The notes under the pieces: generated by a model
The model's input: the letters and a program-made list of their open reading frames with translations, nothing else
Told to the model about the DNA's origin: nothing
The model's database searches: none
Shown: positions 1-64,000 of the stretch, one piece after another
Layout: every line of letters starts with the position of its first letter
Position numbering within the stretch: position 1 is the first letter of the stretch
From: a virus
Taxonomy: Duplodnaviria > Heunggongvirae > Uroviricota > Caudoviricetes
Direction: 5' to 3' (one strand)
Length of the DNA stretch: 64,000 nt
IMG/VR virus record: IMGVR_UViG_2671180747_000017
Position numbers and translations under genes: made by a program

Positions 1-105
1 GGTATCCGTGAAGCCGAACAGGATCGCCAGATGAACATACTGACGGGGGCTTCTGCACCGGCAAGACAGAAACTGAGTGTTGGCGGACAACTGGTGGCAG
101 CGTAA
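1..105 (+). CDS. 3' end of a phage gene truncated by the window start
   Basis: Frame-1 open from position 1 to TAA at 103-105; next gene's GGAGG RBS follows immediately. Confidence 0.4.
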   Translation, partial: GIREAEQDRQMNILTGASAPARQKLSVGGQLVAA

Positions 106-114
106 GGAGGAAAT

Positions 115-366
115 ATGGGGTACGGCTTACTGGATATTGCGAATCAGTCACGGCGTGAGGCATTACAGGGAATAAGTGACGCAGACCGACGACGTGAAGA
201 AATTGAGGCTGCGAACAAACAGATGGCGGCGCAACAGAAAGCGCAGAACAAGCAGAATATCGGTACGGGCATTGGTACGGGGGCGGCTATTGGCGCATCC
301 GTTGGTGGTCCTGTTGGTGCTGTTGCTGGAGCAGTAATTGGCGGCATTGCTGGTTCTTTGTTTTAA
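115..366 (+). CDS. Small phage protein with Gly-zipper hydrophobic C-terminal tail (putative membrane/virion-associated)
   Basis: ORF track; GGAGG RBS 8 nt upstream of ATG; C-terminus GTGIGTGAAIGASVGGPVGAVAGAVIGGIAGSLF. Confidence 0.65.
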   Translation: MGYGLLDIANQSRREALQGISDADRRREEIEAANKQMAAQQKAQNKQNIGTGIGTGAAIGASVGGPVGAVAGAVIGGIAGSLF

Positions 367-376
367 GGAGTGGTGA

Positions 377-1642
377 ATGAGCGGATTTGCACAGGGGTTA
401 CTTGCCGGATTCAGCACGGTTGACCAGGCAATGACCCGTCGTAAGGAGCTTGGTCTGCGTGAAGCACAGCTTGCCCGGCAACAGAAAAATAACGAGCGCG
501 ATTTTGAGTTTGCGCAGTCTCAGTTTGAACATAATAAAAACGTTGATCAGCGGAACTTTGATTACAGAGCCAAAGTTGACGACCGTAATTATGCACTGAA
601 GGAAAGGGAGTTTAACGCTAACCAGAATTACCGGAATGCGTCGCTGGGTATGGAGCAGCAGCGACTCCGGATGCAGAAATACAACCAGCGACGGCTTGAG
701 TATAACGATATGCTGGCGCGCGATCAGCCTGTGATGGCGGCGCTTGGAAAGGCTGTGGATGCTGGCGATCGGGATGCAGCAATGCGTCTTTACGGCCAGT
801 TGTCAGAGGGTAATCCGCTGAGGCTGATGGCGAATGATGGCTATGTAGCGAAAGCGGGTCAGGCCGTGAACAACCTGCAAAAAATCTTTGATGACAAGCC
901 AGACAGGGCTATCGCTTCACTTAATACGCCGGAGAATCTTGATGTCCTTTCCGGGGTGTTTGGCCCGGAACTGCAACAGCGTATTGGCATGCCCGATTCA
1001 ACCGGGAAAAAGACGATAAAAGAGGCCAGGATTGGCAGTATAGTACCGGCACAGCAGGAAGGGTACATACTTATCGGCCTTGATCTCACATACAGTGATG
1101 GCTCTACAGCACATAAACCTGTAACAGAATACGGCAGTGCGCACCCTGATGATCAAACCGTGCTGGCGATACCCGTTGATAAGGCTATCGCTCAGGTCAG
1201 GGATCGCAGCAAATTTGCAGAGATATCGAAAAATTATGGTTATTTTATGCCGAAGCAGCAGGGACTTTCTCTGAAAGAGCTTCAGAAGGGGGCCAGCAAC
1301 GTCGCGGCGGACGCGATCAAGAATGGCGGTAATGCACAGGCTGCGGTGGATGAATATTATGCTGCGACTGGTTCACAACCGCATCAACAGAAAATTCAGC
1401 AACAAAAACTTCAGCAACAGGTTATCAACTGGGCGGGAGATGATCCTGATAAGCTGTCATTTGCCAGAAATGTAGCGGCCCGTCAGCCTGAAATGCTGGA
1501 GCCTCAGAATCAGAAATTGCTGGAGAACGGGTATGCGAATTTTCTCCGTATTCAAAAGGCCAGGGGGGAACAGGCCAGAGATGAAAGTGCTTCATCTGCA
1601 TCTCAGTTTATCCGTGGACTGAAACAGAATTACGCCCAGTAA
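377..1642 (+). CDS. Phage protein of unknown function, 421 aa, Gln/Asn/Arg-rich
   Basis: ORF track; AAGGAG RBS upstream; tightly packed after preceding gene; no domain I recognise. Confidence 0.7.
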   Translation: MSGFAQGLLAGFSTVDQAMTRRKELGLREAQLARQQKNNERDFEFAQSQFEHNKNVDQRNFDYRAKVDDRNYALKEREFNANQNYRNASLGMEQQRLRMQKYNQRRLEYNDMLARDQPVMAALGKAVDAGDRDAAMRLYGQLSEGNPLRLMANDGYVAKAGQAVNNLQKIFDDKPDRAIASLNTPENLDVLSGVFGPELQQRIGMPDSTGKKTIKEARIGSIVPAQQEGYILIGLDLTYSDGSTAHKPVTEYGSAHPDDQTVLAIPVDKAIAQVRDRSKFAEISKNYGYFMPKQQGLSLKELQKGASNVAADAIKNGGNAQAAVDEYYAATGSQPHQQKIQQQKLQQQVINWAGDDPDKLSFARNVAARQPEMLEPQNQKLLENGYANFLRIQKARGEQARDESASSASQFIRGLKQNYAQ

Positions 1643-1675
1643 TTCACGATATTCCATTAATACCATTTCCTGATG

Positions 1676-1700
1676 CCCGGCCATTGTGCCGGGTTTTTTT
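1676..1700 (+). terminator. Rho-independent terminator-like hairpin (CCCGGC-loop-GCCGGG then T7)
   Basis: Read directly: 6-bp GC stem, 6-nt loop, 7 consecutive T; lies between the 421-aa gene stop and the giant gene start. Confidence 0.6.
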
Positions 1701-1711
1701 ATGGAGTCTGT

Positions 1712-4700
1712 ATGGCCTATTCAGAGGAACAGCGTCCTGAGGCGCAACTCGGTAACCAGAATCGTAACAGCCTGAACATTCAGCAACCCGGCGAAACTGA
1801 CAGCTATGAAGCATTTTTCTCTGATCCGAATCGCTGGAAGGATAACAGTACGTCGTTCAGCCTGGGCGATGTATTGCCAACAATGGGTAAAGGTTTCGCC
1901 CAGTCCGTCCGGGGAACAGGGGAAATGGCCCGTGGACTCGGTGATGCGATGATTCAGAGCCCGGTAAAAACAGGGGCGCGTATTTTAAATGAGTTCAGCC
2001 GTATGGGGCTGCCGGGTGTCGCAACTGTGCAGGATATTTTTGCCGGTGGCAGCAGGGGGGCTGATGAGGTCATCGATACCCTGCCTGATGGCAAAAACGC
2101 GGTTACTGATACTGTCGGTAAAGGTCTGAAGGCAACCGGTAAGGCTGTCAGTGATGGTGCTGAAGCCACTGATGAATGGCTGACCGGTAAGATGTCGCCG
2201 GGTGCAGTTCGTGCGCTGAATACGCCGATGACCGAAGGCTATGATGATTCTGCGGTCTGGGTGGCGAAGGGTGTAAACCTGATTGGTGCGCTTGTACCTG
2301 ATATGGTTGCTGGCGGTGTGGCTAAAAAGGTGGGTGATGTCACACTGCGAAAAATGCTGACCGCCGGGCTGGAGAAAAAATACATCGCGGCAGGGATGCA
2401 GCCGGAAAGAGCCACGGCACTGGCAGCAGAAGCTGTCGATAAAAAAATGCCGGATTTATTCCAGGCGGGCCTGATCACCCATTCCACAGCCAGTGCACAG
2501 GGGCAGAGTGCAATGGCGGCAGCAGATGCTGTTCTTAATGCGGATTACTCTGAGCTGGCGCAGTCACCGAAATTTCAGCAGACGTTTTTGTCCATTGACG
2601 CCGACCCGCAGCACGCACAGCTTACTGATCGCCAGAAAATGGATCTGGCAAAAGAGCGTGTTGCCGATGAGGTGCGCGCGCAGCTGGCAACCGATCCTGA
2701 ATTGCTGGCTGTGAATGCCATGGCGGCAAAACTGGGTGACGCACAACTGTTTAATCTGGTGACACGAGGCACAGCGAAGACCGTTAAAAGCGGCATTGTC
2801 AGAAATGCCACGGAACAGGGGGCGATTAATGCGGCGCAGGGCGGCTATTCACGCTATCAGGAAAACACGGCATTGCGTGAGACCGCCGGAATGGATGTGT
2901 CACCGTGGGAGGGCGTGGCTGACGCAACGATCGAAGGTGCAGCCTTTGGTGCTGCGATGGGGGCTCCATCCGGTGCGGTTGCCGGATATCGTGGCAGACG
3001 TCAGGCCGCAGAAGAAGCAGCCATGCGTGATGCTGAAACCGTGCAGCAGGACGACGCAGCCCCGCAACCAGAATCTGTTGATCCGGTGGCGCAGCATCGT
3101 GAATCCATGCAGGGGATGAATCGCGAGCAGCTTCTGGAGCAGTATGCTGATGCGGATATGGCAACAGAGGGGGACGCATCCGCAGCTCATCGCCGGGAAG
3201 CTGCCAGCCAGTTGTTGAATGAACTGGACGAACAGGCGAAGCGACAGGCTGTGATGAATGAGCTGAAGGCGAAGCCGCGTTCTGAACTGCTTGAGGAATA
3301 CCGCAGACTCAGCCAGAAAGAGGAGCGCACCGAGACTGAAGAACAACAGTTTCAGGCAATACGAGAAGTCATTCGCCCACAACAGGAAGTGACGCCGGAA
3401 GCACAGTCACAGCCTGAAAATGCGGAGGATGGTAACGGGAGCATTTACCCGACGGTGCGGTTCCGGGACCCGAATGAAGTCCGCATTGAAATTAACGGGA
3501 ATGGTGCGTCCAGACCAGCGGAACGCATTGAAAAGGTGCGCCCGGACAACCGTTATTTCACGGATGAGAAAAGCGCCATGGGGAGTGATGTTTTCCGTAA
3601 TGCCGCCGCCACCGGCCTGAAACCGTCCGTAGTGAAGAAAGGCGAGACTCAATATGCTGTTGAAATGGATAATCCTGCGTTCTCTGAAGATGTGGCAACG
3701 GAAACCATTAACACCCTGGCTGACGGAGAGCGTATTGCTGATGCTGACCCGATGGAGCAGCCCGCGTTCATGCGTGACCCACGATTCCGTGGTTTCACGG
3801 GGGATGATACGGAGGTACAGGCCCGCCTTGCCCGTGGCAACGTGCCGACGGCAGAGGAGCTTGTACGTTCACAGATGGCTGAAGGTGATGCCGGTCCGAC
3901 AGCACAGGAGTTAACTGAGCGTCCACGCCTGCCCGCTCCCGGCGATATTCATCCCGGACAGGGATATCCGTTACCGGGAGAGGTGGCGCGTACGCCGGAT
4001 GAGAATCAGGCAGGACGTGGTGGTCGTTTTACCACAACCGGTGAGGTTAAGGGCCAGAGTTTCCAGAAAGGACAAGCTCTGGCACCGGAAAACGCCGCTG
4101 GTCGCCAGGGGGAAACACTCGAGGGTGAAATGGTTCGTCGTGGTCTGCCGTCACCGGATGCGCAGAACGCGACAGCACCGGTACGTGAAGGGCTACCGGC
4201 TCCGGACATTACACACAATGTCCGTATGCCTCAGCCTGATCAGCTTCCCCGAACTGTTCGTAACTCATTGCCTGAGCTCGCACAGCAGGCAGAAGTACGT
4301 CGACAGGCCGGAGGAAATCGTGACATCCCGCAGCCTGAGACAATCGCACCTGAATCTGAAACAACAGTCGCTACTGACAGGGAAGCTACCGTGCGCGGAG
4401 GTGAAGTCAGGGGCAAAAAAATTGAAGACTTTGGTGAAGAAATTAAGGGCGCGGCAAAACACCGTTATGCACAGCTTGCTGAAACACTGGGTAAAACGCT
4501 GGAAGACAGGGATTATGTCACGCAACCGCTGAGCAAACTGTTCCCGAAACCGGACTACGCAAAACTGGCGAGCGAAGGGGCTGATGCTGACACCCTGGCA
4601 ATGATAGCGCTGTATCGTAGCGATATTCCGGTGAAGACGAAACACAATACGGCAGGCTGGGGGGAGAGCGTAAAAAAAGTACGACACAGTGTATCGGAAA

Positions 4701-7700
4701 TGCTGAACGGAACGGTCAGCGCGAAACGCCTCGCAGAATGGATGGAAGGCAGAATGCCCTCCCGTTACGCGGACACCTGGCAACTGTTACGCACTCTGCC
4801 ACCCTCACAGATGGACAAGGCTTCTGCTTATCGGGTGGTATCGGGTGTGTATCAGGCGGCAGGAGGGAAGCGTTACGATCCGCCACAGAAACTTTATTCA
4901 CTGCGCAATAAGGACAATAAGGGGAGTAACCTCTTTTTCTCGGAAAGCAGGGATGAATTACTGGCAAAGGCGAAAGTCTGGTTTGCAGAGCAGGAGGAAA
5001 AATCACAGGCGAAAGGTGATGAAAAAACAGCACCGTCTCCGGATGACAAAATCCGCTTTGACGTTTACCGGAATACCCGCAGTGGCGATATTTTTATCGC
5101 TTACGGTAAAAACAAAATGCGGGTGAGAGGTGGCTTTAAGTCAGCCAGTGATGCGCGTAAGTACATTGATTTACATCGTGATGAGCTTGTTCGTCATGTG
5201 AAGGAGATGCGGGAGATTTCGCGTGAGGAGCAGCGCAACGCCACCAACCGCGACCGTACCGGACCAGAACGCCGCAAGGGGGATGTTTCACCGGAGCAGT
5301 TCAGTGATGCGTTTGGTTTTCGTGGTGTGCAGTTTGGTAATTATGTGGAAAGTCCGCGTCGTCAGGCTGATTTGAACCGGGCTTATGACTCGCTGCATGA
5401 CCTGGCTGACGTGCTGAATGTACCGACAAAAGCGCTTTCTCTGAACGGTCGTCTTGGGCTTGCTTTTGGTGCCCGTGGTAAGGGTAAGGCGGCGGCACAC
5501 TATGAGTCAGGTGAGGTGGCAATCAACCTGACAAAAGGTAACGGACCGGGTGCGCTGGCGCACGAATGGTTCCATTCTCTGGATAATTATTTTGGTCGTT
5601 ATGACGTTTCCAGTGACGGGAAAATTACGTCAGGTGGCGACTTTATGACGGAAGCACAGCGTGTCAGGCGCATATTTAAAGACGGCAGGTATGTTGATGC
5701 TGAATATCCGGTACGTCAGGAGGTTTACGACGCTTTTAAAGGTGTGATTCAGGCCATTAAAAACAGTGACATGCCGCGTCGTTCAGCGCTTCTTGATGAG
5801 GTGCGCTCAAAACCGTACTGGTCAACGGATGTTGAAATGGCGGCACGTGCCTTTGAGCGTTATGTTCAGGATAAGGCGCGTATGGCTGGCGTGGAGAATG
5901 ATTATCTGGTCAATATCCGTAAGGCACCTGAGCACAACACAGATAACACCTACGCTTATCCGACGAATGCGGAACTGGATGGCGGTATTCGTGAGGCATT
6001 CGATCACCTGTTCCGCACCCTGAAAACCCGTGAGACGGACAAGGGCGTTGCGTTTTATTCCCGTAAGGGCATGACCCGCACACCTGAAGGTAATCTCATT
6101 TCGGATGTTAACCGTAGTGCGGAAGCCAAAGGCAGCCCGGTCCCGCAGGTTGAAGCGGTTGCCCGTGGCGTGATGAGCGGCATTAAGGACAGTGACCTGA
6201 CGGTCCGTGTGGTGAAGTCACAGAAAGAGGCTGAAGCGCTGGCGGGTGAATCGTTCGACGGTTACGGCAGGGTGCACGCATTCTATCGTCCGGATAAACG
6301 AGAAATTGTCCTGGTGGCGGATAACATCCCTGACGGGCAGACCGTACGCGAGAAGTTGCGTCACGAGATTATCCACCATGCCATGGAGCATGTTGTCACG
6401 CCAGCGGAATATCAGACGATTATCAAAACCGTGCTGAAAACCCGCGACAGTGATAACGCCACCATCCGTGAAGCCTGGCGTAAGGTTGATGCGTCCTATG
6501 GTAAGGAATCACCGGAAGTACAGGCGGGTGAATTTCTGGCACATATGGCGGAGAAACAGCCGAATAAATTCGTGGCGGCATGGGAGCGTGTTGTTGCCCT
6601 GGTCAAAGGGGTACTGCGTCGTACGGGGTTACTGAAGCCGACGGAACTGAACGATATCAGACTTGTTCGCGAGACCATCCGTACGTTAGGCCAGCGTGTG
6701 CGGGAAGGTTACACGCCGCGTGAGGATGGCGTGGGCGCATCGTCTCAGTACTCCCGTAGTGGTAAGCCTGATCCGTTCAAAGTGCCGGAAGGTGAGGGTG
6801 AACGTTATCGCGATGACCTTGCCAGAATGATGAAATCTCTGCGTACCACAGATTTAACGGTAAACATCGGGCGTACGCCGCCGGTATTGCGTCACCTTGG
6901 TGCACCGGATTTGCCGCTGGTTATTTCCCGCGATACTGTGCGGAAGGCCACCAATGGTGTGAAACATGTGGTGCCGATGGATGTTATCGAGAGACTACCG
7001 GAACTGATGCACGATCCGGATGCAATTTACCGCTCAGCGACAGAAAGAAATGCGGTTGTGATGCTGCTTGATGCCGTGGATAAAAATGGTGATCCGGTAG
7101 TGTCTGCGGTGCATATGAAGGCAACCCAAAAACTTCTGGAAGTTAACCGTATTGCTTCTGTTTACGGAACGGAAAACGGGAAAAAACTGAAGAGTATGGA
7201 AACGGCTGGCTTAACATTATACAGGAGAGAAAAACTAAACCCTGATGGTTCTCTGTACAGAGGGCTCCAATTGCCCAAAGATGAGCACTCCCGTCAGGGT
7301 TCTGCGGATAAAATACTCTATCCTGAAGATATTCGCAAGGGGCCGTATTACTCCCGTACCAGCAGTCTGACACCGGAAGAGACAATTGCATCGCGTTTTG
7401 TGCGCCAGATGCAGGATAAATTCCAGGTGCTGAAAGCTGTTCAGGAGAATATCCGTAAAACTGGTGGAAAAATAGACGACAGTAACAACGCTTATATGGC
7501 GGAAGAACTCTTCCACGGGAAGGCGGAAAACGACCTGAACGTGATGAAGGAGCGCTACGTTCAGCCACTGGCTAAATTACTGGCGGACTACAAAATTGCG
7601 CAGGCCGATCTGGATGAGTACCTCTACGCCCGTCACGCGCCGGAACGTAACGCGCATATCGCGAAAATCAACCCGAAAATGCCGGACGGCGGTTCGGGGA

Positions 7701-10093
7701 TGACCAACGCGGAGGCGGCGGAAATCATGCAGCGTGTACGTAACAGCGGCAAACAGGCACAGTATGACCGTCTGGCAGGGATTGTTGACGATATGCTGGC
7801 CCGTCGCCGTGAGCTTATCCGTGAGGCAGGACTGGAAGAGAGCGGCGTGGTGGATGCCTGGCAGAAAGCCTACCGTTACTACGTTCCCCTGAAAGGGCAG
7901 GATGTTGACGGTGTGGTGTCACTGCCACGTACAGGCAAGGGATTCACCATCGGCGGGCGTGAAAGTAAGCAGGCCATGGGGCGCGCATCCCGCGCACAGT
8001 CTCCTTCCACTCAGGCGATACAGGATTTGAGCGAATCACTGATCCGCAATCGCAAAAATGAAGTGGGTAACGCCTTCCTGAAACTGGTACAGGATAATCC
8101 CGACAAGGATTACTGGCAGGTATTCACCGATGACAGACCGGATACCATGCGGACGATTGCAGAGCGCAAGGACAAGGAAACTGGTGAAACCATTCGCGAA
8201 GTTGTCGAACGCCCTGTACCGATGGCAATGATGGCAGACCGGTACTTCACCACCAAAAAGAACGGCAAAACGTACTACATCAAACTCCATGATCCGCGCC
8301 TGATGCGTGCGATGAAGAATATGGGACCGGAAACCAGTAACGCCGTAATCCGCACGCTGGGGAAAGTTAACCGCTTCCTGGCAACGGTGAACACGTCGTA
8401 TAACCCGGAATTCCTGGTCAGTAACTTCATCCGTGACGTACAGACGGCGGTGATGAACCTGAAGGCGGAGCAGGGAAGGAGCGACGGCAAACTGAAAGGG
8501 CTGGATAACTTATCCGCACTGGCTGTGGTGAAAGACAGTCGGTCTGCCATGTCTGCCGTATACGCCAGTCTGCGTGGTAAAACCCTCACGGGCAACGGTG
8601 CGCAGTGGCAGAAGGTGTGGAAAGAGTTTGTTGAGGACGGAGGTAAAACCGGCTGGTTTAACATGGGTGACCTTGAAGGCCAGCAGAAGGAAATGGATCG
8701 CCTTGTATCGCTGGCGAAGGGAGGATGGAAAGGCCAGAGTATCGGTGCATGGAATTCGTTCCTTAACCTTGTCGAGGATGCCAACGGGGCGGTTGAAAAC
8801 GCTCTGCGTCTTTCTGCCTATAAACACGCCCGTGATGCCGGTTTGTCACGCCAGCAGGCGGCGTCTCTTGCCAAAAACATGACGGTGAACTTTAACCGTC
8901 GTGGTGAGCAGGGGGCGCTGATGAACTCGCTGTACATGTTCGCCAACGCCAGTATTCAGGGAACGGCAAATCTGGTGAGAACGCTCGGACATCTTAATGG
9001 TGAGGGACCTTTACTGGAGCGCCTTCGCTGGAAGAATCTGAATGTTCCGCAGAAAATCGCGCTTGCCGCTGTGGGAGCGGGTTATCTGCTTGGCTCGCTT
9101 AACCGCAGCGTGGCGGGTGAGGATGATGACGGGGTTAACTGGTATGACAAAGTACCGTCTCATGTGAAAGAGCGTAACCTCGTCATTATGAAATCGGTGT
9201 TCGGGGGCAAGGCCGGAGAGTACTGGAGTATTCCTCTGCCTTACGGGTACAACGTTTTCTTCCTGCTTGGTCACACAGCCGAAGGGGTGGCAGCGGGCGA
9301 CCTGACCGCTTCACGTGCTGCCGGTAATGTTGTTGGTGGTGTGCTTGGGGCATTCAGTCCTGTGGGCAGTGAAACGTCGGAAACACTGTCCGGGGCATTG
9401 CTGAAAAATGCAGCGCCGACCATTCTGCGTCCGTTTGCGAACCTTGCCATGAATGAAAACTTCATGGGGGCGCAGATTTACCAGGAGAACATGCCGTTTG
9501 GTACACCAAAACCTGACAGCCAGCTGGGAAGACGTTCAACGCCAGAAGCGTACAAGGCGTTTGCATCCTGGCTGAATGCGTTCTCAGGTGGCAGCCAGTA
9601 CCGTCCCGGCGCGGTGGATATCACACCGGAATCGCTGAAATTCTGGATTGACTATATCTCCGGAGGGACAGGGCGCTTCATTTCCAAAACCACGGATGCG
9701 GCGGTGAAATCGCTGAATGGTATTGATATACCGGAACAGCAGGTGCCCTTCCTGGGGAAAATTTCGGGGGAGGTGATGCCGTATGCAGACCAGCAGAAGA
9801 TGTACGACCGGATGACAGAGATTGCGCAGTATCACGCAGAGCTGAAGAGTCTGACCGGTGCAGAAAGAACGGCGTTCATTGACGAGAACAACGGAAAATT
9901 GTCGATGAACGGGCTTATGCAGGATACCCGGAAGAGACTGAAGGATTTGCGTAAACAGCGTGATGCCATTTATGCCGACAGTTCTCTCAGTCTGGCGCAG
10001 CAGGCGGCGATAGTGAAATCGGTAGAGCGGGATATGAAGGTTGCCGTGGATCGCTTTAACCGCGAGTACAACAAAAAAGTGGGAGTGGATTAA
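1712..10093 (+). CDS. Giant phage protein (about 2793 aa) with HExxH zincin-like metallopeptidase motif; polyvalent/virion-associated type protein (function inferred)
   Basis: Single uninterrupted 8.4-kb ORF; ATG at 1712 chosen because the track start 1673 lies inside the upstream terminator hairpin; motif GALAHEWFHSLDNYFG; long Ala/Glu/Gln low-complexity stretches. Confidence 0.8.
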   Translation: MAYSEEQRPEAQLGNQNRNSLNIQQPGETDSYEAFFSDPNRWKDNSTSFSLGDVLPTMGKGFAQSVRGTGEMARGLGDAMIQSPVKTGARILNEFSRMGLPGVATVQDIFAGGSRGADEVIDTLPDGKNAVTDTVGKGLKATGKAVSDGAEATDEWLTGKMSPGAVRALNTPMTEGYDDSAVWVAKGVNLIGALVPDMVAGGVAKKVGDVTLRKMLTAGLEKKYIAAGMQPERATALAAEAVDKKMPDLFQAGLITHSTASAQGQSAMAAADAVLNADYSELAQSPKFQQTFLSIDADPQHAQLTDRQKMDLAKERVADEVRAQLATDPELLAVNAMAAKLGDAQLFNLVTRGTAKTVKSGIVRNATEQGAINAAQGGYSRYQENTALRETAGMDVSPWEGVADATIEGAAFGAAMGAPSGAVAGYRGRRQAAEEAAMRDAETVQQDDAAPQPESVDPVAQHRESMQGMNREQLLEQYADADMATEGDASAAHRREAASQLLNELDEQAKRQAVMNELKAKPRSELLEEYRRLSQKEERTETEEQQFQAIREVIRPQQEVTPEAQSQPENAEDGNGSIYPTVRFRDPNEVRIEINGNGASRPAERIEKVRPDNRYFTDEKSAMGSDVFRNAAATGLKPSVVKKGETQYAVEMDNPAFSEDVATETINTLADGERIADADPMEQPAFMRDPRFRGFTGDDTEVQARLARGNVPTAEELVRSQMAEGDAGPTAQELTERPRLPAPGDIHPGQGYPLPGEVARTPDENQAGRGGRFTTTGEVKGQSFQKGQALAPENAAGRQGETLEGEMVRRGLPSPDAQNATAPVREGLPAPDITHNVRMPQPDQLPRTVRNSLPELAQQAEVRRQAGGNRDIPQPETIAPESETTVATDREATVRGGEVRGKKIEDFGEEIKGAAKHRYAQLAETLGKTLEDRDYVTQPLSKLFPKPDYAKLASEGADADTLAMIALYRSDIPVKTKHNTAGWGESVKKVRHSVSEMLNGTVSAKRLAEWMEGRMPSRYADTWQLLRTLPPSQMDKASAYRVVSGVYQAAGGKRYDPPQKLYSLRNKDNKGSNLFFSESRDELLAKAKVWFAEQEEKSQAKGDEKTAPSPDDKIRFDVYRNTRSGDIFIAYGKNKMRVRGGFKSASDARKYIDLHRDELVRHVKEMREISREEQRNATNRDRTGPERRKGDVSPEQFSDAFGFRGVQFGNYVESPRRQADLNRAYDSLHDLADVLNVPTKALSLNGRLGLAFGARGKGKAAAHYESGEVAINLTKGNGPGALAHEWFHSLDNYFGRYDVSSDGKITSGGDFMTEAQRVRRIFKDGRYVDAEYPVRQEVYDAFKGVIQAIKNSDMPRRSALLDEVRSKPYWSTDVEMAARAFERYVQDKARMAGVENDYLVNIRKAPEHNTDNTYAYPTNAELDGGIREAFDHLFRTLKTRETDKGVAFYSRKGMTRTPEGNLISDVNRSAEAKGSPVPQVEAVARGVMSGIKDSDLTVRVVKSQKEAEALAGESFDGYGRVHAFYRPDKREIVLVADNIPDGQTVREKLRHEIIHHAMEHVVTPAEYQTIIKTVLKTRDSDNATIREAWRKVDASYGKESPEVQAGEFLAHMAEKQPNKFVAAWERVVALVKGVLRRTGLLKPTELNDIRLVRETIRTLGQRVREGYTPREDGVGASSQYSRSGKPDPFKVPEGEGERYRDDLARMMKSLRTTDLTVNIGRTPPVLRHLGAPDLPLVISRDTVRKATNGVKHVVPMDVIERLPELMHDPDAIYRSATERNAVVMLLDAVDKNGDPVVSAVHMKATQKLLEVNRIASVYGTENGKKLKSMETAGLTLYRREKLNPDGSLYRGLQLPKDEHSRQGSADKILYPEDIRKGPYYSRTSSLTPEETIASRFVRQMQDKFQVLKAVQENIRKTGGKIDDSNNAYMAEELFHGKAENDLNVMKERYVQPLAKLLADYKIAQADLDEYLYARHAPERNAHIAKINPKMPDGGSGMTNAEAAEIMQRVRNSGKQAQYDRLAGIVDDMLARRRELIREAGLEESGVVDAWQKAYRYYVPLKGQDVDGVVSLPRTGKGFTIGGRESKQAMGRASRAQSPSTQAIQDLSESLIRNRKNEVGNAFLKLVQDNPDKDYWQVFTDDRPDTMRTIAERKDKETGETIREVVERPVPMAMMADRYFTTKKNGKTYYIKLHDPRLMRAMKNMGPETSNAVIRTLGKVNRFLATVNTSYNPEFLVSNFIRDVQTAVMNLKAEQGRSDGKLKGLDNLSALAVVKDSRSAMSAVYASLRGKTLTGNGAQWQKVWKEFVEDGGKTGWFNMGDLEGQQKEMDRLVSLAKGGWKGQSIGAWNSFLNLVEDANGAVENALRLSAYKHARDAGLSRQQAASLAKNMTVNFNRRGEQGALMNSLYMFANASIQGTANLVRTLGHLNGEGPLLERLRWKNLNVPQKIALAAVGAGYLLGSLNRSVAGEDDDGVNWYDKVPSHVKERNLVIMKSVFGGKAGEYWSIPLPYGYNVFFLLGHTAEGVAAGDLTASRAAGNVVGGVLGAFSPVGSETSETLSGALLKNAAPTILRPFANLAMNENFMGAQIYQENMPFGTPKPDSQLGRRSTPEAYKAFASWLNAFSGGSQYRPGAVDITPESLKFWIDYISGGTGRFISKTTDAAVKSLNGIDIPEQQVPFLGKISGEVMPYADQQKMYDRMTEIAQYHAELKSLTGAERTAFIDENNGKLSMNGLMQDTRKRLKDLRKQRDAIYADSSLSLAQQAAIVKSVERDMKVAVDRFNREYNKKVGVD

Positions 10094-10101
10094 CAGAAAT
10101 G

Positions 10102-10123
10102 GCCCCGTACGGAAGTGCGGGGC
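10102..10123. terminator. Stable hairpin after giant gene at convergent gene junction, no U-tract
   Basis: GCCCCGTAC-GGAA-GTGCGGGGC 9-bp stem read directly, 9 nt after stop codon. Confidence 0.3.
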
Positions 10124-10216
10124 TGATTAAGGAATAAACACACATTAACCTGTAATAACCGGAGCTATTAACATATAGTCAGAAAGAGTATTTCATGTGA
10201 GACAGAGAGCCGATTT

Positions 10217-10408
10217 ATGTTTAATGAAGAAAAAGTTGCGCAAATGGCAGCGTATTTGCTGAAAAAGCATGGCGGATCTATGCGTTTCATTAAGCTGATG
10301 AAGCTGATGTATCTCTCTGACCGCAAAGCAATGGAGTCTTTAACCGGGAAGGGGAGAGGTTTGAATGCTCCCCCACAATTCCCCGGCATCAAATCTCCAT
10401 GCAGGTGA
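10217..10408 (+). pseudogene. Possible N-terminal remnant of a Panacea (DUF4065)-like gene
   Basis: 63-aa ORF with KLMKLMYLSDRKAMESLTGK pattern recalled from Panacea-domain N-termini; ends abruptly; sits alone between convergent operons. Confidence 0.25.
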
Positions 10409-10494
10409 ACTATTTTACCCCCAGCGGCAAATCGCAAAAACAATCAGTGCGATCGAAATGGCAGCCACTACAATTGCAAATGCTTCAGGCTAGG

Positions 10495-11421
10495 TCATTG
10501 GCTTACCTCCTTCGGCGGTTCTGGTAGCGGCATCCAGTGGGTTACTTCTTTGAGATGCAGGTCTTCGCCATCACCGTCATCCCAAGTGGGATTGCCATCA
10601 TTAAACCAGTCGCCATATACGCCGACCTGAGTGTTGGGGATGCTTGGTGGGTAGTTGTTTTTAAAGTCAGCTGCTAACACATAGTATTGTCGCTCTCCCA
10701 TTTCTGGCATTCGATCACTACAGCTTATCCAACCATCCGGAGTTACCGGAACTGGCGGAACGGCTGTTTGCTCTCGAACGTCATTAGTCGCTATCGGTTC
10801 TGCTGCCAACTGACTGGCATATTTGTTAATGGTAACGATAAGCTCTTGCTCAGCCTCATCCAGACAATCACCGATACCTCGCCTGTCACCGTCAAAATCA
10901 TCGAAATCGGCACGAATCTTGGCAACCTTCTGGATTGCGGACAACACCTCACTAGGAATTACCGGATAGTTGGTTGACGTTTCCGCGATTTCCCGAAAAT
11001 TATTGGTTGACGAATTCTTGTTTTCCCGAAAGTTTCCGGACTGAAGCATGGCGGCGCGGCAGGCATTCCAGCCTCTTACCTCTGCAATAGCGGCAACCGC
11101 ATCAACCGCGTACATGCTAAGAGGATTAGGCATTGGTTTTTCTTCCGGTACTACTGGTGCTGGAGGGGCGGCGTAAATGCCCTCTATCACTAAATGTTTG
11201 CGCTCAAAATCATCTGGCTCTCGATGATATACGTAACTCCAATCACCAAGGTTATCATTGCGCCTGCAACGGAAACCTATCGGCTCGGCTTCCAGCGCTG
11301 CCAGAGCAATTCGTGCCAGTTCTTCCGCTTCTTCTGCTGGCAGTACAACGTTGCTACCAGGTCCGTATGTTTCGCGCCACTGCTTGATTGTCAGTAGTCG
11401 CTCTTTGGTAATAGTGATCAT
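10495..11421 (-). CDS. DUF551-like prophage protein
   Basis: ORF track; C-terminal YYVLA...GVYGDWFNDG...THWMPLPEPP resembles the DUF551 module common in lambdoid early-left regions. Confidence 0.65.
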   Translation of the reverse strand: MITITKERLLTIKQWRETYGPGSNVVLPAEEAEELARIALAALEAEPIGFRCRRNDNLGDWSYVYHREPDDFERKHLVIEGIYAAPPAPVVPEEKPMPNPLSMYAVDAVAAIAEVRGWNACRAAMLQSGNFRENKNSSTNNFREIAETSTNYPVIPSEVLSAIQKVAKIRADFDDFDGDRRGIGDCLDEAEQELIVTINKYASQLAAEPIATNDVREQTAVPPVPVTPDGWISCSDRMPEMGERQYYVLAADFKNNYPPSIPNTQVGVYGDWFNDGNPTWDDGDGEDLHLKEVTHWMPLPEPPKEVSQ

Positions 11422-11933
11422 GCCGCGTTTCCTTCTTTCTTATTAACAATTACACCGTCATATATTTCATTAAGGTGCCCTCTCAACTCCATGCGCCTTA
11501 ATGCAGATAACATGTAATCGCATTCAACCTGCTTATTCCCAATAAAAGGTTTATCTTCAGGGTTACCCCAACAGCAATTCCCCTTGGGCCATCCATGTAC
11601 TTTCCGTACTCTTCCGTTAACAACGTGAAGTAATCCCCAGCCAGGTGGTAAATCCTCAATTGAAATAATTCCCGGCTCACTAATAAAGAATCGCCAGTCG
11701 CCCATTCCAAGAGACGGATTTTTACGAAAACGCTTTTTTCTATCTGCCAACAAGTCAGCACGAGAACATTTCGCCTCTATCAGGCATGATGCTGAATTTC
11801 TGAATCCCATAGCATCTGGCTGTTCTCCGGTACTGGTTACAGCTATAAAGCGGTCATGAAAACAAACCTTGAACCCGTTGCGCTTAAGGAACTTGTACGC
11901 AATCTGACAGAGTTCGCGGTGTGTTAACGCCAT
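11418..11933 (-). CDS. Hypothetical prophage protein, possible PD-(D/E)xK-like nuclease motif
   Basis: ATG at 11933 with AAGGAG RBS overlapping the upstream gene's stop; motif CLIEAKCSRADL. Confidence 0.55.
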   Translation of the reverse strand: MALTHRELCQIAYKFLKRNGFKVCFHDRFIAVTSTGEQPDAMGFRNSASCLIEAKCSRADLLADRKKRFRKNPSLGMGDWRFFISEPGIISIEDLPPGWGLLHVVNGRVRKVHGWPKGNCCWGNPEDKPFIGNKQVECDYMLSALRRMELRGHLNEIYDGVIVNKKEGNAA

Positions 11934-11934
11934 A

Positions 11935-12885
11935 TCACTCTCCTTTGATGCGAATGCCAGCAAGCCAGTTTCTTATGCCGATATATTCAGCGTTCCGGAA
12001 ACCGCTTTTTACATATATAAATGGCAAGCGAAGATTGTGACCATTGACTGCCAGGTAGTCTTTACAACCCTGTTCGGTGAAACAGCAGGTAACGAATTCA
12101 TCAATATCTTTCACAGCAACGCGCCGCCATTTTTCTGGTGGCTCTCGAAAGTTTTCATGAAGTAGCTCGAGACGACGACTATGGCGTTTATTGGCTTCAT
12201 TGCCATCTTCGTCAACCCAGACAATCCGGTCATGGTCATAATCAGCATCAACAACGATTTCGCGCTTTTGATACACACAAAACATGGGATCTGACGTTAT
12301 TCGATTGTCCTGTGTTCGAATATTTTCACCGATGATGCCAAACGAATCTGGTGCAGATTTTGTCTGCATCTCTTCGATACGTTCAGCCATCGCAGCACAC
12401 TCTTCAAAGTTGCTTAATGCTTTTCGCTCCCATTCGGCGCATTGTTTTTCCAGTTCTGCTATGCGCTTACTTCCATCCGCGATTACTCCCTCGTAATATT
12501 CACGCTGCTCGTTGAGTTTTGATTTTGCTGTTTCAAGCTCAACGCGCAGCTTCCCTACCGTAAGCGCAATATCCTCGTTCTCCTGGTCGCGGCGTTTGAT
12601 GTATTGCTGGTTTCTTTCCCGTTCATCCAGCAGTGCCAGCACGGTAGCCGGATTGGCTGCGGCGATGAATTCAGCATTGGCCTGCTGTTCCATTTGGAAA
12701 TCTTCATCGAAACCGCTTTCAGGATGTGCTCCTTCAATTCTGCAAATGGGAATATATCCAGCAGCCTCGCGATGAATTAGTGCATCATCACCATCAAATC
12801 GGTTCTCTCCATATTCGAGCGACCACTCACCACGCGTTGCTTTTTCTGCCTTTTCACGCAGTACCTGATAGTTAATCTCGCTCAT
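11935..12885 (-). CDS. Ead/Ea22-like prophage protein
   Basis: Contains ANAEFIAAANPATVLALLDE, which I recognise from Ea22-like proteins; central coiled-coil; start refined to ATG 12885. Confidence 0.7.
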   Translation of the reverse strand: MSEINYQVLREKAEKATRGEWSLEYGENRFDGDDALIHREAAGYIPICRIEGAHPESGFDEDFQMEQQANAEFIAAANPATVLALLDERERNQQYIKRRDQENEDIALTVGKLRVELETAKSKLNEQREYYEGVIADGSKRIAELEKQCAEWERKALSNFEECAAMAERIEEMQTKSAPDSFGIIGENIRTQDNRITSDPMFCVYQKREIVVDADYDHDRIVWVDEDGNEANKRHSRRLELLHENFREPPEKWRRVAVKDIDEFVTCCFTEQGCKDYLAVNGHNLRLPFIYVKSGFRNAEYIGIRNWLAGIRIKGE

Positions 12886-13156
12886 TTTTCTCTTCGCTCC
12901 GGTATACAAGAATTACAACGTCACCTCTGCTAATTACGCGAGCTGGATCTCCTGGCTCCATGCTGTCAATCCCGAAGGCTTCGGAAAACGCATTCATTGC
13001 CTTCTGGCGTTGATCCTGCTTACGGCATTTATTCCATTTTTTCAGTAACAACAGCGATAGCCACCGCCCGGCGCAGAACATAATGTAAAAATAACCAAGA
13101 AGCGCCAGACCTGTGTTGAGGGCCGTATCGATCGTTATAGTGGTGTCTATGCTCAC
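12872..13156 (-). CDS. Small hydrophobic (membrane) prophage protein
   Basis: ORF track; hydrophobic segment GLALLGYFYIMFCAGRWLSLLLL; translationally coupled to neighbours. Confidence 0.5.
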   Translation of the reverse strand: MSIDTTITIDTALNTGLALLGYFYIMFCAGRWLSLLLLKKWNKCRKQDQRQKAMNAFSEAFGIDSMEPGDPARVISRGDVVILVYRSEEKNERD

Positions 13157-13374
13157 TTCACACCTCTCTGTTTGTTGATAAGTTCAATATCCTGCTGGCA
13201 ACTGGCGCAAGTTCGGCATCCGCGAACAGCCTGGCGTCGCCGCTCATCTATCGGATCGCCACACTCGCAACAATGAGTAGCAGATGGGGCATTACTTTCG
13301 GATTTGTATTTTTGCAGGGAGAGATTGCGCTGCAATTCTTCGATTTCAGCGGCATTGTCGATGATATCTGCCAT
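13153..13374 (-). CDS. TraR/DksA-family C4 zinc-finger protein
   Basis: CCECGDPIDERRRQAVRGCRTCASCQ four-Cys motif; 73 aa, typical size and position for phage TraR-like proteins. Confidence 0.8.
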   Translation of the reverse strand: MADIIDNAAEIEELQRNLSLQKYKSESNAPSATHCCECGDPIDERRRQAVRGCRTCASCQQDIELINKQRGVK

Positions 13375-13421
13375 TTTCCTTTCCTTCAGGCATGAAAAAA
13401 GGAGCCGAAGCTCCTTTGGTA

Positions 13422-14045
13422 TCAGAATTCAAATTGTCTTGCTCTTAGTTGCGCTAGCATACTTCTGGCCCTATGCACCATATAGTTGGCGGGATCAAGT
13501 TTTGCTGCTTCGCGGAGCAATGTGTCGCGAGTCCGGTTGGTTATATGACGAGTCTCGTAGGCCAGATCAAACAGTTTCCCGTAGTAATCAGAATTCAGTT
13601 CTCTCATGACGGGGTATAGCTGCTTACTGAGTTGTTGTGCTTTTTCCATCCAGAGTTGAACGTAGCAGAGCAGGATGATGTCTTCTGCTGTGAATTGCTG
13701 CTCAGTTTGTACTGGCTGAATGTTGCGAAGTTTCTTTTCGCACTCGATGAAGTATCGGCGTATCTGGCGGCCTTTTTCGTTACGTTCAACCATCGCAAGC
13801 TCTTTGGCTGTGTCGAGGGTGAGGTGGTAATCCTTGCGGCGGCGGCCTGGAGTTTTCGCCAAATTTGGCGAAAATAGAATGTAGTCTAAATTTTCTACGA
13901 ATCCATACTCGTTTAGCTTGGCCCGTATCCAGTTAGAAAAATCTTTACCTACCTCTAAAAATCCATGCAAATCACGCGCGTTCACCAGAAGCGTAGGTTC
14001 ATTTGAGATTGTACCTTCAAACACAGGGATGAGTTGAGTGGTCAT
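13422..14045 (-). CDS. Phage antirepressor, AntA-type N-terminal domain
   Basis: Start refined to ATG 14045 (MTTQLIPVF...) with GGAGG RBS; N-terminal region matches AntA/AntB-type antirepressors. Confidence 0.75.
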   Translation of the reverse strand: MTTQLIPVFEGTISNEPTLLVNARDLHGFLEVGKDFSNWIRAKLNEYGFVENLDYILFSPNLAKTPGRRRKDYHLTLDTAKELAMVERNEKGRQIRRYFIECEKKLRNIQPVQTEQQFTAEDIILLCYVQLWMEKAQQLSKQLYPVMRELNSDYYGKLFDLAYETRHITNRTRDTLLREAAKLDPANYMVHRARSMLAQLRARQFEF

Positions 14046-14294
14046 GATGACCTCCTTTGGCTTTTTTCGAGAAATGCCACCACAAAATGTGGTGCCGGGA
14101 GGCTCGAAACGGCCCAAAAGATACCGCGGACTTATTCCCCTTGCGGGTGTTGTATTCGTCGCCCTCCCGACATTGATCGGGGATGTGACCGCACACTGTG
14201 CTATCACTGAATAACAGGCATAAAAAATCCAACACTGACGGGGTTGGTTTAATCCGCTTTTGGGAGGTTTTCGAGGCCTCGGCGCGGAGTATAG

Positions 14295-14582
14295 TCAGTA
14301 TTGGACGCAGTCGTCAACCATCGCCGTTTCTTTGGCTGTGTCGAGGGTGAGGTGGTAATCCTTGCGGTTGTGACCGCCTCTACCAGATGTTTGCTTTCCC
14401 AAATTGGAAAGCAAAATATAGTCTTGATTTTCAATGAATTCGTATTCTGAAATGCGATTTGTAATCCATGCCGCAAACACCTTTTTCACGCCTAAAAAAG
14501 CATGCAGATCGCGGGCATTGCAGAGTAGGGCTGTTTCGTTGTCGATAGTGCCGTTGAATACGGGGATGAGTTGATTAGCCAT
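14295..14582 (-). pseudogene. Truncated paralog of the antirepressor (N-terminal domain only)
   Basis: MANQLIPVFNGTIDNETALL... closely parallels the 13422-14045 protein then ends at ...MVDDCVQY; flanking DNA is a partial duplicate of 13790-14290. Confidence 0.5.
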
Positions 14583-14909
14583 AATTATGACTCCTGACGT
14601 TTTAGTATTGACTGCCACCTTAGTGGGGTGGCGGGCTTCAACTACCGCGTCAGACGGCGGAGCGTATTTCCCGAAAGGGTATTGTATTAGGCTCTCTCGA
14701 CCCGCCATTGATATGGCGATACCTGTAAACAGGCATAAAAAAGCCGCAAAGCTATCGGGTGCGGTTGACCGCTGACGTTGTAGTGCAGTCAGTATGCGAT
14801 AGCTCTGGCAGATTTGTCAAATCGTGCAGTAACATCCTTTTCTTCCTTGCCATTTCTCAATGATGACAAAGGGTGGATTCGGATTGGTATTGGGACAAAA
14901 GTGAGACAC

Positions 14910-14942
14910 ACAAAGCTTTGCATCGGCTTACAAAGCTTTGCA
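14910..14942. repeat. Two direct copies of ACAAAGCTTTGCAT, each containing the palindrome AAAGCTTT, 19 bp apart
   Basis: Read directly near the prophage A / ynfG junction; operator-like or att-proximal binding sites. Confidence 0.4.
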
Positions 14943-14987
14943 TGTTTTTCAATGTTGGGACGTGTGAGCGCAGAAATGACGGGCTAT

Positions 14988-15101
14988 CTAATTGATTTTA
15001 AACGATACGTAACCAACTTTAAAATCTTTGCACGCCAGTTCGCAGGTTTTACAGCCAGTACAGCGGCTGGAATCGATAAAAAATCCATATTGTGTGGTCA
15101 T
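14988..15101 (-). pseudogene. ynfG: ynfG 5' remnant: first 28 codons (MTTQYGFFIDSSRCTGCKTCELACKDFK) fused to 9 phage-derived codons
   Basis: N-terminus matches DmsB/YnfG Fe-S subunit start; sequence diverges after KDFK at about 15018; AAGGAG RBS before ATG 15101. Confidence 0.7.
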
Positions 15102-15111
15102 GGGCTACTCC

Positions 15112-17538
15112 TTAAACCTTTTCGATCTGGACAAGATTGCTGTGCGACGGGTTTCCCTTTGCCAGCGGTGAAGGGCGGTGAGAGGTCAGAATATTGATAC
15201 TGCCGCCGTGATCGACCCGGTCACCAAACATATCCGCTTTAAGCCACGCACCTTGCCCGATGGCGGTAACGCCAGGCAGAATACGCGGAGTCACTTTTGC
15301 GGCAATCAGCATTTCTCCATTATTGTTAAATACCCGCACGGTATCGCCATGACGGATACCGCGTGCCTGAGCATCAATGGGGTTGATCCACACCTCTTGT
15401 GGGCAGGCCTGCTGTAACACATCAATATTGCCGTAGCTGGAGTGGGTACGCGCTTTGTAGTGGAAGCCCGTTAACTGCAGTGGATAGGTTTTCCGCAGGG
15501 GATCGTCCCAGCCATCAAAACCTGGGGTATACGCAGGAAGGGGATGAATAATTTCATCTTTTTTCAATTCCCAGGTATCTGCAATCTTCGCCAGTCGTTC
15601 AGAATAAATTTCGATTTTCCCCGAAGGTGTTTTCAACGGGTTTGCCTGTGGATCTTCACGGAATGCGCGGAAAGCGACGTAGTGTTCTTCCGGGCATTTT
15701 TTCTTAAAGATCCCGGTCGTTTTCATCTCCTCGTAGTCGGGCATCTCAGGGTTACGTTCCTTCGTTTTCGCATGGAGATATTTGATCCATTCATGCTGAC
15801 TGCGACCTTCAGTAAAGGTTTGATAAACGTCTGGTCCTAAGCGTTTGGCGACTTCACTCAGCATCCAGTAGATGGGTTTGCGTTCAAATTTTGCTGAGGT
15901 TGCGGGTTGGGCGAGGATCACATAGCCCATATTCCCTGCAGATTCATGAGAGATAAGGTCTTCTTGCTCTGTTGGCATCAGGTCGGGCAACAGGATATCG
16001 CAATACTTAGCCGAGGCCGTCATGAAGAGGTCAATGCCAACAATCATCTCGCACTTGCTGTCATCCTGAAGCACCTCATGGGTGTGATTGATGTCGCCAT
16101 GTTGATTGATCAATGTGTTACTGGCGTAGCACCATAAAAACTTGATGGGGACATCCAGTTTTTCTTTTCCACGAACACCATCACGGGTCGCGGTCATTTC
16201 CGTACCATGGTCGATGGCATCTGTCCATGTAAAGACGGAAATCTGCGTTTTAACAGGATTCTCAAGCATCGGGAACCATTCTACCCCCAGATCCCAGCTA
16301 CCTTCGCGTACACCTGAGTTGCCGCCGTTTATGCCGACGTTACCGGTGAGAACGGAAAGCATGGCAATAGCGCGGGACGTTTGCTCGCCGTTGGAATGTC
16401 GTTGTGGCCCCCAACCCTGACAAATATAAGCAGGTTTTGCTGAACCGATCTCTCGTGCCAACTGGATAATTTTTTCTGCCGGGATGCTGGTGATTTTTGC
16501 TGCCCATTCCGGCGTTTTAGCTATGCCGTCAGGCCCTTCGCCCAGAATATAGGCTTTATAATGCGCGTTACGTGGTGCGTTGGCGGGCAGCGTTTTTTCA
16601 TCGTAACCAACACAATATTTGTCGAGAAATGGCTGATCGACCATGTTTTCAGTAATCAGTACCCAGGCAATCGCACAGGCCAGTGCGCCATCGGTGCCAG
16701 GGCGAATGGGCAGCCATTCATCTTCACGCCCGGCAGCAGTGTCGTTATAACGTGGATCGATGACGATCATGCGTGCGTTTGAACGTTCGCGGGCTTGCTC
16801 GACGTAGTAAGTGACACCACCGCCGCTCATCCGCGTTTCTGCCGGGTTATTTCCGAACATAACGACCAGTTTCGTATTGGCGATATCATCCGGGCTGTTG
16901 CCATCATTGGCACCGAACATATAACTCATTGCGGCACTGATCTGTGCGGTACTGTAGCTGCCATAGCGACTGAGAAAACCACCGCAAGAGTTCATCAGAC
17001 GGTACGGGACGTTTGAGTTGGTGATGTTTCCGCCATCTACGCCTGTTCCGTACAGGACATGTACAGCCTCATTGCCGTAATCTTTCAGGATCCGCCGAAG
17101 ATTATCACTGATGGTATCCAGGGCTTCGTCCCAACTTATCCGTTCAAATTTACCTTCACCGCGCTTGCCGACGCGCTTCATGGGATATTTCAACCTATCA
17201 GGATGATTCATCCGTCGGCGGATAGAGCGCCCGCGTAAACACGCTCGAACCTGATGGTTACCGTAGACGTCGTCACCTGTCGTATCAGACTCCACCCAGT
17301 ACACGGTGTCATCTTTCACATGCAAACGTAACAGACAGCGGCTCCCGCAGTTAACGGTGCAGGAACTCCAGACCGCTTTCTCTTCTACCGGAGCCTCTGC
17401 CGCCCGGACCATTTGGGAAAATGGCAGAGTGAAAGCACTGCTTGCCAGCGCAAGACTGCCAAGTGCGGAGGTTTTCATCAGACTTCTACGGCTGATTTCA
17501 GCCTTCATGAGCGCCTCTGTGGTATGGATTTTCATCAT
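15112..17538 (-). CDS. ynfF: DMSO-reductase-family molybdoenzyme catalytic subunit, intact (808 aa)
   Basis: ORF track; Tat signal SRRSLMKTSALG, CTVNCGSRC Fe-S motif; synteny ynfE-ynfF-ynfG. Confidence 0.9.
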   Translation of the reverse strand: MMKIHTTEALMKAEISRRSLMKTSALGSLALASSAFTLPFSQMVRAAEAPVEEKAVWSSCTVNCGSRCLLRLHVKDDTVYWVESDTTGDDVYGNHQVRACLRGRSIRRRMNHPDRLKYPMKRVGKRGEGKFERISWDEALDTISDNLRRILKDYGNEAVHVLYGTGVDGGNITNSNVPYRLMNSCGGFLSRYGSYSTAQISAAMSYMFGANDGNSPDDIANTKLVVMFGNNPAETRMSGGGVTYYVEQARERSNARMIVIDPRYNDTAAGREDEWLPIRPGTDGALACAIAWVLITENMVDQPFLDKYCVGYDEKTLPANAPRNAHYKAYILGEGPDGIAKTPEWAAKITSIPAEKIIQLAREIGSAKPAYICQGWGPQRHSNGEQTSRAIAMLSVLTGNVGINGGNSGVREGSWDLGVEWFPMLENPVKTQISVFTWTDAIDHGTEMTATRDGVRGKEKLDVPIKFLWCYASNTLINQHGDINHTHEVLQDDSKCEMIVGIDLFMTASAKYCDILLPDLMPTEQEDLISHESAGNMGYVILAQPATSAKFERKPIYWMLSEVAKRLGPDVYQTFTEGRSQHEWIKYLHAKTKERNPEMPDYEEMKTTGIFKKKCPEEHYVAFRAFREDPQANPLKTPSGKIEIYSERLAKIADTWELKKDEIIHPLPAYTPGFDGWDDPLRKTYPLQLTGFHYKARTHSSYGNIDVLQQACPQEVWINPIDAQARGIRHGDTVRVFNNNGEMLIAAKVTPRILPGVTAIGQGAWLKADMFGDRVDHGGSINILTSHRPSPLAKGNPSHSNLVQIEKV

Positions 17539-17595
17539 TACTCACTTATTGCTTTTCAAACAAAATGTCATGCCAGAATTTATGATTGTCGTGGG

Positions 17596-18622
17596 TTATA
17601 TTTTTTCGATCTCGACCAGATTAGTGTGCTGCGGGTTTCCCTTCGCCAGTGGTGAAGGGCGCAGAGTGGTTAGCGTATTCACACAGCCGCCATGGTCGAT
17701 TTTATCGCCAGACATATTGGCCTCGTGCCAGGCTCCCTGGCCCATAGCGCTAACTCCAGGGAGAATACGTGGTGTTACTTTGGCTGGTAGCCGAACTTCG
17801 CCACGATGGTTAAACACCCGCACCATATCGCCGTTGGCAATCCCACGTTTCTGCGCATCTATAGGGTTGATCCACACCTCCTGACGGCAGGCAGCCTTCA
17901 GGAGATCAATATTGCCGTAGGTCGAGTGAGTACGGGATTTGTAATGGAAACCAAACAGTTGCAGTGGGAAGGTTCTACGTTCAGGGGAGTCCCAGCCTTC
18001 AAAGGTAGAGGCATAAACTGGCAGTGGGCTTATCACTTCATCTTTTTCCAGTTCCCAGGTACGGGCAATTTCCGCCAGCTTGCTGGAATAAATTTCAATC
18101 TTACCGGAAGGTGTTTTAAGTGGATTTGCCTCGGGGTCGTCACGAAATGCTTTGTAGGCGACAAAATGACCATTGGGATCTTTACGCTTATAGATACCCA
18201 TTTTTTTCAGTTCGTCGTAAGACGGTAACGCCGGATCTTTGGCAAGCATTTTGGCGTACAGATGTTGTAACCATTGTTCCTGCGTGCGACCTTCAGTGAA
18301 CTTTTGATAGACGTCAGGTCCAAGACGTTTCGCGACTTCACTCAGGATCCAGTAAATCGGTTTGCGTTCGAATTTTTCGCTGGTGACAGGCTGGAGGAAA
18401 ATGAGATATCCCATGTTACCGGCGTAGTCGTTAGGAATAATATCTTCCTGCTCAACGGTCATCAGGTCTGGCAGCAGAATGTCGGCATATTTTGCCGATG
18501 AGGTCATAAAGTTTTCGATGACCACAATCATTTCGCATTTCGATTCGTCCTGCAGAATTTCATGCGTTTTGTTGATGTCAGAATGCTGATTAACGAGGGT
18601 ATTTCCCGCGTAGTTCCAGATG
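17596..18622 (-). pseudogene. ynfE: ynfE C-terminal fragment (distal part of the disrupted gene)
   Basis: Paralogous to ynfF C-terminal half; the ynfE-derived reading frame begins at the junction (...SIWNYAGNTL) and the track ORF N-terminus is island-derived. Confidence 0.85.
18612..18622. repeat. attL core direct repeat AGTTCCAGATG
   Basis: Identical 11-mer at both ynfE breakpoints. Confidence 0.8.
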
Positions 18623-18687
18623 GACTCCATTGTCAGACGGATGGATGGACTTGAAGTAGTTGACTCAATGCTACTTAAGGTCCTGAT

Positions 18688-20271
18688 ATGACTGACATTA
18701 ACCATGATAATACTGTATATCCATCCAGTTCTTTCTCTGGGTCTCCCTATCTGTATCAGCAAGTCTGCACCTCAAGTCCTGACACAAGGCTGACACAAAT
18801 CAATCTACTCAGCGTAGCTAAGCCTCAGTTAGTCCGTAGAGCCAATGGTCGATATACTATCCGCTTCAGACTCAAGGGACAGACCATCCCGTTTCTTTCA
18901 GTATCGACCCGAAGCACAGACAGGAGAGTAGCCACAATGCGTCAGAGAGAGCTTGCAGCCACAGCTAAGTCCTTCATGTTGGATAGGCCTGATGTCTCGC
19001 TACAGGAGCTTACGGACCACCTCCGGTCTATGGCTGAGCAGTTCCTGACAGACGCCAGTGATGACTACTGGAATGGACTTGAGGTCGCTACTCTGGTGGA
19101 CGAGAAGTCCAACCTGAAGGAGCTAGCCGCTACGCAAGCCTTGAGTCTGGACCAGCAGAAGGGCATAAGGTTAGCGCTTGAAGTCCTGACCGCAGCACAG
19201 CAGAGGGTAGACACTGGTGATGCCTCTGGTCTGATTAAGCTGATTGATGATAATAACCATACTGATTACTCAACTATAGGCGACTCTACGTCAATTCTGA
19301 AGAATGAGCAGGGGGATAGACCAGCAGTTTTCACACAGGAGCGTCAGCCATCTGTGGTTTTTTCAAGCCTAGTGTCCTCGCTGCTGGCTGAGAAGGTCCA
19401 GACCCTGAAGTCCTCCAGCTACAAGGACCTGTCGTCCTCACTGAATACCGTCTCTCGGTTCTTACCTGAAGACATGGACCTGATGTCCCGCTCTGAGTGG
19501 CTGGCTGTCAGGGACTCCATGCTGGCTGCTGAGGTGAGACCATCGACAATCAACAAGCTGCTGACTAAGGCGAAGATGTGTCTTGATTATGGCCTGATGA
19601 ATGGGCAACTTGAGGGCCGCAACCCTATTGAACGGATGAAGCTGACCAAGGATATCGACTCCAAGCGCAGAGCGTTCACAGACGAGGAGCTGGAGAGACT
19701 TCTGGTCCGTGTTGAGTCTGAGTATCAGTTCACACGACACACGGCTCACACGACCTCTGAGGCCCGTAGATGGGCGTCTCTGGTGTCTGTGGTCACTGGC
19801 GCGAGGTCTGCTGAAGTCTGCCACCTGACTAAACGTGACATTGTCACCTTAGACAACGGTTTAACCTGCATCGACATCAATGAAGATGGGGACGGTAAGT
19901 CTGTGAAGAACAAACATTCAGTCCGACTTGTACCGCTGACCGATGGGGCCTGTGGGTTCGACCTGAAGTCCTTCCTTGAATGGGTAGACACGCAGCCTGA
20001 CGACGGCGGTCCTCTCTTCGGGATGACTCCGAGCGCCTACTCTAGCTGGTTTAACTCTAGGGTCCTGACTGAGGCACTGGGAGACGCTGAGAACGTTTCT
20101 CTCCATAGTCTGAGGCATTGGCTGGCGACCCGAATGAAAGAGCGTGGAGTCAATCTGGTGGACGCTCAGGGCATCTTAGGCCATAGCAGTCAGTCAATTA
20201 CGTATGACCTGTACGGGAAAGGACACGCTGTTGGTAGGCTGGCTGAGGTGCTGAAGACAGCTTTACTTTAA
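18688..20271 (+). CDS. int: Tyrosine recombinase / integrase of the island
   Basis: C-terminal HSLRHWLATR and LGHSSQSITYDLYGKGH (H-x-x-R and catalytic Tyr); N-terminal GRYTIRFRLKG arm-binding-like segment; true start uncertain because arm-type repeats lie at 18780-18798. Confidence 0.85.
   Translation: MTDINHDNTVYPSSSFSGSPYLYQQVCTSSPDTRLTQINLLSVAKPQLVRRANGRYTIRFRLKGQTIPFLSVSTRSTDRRVATMRQRELAATAKSFMLDRPDVSLQELTDHLRSMAEQFLTDASDDYWNGLEVATLVDEKSNLKELAATQALSLDQQKGIRLALEVLTAAQQRVDTGDASGLIKLIDDNNHTDYSTIGDSTSILKNEQGDRPAVFTQERQPSVVFSSLVSSLLAEKVQTLKSSSYKDLSSSLNTVSRFLPEDMDLMSRSEWLAVRDSMLAAEVRPSTINKLLTKAKMCLDYGLMNGQLEGRNPIERMKLTKDIDSKRRAFTDEELERLLVRVESEYQFTRHTAHTTSEARRWASLVSVVTGARSAEVCHLTKRDIVTLDNGLTCIDINEDGDGKSVKNKHSVRLVPLTDGACGFDLKSFLEWVDTQPDDGGPLFGMTPSAYSSWFNSRVLTEALGDAENVSLHSLRHWLATRMKERGVNLVDAQGILGHSSQSITYDLYGKGHAVGRLAEVLKTALL
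18780..18798. repeat. Two direct TGACACAA arm-type repeats, 11-bp spacing, left end of island
   Basis: TGACACAAGGCTGACACAA read directly; same motif triplicated at the right end. Confidence 0.7.
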
Positions 20272-20348
20272 GTAGGAAGACCCAAGGTGGAGACCATATA
20301 CGGCTTGATGGTTGAGACCTTGGGTCACTGAAGTCTGACTGAAGTTAG

Positions 20349-20376
20349 GGAGGGTGATAATAATCATAATCCCTCC
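20349..20376 (+). terminator. Hairpin downstream of integrase (GGAGGG, 16-nt loop, CCCTCC), no clear U-tract
   Basis: Read directly about 80 bp after the int stop. Confidence 0.25.
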
Positions 20377-20483
20377 TGACTATAGGCCCACTGGTTCGCC
20401 TTCGGCTGTCAGACTCTAAGTCTGTATGTGGTCTTATTTAAACTGGTTCCCTAACTCCAGTACTCCAAATTCCTATGGTCTCC

Positions 20484-20690
20484 TCTTGACATTCCTGTTT
20501 AACTGTGAGTCGCCTCTGGTCTCTCTTTATATATACTTCCTTAATTCCTGAGGCGTCTTTAGTCCTTGACATCCAGTCCAGCCTGTGAGTCACATCCGGT
20601 CCTCCCTCTTTATATATACTTCCTTAATTCCTAGGGTCGCCTTAATCCTTGACATCCAGTCCAGCCTGTGAGTCACATCCTGTCGCGCTA
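20484..20690. repeat. Three tandem direct repeats, period about 80-83 bp, each with TTGACAT...CTGTGAGTC; the first two also carry CTCTTTATATATACTTCCTTAATTCCT
   Basis: TTGACA at 20486, 20566, 20649; CTGTGAGTC at 20503, 20583, 20666; 27-mer at 20523 and 20606. Confidence 0.75.
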
Positions 20691-20713
20691 CTGTATGCAT
20701 CACCAGTGATGGA

Positions 20714-20736
20714 CTTGATTATCACTATAGGGGAAC
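20714..20736 (+). promoter_or_regulatory. T7-group phage RNA polymerase promoter-like site, copy 1 (predicted +1 G at 20730)
   Basis: TCACTATAGGG matches T7 consensus positions -8 to +3 exactly; upstream specificity region (ATTA) differs from T7/T3/K11/SP6; 35 bp upstream of an ORF with AGGAG RBS. Confidence 0.6.
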
Positions 20737-20764
20737 CAACTAATTCAACTACAGGAGATACTCT

Positions 20765-21133
20765 ATGGCACGACCAATCGCAACTCACGACAACACGTTC
20801 ACCAAAGCCTACTTGCAGCAGCACTGCGGGGACCTGCTGTCATTCGATGGTCAGGGCGACCTGAGTGGTTGGCTGGATGATGTCCTTACTGGTGCTGGTC
20901 GCCTGAACGAATCAATGGCAAGCAATACCAAGCCTGTCAGCCCATACTTGATTCTGACCCAACTACTAACGCACGACACATTAACTGTAAGCGCTGTACA
21001 GGAGTCCCTGAGCCGTAAGCGTGTTGCCTTGGGTGAACCTATGGTTTCAACTCGCTACGCTCGCTACGTCTATGCTACCGTCGTCAGCGCCAGTAAATCC
21101 GTCCAGTACCACGCCAGTAAAGCTGGTTCATGA
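20765..21133 (+). CDS. 122-aa protein, first gene downstream of phage-type promoter 1, unknown function
   Basis: ORF track; ACAGGAGATACTCT-ATG gives an AGGAG RBS at good spacing. Confidence 0.65.
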   Translation: MARPIATHDNTFTKAYLQQHCGDLLSFDGQGDLSGWLDDVLTGAGRLNESMASNTKPVSPYLILTQLLTHDTLTVSAVQESLSRKRVALGEPMVSTRYARYVYATVVSASKSVQYHASKAGS

Positions 21134-21142
21134 TTACGGACC

Positions 21143-21165
21143 CTAAACTATCACTATAGGGAGAC
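21143..21165 (+). promoter_or_regulatory. T7-group phage RNA polymerase promoter-like site, copy 2 (predicted +1 G at 21159)
   Basis: TCACTATAGGGAGA matches T7 consensus positions -8 to +6 (14/14); shares TATCACTATAGGG with copy 1; same strand. Confidence 0.65.
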
Positions 21166-21422
21166 CAGCCTCCGCCTCTGAGTCTGATGCGTCAGAACAT
21201 GCGAGCATCTGGTCAACCGACATTAAGTATCTCTCCTAAGTAATCAAGGCATGTGACCGCCTCTGTCAGACCTCGTGTATCGACCTCCAGCTCGTTAGCG
21301 TTCTCGTGTCTTCATTATGATTTGGGTCTATCACCGCTCACCATCTGGAAGTCCTTACAGCTCGTCCTGACATGCGGTCTCACCTTTATATGGCTGGAAG
21401 AGACCTCCTCTGTCAGACGCTA

Positions 21423-21470
21423 TCTAACCAACCCAGAAAACGGGTTTGTTAAAAAGATTAACATGGGTCT
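21423..21470. repeat. Direct repeat copy 1, about 47 bp (TCTAACCAACCCAGAAAACGGGTTTGTTAAAAAGATTAACATGGGTCT)
   Basis: Near-identical second copy at 21619-21665; contains short hairpin AACCC-AGAAAAC-GGGTT. Confidence 0.7.
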
Positions 21471-21490
21471 CCACCTTCATGAGGACCGCT

Positions 21491-21504
21491 CCGGAAATTT
21501 CCGG
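21491..21504. repeat. 14-bp perfect palindrome CCGGAAATTTCCGG between the two 47-bp repeats
   Basis: Read directly. Confidence 0.7.
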
Positions 21505-21618
21505 ACCGTGAACGGGTGGCTCTATCACAGGTCGCGAAAATGGAAACCTGCTTAACGTCCCCAAAACTGAGCAGTCACCATTCTTAACGGGTCCAAATTT
21601 GGGCGCGTTGGCGAGAAG

Positions 21619-21665
21619 TCTAACCAACCCAGAAAACGGGTTTGTTAAAAAAGTTAACATGGTCT
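21619..21665. repeat. Direct repeat copy 2, about 47 bp
   Basis: About 45 of 48 positions identical to copy 1; 196 bp spacing. Confidence 0.7.
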
Positions 21666-21793
21666 TCACACGACCTCATTACCTCAAGTCTTTCTGTATG
21701 TCTCCTGTTGCCTGTGAGTCTCCCTATCGTTGGGGGCTTGAGTAGGCTTTCAGGGTGTGACTTCAGGAGGCATAACAAAAGGAGTACAACGAT

Positions 21794-22552
21794 ATGTCAA
21801 CTCAACCCTTAATGAAGCATGAAGTAGTTCTTCCTGTCATCGTTGACGGCTATCACTGGGCCTGTAATCAGGACCGTATGTGGAACCTGAACGAGCTACA
21901 TAAAGAGCTTGAGCTTCCATCTGCTAAGGAGCCGGGTCAGTGGCGTTCTAGCGTCAGGACGCTTCTTGACCAAGATGCAAATCTGCATGTTGCTCATGGT
22001 GGTTCGACTCCGGGGACATGGGCTACTGAAGAGGCGGCTATTGCCTATGCGATGTGGGTCTCACCTGATTTCTACCTTAAGGTCATCCGTGCTTTCATCG
22101 CTTTACGTAACGACAAAGTGTCGGAAGCTAAGGCGCTGGCGCAGGACTCCAAGGAACTTAAGGGTCTCAAGCCTATAGCCCGTAACTGGCTGGAAAAGCT
22201 GGATAACCCGAAGCAGGGCCACACCCTGACAGAGTGTCTTAAGAATCTCGACTTCAGGTTAGGTACAAAGCTGGTATCAGCCAAGGCTCTTAATGCCGTA
22301 TTGAAGTCAGGGCGTATAGCTAATCCCTTCTATAGTCGCAAGCTGGACGGTCGAGGACAGCCTGTATTTGACATCTCGTCAGGTGGCTGGATGACCAGCT
22401 TCAATCCTAAGGGTCTGGAGAACGGCTATTACCGTCTTCAGGATAACCACTATAACGGTCAGGAGGGGCTTAAGGTCCTCACCAAGGGTTACGAGTGGCT
22501 TAAGTCCAACAAGGTCGAGCTGGTTCGTCTGTGCGCTAAGGGAGGACTCTAA
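21794..22552 (+). CDS. KilA-N domain protein (DNA-binding), 252 aa
   Basis: AAGGAG RBS; N-terminal ...LHVAHGGSTPGTWATEEAAIAYAMWVSPDFYLKV resembles KilA-N/APSES-type domain. Confidence 0.7.
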   Translation: MSTQPLMKHEVVLPVIVDGYHWACNQDRMWNLNELHKELELPSAKEPGQWRSSVRTLLDQDANLHVAHGGSTPGTWATEEAAIAYAMWVSPDFYLKVIRAFIALRNDKVSEAKALAQDSKELKGLKPIARNWLEKLDNPKQGHTLTECLKNLDFRLGTKLVSAKALNAVLKSGRIANPFYSRKLDGRGQPVFDISSGGWMTSFNPKGLENGYYRLQDNHYNGQEGLKVLTKGYEWLKSNKVELVRLCAKGGL

Positions 22553-22553
22553 G

Positions 22554-22721
22554 ATGATTGACCCGCGCACACCTGAGGGCCGCATGACTCTCCGTTACCG
22601 TGGCTACCGGACTGAAGTCCTCCTCAGAGAGCTTGGTCTAGACCCGGAAGATGAGACCCGCCAGCACCAATCCCGAGACGAGCTGATAGCGCAACTGGTC
22701 GCTATGAAACTGTCTGCCTAA
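22554..22721 (+). CDS. Small 55-aa protein, not in ORF track
   Basis: ATG immediately after the upstream stop (TAAGATG coupling); MIDPRTPEGRMTLRYRGYRTEVLLRELGLDPEDE...; read by eye. Confidence 0.4.
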   Translation: MIDPRTPEGRMTLRYRGYRTEVLLRELGLDPEDETRQHQSRDELIAQLVAMKLSA

Positions 22722-22817
22722 TTTTAAAACCTTTTGAGATGACCGATGCGGGGAGACCCGTAGGCGCTACTGCGTCTGCGATACCGATAGTCTCAACTCT
22801 CAAGAGGAGAATTACCT

Positions 22818-23309
22818 ATGATGTTCAACAACAACAACTGGAAGCTGTCAGTCACCGACATCAACCTTTATGAAAACACTGTGAGTCTGGACGGTCAGTC
22901 CTATCCGTTGTCGCTCGCTATCAAGACCCTGATTCCGGGCTACCTGTCAGGACTGCCGTCTACCAGCCGTGAGTCTATGGAGTTACTGGAAGCTCTGGCT
23001 GAAGCTGGTGTAGCTATTGGCAACTTCTTCAGTAATGACCTGATGACCGCCTATGGTCGCCGCCAGCAGAACAAGCGAGCTGAGGCTGAGCGTATCGCTA
23101 AAGAGCAGCGCATTCAGGCCGAGCGCATGCGTGAAGAGAACATGACTGATGCAGAGTGGCAGAAAGAGCTACAGCGCCGCGAACAGGTCAAAGCTGAACG
23201 CCGGACCTATGGTGAGAACCTCCGCAGTGCTACCCATTCCGCTGGTCGCTCCCGTGCCGCTATTGTCGCTGACCTTGAGTCAGGCGGTAACTGGCTGGAC
23301 AGCTTATAA
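22818..23309 (+). CDS. 163-aa protein with basic coiled-coil C-terminal half, unknown function
   Basis: ORF track; GAGGAG RBS; Arg/Glu/Gln-rich heptad-like segment AEAERIAKEQRIQAERMREE. Confidence 0.6.
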   Translation: MMFNNNNWKLSVTDINLYENTVSLDGQSYPLSLAIKTLIPGYLSGLPSTSRESMELLEALAEAGVAIGNFFSNDLMTAYGRRQQNKRAEAERIAKEQRIQAERMREENMTDAEWQKELQRREQVKAERRTYGENLRSATHSAGRSRAAIVADLESGGNWLDSL

Positions 23310-23393
23310 GACACACAGTCCCTGACCCGATGTTAGGGACTCCTCAGTTTTGAGGACTCACAGTATTTAAACTAATTTAGGAGATTGATTATT

Positions 23394-24380
23394 ATGACGA
23401 TTAAAGACGCTTTCCAGTTTGGCATTGAGCCAGTACGCATCACCGATACCGACAACATTCAGGTCAATGAAGGTCTGCCGACTAACGCTGACCCGCAGGT
23501 CTACGCCCTCCAGTTAGCTAAGACGGTTAAGGCTATGCTGAACGGTGTACTTAAGGACGCTCAAGAGAACATCCCGTTCCCTGTAGAAGTCCTGCCGACC
23601 CGTAACAGCTTACCGACCCCAATCATTGCCCACACTCTGACTGACCGCTCTGTGGTCGTTCCTGTCCGTGGTGGCAAGCGACCTGAAGTCGTGACCGTTC
23701 CGTCTGGACAAGAAATCGTGGTCGAACCAATCGAGCAGGCTATTCTCATCTCTGAGCAGACCAAGCTCTGGGACGCCAAGTCATCCACCGGATTCACTCA
23801 GGGCACACTTCAGCAGGACGCTATGAACATCTGTGAGAATGTGGTCCGTACCATCAACGCTCGCATGGTCGACGTTCTGGAATCCTCTAAGCTGCTGAAG
23901 ACCGTAGAGCTTCCTGTCCTGACTGGTAGCCTGACCGCTAAGGCAGACGCTATCATGGACGCTCTGTATGAGAACACAGAGTCTTCTTTCGGTTCTGAGG
24001 TGTCTGACTACGGTATTATCGCTCATGAGAGCCAACTGAAAGCACTGTCCCGTCTGGCTGCTAAGCAAGGCTTCTCCGGTGAAGACGCTATCGTCGATAT
24101 GCTGGGAACAGACATCGCCTACTACAACGGTGAAGACAAGGGTGTATTCATGCTGGCTAAACGCTTCACGGCTCTGAGCTTCGGTTGCTTCCGTCACGAT
24201 GGCGAGAATATTACGGTCGTCCTTTCACGTGATGGCGACTCTCAGTCCCACGACTTGGAAATCCTCGGTAAAGTGTTCGTTGTCGCTGAAGCTGCTACGA
24301 CCATCAAGATGGGCACTGGCTCAGCTACTGCCGTCCTGCCTGTAGTCAAACGCCTGAAGTTCACCAAGACCGAAGCGTAA
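23394..24380 (+). CDS. 328-aa protein, unknown function (largest island cargo gene)
   Basis: ATG 23394 with TAGGAG RBS (track start 23385 is TTG); no motif I can assign. Confidence 0.65.
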   Translation: MTIKDAFQFGIEPVRITDTDNIQVNEGLPTNADPQVYALQLAKTVKAMLNGVLKDAQENIPFPVEVLPTRNSLPTPIIAHTLTDRSVVVPVRGGKRPEVVTVPSGQEIVVEPIEQAILISEQTKLWDAKSSTGFTQGTLQQDAMNICENVVRTINARMVDVLESSKLLKTVELPVLTGSLTAKADAIMDALYENTESSFGSEVSDYGIIAHESQLKALSRLAAKQGFSGEDAIVDMLGTDIAYYNGEDKGVFMLAKRFTALSFGCFRHDGENITVVLSRDGDSQSHDLEILGKVFVVAEAATTIKMGTGSATAVLPVVKRLKFTKTEA

Positions 24381-24385
24381 GACCA

Positions 24386-24625
24386 ATGGGTAAGAGCATT
24401 AGTAAAGGCTTCAGGTCCATCGCCAAGGGCCTGACAGGTGGTGGTGGGACTCAAGGTGGGGCTTCGGTCCCGCCTCCTGTAGCTCCTCCTGTAGCTCCTC
24501 CAGATGACGCTCAGCAAGCTGTAGTCGATACCCAAGGTCAGGAGACCGAGGGAGGTAAGACCATGAGCAGAGGTAAGTCTGGACTGAATATCAGCAGGAC
24601 TTCAGGTGGTGGCCTGTCACTGTGA
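24386..24625 (+). CDS. 79-aa Gly/Pro-rich basic protein
   Basis: ORF track; GGGGTQGGASVPPPVAPPVAPP low-complexity; follows 328-aa gene by 5 nt. Confidence 0.45.
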   Translation: MGKSISKGFRSIAKGLTGGGGTQGGASVPPPVAPPVAPPDDAQQAVVDTQGQETEGGKTMSRGKSGLNISRTSGGGLSL

Positions 24626-24863
24626 TTAAGACATCTATACAGCCTGTGGAGGGTGGACGATATCAAGCAACAATCTGGATGACACGCAGAGTCTATAAGC
24701 GGCTATGCTGGTCACTGGCTGAAGCTGAACAGTGGGTGAGACGTAAAGTGCCTACCGTTCAATCGTTCCAATCATCATGATAACTATGGTCTGGACCAAT
24801 GGTCTGGACCTTTGTTTTGTACTAGTTATCTAGTGCAGTAGTACAATAGACGAAGGAGGCTTT

Positions 24864-25019
24864 ATGTCTATGACTTCCGCAGACCTAAGGTCCCTCCTGA
24901 CTCTGGTCTATAAACTCGTGTTCCTCTCTGTGGGTCTCTATATGGTCCTCTCCGGTCGACTCGGTGTGAATGTATTCGACACTCTGTCTAAGGCTGTGGG
25001 TGGGCTTCTGGGGGCTTAG
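24864..25019 (+). CDS. 51-aa hydrophobic membrane peptide
   Basis: Strongest RBS in the island (GAAGGAGG, 6 nt before ATG); one predicted TM helix LLTLVYKLVFLSVGLYMVLSG; read by eye, not in ORF track. Confidence 0.5.
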   Translation: MSMTSADLRSLLTLVYKLVFLSVGLYMVLSGRLGVNVFDTLSKAVGGLLGA

Positions 25020-25169
25020 GTTTGGACTCACAGTGGGACCGATGGTTTCTGACAGAAAAATGTGAATGACCATCTAATACATTAAGCCAGCAGACTTCCC
25101 CCATAGCCCGCCTCAAGTCCAGACCGAGGCCACCGGGGGGCTGACCAGCCGTCTAGACATCCCGTCTAA

Positions 25170-25200
25170 TGACACAAGGCTGACACAAAGCCTGACACAA
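25170..25200. repeat. Three direct TGACACAA arm-type repeats (11-12 bp spacing), right end of island
   Basis: TGACACAAGGCTGACACAAAGCCTGACACAA read directly. Confidence 0.7.
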
Positions 25201-25257
25201 AGTCCTTGACTCAATGCAGGACCTCAGGCCTACTAAGGGTCCGCTTCAAGTCCTTGA

Positions 25258-25268
25258 AGTTCCAGATG
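25258..25268. repeat. attR core direct repeat AGTTCCAGATG
   Basis: Identical to 18612-18622. Confidence 0.8.
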
Positions 25269-26668
25269 AACTTAATGGGCACATCCAGTTTATCTTTGCC
25301 GCGGACGCCGTCGCGGATTGCCGTCATTTGCGGACCATGATCGATAGCATCTGTCCAGCTGAAGCAGGAGATTGACATTTTGACCGGATTATCCAGCACC
25401 GGCAGGCGTTCTATGGTAATGGTATAGGTCGATTCACGCGCGCCACTATTTCCGCCGCTGATGCCGACATTGCCCGTCAAAATAGGTAACATAGCAATAG
25501 CGCGTGCAGTCAGTTCGCCGTTTGCCTGGCGTTGCGGCCCCCAGCCCTGGCAGATATAAGCGGGTTTTGCTGTGCCAATTTCACGCGCCAGTTTGATGAT
25601 ACGGTCTACCGGGATACCGGTAATTTGCGAAGCCCACTGCGGCGTTTTCGCTGTGTTATCATCACCTTCACCAAGAATATAGGCTTTATAGTGACTATTT
25701 TTGGGTGCATCTGCGGGTAAGGTTTTTTCGTCATAGCCGACGCAGTATTTATCGAGAAAAGGTTGATCAACGAGATTTTCGTTAATCAATACCCAGGCAA
25801 TACCCGCAACCAGCGCGGCATCGGTGCCCGGGCGAATAGGGAGCCATTCATCTTCACGACCAGCAGCCGTATCGGTATATCGCGGATCGATAGCAATCAT
25901 TTTGGCGTTCGATTTCTCGCGCGCTTTTTCAAGAAGATAAGTGATGCCACCGCCGCTCATGCGGGTTTCTGCCGGGTTGTTACCAAACATCACGACCAGC
26001 TTGCTGTTTTCAATATCCGTGGTGCTGTTGCCATCATTACTGCCGTAGGTGTAGGGCATGGCACAGGAAATTTGCGCGGTGCTGTAGGAGCCATACTGAT
26101 TGAGTGAACCGCCGTAGCAGTTCATCAGGCGTTTGACCGCCGAGGCTGATGGCGAAGAGCGGGTCATATTGCCGCCAACGATCCCCGAAGAGTACTGAAT
26201 ATATACAGCCTCATTGCCATATTGTTCGACGGTTTTCTTCAGGCTACTGGCGATAGTATCCAGGGCTTCATCCCAGCTAATCCGTTCGAATTTGCCTTCG
26301 CCGCGTTTGCCCACGCGTTTCATTGGGTAATTCAAGCGATCGGGATGATTAATACGCCGACGGATGGATCGACCACGCAAACAGGCGCGTACTTGATGAT
26401 TGCCATACTCGTCGCTGCCGGTGTTGTCAGTTTCCACCCAGGTGACTTCATTATCTTTAACATGTAGACGAAGTGCACAGCGGCTACCACAGTTGACGGA
26501 ACAGGCACCCCAGATCACTTTTTCGCTGGCCTGTTGTACCGCTGCCGCTGCACTGCGCAGGGTGAACGGTAAAGAAAAACCGCCTGCAGCCAGCGCCAGA
26601 GAACCTATCGCGGTTGATTTAACGAGTGTTCTGCGGCTGATGCCCACCATTCGGTCATTTTTGGACAT
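25258..26668 (-). pseudogene. ynfE: ynfE N-terminal fragment (promoter-proximal part of the disrupted gene)
   Basis: Tat signal GISRRTLVKSTAIG, CSVNCGSRC motif; colinear with ynfF to ...DVPIKFIWN, then island-derived residues and stop. Confidence 0.85.
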
Positions 26669-26866
26669 AACTCACTCCCTGTTCTTTATCGTTATATAAA
26701 TGTTTATATATTGAATATTTAGCGCGCTAACAATAGAGGGAGTCTACCCATTTTGGGTTAAGAATTATTAATCCATATCAATAGAAGGGTATGAGTAATA
26801 AGGTGGGATTATGTTGTATGTTCAAATCGCCGGATGTGTCGTATCCGGCGTTCAGTCGATAATGTA

Positions 26867-27172
26867 TTACTGCGGTTCGGCAGGCGCGCCATCCTGGGTA
26901 GACTGCGCGGGAGCAGAGACGTTACCGCTGGTGGTGCGGGTATAGAGAATTTTATGCGTATCATTAGCGCAATGGCCGACGACCTGGGAATCAGGCTGAT
27001 CAACCTGGTCATTGGGTACAATACTTAACGTGAAGCTGCTTTCGGGTACGCCATTATTGATAATGCGCTGTGATATATCGCTCTGTATGCGCTCACAGGA
27101 TCCCGGCGCGGCGAGTACCGCGGGTGAGGCGAGGGCGAGCAGAAGCGCGGCACAGCAGGTTGAGAGTTTCAT
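26867..27172 (-). CDS. ynfD: DUF1161-family secreted protein YnfD
   Basis: Start refined to MKLSTCCAALLLALASPAVLA (signal peptide) with GGAG RBS; synteny. Confidence 0.8.
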   Translation of the reverse strand: MKLSTCCAALLLALASPAVLAAPGSCERIQSDISQRIINNGVPESSFTLSIVPNDQVDQPDSQVVGHCANDTHKILYTRTTSGNVSAPAQSTQDGAPAEPQ

Positions 27173-27279
27173 CATAAGCTCCTTACGCGAAGATAACTTC
27201 TTTAAGCATAGCATTTAACGTGTAAAGTACTGTATTTGCTACTATGATTGAGAATCATCTCTACTCTCTGGTGACTGTT

Positions 27280-27990
27280 GTGAAATACAAATTACTACCA
27301 TGCTTACTCGCGATATTCCTCACAGGATGTGACCGCACAGAGGTAACACTTTCATTTACCCCTGAGATGGCCAGTTTCTCTAATGAATTCGATTTTGATC
27401 CGCTGCGTGGTCCGGTAAAAGATTTCACTCAGACATTAATGGATGAGCAAGGTGAAGTGACGAAACGTGTTTCTGGGACTTTGTCGGAAGAAGGCTGTTT
27501 TGATTCACTCGAATTACTGGATCTGGAAAATAATACCGTGGTCGCTCTGGTACTGGACGCCAATTATTACCGTGATGCCGAGACGCTGGAGAAGAGAGTA
27601 CGTTTACAGGGAAAATGCCAGCTAGCAGAATTACCTTCTGCCGGGGTGAGTTGGGAAACCGATGATAATGGCTTCGTGATTAAAGCCAGCAGCAAACAAA
27701 TGCAGATGGAATATCGCTATGATGATCAGGGTTATCCACTGGGTAAAACCACGAAAAGTAACGACAAAACATTATCTGTCAGCGCCACGCCATCAACGGA
27801 CCCGATCAAAAAATTAGATTACACAGCGGTTACTTTACTGAATAATCAACGAGTTGGTAATGTAAAACAGAGCTGTGAATATGACAGTCACGCCAATCCG
27901 GTGGACTGTCAGCTGATCATTGTTGATGAAGGAGTAAAACCCGCCGTCGAAAGGGTTTACACCATCAAAAATACGATCGATTATTATTAA
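27280..27990 (+). CDS. ynfC: Lipoprotein YnfC (UPF0257)
   Basis: GTG start giving (M)KYKLLPCLLAIFLTGC lipobox; synteny between ynfD and speG. Confidence 0.75.
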   Translation: MKYKLLPCLLAIFLTGCDRTEVTLSFTPEMASFSNEFDFDPLRGPVKDFTQTLMDEQGEVTKRVSGTLSEEGCFDSLELLDLENNTVVALVLDANYYRDAETLEKRVRLQGKCQLAELPSAGVSWETDDNGFVIKASSKQMQMEYRYDDQGYPLGKTTKSNDKTLSVSATPSTDPIKKLDYTAVTLLNNQRVGNVKQSCEYDSHANPVDCQLIIVDEGVKPAVERVYTIKNTIDYY

Positions 27991-27992
27991 TG

Positions 27993-28553
27993 CTATTGTG
28001 CGGTCGGCTTCAGGAGAGTCTGACCCGGTGTTTTGTGCTCTGCCAGATACTGATGCTGGAATATACACATGCGAATGGCATTACGATATTGACCATTAAT
28101 AAAGAACTCGTGCATCAATTCACCTTCAACCGTAAAGCCAAGCTTGCGGTAAATGTGAATCGCTTTTTCATTCTCTTTATCGACGATCAGATACAGCTTA
28201 TAGAGATTGAGAACGGTGAAGCCATAGTCCATTGCTAATTTGGCGGCACGGGTTGCCAGACCTTTCCCCTGATACTCCGGGGAGATAATTATCTGAAATT
28301 CTGCCCGGCGATGTACATGGTTAATTTCCACCAGCTCCACCAGACCGGCTTTTTCGCCGTCACATTCCACCACAAAGCGTCGTTCGCTCTGATCGTGAAT
28401 ATGCTTATCATACAGATCAGAGAGTTCAACAAAGGCTTCGTAGGGTTCCTCAAACCAGTAACGCATCACACTGGCGTTATTGTCGAGTTGATGTACATAG
28501 CGTAAATCTTCACGCTCCAGCGGGCGTAGCTTAACACTGTGGGCGCTTGGCAT
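27993..28553 (-). CDS. speG: Spermidine N1-acetyltransferase (GNAT)
   Basis: 186 aa; recognised SpeG sequence from its N-terminus and GNAT core motif [18 protein letters not shown]. Confidence 0.95.
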
Positions 28554-28587
28554 AACGTGTCCTTACATTCCTTAAATCAATAACAGG

Positions 28588-28929
28588 TTAGGGGGTAATA
28601 ACGCGGCCAGTTCGACGGTCCAGGCAGCGCAAAGTATTTGGCTCCCAGTAGGCATTGATGTTGGCGCTTTGCTCACATTTATCGCGGTTATCAAAAGCGG
28701 CGTCGGCTTTATCCCACTCTTTTTCAGTGCGTTTATTCACTTTCTGACGCAGATTGCGCGTGTCATTCCATTGCTCTTTTTCCATAGCGGCGTGCTGGCG
28801 GCTTTGTGCACTGTCGCCAGACTCAATCACCAGTTTGTTAGTTTCGGCATGAACAGTTGTGCTCAGTGCCAGTGCGCAAGGCAGCAGAAAAGCGAGCAGG
28901 CCGATTCGTTTGCTGAGAGTGATTTTCAT
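28588..28929 (-). CDS. ynfB: UPF0482 secreted protein YnfB
   Basis: 113 aa with signal peptide; synteny speG-ynfB-ynfA. Confidence 0.8.
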
Positions 28930-29063
28930 AATTCATTCCCTGTATGAATGATTAAAGGAGATTCTACACCATCCACTGCGAACGCAAAACGTACCAGGAG
29001 GGTGTTTATATTGATGATATTATGTCGCCCTATAACTATACATGATGTCAATAAGTGACAAAG

Positions 29064-29390
29064 ATGATTAAAGCAACGTTACTATTTTTTGCTACTGCGC
29101 TGTGTGAAATTATTGGATGCTTTCTGCCCTGGTTGTGGTTAAAACGAAACGCCAGTATCTGGCTGTTGCTTCCGGCGGGGATTTCACTGGCGCTGTTTGT
29201 CTGGTTGTTAACGTTGCATCCAGCGGCGAGTGGGCGTGTTTACGCGGCTTATGGTGGCGTTTATGTCTGCACGGCGTTGATGTGGCTGCGCGTTGTGGAT
29301 GGCGTGAAACTGACTCTTTATGACTGGACGGGTGCGTTGATTGCGCTTTGCGGCATGTTGATCATTGTTGCGGGCTGGGGGCGCACGTAG
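29064..29390 (+). CDS. ynfA: UPF0060 inner-membrane protein YnfA
   Basis: Start refined to ATG 29064 (MIKATLLFF...); 108 aa, multi-TM. Confidence 0.85.
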
Positions 29391-29427
29391 GAACATAAAT
29401 CCATTTTATCAATAAGATAAGAGGAAG

Positions 29428-29439
29428 TGTCAGCTGACA
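29428..29439. promoter_or_regulatory. 12-bp perfect palindrome TGTCAGCTGACA upstream of rspA, candidate regulator binding site
   Basis: Read directly, about 160 bp upstream of the rspA start. Confidence 0.3.
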
Positions 29440-29595
29440 AAAGGTATTCTATTTCATCTTTTGTCAACCATTCACAGCGCTAATATACGCCTTTTTTTGT
29501 GATCACTCCGGCTTTTTTCGATCTTTATACTTGTATGGTAGTAGCTCAGTTGCGTAGATTTCATGCATCACGACAAGCGATGCAAGGAATCGAAC

Positions 29596-30810
29596 ATGAA
29601 GATCGTAAAGGCTGAAGTTTTTGTTACCTGTCCGGGGCGTAATTTCGTCACATTAAAAATCACCACTGAGGACGGTATTACGGGCCTTGGGGATGCCACC
29701 CTCAATGGACGTGAGCTTTCCGTGGCCTCTTATTTGCAGGATCACCTTTGTCCGCAGCTTATTGGTCGCGATGCGCACCGTATCGAAGATATCTGGCAGT
29801 TTTTCTATAAAGGTGCTTACTGGCGTCGCGGTCCGGTTACGATGTCGGCCATTTCAGCGGTTGATATGGCGCTGTGGGATATTAAAGCCAAAGCTGCCAA
29901 CATGCCGCTTTACCAGTTACTCGGCGGCGCGTCTCGTGAAGGGGTGATGGTTTATTGCCATACCACCGGTCACAGTATTGATGAAGCTCTGGATGATTAT
30001 GCCCGTCATCAGGAGCTGGGATTCAAAGCCATCCGCGTGCAGTGCGGAATCCCTGGTATGAAAACCACCTACGGCATGTCGAAAGGTAAAGGTCTGGCTT
30101 ATGAACCCGCAACCAAAGGACAGTGGCCGGAAGAGCAGTTGTGGTCGACGGAGAAATACCTCGATTTCATGCCGAAATTGTTTGACGCGGTACGTAACAA
30201 GTTTGGTTTTAATGAACATTTGCTGCATGACATGCACCATCGCTTAACGCCTATTGAAGCGGCGCGCTTTGGTAAAAGCATTGAAGATTATCGCATGTTC
30301 TGGATGGAAGACCCGACGCTTGCAGAAAACCAGGAATGCTTCCGTCTCATTCGCCAACATACCGTCACACCCATCGCAGTGGGTGAAGTCTTCAACAGCA
30401 TCTGGGACTGCAAACAACTGATTGAAGAGCAACTCATCGATTATATCCGCACCACGCTGACCCATGCAGGCGGAATTACCGGTATGCGCCGGATTGCCGA
30501 TTTTGCTTCGCTGTATCAGGTACGTACTGGCTCACACGGTCCTTCCGATTTGTCACCAGTCTGCATGGCTGCAGCGCTGCACTTTGATCTGTGGGTCCCC
30601 AATTTCGGTGTCCAGGAATACATGGGTTATTCCGAACAAATGCTCGAAGTCTTCCCGCACAACTGGACTTTCGATAACGGCTATATGCATCCGGGAGACA
30701 AACCGGGTCTTGGCATCGAATTCGATGAAAAGCTGGCGGCGAAATATCCCTATGAACCTGCTTATCTACCAGTCGCACGTCTGGAAGATGGCACGCTGTG
30801 GAACTGGTAA
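29596..30810 (+). CDS. rspA: Starvation-sensing protein RspA (mannonate-dehydratase-like, enolase superfamily)
   Basis: Start refined to [10 protein letters not shown] with AAGGAA RBS; 404 aa. Confidence 0.9.
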
Positions 30811-30821
30811 GGAGTAAGATA

Positions 30822-31841
30822 ATGAAAAGCATATTAATTGAAAAACCGAATCAACTGGCGATTGTCGAACGTGAAATACCCACCCCGTCAGCGGGTGAAG
30901 TACGAGTAAAAGTGAAACTTGCCGGAATTTGTGGTTCAGATAGCCATATTTATCGTGGGCATAATCCTTTTGCGAAATATCCGCGCGTCATTGGACATGA
31001 ATTCTTTGGCGTCATTGATGCGGTGGGTGACGGCGTGGAAAGCGCCAGAGTCGGTGAACGTGTTGCTGTCGATCCGGTGGTCAGCTGTGGGCATTGCTAT
31101 CCGTGCTCTATAGGTAAACCGAACGTTTGTACGACACTTGCTGTATTAGGTGTGCACGCTGACGGTGGTTTCAGTGAATATGCCGTGGTTCCGGCAAAAA
31201 ATGCGTGGAAAATTCCTGAAGCAGTGGCCGATCAATATGCGGTGATGATCGAACCTTTTACCATTGCGGCTAACGTAACCGGACATGGTCAACCGACTGA
31301 AAATGATACCGTTCTGGTTTATGGTGCCGGTCCAATCGGCCTGACGATCGTTCAGGTATTAAAAGGCGTCTATAACGTTAAAAATGTGATTGTTGCCGAT
31401 CGCATTGATGAACGACTGGAAAAAGCGAAAGAGAGCGGGGCAGACAGGGCGATTAATAACAGCCAGACACCGCTTGGCGAGATTTTCGCTGAAAAAGGCA
31501 TCAAGCCGACATTAATTATCGATGCGGCTTGTCATCCTTCTATCCTGAAAGAGGCCGTTACGCTGGCTTCTCCAGCGGCACGTATTGTATTGATGGGCTT
31601 CTCCAGTGAACCGTCTGAAGTGATTCAGCAAGGAATTACCGGAAAAGAACTCTCTATTTTCTCTTCACGCTTAAATGCAAATAAATTTCCGGTTGTTATC
31701 GACTGGTTAAGTAAAGGGTTAATTAAACCAGAAAAATTAATTACCCATACGTTTGATTTCCAGCATGTTGCTGATGCCATTAGTTTATTTGAACAGGATC
31801 AAAAACATTGCTGCAAAGTCTTACTCACTTTTTCTGAATAA
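30822..31841 (+). CDS. rspB: Zn-dependent alcohol-dehydrogenase-family protein RspB
   Basis: Start MKSILIEK with TAAGGAG RBS; GHEFFG and GAGPIGL motifs; 339 aa. Confidence 0.9.
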   Translation: MKSILIEKPNQLAIVEREIPTPSAGEVRVKVKLAGICGSDSHIYRGHNPFAKYPRVIGHEFFGVIDAVGDGVESARVGERVAVDPVVSCGHCYPCSIGKPNVCTTLAVLGVHADGGFSEYAVVPAKNAWKIPEAVADQYAVMIEPFTIAANVTGHGQPTENDTVLVYGAGPIGLTIVQVLKGVYNVKNVIVADRIDERLEKAKESGADRAINNSQTPLGEIFAEKGIKPTLIIDAACHPSILKEAVTLASPAARIVLMGFSSEPSEVIQQGITGKELSIFSSRLNANKFPVVIDWLSKGLIKPEKLITHTFDFQHVADAISLFEQDQKHCCKVLLTFSE

Positions 31842-31898
31842 TACCAATAACGGCGAGTAAGTAGTACGCATCTTACCTCTTTTTTAGAGATAACCATT

Positions 31899-32009
31899 AT
31901 GACAATAGAAAAACATGAAAGAAGCACTAAGGATTTGGTGAAAGCAGCAGTATCGGGATGGCTGGGCACTGCGCTTGAATTTATGGATTTCAAGAGTCAT
32001 GCGTGTTAA
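31899..32009 (+). pseudogene. Short 36-codon ORF, likely 5' remnant of a host gene disrupted by prophage B (ydfJ-like position)
   Basis: MTIEKHERSTKDLVKAAVSGWLGTALEFMDF then unrelated residues and stop; lies between rspB and the prophage integrase; assignment inferred from K-12 synteny memory. Confidence 0.35.
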
Positions 32010-32028
32010 CTATTTGATAAATATTAAA

Positions 32029-33309
32029 TTAATTTTTCATTGATTCGTTATGGGGCATGGTTGGGGCAAACTCGCTTAACTGTGTATTTAACAAAGCTAC
32101 CTGTGCATTATTGTTTTCAGACATCCATTTTCCGTATACCTGAAATACCATTTGCGCATCTGCATGGCCCATCTGGTTTGCTATAAATGCCGGGTTAGCA
32201 CCAGCTGTCAGCGACCAGCAGGCATAAGTATGTCTCGACTGATATGATTTTCGATGGCGGAGTCCGGCACGTTTTATCGCTGCGTCCCACATCTGCCTTA
32301 TTGAGTCAACGGTAAAATGGTCACCATAATTTTTTACTCTCGCTGACACTTCAGGTTGAAAAACAAAGGTGCATTTTTGTTTTTCTGTTCTGCCATACTC
32401 TCTGAGGTGAACATCAATGATATGCTCTTTGCTCAGTCTCGTTAATGTCATCTGACTCCGGAGAGCGTCGATTGCTGGCTTAATAAGATGAATGGCCCGA
32501 TTGGTTCCCGCCTGTGTTTTTGGTACCGTGAAACGGTCTTTTGCTAAATTTCTCCTGATCATCATTGTTCCATTTTTCAGATCTATGTCCTCCCATCCAA
32601 GTGCACACAGCTCACCAGGGCGAACGCCAGTATAAACAGAAACACACCATAAATTTTTTGCTTGCTGATTTCTGCACGCATCGATAAGACGGATAAATTC
32701 CTCCCGCGAAAGAGGATCCGGAATGGTTCTTGATTCCTTTAATGGCGAGATCCCCTTAAACGGATTATCTGCCAGGTAACCGTTATCAACACCAAACTGG
32801 AACACGGCGTTAAGATTTGTCATGTAATTATTTACAGTTACAGCCGATCTCCCTGGTTGTGTAACAATATAGTTACTTTTGGGGATCTGGTATCCAGTCA
32901 GTAGCTCTTTACGAACCTCCAGTAATTTTTCTTTATTAATCGATGAGGCAAGATTTTTTTCACCGATTATGCTCAGGATATTTTTGATGACGGCACGGTA
33001 TGTGTTGAGTGATGTTTTGGCGACTTCAGTTTCTTTCAGTGCCAGAAATTTTTCAGCCAGTTCTTTTATGGTTAAATCTTGTCGGGCCTCACCAAATTTT
33101 TCCAGATTGCGTGAGGAGGGAAACTGTTTTGCATAGTCGAAAACACCAGTTTTTATTGCGTAACAAACAGAGGAGCGTAGTTCACCTGCAACGCGCCTGT
33201 TTTTTGCTGTGTCAGGAACCCCCAGATTTTCCCTGACTCTTACGCCTTTATAAACAAACCAGATACGTAATTTCCCTCCATGGTTTTCCACGCCTGTCGG
33301 ATATTTCAT
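32029..33309 (-). CDS. int: Prophage integrase (lambda Int family tyrosine recombinase)
   Basis: N-terminal arm-binding-like MKYPTGVENHGGKLRIWFVYKG; C-terminal SRHTYACW and VYGKW catalytic motifs. Confidence 0.9.
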   Translation of the reverse strand: MKYPTGVENHGGKLRIWFVYKGVRVRENLGVPDTAKNRRVAGELRSSVCYAIKTGVFDYAKQFPSSRNLEKFGEARQDLTIKELAEKFLALKETEVAKTSLNTYRAVIKNILSIIGEKNLASSINKEKLLEVRKELLTGYQIPKSNYIVTQPGRSAVTVNNYMTNLNAVFQFGVDNGYLADNPFKGISPLKESRTIPDPLSREEFIRLIDACRNQQAKNLWCVSVYTGVRPGELCALGWEDIDLKNGTMMIRRNLAKDRFTVPKTQAGTNRAIHLIKPAIDALRSQMTLTRLSKEHIIDVHLREYGRTEKQKCTFVFQPEVSARVKNYGDHFTVDSIRQMWDAAIKRAGLRHRKSYQSRHTYACWSLTAGANPAFIANQMGHADAQMVFQVYGKWMSENNNAQVALLNTQLSEFAPTMPHNESMKN

Positions 33310-33343
33310 TTCAACTTCTCTCATTAGTTAGTGTGGCTTTTAG

Positions 33344-33595
33344 TCAAGTAAGATGACATCTTGGTCTCGCTGATGCTTGGCGCTCAATCCAGCGATCAAT
33401 TTCTTCCAGGTTGTAAAAGCATGGACTGTTATCCCATGGCATACCGTCATGAGCGACATGCTTATATTCCCTTCCTTCCATAAACGATTTTTCCCGAGCC
33501 TTTTTTAACGTACCTTTTTTTATTCCTTTCAGCGCAATTAACTGCTCTTCGGATACCCATTTGCCGGGAGAGACAATCATGATTACTTCGCTCAT
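33344..33595 (-). CDS. xis: Excisionase-like protein
   Basis: 83-aa ORF directly upstream of int in the canonical xis position. Confidence 0.65.
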   Translation of the reverse strand: MSEVIMIVSPGKWVSEEQLIALKGIKKGTLKKAREKSFMEGREYKHVAHDGMPWDNSPCFYNLEEIDRWIERQASARPRCHLT

Positions 33596-33667
33596 CGATT
33601 TCTTTATCTCTTACATCAGACGAGCGCCGGTTGCAGAATACCAGTCACAACCGGCGACAGTTGAACA

Positions 33668-36139
33668 TTAAGAATCAGCCTGACTCGGGATCAGTTTTTG
33701 CCAGATAACTGAAACGTATTTTGCCTGGTAACGGGCGTCATCAAGTGCATTATGGCGCTCACCTTCGAATGGAATAGCCGTTCTGGCATCGAAGTCTATG
33801 GCTTTCCCCAGCTCAACGATTGTGCGTACATCGCGATCGTTGTAGTAACGCCACGGGCAGGGGATCCCCTGCCGTTCATATGAACGGCGCAAAATCGTGT
33901 TGTCGAAGTTGGCTCCATTTCCCCAAACCTGAACAAAAAATTCACCGGAGTTTTCGTCGATAAATTCCCGCAATTGTAACAGTGCATCATCTAACGGGAT
34001 TTCATCGGTCATAATGGCAGATTGCGCTTCGCGTGATTGCTTAAGCCACCATTTAATGGTGTCCCGATCAATGACTCCGCCAGCAGTTTCCAGATCGATA
34101 GTCTTACTAAATTCCGGTCCCATATCTCCGGTTTGCGGATCGAAAAATATTGCACCTATTGAGATGATCGGGGCATCAGGATTTTTTCCCATGGTTTCAA
34201 GGTCGATCATTAGATGGTCACACGTCCTGCTGGTGGATGTGATTTCGTGATGACCGTTCACCTTAATTGGGTGATCTGCCGTCTCGCCAGTTTCATTATC
34301 GCTATTGTGATGCTGATTGCCGCCAGTGTTCTCCTTGTGTGGATGTTCAGCGCCTTCCATTTCCTCCGGATCATCTTCCTGAACTTCAACCTGATACTCT
34401 TCATCGAATGTTTCTTGGTATGTTGCGTCGCCCATCACCGCGCCACAATCAGGGCAGTTGCCGCCGCCGGTCTGACCGCAGGCGGTGCAGACCTTTTCCA
34501 CTTCCTGTTGCGCCACTGGTTCAGGCTGTTTCGTTTCTGGCTCGTTTTGTAACGCATTTGGACTGTTTTGTTCCGCTTTTTGGTAGTTCCGTTCCGATTC
34601 ATGCTGGTTCTGGTTCACAGAATCGCGGGTCTGGATCCCCTTAACCCATTTCGGATCATTCGGGTCACTAATCCCTTCAACAAATTCACCACGTGATGCA
34701 GCAAGCAACTTATCGGCGTCAGGCTGGCTGATATTGGCTGCCTGCATAATTTTGTTTACTTCGTCAGCGGTAACTTTTATCGGCTCTGGTTGTTCTGAAT
34801 CTTCAGCGGTATCTACATTTTGCGGTAAGCCCGTGTATGTGCCATTTTTTCGGGCAAAATATTCTTCTTTTGTGATTTCAGTGGCGCCAGCAGCCAGTGC
34901 CTTATCCAGACCAGAAAGTTTGTTTGCGCGACCGTATTTTTCTCCGTCCTTATCTGCGAAGAGGAAATAGAACGGCCCCTCACGCTCTACAGATGGTTCA
35001 GCTTCCGGCGCGGTTTCATTTTTTGGGATATCAGATACCTCAGTTTCCACTGCATCAGTTTGTGTTTCTGATGACTGGAGAACATCAACAGTGCCCAGGT
35101 CTGTTTCTTCATTCTCAAACACGCCCTTTGTCGTCAGGTATTCGCAGATATATTTGTTCAGTGCTACGGGATCTTTGTGAATGTCGATCGGACGCTCACG
35201 GACAAGGCCAAAAATAGTTTGGCGGTCGTAGCGAAGGGCATCAGGCTGTTTGCGCATTGATGCCGAGATACGCTTCCAGTCTTCGCGGTCGTTGTCGATA
35301 ACTTCTTTTTTTGCCCAGCGATGGATGCTGCCGTCAATGTTTCCGGCATCCACATCACCAGGCCAGAGAGCGTAGGCCAGTTCGTCATCCAGTGTTTTCC
35401 ATGTCTGCTTGTATTCGCGATGAATGGCAGCAATGACCGGGCTGATTTTTCCTGTTGAATTTTCAGTGTACTGTTGATTGGCTCTGGCGCGGGCGAGATC
35501 AACAACAGACGTGTATTTTCCGGTTTCCTTGCGTTCACCTTCGCGACGTTTTTTCCAGATGCGCATCTCTGCCTGAATTTCGGGCCATTTAGCACCAGGA
35601 ATACATTTATGCTTAACCCACCCAATGGCGTGCAACTTAAGCTCCGGATACATGGCGTTAACTTCTGGCATTTTCATCAACGCTTCAACGATATGTCCGT
35701 CGAATGTTGCCATGTCTTCCTGCAACAATTCCTGTGCGCTAATAACCATATCAACGGTGATGTTTTCACATGTGTCGAACTTAACCATGACAGCGTTCTG
35801 TACTTCAGGGGCCAGCTTGTCAAAAGTGACGTTCATCGGATCGGATTCAGTCTCAACCGGGACAAAAGAAGCAGACTCCTCATCCCAGCGGTTTTCCTGC
35901 ATATATTCAGCATCCCATGAATCGAGGGCAGGGCGGGGTATGCCAGGTTTATCCTCGCAGACAATAAATTTATAAGCGCAGTCCTGAGCAGCCGGATAAT
36001 GTTCCAGGAATTGCCAGTGAAATTTTGCTCGAGCACGGCGTTCGTCGCCAGCTTCAATGGCTGTGGCTACAGCCACAGCGCCTTCTTCCCTTGTTGCCAG
36101 TTCGTCAGGAATAGCGGCGCAAATAAAGACTTTACTCAT
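33668..36139 (-). CDS. Prophage exonuclease with C-terminal DEDDh (DnaQ-like) 3'-5' exonuclease domain and internal Cys4 zinc ribbon
   Basis: C-terminus DLETMGKNPDAPIISIGAI...NGANFDNTIL...HNALDDARYQ; CTACGQTGGGNCPDCG; occupies the exo/recE position. Confidence 0.75.
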   Translation of the reverse strand: MSKVFICAAIPDELATREEGAVAVATAIEAGDERRARAKFHWQFLEHYPAAQDCAYKFIVCEDKPGIPRPALDSWDAEYMQENRWDEESASFVPVETESDPMNVTFDKLAPEVQNAVMVKFDTCENITVDMVISAQELLQEDMATFDGHIVEALMKMPEVNAMYPELKLHAIGWVKHKCIPGAKWPEIQAEMRIWKKRREGERKETGKYTSVVDLARARANQQYTENSTGKISPVIAAIHREYKQTWKTLDDELAYALWPGDVDAGNIDGSIHRWAKKEVIDNDREDWKRISASMRKQPDALRYDRQTIFGLVRERPIDIHKDPVALNKYICEYLTTKGVFENEETDLGTVDVLQSSETQTDAVETEVSDIPKNETAPEAEPSVEREGPFYFLFADKDGEKYGRANKLSGLDKALAAGATEITKEEYFARKNGTYTGLPQNVDTAEDSEQPEPIKVTADEVNKIMQAANISQPDADKLLAASRGEFVEGISDPNDPKWVKGIQTRDSVNQNQHESERNYQKAEQNSPNALQNEPETKQPEPVAQQEVEKVCTACGQTGGGNCPDCGAVMGDATYQETFDEEYQVEVQEDDPEEMEGAEHPHKENTGGNQHHNSDNETGETADHPIKVNGHHEITSTSRTCDHLMIDLETMGKNPDAPIISIGAIFFDPQTGDMGPEFSKTIDLETAGGVIDRDTIKWWLKQSREAQSAIMTDEIPLDDALLQLREFIDENSGEFFVQVWGNGANFDNTILRRSYERQGIPCPWRYYNDRDVRTIVELGKAIDFDARTAIPFEGERHNALDDARYQAKYVSVIWQKLIPSQADS

Positions 36140-36232
36140 TTTGTTTTAACCTCATGACAGATTTAAGGATGAACAAATCCCTGCCATTGCTGGCATATAA
36201 GAATGAAACCGGATATTTATTACGGAACTGTT

Positions 36233-36424
36233 TTAAAGACCTGCCGGGATTTCGATATTATCCTGGTGAATAACTTTATCGACCGGGTAACAGTTACCGG
36301 GAATTTTCTGTTCGGTTGCTGCAGTCATACACTCCTGCATTGTCCTGTGAACACTGACTGCAATATCAACTGGCACTCCGGAAACAAGAAAAACTGTCAG
36401 AACAAGCGCAAATGCTGAATTCAT
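36233..36424 (-). CDS. Small secreted/membrane protein (63 aa)
   Basis: Internal start MNSAFALVLTVFLVSGVPVDIA signal-like segment; weak support. Confidence 0.35.
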   Translation of the reverse strand: MNSAFALVLTVFLVSGVPVDIAVSVHRTMQECMTAATEQKIPGNCYPVDKVIHQDNIEIPAGL

Positions 36425-36609
36425 TGTGCACATCCTTTTGGCATCAGACGTAAACGAGCCAGCATTGAAACAATGCATATTTTATTTAATAGCTCCCGTT
36501 CTTGTTTTCTCTTGTTAATGGCATCTTCAGTAAATACAGGGTTACTGATAGTGACACCAATTTCAAAACAACCTTCAGACGTATTAACGTTTGGTAATAA
36601 CGTTTTCAT
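36421..36609 (-). CDS. Small protein (62 aa) in the kil-like position
   Basis: Start refined to MKTLLPNV with GAGGA RBS. Confidence 0.4.
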   Translation of the reverse strand: MKTLLPNVNTSEGCFEIGVTISNPVFTEDAINKRKQERELLNKICIVSMLARLRLMPKGCAQ

Positions 36610-37113
36610 TATCGCGTCCTCAACAATGAATTTTGTGATGCAGTGCCTGGTGCCTCCAGGTGACGTTAACCAGTTAACAATTAACGTCGGATACAGAGAA
36701 TCCACCCATAACACTGTTTTTGGTTTTAACTGTTCCGCGTGCGCTTAGCCGCATTCACCGCATCACAAAATTCACTTTAAAAACGGCGGCAGAGCAGTCA
36801 CGGAGTAAAACTGATACCGCCAAACGTCACCAGAAAATTGATAACAGAGGGCGTTGCAGCGGGGTTGTCACTTAAGCGTATGGTCAACCTGACAACTCGG
36901 TGTCCTCAACGGGGAAGGAATAACCCCGCCATACTTACCGCCGCGCCATTTTGCGGGTTGCCACAACCGGAAGCGCACGGTCGAATTAAATTTAACGACA
37001 CCGTACAGCGAGACGAACTTCGCCGTGCGCTTTCGTGTTGTGTGCCTGCTTTTAACCACGTCAGGCGAGGTGGTATCCTTAAAATCACCACAGTTTTAAG
37101 GATTCATTAAGCA

Positions 37114-37434
37114 ATGTCGCAACCACCAATAAATCCGCTTAAGAACATGAAAATTGATTACTGGTATAAAGCGCTTACAGTTGTTGGCGCTGCGTTGTTT
37201 GTCTTTAATGGAACGTCTTTTTTTGACAGATATCCCGTTGTTCCATTGGGTTTTTTGTCCTCCGGCATCTTTTTTATTGGTTTGGGGGAGTGGATTAATC
37301 ACCCTCTCAAAGTGAGATTTATTGGTCCTGGAGTTTGGACTCGTGGATATAATAGTTCTTCGTGCGCACTCGGTATCATCTTCGACATACTTGGTTGTTT
37401 CCTGATTGTTACAGGAGTCGTCAAGTTCTTCTGA
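37114..37434 (+). CDS. Membrane protein (106 aa, 3 predicted TM segments)
   Basis: ORF track; hydrophobic segments; location comparable to sieB-type genes (inference only). Confidence 0.5.
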   Translation: MSQPPINPLKNMKIDYWYKALTVVGAALFVFNGTSFFDRYPVVPLGFLSSGIFFIGLGEWINHPLKVRFIGPGVWTRGYNSSSCALGIIFDILGCFLIVTGVVKFF

Positions 37435-37482
37435 TGTAAAACCGCAAATGGGGCACGTAACGGGAATTTTGAAAAGCGTTTC

Positions 37483-37671
37483 TCAGGGTTCCAGAACAAA
37501 ATTTTCTGCGGTCTGATTTTGCTTCTCATATTTGTGCTCCGCGTCATTGTGAGAGCACATTCTTATTCTGAGTGCCTGTTTAAACTCACTGAAGCTGAGA
37601 GCTTCTTCGCCTTCGGCAAGGCCTTCGAAGTATTCTTCGTAAGCCTTTTCCATGATTGTGTCGAAATCCAT
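37483..37671 (-). CDS. Small acidic protein (about 62 aa)
   Basis: Start refined to MDFDTIMEKAYEEYFEG overlapping the upstream stop. Confidence 0.4.
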   Translation of the reverse strand: MDFDTIMEKAYEEYFEGLAEGEEALSFSEFKQALRIRMCSHNDAEHKYEKQNQTAENFVLEP

Positions 37672-37672
37672 A

Positions 37673-37828
37673 TCACTCACCTGAGTTTCTTTCCAGCCAG
37701 CGACGGGCACCATTTTCGGTTTTAAACGTTTTGCTTTTGGTATACGTCATCGCGGTGAACGTACCGTCCTGGTTGGGGAATACGCCACATACCAGAGATT
37801 CGTTGTTGCCAAGATCGATAGTATCCAT
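37673..37828 (-). CDS. DUF1391-like small prophage protein (51 aa)
   Basis: Start refined to MDTIDLGNNESLV... with GAGG RBS; resembles Qin YdfA-type small proteins from memory. Confidence 0.55.
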   Translation of the reverse strand: MDTIDLGNNESLVCGVFPNQDGTFTAMTYTKSKTFKTENGARRWLERNSGE

Positions 37829-37943
37829 GCTGACCTCATTTCCCCTTAACGCCGGGGTAGCGGAACTGTTTGCTGAGAACACCGTGCGGTGTCTTGATGG
37901 AGGTAATTTAGTTTTCTCATTGTTTTTCGTCAAGGTTTTTTGA

Positions 37944-37955
37944 TGAGAAAACTCA
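37944..37955. promoter_or_regulatory. Operator-like interrupted palindrome TGAGAAAACTCA, copy 1
   Basis: Same 12-mer plus flanking (A/G)TATTGG recurs at 38480. Confidence 0.4.
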
Positions 37956-38020
37956 AGTATTGGCGCAAGATAAAGCCAATACATTGAAATGTAAGGCTTT
38001 AAAATTTTGTGAAGGGATGA

Positions 38021-38428
38021 TTATTGATGCTTGTTGCGTTTGCGAGCCTCTAATAGCTCGGTGAACAGGCGATTAAAATTCTCAACGCGGGCGCGGAGTT
38101 CGCTGAGTTGTGCTTGTTGCTCTGATTTAGGAAGTGCGCGATACAAACGCAGCATCTCTAACTCATCTTCCGATAAGTCTAAGGCACTATCGAGTGAAAC
38201 AGGGGGAGCTGGTGTTTTGTCCTCGTCGCCAAACAGTATCCAGGTTGGTGAACATTGCAATACCTCGGCGAGGCGATGCAAATTTTGCCCGCGCGGGGCT
38301 GTATGGTCACTTTCCCATAATGAAATTGATGAGCCAGATACGCCAGCAGCTTTGCTTAAACCGTTTTGACTTAAGCCTACCTGCTTACGTCTTTCTCTAA
38401 TGCGTTGACCTAAAGTTTTCTCGTTCAT
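38021..38428 (-). CDS. DicA/RacR-like HTH (XRE-family) prophage repressor
   Basis: N-terminal HTH and C-terminal ...LQCSPTWILFGDEDK... pattern as in DicA; divergent from a Cro-like gene. Confidence 0.8.
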   Translation of the reverse strand: MNEKTLGQRIRERRKQVGLSQNGLSKAAGVSGSSISLWESDHTAPRGQNLHRLAEVLQCSPTWILFGDEDKTPAPPVSLDSALDLSEDELEMLRLYRALPKSEQQAQLSELRARVENFNRLFTELLEARKRNKHQ

Positions 38429-38449
38429 ATTTAGATATCTTAATAACCC

Positions 38450-38479
38450 TTGACTTGAGATTCCTTGAGTGATTAGTAT
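38450..38479 (+). promoter_or_regulatory. Sigma70-like promoter for the Cro/YdaS-like gene (-35 TTGACT, 18-bp spacer, -10 TAGTAT)
   Basis: Read directly in the divergent intergenic region. Confidence 0.4.
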
Positions 38480-38491
38480 TGAGAAAACTCA
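38480..38491. promoter_or_regulatory. Operator-like interrupted palindrome TGAGAAAACTCA, copy 2
   Basis: Immediately downstream of the putative -10. Confidence 0.4.
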
Positions 38492-38505
38492 ATATTGGAG
38501 GTGCG

Positions 38506-38733
38506 ATGTTTAAATCAGACGTAATTAATTTTTACGGTACGAAAGCCAAAGTAGCGAAAGCTGCTGGCGTTGACCCATCTGCTGTTTCTCAATGGCAAGA
38601 GCTGGTTCCTGAAGGTCGCGCGATGCGTCTACAGGAGGCATCTGGCGGCGAGCTTCAGTATGATCCCAAGGTTTATGACGAATATCGTAAGACGAAGCGG
38701 GCGGGGCGGTTGAACAATGAAAATCACTCCTGA
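38506..38733 (+). CDS. Cro/YdaS-like small HTH protein
   Basis: ATG 38506 with GGAGG RBS; contains VAKAAGVDPSAVSQWQ HTH-like segment. Confidence 0.7.
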   Translation: MFKSDVINFYGTKAKVAKAAGVDPSAVSQWQELVPEGRAMRLQEASGGELQYDPKVYDEYRKTKRAGRLNNENHS

Positions 38734-39238
38734 ACAGGCTCGTGAGGCTCTGGATGCCTGGATATGTCGACCAGGAATGACACAGGAGCAGGCGACGATA
38801 TTAATCACTGAAGCATTCTGGGCTTTGAAAGAGCGCCCGAACATCGATGTTCAGCGTGTCACAGATGAAGGTGGCGCGGTTGATCAGCGAGCGCTTGGCG
38901 TTAATCGAGTGAAGATATTCGAACGCTGGAAGGCTATCGACACCAGGGATAAGCGTGAAAAGTTCACGGCGCTAGTGCCTGCAATTATGGAGGCTATCCG
39001 GATTAATGATTTCAGGTTGTATCGTGAAATTAGTGACGGAAAAAGCATCACGTACATGATCGCCGGGTTAAACAAAGAATATGGCGATGTGGTGGAGTCC
39101 GGACTGCTTTTTGCTGATCCTGCCGTAGTGGATCGTGAAACTGACGAACTTATAGAAAAAGCAATTGCTTTCAAACTTGCGTATCGACAGCAATACCAAC
39201 AAAAAGCTGGATGGAATTATGAGCCTTCTTTTTGCTGA
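38717..39238 (+). CDS. YdaT-like prophage protein
   Basis: ORF track; position after the Cro-like gene as in Rac (racR-ydaS-ydaT). Confidence 0.6.
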   Translation: MKITPEQAREALDAWICRPGMTQEQATILITEAFWALKERPNIDVQRVTDEGGAVDQRALGVNRVKIFERWKAIDTRDKREKFTALVPAIMEAIRINDFRLYREISDGKSITYMIAGLNKEYGDVVESGLLFADPAVVDRETDELIEKAIAFKLAYRQQYQQKAGWNYEPSFC

Positions 39239-40184
39239 ACGCCCACTGGTTATAAACACACAGCTTGCGATGAAGATTGGCTTAAATGAAGCCATTGTGT
39301 TGCAGCAGTTGCATTACTGGTTGAGAGATACCAATTCCGGTATGGAATGTGATGGTGTTCGCTGGATTTACAACACAACGGAACAATGGCTGGAACAGTT
39401 CCCATTCTGGTCAGAGTCAACGTTAAAGCGCGCGTTTGCAAGTCTGAAAACGCTGGGGCTTTTGCGTTGTGAAAAGCTCAATAAATCAAAGCGCGATATG
39501 ACCAATTTCTACACGATCAACTACGGGAGCGAGCTTTTAGATGATGGCAAATTGAGCGAATCCATCGGTTCAAAATGCGCCGCTCCATCAGGTCAAAATG
39601 ACACGATGGAAGAGGTCAAAATGAAACGCTCCATTGGTTCAAAACGATCCAATGTCATCGGGTCAAAATGGCCTGATGATCTTACAGAGAATACAACAGA
39701 GATTACTACAGAGAATAAAAACACTTTTCGTCCGGAAGCTTCGCAACCGGACCCGCAGACGACTGAACAGGATTTTTTAACCCGGAACTCCGACGCGGTT
39801 GTGTTTAGTGCGAAAAAACGCCAGTGGGGTAGCAGGGAGGATTTGGCGTGTGCGCAGTGGATCTGGGGGCGGATCGTGGGCCTCTACGAACAGGCAGCCA
39901 GTGATGATGGCGAGATCATGAGACCAAAAGAGCCTAACTGGACTGTCTGGGCCAATGACGTGCGCACAATGCGGATGCTGGATGGCAGAAGCCACAGACA
40001 AATTTGCGAAATGTTTGGTCGGGTTCAGCGAGATCCATTCTGGGTAAAAAACATCATGAGCCCGTCAAAGCTCCGCGAAAAATGGGACGAACTGGTCATC
40101 CGCCTGGGACGTTCACCTGTACAGCGTTGTGTTAATCATATTTCTGAACCGGATACAGAAATTCCGCCTGGTTTCAGAGGATAA
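39219..40184 (+). CDS. Putative replication initiation protein (YdaU/O-like)
   Basis: Position after immunity genes; N-terminal HTH-like LAMKIGLNEAIVLQQLHYWL; start 39219 vs 39270 uncertain. Confidence 0.55.
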   Translation: MSLLFAERPLVINTQLAMKIGLNEAIVLQQLHYWLRDTNSGMECDGVRWIYNTTEQWLEQFPFWSESTLKRAFASLKTLGLLRCEKLNKSKRDMTNFYTINYGSELLDDGKLSESIGSKCAAPSGQNDTMEEVKMKRSIGSKRSNVIGSKWPDDLTENTTEITTENKNTFRPEASQPDPQTTEQDFLTRNSDAVVFSAKKRQWGSREDLACAQWIWGRIVGLYEQAASDDGEIMRPKEPNWTVWANDVRTMRMLDGRSHRQICEMFGRVQRDPFWVKNIMSPSKLREKWDELVIRLGRSPVQRCVNHISEPDTEIPPGFRG

Positions 40185-40224
40185 GTGTTGATTTCAGGTC
40201 ATGAGGTAATTTTAAGGGGGACTT

Positions 40225-40647
40225 GTGGCAAAAGTTTTTACACAAGAAGAGCGGGAAAAAATTAAAGGGCAGGTGGTGGAACTCGTGCGCCAGAGCGGTC
40301 GTGAGACGTTACGGCAACTGGAAGCTAAAACAGGTGCGACTAGATATCTGATGAGCGTTCTTGCCAGAGAGCAGGTAGCCAGTGGCGATGTATACAACTC
40401 CGGCTACGGGTTATTCCCGTCTGAACAGGCGCGTAAGGACTGGCAAAACGCCCGCAAAAAACTCTCGAGGGCAAAGGTGAAGAAACCTGCTGTGGTTGAT
40501 CCGGACCTTATCTGGTCATTACCTGACGGAGAAATACGCCGCTACGACAGTCGTCTAAACATAATCTGTCGCGAGTGCCGGAAGAGCGAAGTTATGCAGC
40601 GTGTTCTGACGTTTTATCAGGGGAATTATCGGGAGGTGATGCTGTGA
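40225..40647 (+). CDS. Hypothetical prophage protein (140 aa)
   Basis: GTG start with AAGGGGG RBS; basic protein. Confidence 0.5.
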   Translation: MAKVFTQEEREKIKGQVVELVRQSGRETLRQLEAKTGATRYLMSVLAREQVASGDVYNSGYGLFPSEQARKDWQNARKKLSRAKVKKPAVVDPDLIWSLPDGEIRRYDSRLNIICRECRKSEVMQRVLTFYQGNYREVML

Positions 40648-40877
40648 GTACATCGGCTACCATTCTCGACATGTGCTGTGGCAGTCGCATGCTCTGGTTC
40701 GATAAGAATGACGAATGGTCGATATTTAGCGATATCAGGAAAGAGGAACATTCGCTATGTGATGGACGTCACCCGATTATTAATCCCGACATTATCGCTG
40801 ATTTTCGTGCGCTGCCGTGGTTGTCTGCTTTGCATCAAAAGCAGACATTACCAGATTTAGACATCTGTTTCCGATAG
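40644..40877 (+). CDS. Small hypothetical protein (77 aa), GTG start overlapping the upstream stop
   Basis: GTGA start/stop overlap; [19 protein letters not shown]; identity unknown. Confidence 0.35.
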
Positions 40878-40909
40878 CCCGTTCTGATGCTACACTTTTT
40901 GCTATTTTC

Positions 40910-41596
40910 ATGAACCTCATAAACACATTTATGACTGTTGCTGATTTCAAACGCCCCAAATTGGAGCTCCCAAACGGGGCAAAAAAACTATTACTGCACT
41001 CTTGCTGTGCTCCATGTTCCGGTGAAGTGATGGAGGCGCTTCAGGCCTCGGGAATCGACTACACCATCTTTTTCTACAACCCGAACATTCATCCTCAGAA
41101 AGAGTATTTAATTCGTAAGGATGAGAATATTCGCTTTGCTAAACAACACGGCGTGCCATTTATTGATGCTGATTACGACACAGACAACTGGTTTGAGCGA
41201 GCCAAAGGAATGGAATGGGAGCCTGAACGAGGGATCCGTTGTACCATGTGTTTTGACATGCGTTTTGAGCGGACTGCACTGTATGCCGCTGAAAATGGTT
41301 TCAGTGTGATCAGTAGCTCACTGGGCATTTCACGCTGGAAAAATATGCAGCAGGTTAACGACTGTGGACGGCGAGCCGTCGCGCATTATCCGGGCATGGT
41401 GTACTGGGATTATAACTGGCGAAAACAGGGCGGCTCTTCCCGCATGATTGAAATCAGCAAGCGCGAACAATTCTATCAGCAGGAATATTGTGGCTGCGTG
41501 TATTCACTGCGCGATACCAATCTACACCGCAAATCTCAGGGACGCCCTCTAATCAAAATTGGTCAACTGCACTACGGTAAGGAAGGACAGGAATGA
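40910..41596 (+). CDS. QueH-like (DUF208, epoxyqueuosine-reductase family) protein
   Basis: Hallmark [14 protein letters not shown]...FFYNPNIHP motif; start ATG 40910 or 40931. Confidence 0.7.
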
Positions 41597-41675
41597 TTTT
41601 ATATTATGCCAACGGAGCGTAGCAGTGTTTCTATATATAGTACGCCTACCTTAATTTTCAAATAATCATGATTAA

Positions 41676-41710
41676 TGAGCAGGTCATCAGTGCAAGCAAT
41701 GACCTGCTCA
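41676..41710 (+). terminator. 12-bp perfect inverted repeat hairpin (TGAGCAGGTCAT ... ATGACCTGCTCA)
   Basis: Read directly about 80 bp after the QueH-like stop; weak U-tract. Confidence 0.45.
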
Positions 41711-42208
41711 TCTTGTTGAAATTAGAGGAAATCTTGCAGCCATGATATGGCTTAAAATAACGTTTGATTATTTTACCTGCTGTTTGTCCCTGGTTTAAAG
41801 TCGGTTGTCTGATTTGATTACGCGCAACTGACGCTTACGTATTGAAGTAACGAGCACGAAGACACATATTTATCAGTGCCTGTATACGTCAAGAGCAGGA
41901 GATTTATGTGCTGGTTCTCAAATGCACGCTGGCTATTGTGGCTGTAATGGCAATTTATTGTCTTGTTATTGTTCTTATGGATCACCTTTCTGATTGATTT
42001 CATATTGGCGAGGTAACGGTAGTTAAGTAGAATGGCTGCGGGTGCTTGAGGCTATCTGCCTCGGGCATGAACACCAACGGCAGATAGAGAAAAGCCCCAG
42101 TTAACATTACGCGTCCTGCAAGACGCTTAACATTAATCTGAGGCCAATTTCATGCTAGACACATGTAGGTTAGCCTCTTACGTGCCGAAAGGCAAGGAGA
42201 AGCAGGCT

Positions 42209-42364
42209 ATGAAGCAGCAAAAGGCGATGTTAATCGCCCTGATCGTCATCTGTTTAACCGTCATAGTGACGGCACTGGTAACGAGGAAAGACCTCTGCGA
42301 GGTACGAATCCGAACCGGCCAGACGGAGGTCGCTGTCTTCACAGCTTACGAACCTGAGGAGTAA
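42209..42364 (+). CDS. hokD: Hok/Gef-family membrane toxin
   Basis: MKQQKAMLIALIVICLTVIVTALVTRKDLCEVRIRTGQTEVAVFTAYEPEE recognised as a Hok-family toxin; internal start of the track ORF. Confidence 0.9.
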   Translation: MKQQKAMLIALIVICLTVIVTALVTRKDLCEVRIRTGQTEVAVFTAYEPEE

Positions 42365-42434
42365 GAGACCCGGCGAGGGAGAAATCCCTCGCCACCTCTG
42401 ATGTGGCAGGCATCCTCAACGCACCCGCACTTAA

Positions 42435-42459
42435 CCCGCTTCGGCGGGTTTTTGTTTTT
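42435..42459 (+). terminator. Rho-independent terminator after hok (CCCGC-TTCG-GCGGG plus T-run)
   Basis: Read directly. Confidence 0.75.
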
Positions 42460-42580
42460 ATTTTCAACGCGTTTGAAGTTCTGGACGGTGCCGGAATAGA
42501 ATCAAAAATACTTAAGTAGCGCGCAGGGATAAGAGGGATGGTCCCTTAAAGGGGAGAGCTAATTATCCGGAAGGATTCTG

Positions 42581-42832
42581 ATGATGAACATCGAAGAACT
42601 GCGTAAAATTTTTTGTGAAGATGGCCTCTATGCTGTGTGCGTTGAAAATGGAAACATTGTTAGTCATTACCGCATTCTGTGTTTGCGAAAGAATGGGGCT
42701 GCGTTAATTAATTTTGTGGATGCTCGGGTCACGGACGGATTTATCTTGCGCGAAGGTGAGTTTGTCACTTCATTACAGGCACTGAAAGAGATCGGAATAA
42801 AAGCAGGCTTTTCAGCTTTTGCAGAAGAATAA
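42581..42832 (+). CDS. rem: Rem-like small prophage protein
   Basis: 83-aa MMNIEELRKIFCEDGLYAVCVENG... recalled as Qin Rem; synteny hok-rem-ydfU-Q. Confidence 0.65.
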   Translation: MMNIEELRKIFCEDGLYAVCVENGNIVSHYRILCLRKNGAALINFVDARVTDGFILREGEFVTSLQALKEIGIKAGFSAFAEE

Positions 42833-42898
42833 ACTCATCTACAATCTTGCGCGGGGCTGAACTCCCGCTGAGTAACACCGTGCCACCGGAGAAAACCG

Positions 42899-43177
42899 AT
42901 GGCACGCAACGTAAAATATTACAATTCTGATAATTCGCCCGTTCTTGTCTGCACGCACGAGCGGTATTCTCACGCATTCAAGTCTGAATGGTTCCAACAC
43001 CCTCCATGCACTGAAGAGCAGGCTGAATGGATAATTCAGTGTTACCGCAGGCGCGGATACGAGGTTAAGAAAGCCCTTAGCCTCGACTACCGTCACTGGA
43101 TAATCTCAGTCAGATTGCCTTACTCCGAACGCCCACCACGTGCGTCCCGCACTTTCCAGCAACGGATCTGGAGGTAA
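42899..43177 (+). CDS. Hypothetical prophage protein (92 aa)
   Basis: ORF track; immediately upstream of the DUF968 gene. Confidence 0.45.
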   Translation: MARNVKYYNSDNSPVLVCTHERYSHAFKSEWFQHPPCTEEQAEWIIQCYRRRGYEVKKALSLDYRHWIISVRLPYSERPPRASRTFQQRIWR

Positions 43178-43178
43178 C

Positions 43179-44228
43179 GTGCGGGTATTACTTAGACCTG
43201 TTCTGGTGCCTGAGCTTGGGCTGGTGGTCCTTAAGCCGGGCCGTGAATCCATACAGATATTTCATAATCCTCGAGTGCTGGTGGAACCGGAACCAAAAAG
43301 CATGCGTAATCTGCCATCCGGAGTCGTTCCTGCCGTTCGCCAGCCGCTGGCGGAAGACAAAACATTGCTGCCGTTTTTTAGTAACGAACGGGTGATTCGT
43401 GCTGCTGGCGGCGTTGGCGCATTGTCTGACTGGCTATTACGTCATGTTACATCCTGCCAGTGGCCTAATGGCGATTACCATCACTCTGAAACAGTCATTC
43501 ACCGTTATGGTACCGGCGCAATGGTGTTGTGTTGGCACTGCGACAACCAACTGCGTGACCAGACATCGGAATCACTGGATCTGCTTGCTCAACAAAATCT
43601 GACAGCATGGGTGATTGACGTCATCCGTCACGCAATAAGCGGTACGCAGGAACGTGAATTATCTCTGGCTGAATTATCCTGGTGGGCGGTCCGCAATCAG
43701 GTGGCGGACGCGCTACCGGAAGCGGTATTACGTCGTTCGCTGGGATTACCAGCGGAAAAAATCTGCTCGGTGTACCGCGAGAGCGACATCGTACCGGGAG
43801 AGCAGACCGCCACCAGCATATTGAAACAACGCACAAAAAATCTTGCACCGTTGCCTTACGCCCACCAGCAACAAAAACTACCACAGGAAAAGACGGTGGT
43901 AAGCATCACCGTTGATCCAGAGTCTCCGGAATCTTTCATGAAGCTGCCTAAACGTCGCCGCTGGGTTAAGGAGAAATACACACGTTGGGTTAAGACACAG
44001 CCGTGTGCTTGCTGCGGTATGCCAGCCGACGATCCGCATCATCTGATTGGTCACGGGCAGGGCGGAATGGGAACAAAAGCACATGATCTCTTTGTGTTGC
44101 CTTTGTGCAGAAAGCATCACAACGAGCTGCATAGGGATACAGTGGCATTTGAAGAGAAGTATGGCTCCCAACTGGAGCTGATATTTCGTTTTATCGATCG
44201 CGCGCTGGCAATTGGCGTACTGGCGTAA
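43179..44228 (+). CDS. ydfU: DUF968-family prophage protein (YdfU-like), C-terminal HNH/zinc-finger-like motif
   Basis: GTG start with GGAGG RBS; CACCGMPADDPHHLIGHGQGGMGTKAHDLFVLPLCRKHHNELH. Confidence 0.7.
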   Translation: MRVLLRPVLVPELGLVVLKPGRESIQIFHNPRVLVEPEPKSMRNLPSGVVPAVRQPLAEDKTLLPFFSNERVIRAAGGVGALSDWLLRHVTSCQWPNGDYHHSETVIHRYGTGAMVLCWHCDNQLRDQTSESLDLLAQQNLTAWVIDVIRHAISGTQERELSLAELSWWAVRNQVADALPEAVLRRSLGLPAEKICSVYRESDIVPGEQTATSILKQRTKNLAPLPYAHQQQKLPQEKTVVSITVDPESPESFMKLPKRRRWVKEKYTRWVKTQPCACCGMPADDPHHLIGHGQGGMGTKAHDLFVLPLCRKHHNELHRDTVAFEEKYGSQLELIFRFIDRALAIGVLA

Positions 44229-44241
44229 GTGGAGAACGAGC

Positions 44242-44994
44242 ATGAACCTTGAAGCCTTACCAAAATATTACTCCCCAAAATCTCCAAAATTGAGCGATGA
44301 CTCTCCAGCGACAGGCACCGGTTGTTTAACAATTACGGATGTAATGGCAGCGCAGGGGATGGTGCAGTCGAAAGCACCACTTGGGTTGGCCTTATTTCTG
44401 GCAAAAGTTGGTGTTCAGGACCCTCAGTTTGCGATTGAAGGCCTGCTAAATTACGCGATGGCACTGGATAACCCGACATTGAACAAATTGAGTGAAGAAA
44501 TCCGGTTACAGATTATTCCTTACCTCGTGAGTTTTGCCTTTGCTGATTACTCCAGGTCTGCGGCAAGTAAGGCTCGCTGTGAGCATTGTTCAGGTACGGG
44601 ATTTTATAATGTATTGCGCGAAGTGGTGAAACACTACAGACGCGGGGAATCTGTAATCAAGGAAGAATGGGTGAAGGAACTATGTCAGCATTGCCATGGT
44701 AAGGGCGAAGTCAGCACAGCGTGCAGAGGGTGTAAGGGTAAAGGGATTGTTCTGGATGAAAAAAGAACCCGGTTTCATGGCGTACCGGTATATAAGATTT
44801 GTGGGCGTTGTAATGGAAACCGGTTTAGTCGTTTACCGACCACGCTGGCACGACGTCATGTCCAGAAGCTGGTACCAGACCTGACCGATTATCAGTGGTA
44901 TAAGGGGTATGCGGACGTCATTGATAAACTGGTAACAAAGTGCTGGCAGGAAGAAGCATACGCGGAAGCGCAATTGAGGAAGGTGACGAGATAA
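44242..44994 (+). CDS. Late-gene antiterminator Q
   Basis: Zn-binding CEHCSGTG...CQHCHGKG...CRGCKGKG; upstream of the lysis cassette. Confidence 0.85.
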
Positions 44995-45103
44995 ATGATT
45001 TTTGCTGAAGATGGCGACATGATGTTTGCATTTTTCAAAAAACATGGATAAGATTTTCTCAACGATGGGCTTTGTGTATCCGACGTTTAGAAAAAAGTAG
45101 AAA

Positions 45104-45125
45104 ACCCGCTGATAAGCGGGTTTTT
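45104..45125 (+). terminator. tR'-like rho-independent terminator downstream of Q
   Basis: ACCCGCT-GATA-AGCGGGT stem then TTTTT, about 110 bp after the Q stop. Confidence 0.7.
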
Positions 45126-45669
45126 GTGCTTTAAATGGGGCAATAGAGATATTGAATCTCATCCCGGGATAAACATTGGGAGTTGAAGGTCCACGCGAAC
45201 CATTTATCCGGCAAAATTCCACGCGTAATCCTGTGGTAATTTCTTCTGCATCTCGAAGATTGAGAGCTGAAACGTGAAGCTGGGCATCGATACGCCATCG
45301 GATGGGAATATAAGACCTTTGCTGCTTTTGTAGTCAAAGTTTTTGACAATTCCTGTCATTTTAGGGGACAGAAAAACTCCTTAATACTGATAACCTGGTG
45401 CACCATACACACGTTCCTGGAGAAAACTACTTTGTTGATAGGGTTGAAGGTGTCTGGATGTCTAAAATAAACATTGCTTCATATGTTCAACTATGAGTTA
45501 ATGACTGCGTCGGTTTGAAGAACAGACGATATACGAAGTAGTTTACTAAAGCAGTTCTCATTTCAGGTGTTATTCACTTATTCCTTCTTTGAGTCTCTCC
45601 AATTAAGTACGAAGTCGTTTCTGTTATGCAAACCATTTATGCCGAAAGGCTCAAGTTAAGGAATGTAGA

Positions 45670-45885
45670 ATGTCAAATAAAATGACTGGTTTAGTAAAAT
45701 GGTTTAACGCTGATAAAGGTTTCGGCTTTATTTCTCCTGTTGATGGTAGTAAAGATGTGTTTGTGCATTTTTCTGCGATTCAGAATGATAATTATCGAAC
45801 CTTATTTGAAGGTCAAAAGGTTACCTTCTCTATAGAGAGTGGTGCTAAAGGTCCTGCAGCAGTAAATGTCATCATTACTGATTAA
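45670..45885 (+). CDS. cspB: Cold-shock protein (CspA family)
   Basis: [23 protein letters not shown]...VFVHFSAI canonical CSD; Qin-like position after Q. Confidence 0.8.
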
Positions 45886-46166
45886 AATTCATCGCTCGTC
45901 TGTATACGATAACGAAGAAGGCTGATGCCTGAGTAGAGATACGGACAGAGTAGTGAATATTGGATTTCTTTAATAAAAATTAAGGAGGTCCAATACATGA
46001 AACAATGGCCAGCATATTTGGCAAAATCTTAATCAGGAAAAGTATGCTAACCATTGTGGTGAAGTGCAGGTTTGCTGCATGAATAGTTTTACAGCAGAAG
46101 CTAACTGCTGGCATGGCAAAACAAAGTGCGTAAGTGGATGACTCCCACAAAAAGCACCACAATCTC

Positions 46167-46190
46167 AAACCCGCTCAGGCGGGTTTTTTA
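46167..46190 (+). terminator. Rho-independent terminator (CCCGC-TCAG-GCGGG plus T-run)
   Basis: Read directly; near-identical architecture to the hok and tR'-like terminators. Confidence 0.6.
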
Positions 46191-46247
46191 TTATCTGCTT
46201 TAAATATATTATTAAAATATAAAAATACTTGTTACTAATAAAATCAA

Positions 46248-46418
46248 TCAGGCTACAGCTTTAAGATTTGTCTGGAATACTTTGTTGCAATGAGGGCAGA
46301 TCAAAAGGGCACCTTTTTGTACTCTTGAAAAACTGTGTTCTGACTCTTGGGTGCAGTTTGGGCAGGAACATTTAACGAGATAATTACGGCGTGATTTTGA
46401 GTCTTTACGTTCTGACAT
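46248..46418 (-). CDS. Small zinc-ribbon protein (56 aa)
   Basis: Start refined to MSERKDSKSRR; CSCPNC...CPHCNK four-Cys motif. Confidence 0.5.
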   Translation of the reverse strand: MSERKDSKSRRNYLVKCSCPNCTQESEHSFSRVQKGALLICPHCNKVFQTNLKAVA

Positions 46419-46637
46419 AGGCTTTTCCTGTATAAATGGCCGTATACAGTACACTAAATATGAAAACATTTCTCGTATTATTATTTTATATATGACTTTC
46501 TTTCAAAATAATTACTCACATTTTTAATGTGTATGTTTCTTTAGCGCCGTTGAGAACAACGTGTGCTGTCAAAACTACCCCGTAGACTCCGATCTTTTCA
46601 AACATATTGCACCATCCGTGTACATCGGGGTGAGGAT

Positions 46638-46853
46638 ATGAAATCAATGGATAAGTTAACAACAGGTGTTGCCTATGGCACATCGGCGGGTAATGCTGGT
46701 TTCTGGGCATTGCAGTTACTCGATAAAGTAACTCCGTCACAGTGGGCTGCAATCGGTGTGCTGGGTAGCCTGGTTTTTGGCCTGCTGACGTATCTGACAA
46801 ATCTTTATTTCAAGATTAAAGAAGACAGGCGTAAGGCTGCGAGAGGAGAGTAA
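46638..46853 (+). CDS. Class II holin (phage 21 S-type pinholin-like), dual-start motif MKSM
   Basis: [28 protein letters not shown]...[35 protein letters not shown] resembles S21; two in-frame Met separated by Lys-Ser. Confidence 0.85.
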
Positions 46854-46857
46854 TCCA

Positions 46858-47165
46858 ATGACTCAAGACTATGAACTGGTTGTGAAAGGAGTCCGTAATT
46901 TTGAGAATAAAGTTACGGTAACTGTAGCCTTACAGGACAAAGAACGCTTTGACGGTGAAATTTTTGGCCTGGATGTCGCCATGGACCGTGTTGAAGGAGC
47001 TGCGCTGGAGTTTTATGAGGCAGCAGCCAGAAGGAGCGTCCGGCAAGTCTTCCTGGAAGTAGCAGAAAAATTGTCAGAAAAAGTTGAGTCTTATCTGCAG
47101 CATCAGTACTCCTTTAAGATTGAAAATCCTGCCAATAAGCACGAGCGTCCTCATCATAAATATAT

Positions 47166-47169
<4 letters not shown>
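46858..47169 (+). CDS. YdfR-like (DUF1327) protein
   Basis: ORF track; position between holin and endolysin. Confidence 0.55.
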
Positions 47170-48193
<1,024 letters not shown>

Positions 48194-48554
48194 GGTAATA
48201 TTAAATCGGAACATTTACATCGCGGAATGTAAAATTTAAATAAAAAGGACTCTTCCATGAGCCAAAATTCCTGAAATCTTAAGGGTAAGATAAAAGGTCT
48301 TAATCAGAATGACACGTTTTATTAATAAATAAAGCTATTCTTTCATTGCTGTGTTTTTCTTTACAAAAGTAATCCTTGCTATGGGTGGTTAATCATGCGT
48401 TAATGGTGTTCTGGTTTGTTACAAATTTATCTGAAGCAGTCATTGTTATAATTTTATTATTTGTACCTCTTGAGATTTCCTTGTTGGTTTTTCTCTCTGA
48501 TATTTTTTTCGGACCATTCTGCCCAAGGGCTAATTTCTTCAAAAGGTAATAATT

Positions 48555-48767
48555 ATGTCTAACAAAATGACTGGTTTAGTGAAATGGTTTAACCCTGAAA
48601 AAGGTTTTGGTTTCATCACGCCGAAAGATGGCAGCAAAGATGTGTTTGTCCATTTCTCAGCAATTCAGAGCAACGATTTCAAAACATTAACTGAGAATCA
48701 GGAAGTTGAATTTGGTATTGAGAACGGACCTAAAGGTCCTGCCGCTGTTCATGTAGTGGCGCTTTGA
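48555..48767 (+). CDS. cspI: Cold-shock protein (CspA family)
   Basis: [37 protein letters not shown]...; Qin-like position after the lysis genes. Confidence 0.8.
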
Positions 48768-48973
48768 GGTAGACAATATTACAAACCATATTCACTTTAG
48801 ATGCCCGTGTTGTCATGGTTCCCAGTATAGAACATCATCTTTTGATGTTTCTGACATGAATCCTTTCGGGGCAAAATGTATCTTTTGTAAATCAATGATG
48901 ATTACATTTGATAATATTTCACAATACTTAAATGCCAGCCGTCTGTCGTTGGATTTAAAAAAGTGAAAATGAA

Positions 48974-48995
48974 GGCTCCTTCGGGAGCTTTTTTG
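48974..48995 (+). terminator. Rho-independent terminator (GGCTCC-TTCG-GGAGC plus T-run)
   Basis: Read directly downstream of cspI. Confidence 0.6.
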
Positions 48996-49038
48996 CTTGG
49001 TGTCTATTCGATGGATACTCACATACTACGGTAACATC

Positions 49039-49269
49039 ATGAAAAAAATCATAGTTTTTTTTAACTCTGAACCAGCAGTGGTAGTGCCAGCGATGACTGG
49101 AGTTAACACCATCATGCGTGAATATCCAAATGGCGAAAAAACACACCTTACTGTAATGGCCGCAGGGTTTCCATCTCTGACCGGAGATCATAAAGTCATT
49201 TATGTAGCCGCGGATCGACATGTCACTTCAGAAGAAATTCTGGAAGCAGCAATAAGGCTCTTGAGTTGA
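49039..49269 (+). CDS. Hypothetical small protein (76 aa)
   Basis: Internal start MKKIIVFFNSEPAVV of the track ORF. Confidence 0.45.
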   Translation: MKKIIVFFNSEPAVVVPAMTGVNTIMREYPNGEKTHLTVMAAGFPSLTGDHKVIYVAADRHVTSEEILEAAIRLLS

Positions 49270-49437
49270 TTTGATGCTATTGCATTGATAATTCAGGAAA
49301 ATTCTCTTTGTCTGTTTGTGTAAAATTTAGACTATCGTATGTTGATTATTGCGATGTTTCATCTTATCTTTTACACGTTTGCACCATATAATCGACTTAC
49401 TGTGTAACTGGAAAGTCATAACAGACTAAAAGAGGAA

Positions 49438-49614
49438 ATGATGAATATTGAAGACTTAAAAACAAAAGCAGAAGCAGATATTTCTGAATATATAACAAAA
49501 AAAATTATTGAACTTAAGAAAAAGACCGGGAAAGAAGTTACCAGTATTCAGTTTACCGCACGGGAAAAAATGACGGGTCTTGAAAGCTATGATGTCAAGA
49601 TTAATTTAATCTGA
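49438..49614 (+). CDS. gnsB: GnsB-like small protein (about 58 aa), not in ORF track
   Basis: AGAGGA RBS; MMNIEDLKTKAEADISEYITKKIIELKKKTGKEVTSIQFTAREKMTGLESYDVKINLI read by eye; resembles GnsA/GnsB. Confidence 0.55.
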   Translation: MMNIEDLKTKAEADISEYITKKIIELKKKTGKEVTSIQFTAREKMTGLESYDVKINLI

Positions 49615-49765
49615 TGTATTCAATAATAAAATTTATCCATAAACCTCGTTTTTACGGGGTTTTGTTATATTTGAATGGTTCCGAATATCTAAATCACAAT
49701 TGTTGATGGTTTTTATTAAACCAATGCAGTCCGGCTCAGGAGTGAGAGAAGCCGGACGTTATGGT

Positions 49766-50191
49766 TTAGCGTGGTAAGATCTGTGTAGTTTTCTGGATGC
49801 TTTCAGTAAATAGTAATGAGTTATCAAAGGCATAGTAATATCTTTGGTGTTCCTGGATATTTGTAACCCATCGGAAAACTCCTGCTTTAGCAAGATTTTC
49901 CCTGTATTGTTGAAATGTGATTTCTTTTGATTTCAACTTATTATAGGAGGTCTCTATAAGATGTTTGTTTCTGGAGAATTTAACATTTACAACCTTTTTG
50001 AGTCCTTTTACTAACACTATGTTGTCGTTTTCTAACACAATGTGAATATTATCTGTGGCTAAATAGTAAATATAAAGTGAGACATTGTGACGTTTTAGCT
50101 CAGAATAAAATAATTCACAGTTTAAATCTTTACGCACTTGATCGAATATTTCTTTAAAAATGGCAGCCTGAGCCATTGGTAAACCTTCCAT
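49766..50191 (-). CDS. YdfO-like (DUF1398) protein
   Basis: ORF track; Qin-like position. Confidence 0.55.
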
Positions 50192-50476
50192 GTGATACGA
50201 TAGCGCGTAGTTTGCATTATCGTGTTTATTGTTTCAATCTGGTCTGACCTCTTTGTGTTTTGTTGATGATTTATGTCAAATATTAAGCCTGTTTTTAATG
50301 AATAGTGTTGATTGCGTAACAAAGTTGAGCCTTGCTGGCATCCAGGAGGGATATGCAACCGACAGATGTATGTAAGGTCGATGTACTCAAACTTTCATAC
50401 TTTTCCTCTTTTATGCAGAAAGATTTGAAGTAATATTTTAACCGCTAGATGACGAGCAAACGCATGGAGCGACAAA

Positions 50477-50683
50477 ATGAATAAAGAACAATCTGCTGAT
50501 GAACTCTCGTTGGATCTGATTCGTGTAAAAAATATGCTTAATAGCACCATTTCTATGAGTTACCCGGATGTTGTAATTGCATGTATAGAACATCAGGTGT
50601 CTCTGGAAGCATTCAGGGCAATTGAGGCAGCGTTGGTGAAGCACGATAAGAATTCGAAGGATTATTCCCTGGTGGTTGACTGA
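50477..50683 (+). CDS. Small hypothetical protein (YnfO-like position)
   Basis: ORF track. Confidence 0.45.
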
Positions 50684-51039
50684 GCACCATAACTGCTAAT
50701 CATTCAAACTATTTCACCTGTGACAGAGTCAATGTCGCATTCTGTCACTGTCATGCTAATACAGAGCTGCAATTCAACTACTGCAATGTCCTCGTAATTA
50801 GGTGAATTTACAATATCGTCCTGTTCGGATGCCGGCTGCATTGCTGAAGATGAGGCATTTATGGTTCGCATATTTTCCCCTCATGCTCGTCAGTCCTGTG
50901 CGTAGGAAGAAACAGGACACTCACACTAATTTGTGTGGGCATGCTGTGATGTCCTTCTGAATTATTCCTATGCCATTATGTAAAGCGCTGTATCAGATGC
51001 TCGTCACGGCTGTCAGGCTGTCGGGTCCTCCCGGTGGGG

Positions 51040-51110
51040 CCCCTGCCACGGGGCGGGAGCGTCGCGGAAAAAGGCTAGTTTTTGAAATTTTATTCGTCAT
51101 CACCACTACT
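51040..51110. other. Putative cos site (cosN-like GGGCGGGAGCGTCGCGG followed by cosB-like region)
   Basis: Resembles lambda left end GGGCGGCGACCTCGCGG...TTCGTCAT in sequence and in position about 150 bp upstream of the small terminase gene. Confidence 0.45.
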
Positions 51111-51236
51111 GTAATTGATTGATATTACAGTTGTTTTATTTTTATGGTGTCGATTCTGATTGTTTTTTGTTCATCACTAACACCGTTTGCCTAAAGTTGT
51201 TCGCAAGATGCATGTTTAAAACATTCTGGAGCGGGT

Positions 51237-51731
51237 ATGGATCGAGAGTTAAAAAATCTGACGCTGAATATCAGTCAACTGGCGGCATTGTCAGGTGTAC
51301 ATCGCCAGACTGCTGCGGCAAGGCTGCAAAATCTACCCGTTGCAGGGGGGCATGAAAGCAACCTCAAGCTTTATCGGGTGGTTGATATTGTGTCGGCATT
51401 TCTGGCATTACCACCGCCGGTTGCAGAAGGCGAAATGGACGCGCATGAGCGCAAAGCCTGGTATCAGTCTGAACGTGAGCGTCTTAAGTTCGAACAGGAA
51501 ACGGCACAACTCATTCCGGCCAGTGATGTCAGACGGGAGTTTGCCATCTGGGCAAAAGCGGTCGTGCAGGTGCTGGAGACATTACCGGATATTCTTGAAC
51601 GTGACTGCGGTCTGCAGCCTGCCGCTGTGAGCCGTGTTCAGTCCATTATTGATGATCTGCGCGATCAGATAGCCCTGCGGGTGACTGAAGCAGGTGCGGA
51701 TGATGAGGAGGAATTACAGCAGGAGGAGTAA
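51237..51731 (+). CDS. Terminase small subunit (Nu1/NohA-like)
   Basis: N-terminal wHTH-like LNISQLAALSGVHRQTAAARL; immediately upstream of the large terminase. Confidence 0.8.
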   Translation: MDRELKNLTLNISQLAALSGVHRQTAAARLQNLPVAGGHESNLKLYRVVDIVSAFLALPPPVAEGEMDAHERKAWYQSERERLKFEQETAQLIPASDVRREFAIWAKAVVQVLETLPDILERDCGLQPAAVSRVQSIIDDLRDQIALRVTEAGADDEEELQQEE

Positions 51732-53833
51732 TGCTGAATCAGGAAACCGCAAAGGCAGCACGAACCGATTCAGGTTATATCCTTCGCGCACCGAGACGAA
51801 TGCGGGTTGCTGATGCCGTTGCTCAGTATATGCGGGTGCCCATGGGGGCAGGGAACTCAGTCCCGTGGGATCCGCTGGTGGCACCGTATGTTATTGAGCC
51901 TATGAACTGCCTGGCCTCGCGTGAATACGACGCAGTGATATTTGTTGGCCCGGCACGAACCGGCAAGACTATCGGCCTGATTGACGGCTGGGTGATTTAC
52001 AACGTGATTTGCGATCCTGCTGATATGCTGATCATTCAGATGACGGAGGAAAAAGCCCGCGAACACTCCAAAAAACGACTCGCCAGAACGTTTCGCGTCA
52101 GCCCGGAAGTGGTCAGTCGCCTGAGTCCGAACAAAAATGACAACAACGTTTATGACAGAACATTCCTTGCTGGCAACTACCTGAAAATCGGCTGGCCGTC
52201 AGTCAATATCATGTCTTCATCAGATTATAAATGCGTGGCGCTGACGGATTATGACCGTTTTCCGGAAGATATTGATGGTGAGGGGGATGCCTTCTCTCTT
52301 GCCTCAAAACGTACCACCACATTTATGTCCAGTGGTATGACGCTGGTGGAGAGTTCCCCCGGCAGGGATGTGAAGGATGTGAAATGGCGACGGACTTCAC
52401 CGCATGAGGCTCCACCAACCACGGGGATCCTGTCGCTCTATAACCGTGGCGATCGCCGTCGCTGGTACTGGCCCTGTCCACACTGTGGTGAGTATTTTCA
52501 GCCCTGCGGCGATGTGGTTGCTGGTTTCCGTGATATTGCCGATCCTGTGCTGGCAAGTGAGGCGGCTTATATTCAGTGTCCTTCCTGTTCAGGACGGATT
52601 TTGCCTGAACAAAAACGCGAGCTGAACGGACGTGGGGTCTGGTTACGGGATGGTGAATCCATCAATGCAGATGGCAGTCGTTATGGTGATCCCCGGCGTT
52701 CACGTATTGCGTCATTCTGGATGGAGGGGCCGGCAGCTGCTTATCAGACACTCTCGCAACTCGTTTACAAACTGCTTACTGCAGAACAGGAATACGAGAC
52801 AACCGGAAGTGAAGAGACACTCAAGACGGTTATCAATACCGACTGGGGATTACCTTATCTTCCCCGCGCCAGCATGGAGCAACGAAAAAGTGAATTGCTT
52901 GAGCAGCGGGCAGAGCCAGTTCCTTCCCGCAGTGTGCCGGATGGCGTTAATTTCCTTGTGGCGACAGTGGATGTGCAGGCGGGACGTCATCGCCGTTTTG
53001 TGGTTCAGGTAACGGGCTATGGCAGCCGTGGCGAACGCTGGATTATTGATCGTTACAACATCACGCAGTCATTGCGCGGTGACAGCGACGGGGAGAGCCA
53101 GCGAATTGATCCGGCCAGCTATCCGGAAGACTGGGATGTCCTGCTGACGGATGTTTTTCATAAAAGCTGGCCGCTGGCCTCCGATCCTTCTCAACAAATG
53201 CGACTGATGGCAATGGCGGTGGACTCCGGCGGTGAAGACGGGGTCACTGATAATGCCTATAAATTCTGGCGTCGTTGCCGTCGTGATGGCCTTGGTAAAC
53301 GTATTTACCTGTTTAAGGGCGACAGCATCCGGCGCGCAAAACTGATCACCCGTACATTCCCTGATAACACCGGACGAACGGGCCGACGGGCGCAGGCCGC
53401 AGGTGATGTACCGCTCTGGCTTCTTCAGACGGATGCCCTGAAAGACCGGGTGAATAACGCGTTATGGCGTGACTCGCCAGGTCCCGGCTATGTGCATTTC
53501 CCTGACTGGCTGGGGAGCTGGTTTTACGACGAACTGACGTATGAAGAGCGGAGCAGTGACGGGAAATGGAGTAAGCCGGGTCGCGGTGCCAACGAAGCTT
53601 TTGACCTGATGGTGTATGCCGAGGCTCTGGTCATTCTGCATGGATACGAAAAGATCCGCTGGCCGGATGCACCGGAGTGGGCGAGCCGGGAAACCTGGCT
53701 GGAGTGTGTCCCGGACAGTACCGAACCGTCACCCACACCGGAACCGGTATCCACGCCTGTTAAAAAACAAAAACGGAAGAAAACAGTAACTGACGATGTT
53801 AACCCCTGGCTGACTTCCGGAGGATGGTTATGA
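51731..53833 (+). CDS. Terminase large subunit (lambda gpA-like)
   Basis: Walker A VGPARTGKT; 700 aa; ATGA overlap with the small subunit. Confidence 0.9.
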   Translation: MLNQETAKAARTDSGYILRAPRRMRVADAVAQYMRVPMGAGNSVPWDPLVAPYVIEPMNCLASREYDAVIFVGPARTGKTIGLIDGWVIYNVICDPADMLIIQMTEEKAREHSKKRLARTFRVSPEVVSRLSPNKNDNNVYDRTFLAGNYLKIGWPSVNIMSSSDYKCVALTDYDRFPEDIDGEGDAFSLASKRTTTFMSSGMTLVESSPGRDVKDVKWRRTSPHEAPPTTGILSLYNRGDRRRWYWPCPHCGEYFQPCGDVVAGFRDIADPVLASEAAYIQCPSCSGRILPEQKRELNGRGVWLRDGESINADGSRYGDPRRSRIASFWMEGPAAAYQTLSQLVYKLLTAEQEYETTGSEETLKTVINTDWGLPYLPRASMEQRKSELLEQRAEPVPSRSVPDGVNFLVATVDVQAGRHRRFVVQVTGYGSRGERWIIDRYNITQSLRGDSDGESQRIDPASYPEDWDVLLTDVFHKSWPLASDPSQQMRLMAMAVDSGGEDGVTDNAYKFWRRCRRDGLGKRIYLFKGDSIRRAKLITRTFPDNTGRTGRRAQAAGDVPLWLLQTDALKDRVNNALWRDSPGPGYVHFPDWLGSWFYDELTYEERSSDGKWSKPGRGANEAFDLMVYAEALVILHGYEKIRWPDAPEWASRETWLECVPDSTEPSPTPEPVSTPVKKQKRKKTVTDDVNPWLTSGGWL

Positions 53834-54042
53834 ATCAGAATGATATTGAAGCCATGATTCAGCGTTATACGGAAGCTGAAATGGCAGTGCTGGACGGAAA
53901 ATCCGTCACTTTTAATGGTCAGCAGATGACCATGGAAAACTTATCTGAGATCCGGCAGGGGCGGCAGGAGTGGGAGCGCCGCCTTGCGGCTCTGATTACA
54001 CGACGACGGGGGCATCCCGGGTACCGGCTGGCGAGGTTCTGA
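53830..54042 (+). CDS. Head-tail joining protein (gpW-like)
   Basis: About 70 aa between terminase and portal; start 53830 preferred for RBS spacing. Confidence 0.65.
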   Translation: MNQNDIEAMIQRYTEAEMAVLDGKSVTFNGQQMTMENLSEIRQGRQEWERRLAALITRRRGHPGYRLARF

Positions 54043-55550
54043 TGGCAATTCTTGATGATGTGATTGGCGTTTTTTCACCAGGATGGAAAGCGGCAAGGCT
54101 GCGTTCCCGAGCGGTGATCCAAGCTTATGAGGCCGTAAAAACGACGCGGACACACAAAGCCCGACGGGAGAACCGAACTGCCGACCAGTTAAGCCAGTAC
54201 GGGGCCGTGTCGTTACGTGAGCAGGCCCGTTACCTTGATAACAACCACGATCTGGTCATTGGTGTATTTGACAAGCTGGAAGAACGGGTGGTGGGGAAAA
54301 ACGGGATTATTGTCGAGCCACATCCGGTATTACGCAATGGTGCCATTGCCCGTGACCTGGCAGCGGAGATACGTACCCGATGGAGTGAATGGTCTGTCAG
54401 TCCGGAAGTCACCGGGCAGTTTACCCGTCCGATGCTGGAACGTCTGATGCTGCGTACCTGGCTGCGCGATGGTGAGGTGTTTGCCCAGATGGTTTCCGGG
54501 CGCATAAACAGCCTGACGCCTTCTGCCGGTGTTCATTTCTGGCTGGAGGCGCTCGAGCCGGACTTTATTCCCATGACCAGTGATGAGAGCAACAGGCTGA
54601 ATCAGGGCGTGTTTGTTGATGACTGGGGGCGTCCCGAAAAATATCTGGTGTATAAAAGTCGTCCTGTATCCGGACGGCAGATGGAAACCAAAGAAGTGGA
54701 TGCAGAGCGAATGCTGCATCTTAAATTTGTTCGCCGTCTGCACCAGATGCGCGGGACGTCTTTATTGTCCGGTGTGCTGATCCGCCTCAGCGCCCTGAAA
54801 GAGTATGAAGATTCTGAGCTGACTGCAGCAAGGATCGCCGCTGCTCTGGGGATGTACATCCGGAAAGGCGACGGACAGAGCTATGAAACGGATGGTAATG
54901 ACAGCAAGGAGAATGAACGCGAGCTTACCATTCAGCCAGGCATTATTTACGACGATCTGAAACCCGGCGAAGAAATCGGAATGGTGAAGTCGGATCGTCC
55001 CAATCCTAACCTTGAAACTTTTCGTAATGGTCAGTTGCGTGCCGTGGCGGCGGGCAGTCGTCTGAGTTTTTCCAGTACGGCACGCAACTATAACGGCACT
55101 TACAGCGCCCAGCGTCAGGAACTGGTTGAGTCTACTGATGGCTACCTGATCCTGCAGGACTGGTTTATTGGTGCCGTCACCCGCCCGATGTATCGTGCCT
55201 GGCTGAAACAGGCTGTGGCATCCGGTGTTATCAGGCTACCCCGCGATCTTGACCGTTCTTCACTGTATACCGCGGTGTATTCCGGACCAGTGATGCCGTG
55301 GATTGACCCTGTTAAGGAGGCTGAGGCCTGGAAAATCCAGATTCGTGGTGGAGCGGCGACAGAATCAGACTGGGTACGTGCTGGTGGTCGTAATCCGGAT
55401 GATGTCAAACGTCGGCGCAAGGCCGAAATTGATGAAAACCGCAAGCTGGATCTGGTATTTGATACCGATCCGGCCAGTGATAAAGGAGGCAGCAGTGCCG
55501 CAACGAAACGACAGGAGCCGCAGCACACCGACGACCAGTCCGAAGAATAA
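54042..55550 (+). CDS. Portal protein (lambda gpB family)
   Basis: Start MAILDDVIGVF overlapping the W stop (TGATG); 502 aa; synteny. Confidence 0.9.
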   Translation: MAILDDVIGVFSPGWKAARLRSRAVIQAYEAVKTTRTHKARRENRTADQLSQYGAVSLREQARYLDNNHDLVIGVFDKLEERVVGKNGIIVEPHPVLRNGAIARDLAAEIRTRWSEWSVSPEVTGQFTRPMLERLMLRTWLRDGEVFAQMVSGRINSLTPSAGVHFWLEALEPDFIPMTSDESNRLNQGVFVDDWGRPEKYLVYKSRPVSGRQMETKEVDAERMLHLKFVRRLHQMRGTSLLSGVLIRLSALKEYEDSELTAARIAAALGMYIRKGDGQSYETDGNDSKENERELTIQPGIIYDDLKPGEEIGMVKSDRPNPNLETFRNGQLRAVAAGSRLSFSSTARNYNGTYSAQRQELVESTDGYLILQDWFIGAVTRPMYRAWLKQAVASGVIRLPRDLDRSSLYTAVYSGPVMPWIDPVKEAEAWKIQIRGGAATESDWVRAGGRNPDDVKRRRKAEIDENRKLDLVFDTDPASDKGGSSAATKRQEPQHTDDQSEE

Positions 55551-55563
55551 TTCCTGGTTCAGG

Positions 55564-57522
55564 ATGCAGGCTGGTCACCAGAGTGACGCGGATATTTATA
55601 TTTATGACGAGATTGGTTTCTGGGGTGTTACAGCGAAGCAGTTTATCAGTGATCTGAATGCACTGGGCGATATCACCCACATTAATCTCCATATTAATTC
55701 ACCGGGTGGCGATGTCTTTGAAGGCATCGCCATTTTTAATGCGCTGAAAACACATGGTGCGTCCATTACCGTTTATGTCGACGGTGTGGCGGCGTCAATG
55801 GCGTCGGTCATTGCGATGGTGGGAAACCCGGTCATTATGCCGGAAAACACTTTCATGATGATTCATAAACCATTTGGCTTTACGGGCGGTGATGCGGAGG
55901 ACATGCGCACCTATGCCGACCTGCTCGATAAAGTTGAGGCGGTTCTGTTACCCGCTTATGCACAGAAAACCGGGAAAACCACCGATGAAATTGCTGCCAT
56001 GCTGGCGGATGAGACCTGGATGTCCGGTGCCGAATGTCTGGCACATGGATTTGCTGATCAGGTAACGCCAGCCGTTAAGGCAATGGCATGTATTCAGTCA
56101 AAACGTACAGAGGAATTTAAAAAGATGCCGGAATCCATTCGAAACATGATTACTCCGCCACGCAACAGTGCTCCACGCGTACAGGATGATGAACCTGCAG
56201 CCTCCCGGACGCCAGTGCAGGCAGCAGCACCCGTGGTGGATGAAAACAGTATCCGTGCGCAGGTACTGGCAGAGCAAAAAGCGCGTGTAAACGGTATTAA
56301 TGATCTGTTTGCCATGTTTGGCGGGCGTTATCAGACTCTGCAGGCTCAGTGTCTTGCCGATCCTGAATGTTCGCTGGAGCAGGCCCGCGAAAAGCTGTTG
56401 AACGAGATGGGGCGCGAGTCCACGCCATCCAATAAAAATACCCCGGCTCATATTTATGCCGGTAACGGTAATTTTGTGGGGGACGGGATCCGCCAGGCGC
56501 TGATGGCGCGTGCCGGATTTGAAAAAACCGAACGTGATAATGTCTACAACGGGATGACCCTGCGTGAATATGCCCGTATGTCACTGACTGAACGGGGTAT
56601 TGGGGTTTCCAGTTATAACCCGATGCAGATGGTCGGTGCGGCGTTCACACACAGTACGTCTGACTTCGGTAATATTCTGCTGGATGTTGCGAACAAAGCC
56701 ATTCTGCAGGGCTGGGAAGATGCTCCTGAAACCTATGAACAGTGGACGCGGAAAGGTCAGTTGTCTGATTTTAAAATTGCCCATCGTGTGGGTATGGGGG
56801 GCTTCAGTGCTCTGCGTCAGGTGCGTGAAGGGGCGGAATATAAATACGTCACCACCGGAGATAAACAGGCCACTATTGCACTGGCGACCTATGGCGAGCT
56901 GTTCAGTATCACCCGTCAGGCCATTATCAATGATGATCTGAATATGCTGACCGATGTCCCGATGAAGCTGGGCCGTGCGGCGAAATCCACCATTGCCGAT
57001 CTGGTTTATGCCATTCTGACGTCTAACCCGAAAATCTCCACAGATAATGTAAGTCTGTTCGATAAAGCGAAACATGCAAACGTACTGGAGAGCGCTGCAA
57101 TGGACGTGGCATCGCTGGATAAAGCCCGCCAGTTGATGCGCGTTCAGAAAGAGGGGGAGCGTCATCTGAATATTCGTCCTGCGTTCGTACTGGTACCGAC
57201 GGCGATGGAGTCTGTTGCTAACCAGGTCATTCGCTCCTCAAGTGTCAAGGGGGCTGACATTAACGCAGGTATTATTAACCCGGTGAAAGATTTTGCGACC
57301 GTTATTGCAGAGCCTCGTCTTGATGATAACAGCCAGACCACCTTCTACCTGGCTGCGTCCAAAGGCTCCGATACGATTGAAGTGGCTTATCTCAACGGTG
57401 TGGATACGCCATATATTGATCAGATGGAGGGCTTCAGTGTGGATGGCGTGACAACGAAAGTGCGTATTGACGCCGGTGTCGCGCCAGTTGATCACCGCGG
57501 TCTGGTGAAATGTACGGCGTAA
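55564..57522 (+). CDS. Prohead protease (ClpP/S49-like) fused to major capsid protein, 652 aa
   Basis: N-terminal INLHINSPGGDVFEGIAIFNALK...SMASVIAMVG protease motifs; no separate capsid gene before the tail genes. Confidence 0.75.
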   Translation: MQAGHQSDADIYIYDEIGFWGVTAKQFISDLNALGDITHINLHINSPGGDVFEGIAIFNALKTHGASITVYVDGVAASMASVIAMVGNPVIMPENTFMMIHKPFGFTGGDAEDMRTYADLLDKVEAVLLPAYAQKTGKTTDEIAAMLADETWMSGAECLAHGFADQVTPAVKAMACIQSKRTEEFKKMPESIRNMITPPRNSAPRVQDDEPAASRTPVQAAAPVVDENSIRAQVLAEQKARVNGINDLFAMFGGRYQTLQAQCLADPECSLEQAREKLLNEMGRESTPSNKNTPAHIYAGNGNFVGDGIRQALMARAGFEKTERDNVYNGMTLREYARMSLTERGIGVSSYNPMQMVGAAFTHSTSDFGNILLDVANKAILQGWEDAPETYEQWTRKGQLSDFKIAHRVGMGGFSALRQVREGAEYKYVTTGDKQATIALATYGELFSITRQAIINDDLNMLTDVPMKLGRAAKSTIADLVYAILTSNPKISTDNVSLFDKAKHANVLESAAMDVASLDKARQLMRVQKEGERHLNIRPAFVLVPTAMESVANQVIRSSSVKGADINAGIINPVKDFATVIAEPRLDDNSQTTFYLAASKGSDTIEVAYLNGVDTPYIDQMEGFSVDGVTTKVRIDAGVAPVDHRGLVKCTA

Positions 57523-57608
57523 ACGTCGCAGACAACAACTCTGATGGCCCGTAAGGGCTTTTTTTGTACCTGAAATCAGCCTCTGAACGGGGCTGTACGG
57601 AGACAGTT

Positions 57609-57932
57609 ATGGCAAAGAATTTTGTAGAAGAAGGAAAAACGGTGGCGATTGTTGCCAGTGCAGCCATCAGCAGCGGAGATCTGGTGCAGGTGGGTGATGT
57701 TTTTGCGGTGGCGCTGACCGATATTCCACAGGGTGAAACAGGCGACGGCATGACCGAAGGTGTGTTTATCCTGCCTAAACTGAAAACGGATGACATGAAA
57801 ACGGGTAAGAAGGTTTATCTGAAGTCCGGAAAAGTTCAGCTGACTAACAGCGGCTCTGATCCGCTGGTCGGGGTTGTCTGGGCAGATGCCGGAACCAGTG
57901 CAGAAGAAGTGCCGGTAAAACTCAATGTCTGA
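57609..57932 (+). CDS. Small head-associated protein (DUF2190-like)
   Basis: Internal start MAKNFVEEGK; position after capsid. Confidence 0.5.
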   Translation: MAKNFVEEGKTVAIVASAAISSGDLVQVGDVFAVALTDIPQGETGDGMTEGVFILPKLKTDDMKTGKKVYLKSGKVQLTNSGSDPLVGVVWADAGTSAEEVPVKLNV

Positions 57933-58200
57933 TCCCTTTTCCCGGCTGGCAGCGCGTATGGATGCGATCACGGTCAGAAAGATGGGAAAGACAGCCTCGA
58001 TTAATGATGTCGATATGGCTGTGATCCCGGGCGAAACACTGGCAGAGCTGAATGCTCTGTCCGGACCTGCGGTCTCTCTGGTGGTGTTTTCTTCGGGATA
58101 CCGCCCACGGCGCGGGGATCGCGTTGTTTATGACGGACAACAATGGACGGTCACACGGCATGAACGTTTTAACGGTAAGCCAATGATCTTTATTGAGTAA
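57925..58200 (+). CDS. Head-tail connector/adaptor-like protein
   Basis: ORF track; position between head and tail-completion genes. Confidence 0.5.
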   Translation: MSDPFSRLAARMDAITVRKMGKTASINDVDMAVIPGETLAELNALSGPAVSLVVFSSGYRPRRGDRVVYDGQQWTVTRHERFNGKPMIFIE

Positions 58201-58211
58201 AGAGGTGTGGG

Positions 58212-58790
58212 ATGAAGGGGCTTGAGAATGCCATCCGCAATCTGAACAGCCTTGATACCCGTATGGTGCCACAGGCCAGCGCATGGGCGATAAACCGTGT
58301 GGCACAGAAAGCGGTCTCGGTTGCCACCCGGCAGGTTGCCGGGAATACCGTTGCGGGAGATAACCAGGTGAAAGGGATCCCCCTGAAACTGGTACGTCAG
58401 CGTGTCCGGGTGTTTAAAGCCAGTCCGTCAGGAAAAATGACGGCCAGGATCCGCGTTAACCGGGGCAATCTGCCCGCCATTAAGCTGGGGACAGCCCGGG
58501 TCAGACTGGCCCGGCGTGGTGGAAAACTGCAGTACCGTGGCAGTGTGCTGAAGGTGGGTAAATATCTTTTCCGGGATGCGTTTATTCAGCAACTGGCGAA
58601 TGGTCGCTGGCATGTGATGCGGCGTATTGATGGCAAAAATCGTTACCCCATTGATGTGGTGAAAATCCCGCTGTCCGGACCGCTGACACAGGCATTTGAA
58701 GATGCCCGCGACCACATCATTGCTGCGGAAATGCCGAAACAGCTGGGGTATGCACTGAAACAACAACTGAGGTTATGGCTGACCCGATGA
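58212..58790 (+). CDS. Minor tail protein Z-like
   Basis: 192 aa, same size and position as lambda gpZ. Confidence 0.65.
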   Translation: MKGLENAIRNLNSLDTRMVPQASAWAINRVAQKAVSVATRQVAGNTVAGDNQVKGIPLKLVRQRVRVFKASPSGKMTARIRVNRGNLPAIKLGTARVRLARRGGKLQYRGSVLKVGKYLFRDAFIQQLANGRWHVMRRIDGKNRYPIDVVKIPLSGPLTQAFEDARDHIIAAEMPKQLGYALKQQLRLWLTR

Positions 58791-59188
58791 ACCGGCATAC
58801 ACAAATCCGCCAGGCCGTACTGGCACGCCTTCGGGAACAGTGTGGAGACAGCGCCACGTTTTTTGACGGGCTTCCGGCATTTATTGATGCGCAGGAACTG
58901 CCTGCCGTGGCGGTGTGGCTGAGTGATGCTCAGTACACCGGAAAAATGACGGATGAAGATGACTGGCAGGCTGTTCTGCATATTGCCGTCTTCATCCGGG
59001 CACAGGCACCGGATTCAGAGCTGGATATGTGGATGGAGAGCACCATTTTCCCTGCCCTGAATGATATACCGGCACTTTCCGGACTCATCGACACCCTGAT
59101 CCCACTCGGTTTTAACTATCAACGTGATAATGAGATGGCCACCTGGGCGATGGCGGAAATCACGTACCAGATCACGTACACGAATTAA
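58787..59188 (+). CDS. Tail terminator protein U-like
   Basis: Start MNRHTQIRQAVLARL aligns with lambda U N-terminus from memory; ...ATFFDG...PAVAV...TG...SELD.WMES...ITY. Confidence 0.75.
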   Translation: MNRHTQIRQAVLARLREQCGDSATFFDGLPAFIDAQELPAVAVWLSDAQYTGKMTDEDDWQAVLHIAVFIRAQAPDSELDMWMESTIFPALNDIPALSGLIDTLIPLGFNYQRDNEMATWAMAEITYQITYTN

Positions 59189-59198
59189 GGAGGTGGTA

Positions 59199-59942
59199 AT
59201 GACCACACCAAATCCACTGGCAAAGACGAAAGGTGCGGGGACGACGTTCTGGATGTATACCGGCAACGGCGATGCGTTTGCGAACCCTTTGTCGGACACT
59301 GACTGGCTGCGTCTTGCGATGGTGAAGGATCTGCAACCTGGCGAAATGACCGCTGATGCAGAAGATGACACTTATCTCGATGATGAAGATGCAGACTGGA
59401 AAACGACAACCCAGGGGCAGAAATCCGTTGGTGATACTTCGGCGACGCTGGCCTGGCGTCCGGGTGACAGCGGGCAGAAAAAACTGGTTCAGTTGTTCGA
59501 CTCCGGTGAAGTCTGCGCGTTTCGTATCAAATATCCCAACGGCACTGTTGATGTTTTCCGTGGCTGGCTGAGCTCACTGGGTAAAACCATTGCCTCAAAA
59601 GACGTGATGACCCGCACTGTGAAAATCAGCGGTGTGGGGCGTCCGTATCTGGCAGAGGAAGGCACTGAAACCGTGAGCGTTACCGGGCTGACAGTATCAC
59701 CGGCGTCTGCCAGTGTAAAAGTGGGAGCAACCACCACGCTGACCTTTACAGTAAAACCTGACGGAGCCAGTGACAAAGCGATCAGTGTGCATTCGTCAGA
59801 TCCACAGACTGCCACGGTTACCCTGAACGGACTTGTGGCCACGGTAAAAGGCGTGAAGCAGGGCAGTGTCAGCATTGTGGGCATGACCGCTGACGGGAAT
59901 TTTGTGGCTGTGACTGCGGTGACTGTCAGCGCAGCAGGTTAA
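59199..59942 (+). CDS. Major tail protein V-like with C-terminal Ig-like domain
   Basis: AAGGAGG RBS; 247 aa; C-terminal TVSVTGLTVSPASASVKVGATTTLTFTVKPDGASDKAISV. Confidence 0.85.
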   Translation: MTTPNPLAKTKGAGTTFWMYTGNGDAFANPLSDTDWLRLAMVKDLQPGEMTADAEDDTYLDDEDADWKTTTQGQKSVGDTSATLAWRPGDSGQKKLVQLFDSGEVCAFRIKYPNGTVDVFRGWLSSLGKTIASKDVMTRTVKISGVGRPYLAEEGTETVSVTGLTVSPASASVKVGATTTLTFTVKPDGASDKAISVHSSDPQTATVTLNGLVATVKGVKQGSVSIVGMTADGNFVAVTAVTVSAAG

Positions 59943-59999
59943 CAGGACGATACTCATCATTTGCCCCGGTTATGCGGGGCTTTTTTGCAGGTGGAGAAC

Positions 60000-60389
60000 A
60001 TGATGTTTCTGAAACAGGACACGTTTAATTATGAAAAACAGTCCGTGGTGCTCAGTGAGCTGTCCGGGCTGCAGAGAATTGAATATCTGACGTTTGTTCA
60101 GCAGCGAACGGCAAAGTTTGATGCCGGGGAGGGAGAACTGCCGGAGGCTGAACGACAGATTGCTTTTCTGCGGATGGGGATGGATATCAATGCCTGGCTG
60201 GTTTCCCGCTCACTGTGGAATGCGGATCAGTCTAAGGATGTAGAGACGCTTTGCGCATCCGTTATTACAACATGGTCGTATGATGCCCTGGGTGCGGGGG
60301 CGGAGATGGTTCTGTCGCTGAGCGGTATGGGGGCCATTGATAATGCCGTGGATGATGAGCATGAGGCGCTGACGCCGGAAAAGTCCTGA
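60000..60389 (+). CDS. Tail assembly chaperone G-like
   Basis: MMFLKQDTFNYEKQSVVLSELSGLQRIEYL parallels lambda gpG N-terminus from memory. Confidence 0.75.
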   Translation: MMFLKQDTFNYEKQSVVLSELSGLQRIEYLTFVQQRTAKFDAGEGELPEAERQIAFLRMGMDINAWLVSRSLWNADQSKDVETLCASVITTWSYDALGAGAEMVLSLSGMGAIDNAVDDEHEALTPEKS

Positions 60390-60727
60390 CGCGGGAAATG
60401 CAGTTTGTCATGCGGCTTGCCCGGGAGTTCCGGCGGGCAGACTGGCGGCGGATGCTGTCGGAAATGTCGGCCACTGAGCTTGGTGAGTGGGGCGATTATT
60501 TCCGGATGCAGAGCTTCAGTGATGTGTGGATGGATGCGCAGTTTGCCTCGCTGAAGGCATTGATCGTGAGAATGGTGTCCGGCAGCAGTGATGCTGCGGT
60601 GGCTGATTTCAGCCTTTTACCGGAAGAGAACGGGATACCGGAGCGAACGGACGAAGAACTGATGCATCTTGGGGAAGGTATTTCCGGAGGTGTGCGTTAT
60701 GGACCAGATAGCCAACCTGGTCATTGA
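60365..60727 (+). CDS. T segment of tail assembly chaperone GT, -1 frame relative to G (programmed frameshift product)
   Basis: The -1 frame is open from 60365, overlapping the last 8 codons of G; candidate slip site GGAAAAG at 60377-60383. Confidence 0.5.
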   Translation, partial: GADAGKVLTREMQFVMRLAREFRRADWRRMLSEMSATELGEWGDYFRMQSFSDVWMDAQFASLKALIVRMVSGSSDAAVADFSLLPEENGIPERTDEELMHLGEGISGGVRYGPDSQPGH

Positions 60728-63700
60728 TTTGGGGATTGATGCGGCAGAGTTTAAAAATGAAATTCCCCGTATCAAAAACCTTCTGAATGGTGCAGCCAGC
60801 GATGCAGAACGGTCTTCTGCCCGTATGCAGCGTTTTATGGAGCGTCAGACTCAGGCCGCCCGGCAGACAACGCAGGCAGCTTCTTCGGCTGCAACAGCCG
60901 CATCCGTCCATGCGCAGACGGTGGAGAAGAACGCACAGGCTCATGAACGCATGGCCCGCGAGGTGGAGAAAACCCGCCAGCGCATGGAGGCACTGAGCCA
61001 GAAAATGCGCGAGGAACAGGCGCAGGCCATGGCTCTGGCGGAGGTTCAGGATAAAGCGGCTGCTGCGTTTTATCGTCAGATTGACAGTGTGAAACAGGCC
61101 AGTGCGGGGCTGCAGGAATTACAGCGTATTCAGCAGCAGATCCGACAGGCCAGAAACAGTGGCGGGATTGGTCAGCAGGATTATCTGGCGCTGATTTCTG
61201 AGGTTACTGCGAAAACCCGTGTTCTTACACAGGCTGAGGAAGAGGCTACCCGACAGAAAGTGGCGTTTATCCGTCAGCTTAAAGAGCAGGCAACCCGCCT
61301 GAATCTTTCATCTTCTGAGTTGCTTCGTGCTAAGGCAGCCCAGCTGGGGGTAAGCAGTGCTGCAGAAGTGTATATCCGCAAAATGGAGCAGGCAGGAAAA
61401 GCCACGCATTCGCTGGGTCTGAAAAGTGCATCAGCCCGCCAGGAGATAGGCGTTCTGATAGGTGAACTGGCCCGCGGCAATTTAGGGGCGCTGAGGGGAT
61501 CCGGGATAACGCTGGCTAACCGTGCCGGATGGATAGACACACTGATGTCACCGAAAGGCATGATGCTTGGCGGGGTTATTGGCGGTATTGCCGCGGCCGT
61601 CTATGGTCTGGGTAAAGCCTGGTATGACGGTCAGAAGGAGGGGGAAGAATTTAACCGCCAGTTGTCGCTGACGGGGCATTATGCCGGAGTCACTGCCGGG
61701 CAGCTGTGGACGCTCAGTCGTGCTATTTCCGGGAATGGTATCACGCAACATGCTGCAGCCGGTGCGCTGGCTCAGGTGGTGGGGAGTGGTGCATTTCGTG
61801 GAAACGATATCGGTATGGTGGCGAGAGCTGCCGCACAGATGGAGCGATCGGTTGGCCAGTCGGTCAGCGATACCATAAATCAGTTTAAGCGGCTGAAGGA
61901 TGATCCTGTAAATGCCGCGAAGGCTCTGGACAATGAGCTGCATTTTCTTACTGCCACTCAGCTTGAGCAGATACGCGTCCTTGGGGAGCAGGGGCGGTCC
62001 AGTGATGCTGCACGGATAGCCATGTCTGCACTGGCAGAGGAAACCGGTCGGCGTACTGCGGATATTGATAATAACCTCAATGCGCTTGGCAGTACGCTGA
62101 AGTATCTGTCTGATTTGTGGAGTCGTTTCTGGGATGCGGCCATGAATATTGGTCGTGAAGACTCGCTGGATGAACAGATTGCCGCTTTACAGGAGAAAGT
62201 GTCGCGGGCGAAAAGACTCCCCTGGACGGCATCATCTTCTCAGGTTGAATACGATCAGCAGCGTCTTAACGATCTTCAGGAGAAAAAACGCCAGAAGGAT
62301 TTGCAGGATGCAAAAGAGCAGGCAGAGCGGAATTATCAGGAGCAACAGAAACGCCGTAATGCTGAAAATGCTGCACTGAACCGGATGAATGAAACGGAAG
62401 CAGCACGACATCAGCGTGAAATTGCGCGTATTAATGCCATGCAGTACGCCGATCAGGCTGTCAGGGATGCGGCGATACAACGTGAAAATGAACGTTACGA
62501 GAAAGCCCTGGCATCCGGTAAGAAAAAAACACGCGAAACCCGTAATGATGAGGCCACCCGGTTATTGCTGCAGTACAGTCAGCAACAGGCACAGGTGGAA
62601 GGACAGATTGCTGCTGCCAGACAGTCAGCAGGCATTGCCACGGAAAGGATGACAGAAGCGCATAAACAGCTTCTGGCTCTGCAGCAGCGCATCAGCGACC
62701 TGGACGGGAAAAAACTTACGGCAGATGAAAAGAGTGTGCTGGCCCGTAAAGATGAACTGATTCAGGCACTGACGCTGCTGGATGTAAAACAGCAGGAGCT
62801 TCAGAAACAGACGGCACTCAACGAGCTGAAGAAAAAAACAATTCAGCTGACCAGTCAACTGGCTGAAGAAGAGCGCGCTCAGCGTCAGCAACATGACCTG
62901 GATATCGCCACGGTGGGTATGGGTGATCAGCAGCGACAGCGATATCAGGTACAACTGAGTCTTCGCCAGAAATACCAGCAACAGCTGGAGCAGTTGAGGC
63001 GGGATAGTGAGCAGAAAGGGACATATAACACGGATGACTACAGAAAGGCCGAGCAGGCGCTGACGGAGAGCCTGAACCGACAACTGAATGAGAATCGCCG
63101 TTACTGGCAACAGCTTGAAGTTGTGCAGGGTAACTGGAAAAACGGAGTCCTGCGTGCATTTCAGGATTTTACCGTGGATGCAGATAATACGGCAGAAACA
63201 GCAGAACAGGTGTTCTCGTCAGCCTTCAGCAACATGGGAAATGGCCTGGCAACTTTTGTCACTACCGGCAAACTCAATTTCAAATCCTTCACCTCTTCTG
63301 TGCTGTCAGATATGGCGAAAATCCTGGCGCAGGCAACCATGATGAAATCGATAAAAGGGATTGGCAGTGTACTGGGATTTGATCTCAGCAGCCTTTCCCT
63401 GAATGCCAATGGGGGGATTTATCAGTCTGCTGATTTGAGTCGTTACAGTGGCACGGTGGTTAACCGTCCGACGTTTTTTGCTTTTGCAAAAGGCGCGGGT
63501 GTGATGGGGGAAGCGGGACCTGAAGCCATTCTGCCATTGCGTCGTGGTGCTGACGGTAAGCTGGGGGTTGTGGCGGATATTGGGGGTTCAGGTATGGCGA
63601 TGTTTTCCCCGCAGTACAACATCGAGATCAATAACGATGGCACGAACGGGCAGATAGGTCCGGCTGCCCTGAAGGCGGTTTATGACCTCGGGAAAAAAGC

Positions 63701-63764
63701 GGCAGCGGACTTTATGCAACAGCAGGCCCGTGATGGTGGTCGGTTAAGTGGAGCATATCGGTAA
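60699..63764 (+). CDS. Tail tape measure protein (gpH-like), about 1021 aa
   Basis: GGAGG RBS; long coiled-coil Ala/Gln/Glu-rich protein downstream of G/T. Confidence 0.9.
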   Translation: MDQIANLVIDLGIDAAEFKNEIPRIKNLLNGAASDAERSSARMQRFMERQTQAARQTTQAASSAATAASVHAQTVEKNAQAHERMAREVEKTRQRMEALSQKMREEQAQAMALAEVQDKAAAAFYRQIDSVKQASAGLQELQRIQQQIRQARNSGGIGQQDYLALISEVTAKTRVLTQAEEEATRQKVAFIRQLKEQATRLNLSSSELLRAKAAQLGVSSAAEVYIRKMEQAGKATHSLGLKSASARQEIGVLIGELARGNLGALRGSGITLANRAGWIDTLMSPKGMMLGGVIGGIAAAVYGLGKAWYDGQKEGEEFNRQLSLTGHYAGVTAGQLWTLSRAISGNGITQHAAAGALAQVVGSGAFRGNDIGMVARAAAQMERSVGQSVSDTINQFKRLKDDPVNAAKALDNELHFLTATQLEQIRVLGEQGRSSDAARIAMSALAEETGRRTADIDNNLNALGSTLKYLSDLWSRFWDAAMNIGREDSLDEQIAALQEKVSRAKRLPWTASSSQVEYDQQRLNDLQEKKRQKDLQDAKEQAERNYQEQQKRRNAENAALNRMNETEAARHQREIARINAMQYADQAVRDAAIQRENERYEKALASGKKKTRETRNDEATRLLLQYSQQQAQVEGQIAAARQSAGIATERMTEAHKQLLALQQRISDLDGKKLTADEKSVLARKDELIQALTLLDVKQQELQKQTALNELKKKTIQLTSQLAEEERAQRQQHDLDIATVGMGDQQRQRYQVQLSLRQKYQQQLEQLRRDSEQKGTYNTDDYRKAEQALTESLNRQLNENRRYWQQLEVVQGNWKNGVLRAFQDFTVDADNTAETAEQVFSSAFSNMGNGLATFVTTGKLNFKSFTSSVLSDMAKILAQATMMKSIKGIGSVLGFDLSSLSLNANGGIYQSADLSRYSGTVVNRPTFFAFAKGAGVMGEAGPEAILPLRRGADGKLGVVADIGGSGMAMFSPQYNIEINNDGTNGQIGPAALKAVYDLGKKAAADFMQQQARDGGRLSGAYR

Positions 63765-64000
63765 TGGAGACGTTTCACTGGAAAGTGCGCCCGGATATGA
63801 ATGTGGTATCAGAGCCGAAAGTGGTGACAGTGAAGCTGGGCGATGGTTATGAACAGCGTCGTGCGGCGGGACTGAATAACCAGTTGTCGACTTACAGCGT
63901 GACGATACGTGTTCGTAAATGTGAACACCCATCTTTAAAAGCCTTTCTGGAACGGCACGGTGGCGTCCGTGCATTTCAGTGGACTGTAGTGGTCAAGTAA
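63764..64000 (+). CDS. Minor tail protein M-like
   Basis: METFHWKVRPDMNVVSEPKVV...GDGYEQRRAAGLNNQLSTYSVT parallels lambda gpM; ATGG overlap with H stop. Confidence 0.7.
   Translation: METFHWKVRPDMNVVSEPKVVTVKLGDGYEQRRAAGLNNQLSTYSVTIRVRKCEHPSLKAFLERHGGVRAFQWTVVVK

Follow-up and report, generated by a model that had tools for sequence, protein, structure and literature searches.

Bacteriophage T7 is among the best-studied viruses, and the role of its gene 19.5 is still only a proposed one: the product, gp19.5, a predicted membrane protein of 49 aa, has been suggested to act in lysis timing or in concatemer processing (PMC2680503, PMC8365609). Late lysis is reported for T7 that lacks the gene. 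In T7, position 39538 is the end of gene 19.5 and position 39778 the start of the terminal repeat, and the arrangement in phage phiYIO1-1 is alike. T7-like phages are widely used, both in biotechnology and in cocktails for phage therapy. Among satellites of virulent phages, the PLE of Vibrio cholerae is said to encode LidI, a small transmembrane (TM) peptide, reportedly described by Hays and Seed in 2020, that affects lysis timing during helper infection. LidI reportedly acts on lysis inhibition with ICP1 as the helper, and its satellite family is said to differ from the T7-type island considered here; to our knowledge, lysis inhibition is not known for T7. Our literature search found no description of a satellite of T7-like phages.

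Here, we analyzed a 64,000-nt stretch of viral DNA (IMG/VR record IMGVR_UViG_2671180747_000017; hereafter the window), which contains an island whose last gene encodes a 51-aa peptide, ORF51. Judged from its sequence features, the island looks like a satellite (parasite) of T7-like phages. It retains little of T7, namely promoters, genome-end sequences, one ejection/adsorption protein and a membrane peptide at the gene 19.5 position. The island therefore lends itself, as a small and chromosomally carried system, to testing the features of this position, and its minimal relatives, in which the peptide shrinks to a bare 25-aa TM helix, indicate which of these features matter. A first-pass annotation of the same DNA had overlooked that ORF51 is part of a region mimicking a T7-like genome at its right end.

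ORF51, a conserved gene at the end of an island in ynfE

Comparison with the intact ynfE gene of K-12 delimited an inserted island of 6,646 bp. The same island is annotated in E. coli UMNK88, whose copy shares 99.4% identity with the window over 24600–25250, and roughly 2.7% of the complete genomes of E. coli carry the element. Insertion in ynfE has been given as a case of 'regulated gene integrity' (PMC7192596). The attR core AGTTCCAGATG (25258–25268) is an 11-bp duplicate of attL (18612–18622). Three tandem TGACACAARG repeats are located at 25170–25205 on the + strand, with a 20-nt copy at 18780–18799; this repeat family (D9) has 100% identical copies at both island ends, and the repeats are probably arm-type integrase sites of attP. 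The island encodes a tyrosine integrase, and three attP-spanning metagenome contigs (L014–L016) represent the attP form. The many contigs of ~6.6 kb that carry ORF51 were also considered as free or packaged monomers, and this was rejected: L017, L042 and L043 were ordinary chromosomal contigs, and only L014–L016 were attP forms. The IMG/VR scan returned just two long prophage-type contigs.

In every ynfE island retrieved, ORF51 was the last gene before attR, and the cargo upstream of it varied, consisting of gp7.3 with or without a 52-aa ORF, or of a 54-aa ORF with a gp16 homolog and HNH. Type B islands have a different att site. In the window, the gene upstream of the terminator described below encodes a 79-aa gp7.3 homolog (24386–24625, + strand), with a 52-aa ORF in between; the protein matched phrog_1320 (E = 1.8e-11) and, by BLASTP, the T7 virion protein gp7.3 (E = 4e-6). 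Scans against Pfam and PHROGs detected no portal, terminase, tail, polymerase or recognisable capsid genes in the island, and no lysis genes. The neighboring core protein of 331 aa had no detectable relatives beyond its own family. Nor could it be assigned as a capsid protein, with no PDB match, no phage match and no profile match to T7 gp10; its AlphaFold2 model reached a pLDDT of only 44.

ORF51 itself runs on the + strand from an ATG at 24864 to a TAG at 25017–25019 and encodes the 51 aa MSMTSADLRSLLTLVYKLVFLSVGLYMVLSGRLGVNVFDTLSKAVGGLLGA. Its stop and the attR core are 238 nt apart, in agreement with the first-pass placement of the gene at the extreme right end of the island, beside attR. 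The Shine-Dalgarno sequence GAAGGAGG (24852–24859, + strand) is separated from the ATG by 4 nt (CTTT), not by the 6 nt given earlier. It had also been called the strongest ribosome-binding site in the island, and with a duplex energy of −11.7 kcal/mol against the anti-Shine-Dalgarno sequence it did rank first among 11 island starts, by a narrow margin over that of a 55-aa ORF (−11.3 kcal/mol). Among the loci compared, 10 of 12 of type A and 6 of 7 of type B have AAGGAGG or AGGAGG at this site. Since one relative (L018) has GTG at codon 1 and Met3 is not conserved (Thr in L018), we assign the start to codon 1.

Each of the 12 related loci with compared ORF DNA (11 distinct sequences) has an ORF51 of precisely 51 codons. 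The dN/dS ratio was 0.07–0.25 for most of the divergent pairs and 0.3–0.43 for pairs with L018, with dS up to about 1.0. The check on peptide conservation proposed earlier thus had a positive outcome, with 51 codons retained in related islands at a dN/dS of about 0.13–0.2. Database relatives numbered 42, and an HMM scan of 1.84 billion representative proteins matched only the family of ORF51 itself. Scans of ORF51 against Pfam, PHROGs and PADLOC yielded nothing above threshold, the sole match being DUF6131 (E = 0.047). A tblastn search of 50,697 phage records gave no T7-like match; its sole match, in a Caulobacter phage polymerase gene, was spurious.

That ORF51 might be non-coding, an open frame arisen by chance where the island ends, could be argued from its lack of a Pfam or PHROG match and from the PGAP annotation, which has no gene at this locus in 146–154 complete E. 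coli genomes. Such a reading is scarcely credible, as it is already contradicted by the substitution pattern: dN/dS is about 0.15, and variation is found mostly at third codon positions (15, 13 and 32 variable sites at positions 1, 2 and 3, respectively). Moreover, frame and length are kept at 75–80% DNA identity, and the indels carried by some of the database variants are in frame. ORF51 is a real gene under purifying selection.

The product had been described as a 51-aa peptide with a single TM segment, which our analysis bears out, with one hydrophobic helix followed by an amphipathic tail. The Kyte-Doolittle maximum over 19 residues was 2.09 (residues 11–29), and the AlphaFold2 model (mean pLDDT 86.7) contains helices at residues 5–30 and 35–49, separated by a break at GRLG. 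In the tail (residues 32–51), which is amphipathic or hydrophobic, R32, D39 and K43 are the only charged residues. The residues F38, D39, T40, L41 and S42 of the C-terminal helix are invariant among ORF51 relatives. At the same position, type B islands encode a TM peptide of 25–26 aa, made up of a TM helix and RR. When viral structures were searched with the ORF51 model in Foldseek, all E-values were 0.35 or higher, and matches labelled 'holin' were not significant.

Terminator-like hairpin and palindrome upstream of ORF51

The first-pass annotation had reported direct repeats and an 8-bp inverted repeat upstream of the gene and had suggested separate regulation. Two exact copies of GGTCTGGACC are indeed present (24788–24797 and 24801–24810), but they do not act as direct-repeat sites of regulation: the near self-complementarity of the 10-mer lets the two copies form a 10-bp stem. 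In the terminator scan, this hairpin (24788–24810) has 6 GC pairs, two G.U pairs and the loop AAT, and RNA folding gave −15.5 kcal/mol (z = −4.1). Together with the T-run TTTGTTTTGT, it extends over 24788–24820 on the + strand and starts 8 nt past the stop of the upstream 52-aa ORF. Based on its GC-rich stem, short loop, T-run and location after a stop codon, the GGTCTGGACC pair is an intrinsic-terminator-like structure, predicted to close the upstream operon. With at most one mismatch, the window contains 10 occurrences of GGTCTGGACC, where 2.8 would be expected, a count reached in 0 of 100 shuffles. A hairpin and U-run of other sequence were found in L014, L018, L017 and L008 and in type B islands. 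Of 11 variants, 3 had no complete hairpin: two have a single copy (L012, L023) and one has no T-run (L004).

The arms of the inverted repeat, TTGTACTA (24817–24824) and TAGTACAA (24839–24846), are also present and form the outer part of an AT-rich palindromic element (24817–24846) that occurs once in the window. The minimum-energy fold uses an inner palindrome, ACTAG-TTAT-CTAGT (24821–24834), instead of the outer arms. Conservation of the repeats in related islands, another check proposed earlier, was partial: the inner palindrome is conserved in several islands, but the outer arms are not, and the sequence of the hairpin differs. Conservation of TTTTGTACTAGTnATCTAGT extends to L003, to L014 and, among type B islands, to L006, L007, L011 and L013; other islands have an unrelated AT-rich palindrome in its place.

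The sigma-70 scan detected no + strand site upstream of ORF51, with site counts at chance level, and a search for a T7-type promoter directly upstream of the gene found none; nor was a conserved promoter of either type found for ORF51 across related islands. For this reason the separate regulation of ORF51 is unproven. The gene is insulated from those upstream, as had been supposed, but no conserved promoter of its own was found, and attenuated read-through into ORF51 is equally likely. The Rfam scan of the island gave no real match and no antitoxin RNA. The sole antisense promoter-like site (24870–24843) is of a kind found at chance frequency, and its −10 element lacks conservation among relatives. 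A possible pairing in the window between ATAGAC and GUCUAU, which flank the Shine-Dalgarno sequence and start codon of ORF51, could sequester the former; this pairing is not conserved in relatives.

T7-type promoters, genome-end mimics and possible roles of the peptide

Sequences resembling promoters of the T7 group occur on the + strand at 20711–20737 (GGACTTGATTATCACTATAGGGGAACC), conserved on that strand in all related islands, and at 21140–21166 (ACCCTAAACTATCACTATAGGGAGACC), which contains the exact 15-mer ATCACTATAGGGAGA. Positions −12 to +3 of ACCCTAAACTATCACTATAGGGAGACC are identical to the phiOR promoter of phage phiYIO1-1, and the promoters of phiYIO1-1-like phages read CTATCACTATAGGG. 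This identity to phiOR in the specificity region of the T7-type promoters is indirect evidence of a helper phage. Every related island has 2–4 copies of such T7-type promoters. As a promoter, ACCCTAAACTATCACTATAGGGAGACC would drive transcription rightward to ORF51.

Downstream of ORF51, the island was aligned with T7 39755–39830 and with the end of the phiYIO1-1 record joined to its start (alignment A6). This revealed a mimic of the T7-family concatemer junction, that is, of the packaging/cut site with the first part of the terminal repeat (25040–25130, + strand). The predicted terminase cut is at 25072|25073 (..GACCA|TCTAATAC..), 53 nt past ORF51, and TTCCCCCATAG is found at 25097–25107, with a spacing of 24 nt from the cut that is identical in T7. 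Islands of both types, A and B, have the junction block in conserved form even with differing flanks, and in type B islands the stop codon of the peptide falls inside it. In a second alignment (A7), TCTCTGGGTCTCCCTATCTGTATCAG (18734–18759, + strand) matched phiYIO1-1 positions 185–215 and the end of the T7 terminal repeat, and thereby mimics the right boundary of a phage terminal repeat; this mimic is located beyond attP and contains the class II pause-like ATCTGTAT; ATCTGTT acts as a pause signal for T7 RNA polymerase. A segment of the ORF51 DNA (24924–24943) also resembles the right-boundary motif (family D12). Taken together with the T7-type promoters and the gp7.3 homolog, the junction mimic puts ORF51 at the position that gene 19.5 holds in T7-like phages.

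The explanation that we favor, tentatively and with somewhat less than even confidence, is that the last gene of a T7-parasite element, ORF51, is transcribed by the helper RNA polymerase and gives a peptide that acts late, at the inner membrane, in tuning lysis or membrane integrity. The gene and its context are well supported, and its function is inferred. Counting against this function are the lack of significant sequence similarity to gp19.5 and of a significant structural match, the absence of lysis genes from the island, the failure to identify a promoter for ORF51 and the 3 variants in which the hairpin is not complete. The two T7-type promoters would allow the helper phage RNA polymerase to transcribe the element rightward, the GGTCTGGACC hairpin may attenuate transcription just before ORF51, and the consensus Shine-Dalgarno sequence would give very efficient translation of the transcript that reads through. 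The peptide would then enter the inner membrane late in infection, where it could modulate lysis timing or membrane integrity, as suspected for T7 gp19.5. A lysis-modulating role has reportedly been shown for LidI of the PLE satellite, which would be a parallel. If ORF51 tunes lysis or kills the cell, it would be a candidate means by which the island interferes with T7-like phages.

A membrane-depolarising toxin, acting either as an abortive-infection effector fired by the phage RNA polymerase or as a type I toxin that stabilises the island, would share several properties with ORF51, but we consider it rather unlikely. Hok, TisB and Ldr are small hydrophobic peptides with a consensus Shine-Dalgarno sequence and are comparable to ORF51 in this respect; the location at the end of a mobile element, the T7-type promoters upstream on the same strand, the mere 25–26 aa of the type B version and the possible sequestration of the Shine-Dalgarno sequence in the window would also suit a toxin. 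However, the sequestering pairing and the −10 element of the chance-level antisense site lack conservation, and neither an Rfam antitoxin RNA nor a PADLOC match was found. The packaging-site mimic and the virion-protein homologs indicate a satellite and not a pure defence island, and the invariant F38–S42 residues suggest a specific partner.

Insulation by the terminator from the operon driven by phage promoters could also mean that ORF51 is made from the integrated island as an exclusion factor, blocking at the inner membrane the DNA ejection of T7-like phages or of competitors of the helper. The island-edge location resembles that of prophage accessory genes, and the adjoining variable cargo is always a T7 ejection/adsorption protein (gp7.3 or gp16), which fits a theme of entry at the cell envelope. 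This role is nonetheless improbable, given that no sigma-70 promoter was detected or conserved upstream of ORF51, that the peptide has no similarity to known exclusion proteins and that the junction-side position is also that of gene 19.5 in lytic phages, where lysogeny does not occur. The constant adjacency of the ORF to the junction or its mimic, in all islands and all T7-like phages examined, raises instead the idea of a role in cis, in which the peptide, inserting into the membrane during its synthesis while RNA polymerase paused at the junction still holds the transcript, would fix the packaging site there, or in which the ORF51 DNA or RNA would be part of the packaging signal. The type B stop codon within the junction block, the unusually strong Shine-Dalgarno sequence, the resemblance of 24924–24943 to the right-boundary motif and the very low conservation of peptide sequence between phages and islands, which have the architecture in common, can all be cited for it. 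T7 RNA polymerase outruns ribosomes, and coupling through a cis tether would therefore depend on pausing; a class II pause-like signal is found downstream of ORF51. Against a signal within the ORF, synonymous sites vary freely, and the strong purifying selection on specific residues, including those of the non-membrane tail, argues for a protein with specific contacts; we regard a role in cis as very improbable. The same low probability applies to its most complete form, in which the island would be an undescribed satellite of virulent T7-like coliphages, activated by the helper RNA polymerase and packaged through the junction mimic, with ORF51, like gp19.5, serving mainly in cis to anchor the packaging site to the inner membrane. 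If true, such an anchor would account for the constant place of a fast-evolving TM peptide, with its very strong ribosome-binding site, as the last gene before the cut site in phages and satellites.

Comparison with gp19.5, holins, toxins and satellites

The favored role in tuning lysis or membrane integrity is the one suspected for gp19.5, and the two peptides are both encoded by the last ORF before the concatemer junction or terminal repeat, in T7-like phages and in the islands, respectively. The length of gp19.5 is 47–57 aa in 8 aligned phages, compared with 51 aa for ORF51. Both have one hydrophobic helix containing a Y-K/R pair and a short tail with an acidic residue, at position 38/39, and both genes have a consensus Shine-Dalgarno sequence (AAGGAGG-like) and a hairpin with an AT loop just upstream. 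In contrast, the strongly basic N-terminus of gp19.5 and the two invariant cysteines in its acidic tail are absent from ORF51, which has a neutral N-terminus with one basic residue before the helix and R32 after it, and hence the opposite charge bias. ORF51 does not show the set of residues invariant in gp19.5 (R12, T14, F17, L18, E38, C42 and C47); R12, E38, C42 and C47 have no counterparts in it, and it has no cysteine. The distance to the cut site also differs, being 53 nt (predicted) for ORF51 and about 240 nt in T7, and no phiOR-type promoter is located directly upstream of ORF51. Sequence homology between the two peptides was tested in four ways and was not supported: hhalign gave P = 0.43, HMM comparison gave 0–1.5 bits, inside the shuffle distribution (p about 0.2), and the best of the pairwise global alignments reached p of about 0.012 in 2 of 7 phages, uncorrected.

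Canonical holins (lambda S, T7 gp17.5) are, like ORF51, small membrane proteins encoded with phage late functions, and the Met codons 1 and 3 of ORF51 in the window recall the dual-start motif of holins, although the pair is not conserved. ORF51 differs in having a single TM helix, a tail that is not as highly charged as in holin classes I–III, no endolysin or spanin nearby and no Pfam or PHROG holin match. With type I toxins (Hok, TisB, Ldr, Ibs), ORF51 has size, hydrophobicity, a strong Shine-Dalgarno sequence and mobile-element location in common, but not an antisense RNA gene, a conserved 5' UTR fold or an Rfam match. The first-pass suggestion of a holin-like or toxic peptide is still hypothetical on these grounds, as a charged C-terminal tail, a neighboring endolysin and an antisense-RNA signal are all missing, but it gains indirect support from the gene 19.5 position, given the proposal that gene 19.5 affects when lysis occurs (PMC2680503, PMC8365609).

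At the level of the whole element, the markers of PICMI described in PMC10803314 (the alpA regulator and insertion next to fis) were not seen in the island. Its other features are those of satellites such as P4, PICI, cf-PICI, PLE and PICMI: it is small, has an integrase, att sites and an excised attP form, and carries a copy of the helper packaging site without its own replication or virion gene set, most such genes being absent. Unlike in those satellites, the putative helpers would be virulent T7-like coliphages, the cargo consists of gp7.3 or gp16 homologs, and induction would use promoters of the helper's own RNA polymerase.

ORF51 and the island in ynfE

The window is E. coli chromosome and carries, relative to K-12 ynfE, an insertion of 6,646 bp flanked by the duplicated att core AGTTCCAGATG (18612-18622 and 25258-25268), which the literature had already catalogued under 'regulated gene integrity' (PMC7192596). 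The island splits ynfE into two minus-strand halves (25211-26668 and 17596-18762), the N-terminal one extending 47 nt into the island up to a stop codon. Every ORF of the island lies on the + strand, namely a tyrosine integrase, a 122-aa ORF, a KilA-N protein, a 55-aa ORF, a 163-aa protein (22818-23309), a 331-aa protein (23385-24380), a 79-aa T7 gp7.3 homolog (24386-24625; phrog_1320, E = 1.8e-11; BLASTP against T7 gp7.3, E = 4e-6), a 52-aa ORF (24622-24780) overlapping the stop codon of the gp7.3 homolog (GTGA), and ORF51. Upstream of the ynf region, a 2806-aa ORF was also seen on the + strand (1673-10093).

With at least 70% identity across genera, the 163-aa and 331-aa proteins form a core conserved in the ynfE islands (type A) as well as in the related islands with another att site (type B). 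Outside their own family, they had no PDB match, no phage match and no T7 gp10 profile match. The AF2 model of the 331-aa protein (pLDDT 44) runs from a long helix through a beta hairpin and a 28-residue helix to sheets, an order that a capsid fold could show. Islands differ in the cargo they carry between the 331-aa gene and ORF51; in each case it is a T7 protein of ejection or adsorption. In sister islands, gp7.3 is replaced by an HNH protein and a 1314-aa full-length gp16 homolog with 40% identity over 99% of its length (loci L022, 259-4203; L026, 2447-6391; L027, 2444-6391; L028, 2498-6442), and ORF51 is again the last gene. The 52-aa ORF, which looks like an optional insertion, is present in only some islands: it was found in the window and in loci L001 and L004, and is cleanly missing from L003, L012, L014 and L017.

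Three metagenome contigs in the excised form link ORF51 via attP to the integrase. Both island ends carry TGACACAARG repeats (18780-18799 and 25170-25205) and TTGACTCAATG (18654-18665 and 25208-25219), likely arm-type sites for the integrase or an accessory protein. Since these end repeats overlap the first 110 nt of the annotated 527-aa integrase ORF, and integrases of related islands have 444-530 aa, the true integrase start may lie further downstream than annotated.

ORF51 extends from an ATG at 24864 to a TAG at 25017-25019 (+ strand), encodes the 51-aa product MSMTSADLRSLLTLVYKLVFLSVGLYMVLSGRLGVNVFDTLSKAVGGLLGA, and ends 238 nt from the attR core, which it adjoins as the first-pass annotation had described. 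The Shine-Dalgarno sequence GAAGGAGG (24852-24859) is separated from the ATG by 4 nt, not by the 6 nt first reported. Its predicted anti-Shine-Dalgarno pairing of -11.7 kcal/mol is indeed the strongest among 11 island starts, as had been claimed, with the 55-aa ORF a close second (-11.3 kcal/mol). The proposed single hydrophobic helix was likewise recovered, with a hydropathy maximum of 2.09 at residues 11-29 and an AlphaFold2 model (14 family members as input, mean pLDDT 86.7) with a helix at 5-30 and an amphipathic helix at 35-49, separated by a break at G31-R-L-G34. One lineage has GTG at codon 1 and Thr at position 3; hence codon 1 is the start, and Met1 and Met3 do not form a conserved dual start.

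A search of 5.8 billion protein clusters returned 42 relatives of ORF51 with 78-100% identity. In the DNA of 12 related islands, the frame and the 51-codon length were constant at 75-80% nucleotide identity. Nei-Gojobori dN/dS values were 0.07-0.25 for the majority of divergent pairs (dS up to about 1.0) and 0.3-0.43 in pairs with locus L018; of the variable sites, 15 fall on first, 13 on second and 32 on third codon positions. Conservation in related islands, the check suggested with the first-pass annotation, was found for the peptide. Among 5,426 complete E. coli genomes, 146 have ORF51 with the downstream block, each in a single copy that is always chromosomal and is annotated in none of them. 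ORF51 is almost certainly a real gene; that it is a chance ORF is extremely improbable.

In several relatives, in-frame indels of 3-4 residues were present, and a few singletons were frameshifted at the 3' G-run; as most frameshifted variants are singletons, sequencing errors or slippage may be responsible. The G-run lies at 25000-25016 (region 24970-25065), and several database variants that frameshift there run into a +1 ORF (..RFGLTVGPMVSDRKM). The DNA of codons 21-27 (24924-24943, CTCTCTGTGGGTCTCTATAT) resembles the terminal-repeat right-boundary motif at 18731-18750, with a third copy at 21708-21727 (repeat family D12); the resemblance inside ORF51 could be chance or a relic.

Repeats and hairpins upstream of ORF51

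Both copies of the direct repeat noted earlier, GGTCTGGACC, are present (24788-24797 and 24801-24810). Because the motif is nearly self-complementary, its copies pair with each other as a stem of 10 bp, which has AAT as its loop, includes two G.U pairs and has TTTGTTTTGT after it. This hairpin was picked up by a terminator scan, folds with -15.5 kcal/mol (z = -4.1), and begins 8 nt past the stop codon of the 52-aa ORF. Hairpins of other sequence followed by a U-run are found in L014 (an attP-form contig), loci L018 and L008 and the type B islands; the complete hairpin and U-run are missing in three variants. The 'direct repeats' are therefore read as a putative attenuating terminator closing the upstream operon rather than as repeats to which a protein binds. 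Further occurrences of the motif (reverse complement GTCCAGACC) lie at 25116-25125, in the phage-end-like region, and elsewhere in the island.

The arms of the reported 8-bp inverted repeat, TTGTACTA and TAGTACAA, are also there (24817-24824 and 24839-24846), but the outer repeat is not conserved among related islands. The minimum-energy fold uses the inner palindrome ACTAG-TTAT-CTAGT as hairpin; some type A and type B islands keep it, and others have an unrelated AT-rich palindrome at this position. Neither a sigma-70 promoter nor a T7-type promoter was found between the terminator hairpin and the ORF51 Shine-Dalgarno sequence.

Phage-type promoters and phage-end mimics

Two T7-group promoter-like sequences were located on the + strand, at 20711-20737 (..ATCACTATAGGGGAA; repeat-search match TTATCACTATAGGGGAA near 20721) and at 21140-21166 (..ATCACTATAGGGAGA; repeat-search match AACTATCACTATAGGGAGACC, 21146-21168). 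Both matches agree with the T7-group promoter core CACTATAGGGAGA. Such sequences number 2-4 in every related island of either type (Escherichia, Shigella, Leclercia, Citrobacter, Enterobacter and Buttiauxella), always on the gene strand and often in pairs that differ in the specificity region at -8 to -12 (CCCTCACTATAGGGA and CTATCACTATAGGGA). Of these types, the second (CTATCACTATAGGGA) equals the phiOR promoter of E. coli phage phiYIO1-1, and the promoter upstream of gene 19.5 in this phage, TTAACTATCACTATAGGGA, is of the same type as the island's. When the whole island was compared with a phage collection by blastn, the single match was 32 identical bases with phiYIO1-1 (window 20353-20384, phage 40046-40077, inverted orientation), which form a hairpin between phiOR and gene 19.5 in the phage and lie directly after the integrase gene in the island. 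phiYIO1-1 is a candidate helper.

Two further repeat arrays were observed. One, in the interval that separates the integrase gene from the first T7-type promoter, has three tandem units of ~82 bp (20488-20690) with CTTGACAT..CTGTGAGTC and TTTATATATAC; they could be promoters for the host polymerase or an origin, in analogy to T7 A1-A3. The other, upstream of the KilA-N gene, consists of two 44-nt direct repeats (21423-21466 and 21619-21662; 95% identical, TCTAACCAACCCAGAAAACGGGTTTGTTAAAAAGATTAACATGG), each with a small hairpin AACCC..GGGTT.

Downstream of ORF51, the sequence at 25040-25130 (..CGATGGTTTCTGACAGAAAAATGTGAATGACCA|TCTAATAC..TTCCCCCATAGCC..AAGTCCAGACC) aligns with the phiYIO1-1 genome end (..CGATGAGTTTTGGACCAAAAGTTTGAGACCACA|TCTCACAG..CCCCATAGG..AAGTCCAGACC) and with the T7 junction (..AAAAATCTGAGTGACTA|TCTCACAG..TTCCCCCATAGGG), with an identical 24-nt spacing. 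This junction block is the sole block common to type A and type B islands downstream of the peptide genes. Beyond attP, the phage terminal repeat has a match to its right boundary in TCTCTGGGTCTCCCTATCTGTATCAG at 18734-18759, which includes an ATCTGT pause-like motif; ATCTGTAT (18749-18756) looks like a pause signal. Judged by sequence, 25040-25130 and 18734-18759 are mimics of the left and right boundaries, respectively, of a T7-family terminal repeat, and the island, once excised, would carry attP within a 'terminal repeat' about 320 bp long. In the simplest reading, T7-like phages are the helpers of a satellite, the island, which the helper polymerase transcribes and the helper terminase cuts at a predicted site, 25072|25073. 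We consider this T7-satellite context probable. No description of such a satellite was found in a literature search of incomplete coverage, so one may exist.

Possible role of the ORF51 peptide and comparison with gene 19.5

The conserved single-pass peptide gene is preceded by a terminator-like hairpin, with phage-type promoters upstream on the same strand and a phage-end mimic behind. The helper polymerase would transcribe the island, and part of this transcription would read past the hairpin upstream of ORF51. In T7, the terminator Tphi sits directly after the capsid gene and reduces expression of the genes downstream. ORF51 would be translated at a high level from its strong ribosome-binding site, and the peptide would enter the inner membrane late in infection, affecting lysis timing or membrane integrity. 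Taken as a whole, this mechanism is tentative, with slightly less than an even chance of being correct; a lysis role of the peptide is possible but rather doubtful.

The observation in the first-pass annotation is confirmed apart from the spacer length and the direct repeats, which are now read as a terminator hairpin; its interpretation has partial support. ORF51 belongs to none of the families tested (gp19.5 family, holins, type I toxins): among the features that define them, it lacks two for holins, two for the gp19.5 family and one for type I toxins. A toxin, of the abortive-infection or type I kind, is an unlikely identity for the peptide, and an exclusion factor produced by the integrated island is less likely still. 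An action in cis, through translation or membrane insertion at the packaging site, appears quite improbable.

Gene 19.5 is the last ORF before the junction in T7-like genomes and is present in 827 phage records (tblastn). Its T7 product MFRLLLNLLRHRVTYRFLVVLCAALGYASLTGDLSSLESVVCSILTCSD has 49 aa and one hydrophobic helix, and the gene has a AAGGGAGG ribosome-binding site with an AT-loop hairpin just upstream. [quoted passage not shown] ORF51 and gp19.5 have position, size, architecture and a strong ribosome-binding site in common, but the invariant cysteines and basic N-terminus of gp19.5 are absent from ORF51. Homology was not supported by hhalign (P = 0.43) or by reciprocal HMM scores, which fell inside the shuffle distributions; the best global alignments (phiYIO1-1 and P293) had p about 0.012-0.014 uncorrected, with nothing in 5 other phages. 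Because the likeness is in position and architecture and the sequence homology tests were negative, ORF51 is called a counterpart of gene 19.5 in these two respects and not a member of its family.

In type B islands, there are only MDLHKVYLVVFLLKLGLVVWLWAIRR-like peptides, 25-26 aa long, with the stop codon within the junction block. Their genes show roughly as many synonymous as non-synonymous codon differences, and most substitutions put another hydrophobic residue in place of a hydrophobic one.

In likely function, ORF51 most resembles gp19.5 and LidI of the PLE satellite. Small membrane proteins encoded by mobile elements are a known sort, to which ORF51 belongs; the new part is that it stands beside the junction mimic of a putative satellite of T7 type, and this setting offers a way into the unexplained gene 19.5.

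Follow-up and report, generated by a model that had tools for sequence, protein, structure and literature searches.

The window, by which we mean the whole stretch of 64,000 nucleotides analysed here, is a segment of an E. coli chromosome carrying a Qin-like lambdoid prophage that extends beyond the window end. The prophage integrase lies on the minus strand at 32029-33324, and the prophage genes follow the order cI-like repressor (minus strand), cro, YdaT/cII-like gene, O-like replication gene, DUF977/Ren-like gene, methyltransferase remnant, queH, a 375-nt insert, sok/hokD, rem, DUF968 (NinG-like) gene and Q antiterminator. The queH gene therefore sits in the early-right operon, flanked on one side by the replication module and on the other by the genes from hokD to Q, in agreement with the nin-like placement given in a preliminary description of this DNA. 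The prophage also contains several csp paralogues, as Qin does, and at 45509-45932, ahead of its cspB-like cold-shock gene, the cspA thermoregulator 5' leader is matched over its full length (Rfam RF01766, 159 bits). Elsewhere in the window there is a second, unrelated prophage remnant beside ynfE/ynfF, whose 2806-aa ORF at 1673-10093 is annotated in a matching genome as an LPD38 domain-containing protein; the spacing between this remnant and the queH prophage differs by ~6.7 kb from that in strain S19-651, so that the window must come from a relative of this strain and not from the strain itself.

The ORF initially assigned to queH spans 40910-41596 on the plus strand, and both motifs that had been quoted for it are present in its translation. 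Using Pfam, PGAP, PDB, Foldseek and dN/dS, we describe the coding sequence as 40931-41596 on the plus strand, encoding an epoxyqueuosine reductase QueH of 221 aa plus stop. The Pfam profile PF02677 (QueH) matches the 221-aa protein over profile positions 1-174 of 175 with an E-value of 1.9e-65 and a score of 220.7 bits, the cut-off of the profile being 23.5 bits, so that the match is far beyond chance. The HMM confirmation that the preliminary description had proposed is thus a full-length one, and its assignment of the gene to the QueH family stands on profile, fold and motifs alike: the gene is a member of this family. The NCBIfam library gave no match to the protein at E-values up to 0.01 despite the PGAP name QueH, indicating that this name must rest on another type of evidence.

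In a sequence search, the QueH chains of T. maritima in the PDB matched the window protein at an E-value of 5.6e-22, with 31% identity to the T. maritima enzyme. We modelled the protein with AlphaFold2 from 26 aligned relatives (mean pLDDT 75, pTM 0.76), and the top five Foldseek matches of the model in the PDB were all T. maritima QueH structures (7lc5, 7lc7, 9d86, 9deu and 9dco), each with a probability of 1.00 and with target-normalised TM scores of 0.79-0.82; the next folds, TtuA and LarE, scored below 0.4. Furthermore, C25, C26, C104, C107, C187 and C189 align with C9, C10, C87, C90, C169 and C171 of T. maritima, and these six cysteines, putative ligands of the metal centre, are invariant in the 26 relatives, as is the YCGCVYS motif. 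At the position of T. maritima Asp13, the residue changed in the D13N mutant (PDB 9dco), the window protein has Cys29, within the motif CCAPC. The same cysteine occurs in all 25 close relatives, including all close chromosomal orthologues, and CCAPC is the usual state in QueH homologues from Staphylococcus, Listeria, gut metagenomes and Acinetobacter, which makes it a common state of the family and no peculiarity of the prophage. Given this homology, the window QueH is likely to be active in E. coli.

The start codon is almost certainly the ATG at 40931 and not the ATG at 40910, 21 nt upstream, from which the gene had originally been read. PGAP/RefSeq places the start at 40931, and the N-termini of chromosomal QueH orthologues align with a protein begun at that position. 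The differences between prophage alleles point the same way: within 40910-40930, 5 of 21 nt differ and all 5 changes would be non-synonymous, compared with 36 synonymous and 7 non-synonymous differences over the 666-nt coding sequence. The in-frame upstream ATG and its 7 codons (40910-40930, plus strand) are therefore probably part of a non-coding 5' leader, as both the allele differences and the orthologue N-termini suggest.

Upstream of this leader we identified the sequence TGCTACACT at 40888-40896 (plus strand), which resembles an extended -10 element and, judging from its conservation across species, may be a promoter belonging to queH itself. It lies 34 nt upstream of the start codon, its first base being 43 nt before the ATG. 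A nearly identical arrangement is found on bacterial chromosomes, where TGCTACAAT occurs at -43 from the queH ATG in Scandinavium and Kluyvera and TGCTACACT at -44 in Enterobacter, while four further genomes have TGCTA[TA]A[TA]T variants at -37 to -43 and others have one-off variants; the DNA upstream of queH is otherwise not alignable between the prophage and those chromosomes. By our own estimate, about 0.15 matches to such a -10 motif would be expected by chance in this interval over 79 sequences. Since the element is found at the same offset as in the chromosomal genes, queH was probably captured together with its own promoter, and we infer that TGCTACACT is this native promoter. On the strength of the conserved motif, queH would be expressed in the lysogen from this candidate. 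A consensus sigma-70 scan called no promoter upstream of or next to queH, and we attribute its silence on TGCTACACT to a weak -35.

There is no clear Shine-Dalgarno sequence before queH, the consensus scan found no intrinsic terminator next to the gene and none is clear after it, and the haplotype present in the window has a 13-bp hairpin downstream of queH (41675-41711) without a T run. A riboswitch, for example for preQ1, or another known RNA upstream of queH was considered and rejected, as the only matches in an Rfam scan of 38000-46000 were sok, the leader of cspA and noise below the threshold.

The two neighbours of queH that remain constant are the DUF977/Ren-like gene upstream (40225-40647, plus strand; Pfam DUF977, E 6.5e-29; phrog_142, ‘Ren-like exclusion protein’) and, as seen from PGAP and synteny, the hokD toxin gene downstream (42209-42364, plus strand). 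Indeed, the order DUF977, queH, hokD is kept almost without exception in 80 IMG/VR loci, among which the surrounding immunity and replication modules vary. A sok antisense RNA match at 42040-42214 (plus strand; Rfam RF01794, 115 bits, E 2e-26) makes up, with hokD, a complete hok/sok-type type I toxin-antitoxin locus. A sub-threshold isrK-like match (E 0.022) follows hokD at 42373-42454.

Comparison of prophages revealed two haplotypes of the queH region, which share homology from ~40817 (~115 nt ahead of the ATG) to a point immediately beyond the end of the gene. The stretch at 40817-40930 (plus strand), common to both alleles in alignments with O157 and ST131 prophages, represents the left end of a queH cassette. 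The window-type haplotype has a methyltransferase remnant before queH and the 375-nt insert after it, and the two always occur together; this allele is found at identities of at least 99% in 62 complete E. coli genomes. The commoner haplotype, ~93% identical, lacks both remnant and insert and was found in 920 genomes, among them ST131 and some O157:H7, O111 and O103 strains; at the O157 and ST131 loci the hok/sok region comes directly after the queH stop codon.

The remnant (40644-40829, plus strand) comprises the N-terminal 62 aa of a class I SAM-dependent methyltransferase of the DNA type, annotated by PGAP as ‘incomplete, missing C-terminus’. It is cut at ~40817, exactly where homology to the other haplotype starts, and full-length relatives were detected by tblastn in Stx2c, Klebsiella, Erwinia and Salmonella phages. 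The O157 and ST131 loci lack the 375-nt insert (41600-41974), which contains an inverted repeat with perfectly matching 13-bp arms (41675-41687 and 41699-41711), and a doubtful 61-aa ORF lies at the insert on the minus strand (41818-42003). Some O157:H7, O111 and O103 prophages have a Dcm-type cytosine methyltransferase and an NgoMIV-family restriction endonuclease directly downstream of queH, a pair that occupies the place of the hokD coding region (E. coli O157:H7 Z1768, locus L003, 7872-9882). Among O157, this restriction-modification-linked variant of queH occurs only in lineages other than Sakai/EDL933.

The two alleles also allowed us to assess selection on the gene. The window and O157/ST131 alleles differ at 6.5% of nucleotides with a dN/dS of 0.04, and queH is intact in 985 of 995 carrier genomes (coverage of at least 80%), which argues for purifying selection on the QueH protein within prophages. 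Together with a slot that is kept across mosaic prophages with different immunity and replication modules, these observations speak against a decaying gene. They leave little room for the explanation that queH is a neutral passenger, picked up by illegitimate recombination, unused and hitchhiking with the hok/sok addiction module, an explanation that could draw on the tight linkage to hokD/sok, the redundancy with queG and the weak ribosome-binding site, but that we regard as quite improbable.

The gene looks as if it originated from a bacterial chromosome, with another member of the Enterobacteriaceae as the source. Outside Escherichia, the nearest relatives of the prophage QueH are chromosomal (Scandinavium 92%, Kluyvera 90%, Enterobacter 89-90% and Erwinia 86% identity), and the proteins of Providencia, Proteus and Photorhabdus are about 80-87% identical. 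In Erwinia, queH lies between purL and a sensor kinase, an ordinary neighbourhood, and among 80 species-representative queH loci prophage neighbours were found only in E. albertii. Thus, a housekeeping queH was apparently acquired by an Escherichia phage.

The presence of such a gene in a prophage had been called unexpected, a view that has to be tempered. We found queH in 995 of 5426 complete E. coli genomes (18%), nearly always as a single chromosomal copy and in the same prophage slot, and its RefSeq name is already ‘epoxyqueuosine reductase QueH’. IMG/VR contains 189 contigs with queH, and each of the two alleles has been recorded from ~1000 contigs or more. One isolated phage, HannyBb, carries the gene at 99.8% DNA identity, annotated as ‘hypothetical protein’. 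In PHROGs the family is phrog_3217, ‘unknown function’, with a profile that begins at residue 34, an internal Met, so that calls made from the phage side omit the CCAPC motif. Our literature search found no paper discussing queH on E. coli prophages; as far as searched, queH on E. coli prophages is common, yet essentially undiscussed.

Other records labelled as phage and matching QueH are unverified metagenome fragments or mislabelled chromosome and were not counted as phage carriage. One of them, ‘Acinetobacter phage MD-2021a’ (CAKLQH020000001.1, 328 kb; locus L176), is a bacterial chromosome in which the neighbours of the gene include soxR, tadA, cynX and gltC. Its QueH is 78% identical and bears the annotation ‘putative prophage protein’, which was probably copied over from the gene of the E. 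coli prophages.

The description of queH as a lone gene proved correct, as the prophage annotation shows no second gene for queuosine or 7-deazaguanine, and the remaining hypothetical proteins in it are small (PGAP), with the exception of the O-like replication protein. This isolation leaves two further explanations unsupported. According to the first, which develops the ‘diverged function’ suggested in the preliminary description, the enzyme would act on a substrate other than oQ-tRNA, or, through the modification state of the anticodon loop, would alter the sensitivity of the cell to other phages or to anticodon nucleases of the colicin E5 type. Colicin E5 cuts exactly those tRNAs that bear Q, and the region is rich in exclusion and addiction genes, with the Ren-like DUF977 gene, hok/sok and, adjoining queH in O157, the NgoMIV-type restriction-modification pair. 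However, the protein is 86-92% identical to housekeeping chromosomal orthologues, with every conserved residue, the cysteines included, unchanged and under the low dN/dS given above, and it has no conserved partner gene except hokD. In addition, PADLOC matched neither QueH nor the small proteins beside it to any defence family at E-values up to 0.01, and we consider a diverged or defensive function very improbable.

The second explanation would make QueH a member of a phage 7-deazaguanine pathway that modifies DNA and protects it from restriction. There is a general precedent in phages that use queuosine-pathway enzymes on DNA (PMC6884629), but the annotated 45-kb prophage has no DpdA, Tgt-like transglycosylase, FolE, QueD, QueE, QueC or QueF, and no such genes are present in the 17 kb of HannyBb that we inspected. 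Moreover, QueH acts after QueA, on tRNA-bound oQ, and Hutinet et al. (2019) found no homologue of QueA, QueG or QueH in the viruses that they surveyed (PMC6884629). A role in DNA modification is thus close to excluded.

On the host side, queG is present in all 5426 complete E. coli genomes and hence in every carrier of queH, which makes the prophage gene a second enzyme for one reaction. E. coli is unable to synthesise cobalamin de novo. queH genes reportedly complement an E. coli queG mutant and restore Q, as Zallot and colleagues are said to have described in 2017 together with the co-occurrence of QueG and QueH in Acinetobacter baylyi; this work and that of Li in 2021 are said to provide family-level evidence that QueH converts oQ-tRNA to Q-tRNA without cobalamin. 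Both enzymes of the pair can be placed in a wider context. QueG is a cobalamin/[4Fe-4S] enzyme (PMC5175355), and the title of a 1988 paper by Frey et al., cited in the same source, describes the step from oQ to Q in E. coli as a cobamide-dependent reduction. The full queuosine pathway is present in E. coli (PMC9508795), with Tgt and QueA making oQ-tRNA. QueG and QueH are non-orthologous enzymes for one step, and both occur in S. pyogenes and S. suis (PMC12632869). In S. aureus, the coexistence of QueG (cobalamin) and QueH (iron) has been read as cofactor-dependent redundancy, and the different expression of the two genes as an adaptation to cofactor supply (PMC13443448). As the host QueG needs cobalamin, a duplicate that is independent of it has an obvious use. 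The role of queH, at first described as unclear, can in this way be narrowed to a cobalamin-free duplicate of the QueG step, a role that we infer.

The preliminary description had also raised the possibility of ‘translational tuning’. Here, queH would be expressed from pR after induction, as a delayed-early gene, and would complete Q on host tRNAs for better decoding of the late genes of the phage, any benefit to the lysogen being incidental. The orientation of the gene fits, in that queH points the same way as the early-right operon at each of the 80 IMG/VR loci and a scan of the plus strand found no terminator-like site between the DUF977 gene and queH. Codon usage, on the other hand, offers no support: NAU/(NAU+NAC) is 0.58 in the early and 0.60 in the late genes of the prophage and 0.61 in a sample of host genes, and such similar shares indicate no special dependence of the phage on Q. 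The promoter-like element inherited from chromosomal queH has also been retained, and a difference between oQ and Q in decoding is not documented in the literature searched. We therefore find it rather unlikely that queH primarily serves phage translation in this way, although such a role would be compatible with the main explanation, namely a cobalamin-independent completion of Q.

We propose the following scenario for this main explanation. A chromosomal queH gene from elsewhere in the Enterobacteriaceae would have been captured with ~100 nt of upstream DNA including the extended -10 element. It would now be passed on as a moron by Qin-like lambdoid prophages of Escherichia, in its constant place between the DUF977 gene and hokD/sok. 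Its product would be an iron-sulfur, cobalamin-independent enzyme reducing oQ to Q at position 34 of tRNA-Asp, -Asn, -His and -Tyr. The host would provide the oQ-tRNA substrate and, through QueG, a cobalamin-requiring route for the same step, so that when B12 is scarce the lysogen could finish Q-tRNA by means of the prophage QueH. The phage might be served as well after induction, when queH would be read through from pR. We assign a probability of roughly 0.6 to this reading of queH as a captured moron encoding a working QueH that frees the step from oQ to Q from B12. Within it, enzymatic activity in E. coli would follow from homology, transcription in the lysogen from the proposed promoter, and a B12-sparing benefit from the cofactor requirement of QueG; that prophage queH improves fitness is conjecture. 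A more far-reaching formulation, in which Qin-like prophages bring a B12-independent QueH with a promoter of its own and lysogeny thereby converts host tRNA modification, Q being completed regardless of available cobalamin in roughly a fifth of E. coli strains, is one that we put forward tentatively, as possible but somewhat doubtful.

Since the enzyme is of a known kind and RefSeq already gives the gene its proper name, we do not describe a new kind of system. Compared with the chromosomal QueH (DUF208, PF02677, COG1636) of Enterobacter, Kluyvera, Scandinavium, Erwinia, Providencia and Proteus, the prophage protein has the same length, fold and cysteine motifs, and with the chromosomal genes of Enterobacteriaceae it shares, besides 86-92% identity, the upstream -10 element; the difference is that it resides on a temperate phage and not among core chromosomal genes, in a host that already has QueG. 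Relative to T. maritima QueH (7lc5), it has the cysteine in place of Asp13 that most of the family members examined also have. By homology, it would carry out the same reaction as E. coli QueG, oQ34 to Q34 on tRNA, but the two proteins are not homologous and it is QueG that needs cobalamin. S. aureus, S. pyogenes and S. suis likewise have a redundant QueG/QueH pair with different cofactors; there, however, both genes are chromosomal, whereas queH of E. coli is borne by lysogeny and varies among strains.

Similarities also exist to the morons of lambdoid phages (lom, bor, cargo of the nin region), in that queH is one non-phage gene placed within the early-right operon, beside a hok/sok module, and has variable flanks and a putative promoter. 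In contrast to those morons, the cargo here is a tRNA-modification enzyme and not a surface, toxin or exclusion protein, its promoter is putative, and no terminator-like site was called for it. The phage 7-deazaguanine clusters (DpdA with FolE, QueD, QueE and QueC) belong to the same metabolic pathway family, but their defining genes are absent here and QueH stands at the tRNA-specific end of the pathway. What we consider mildly novel is the carrier, a family of temperate phages whose conserved cargo includes a queuosine enzyme specific to tRNA and strain-variable in E. coli. On the phage side, it has gone unrecognised both in PHROGs and in the annotation of HannyBb.

A family of temperate phages carries the final step in making queuosine, the one specific to tRNA, in a species whose own enzyme needs a vitamin that it cannot make. 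If the B12-sparing role is true, the Q/oQ status of E. coli tRNA would depend on prophage content and growth medium, which would be relevant wherever K-12 and clinical strains are compared for Q-dependent translation, biofilm or virulence, and tRNA modification would join the traits changed by lysogeny. If conversion takes place, the decoding of NAU/NAC codons would shift in B12-poor niches, including in ST131 and some O157:H7, O111 and O103 lineages, and Q-linked traits of E. coli such as biofilm formation, virulence and the response to metal and oxidative stress would shift with it. Furthermore, queH would then belong to a class of phage auxiliary genes that act on the epitranscriptome, which the 2019 survey of viral deazaguanine genes reported as absent (PMC6884629).
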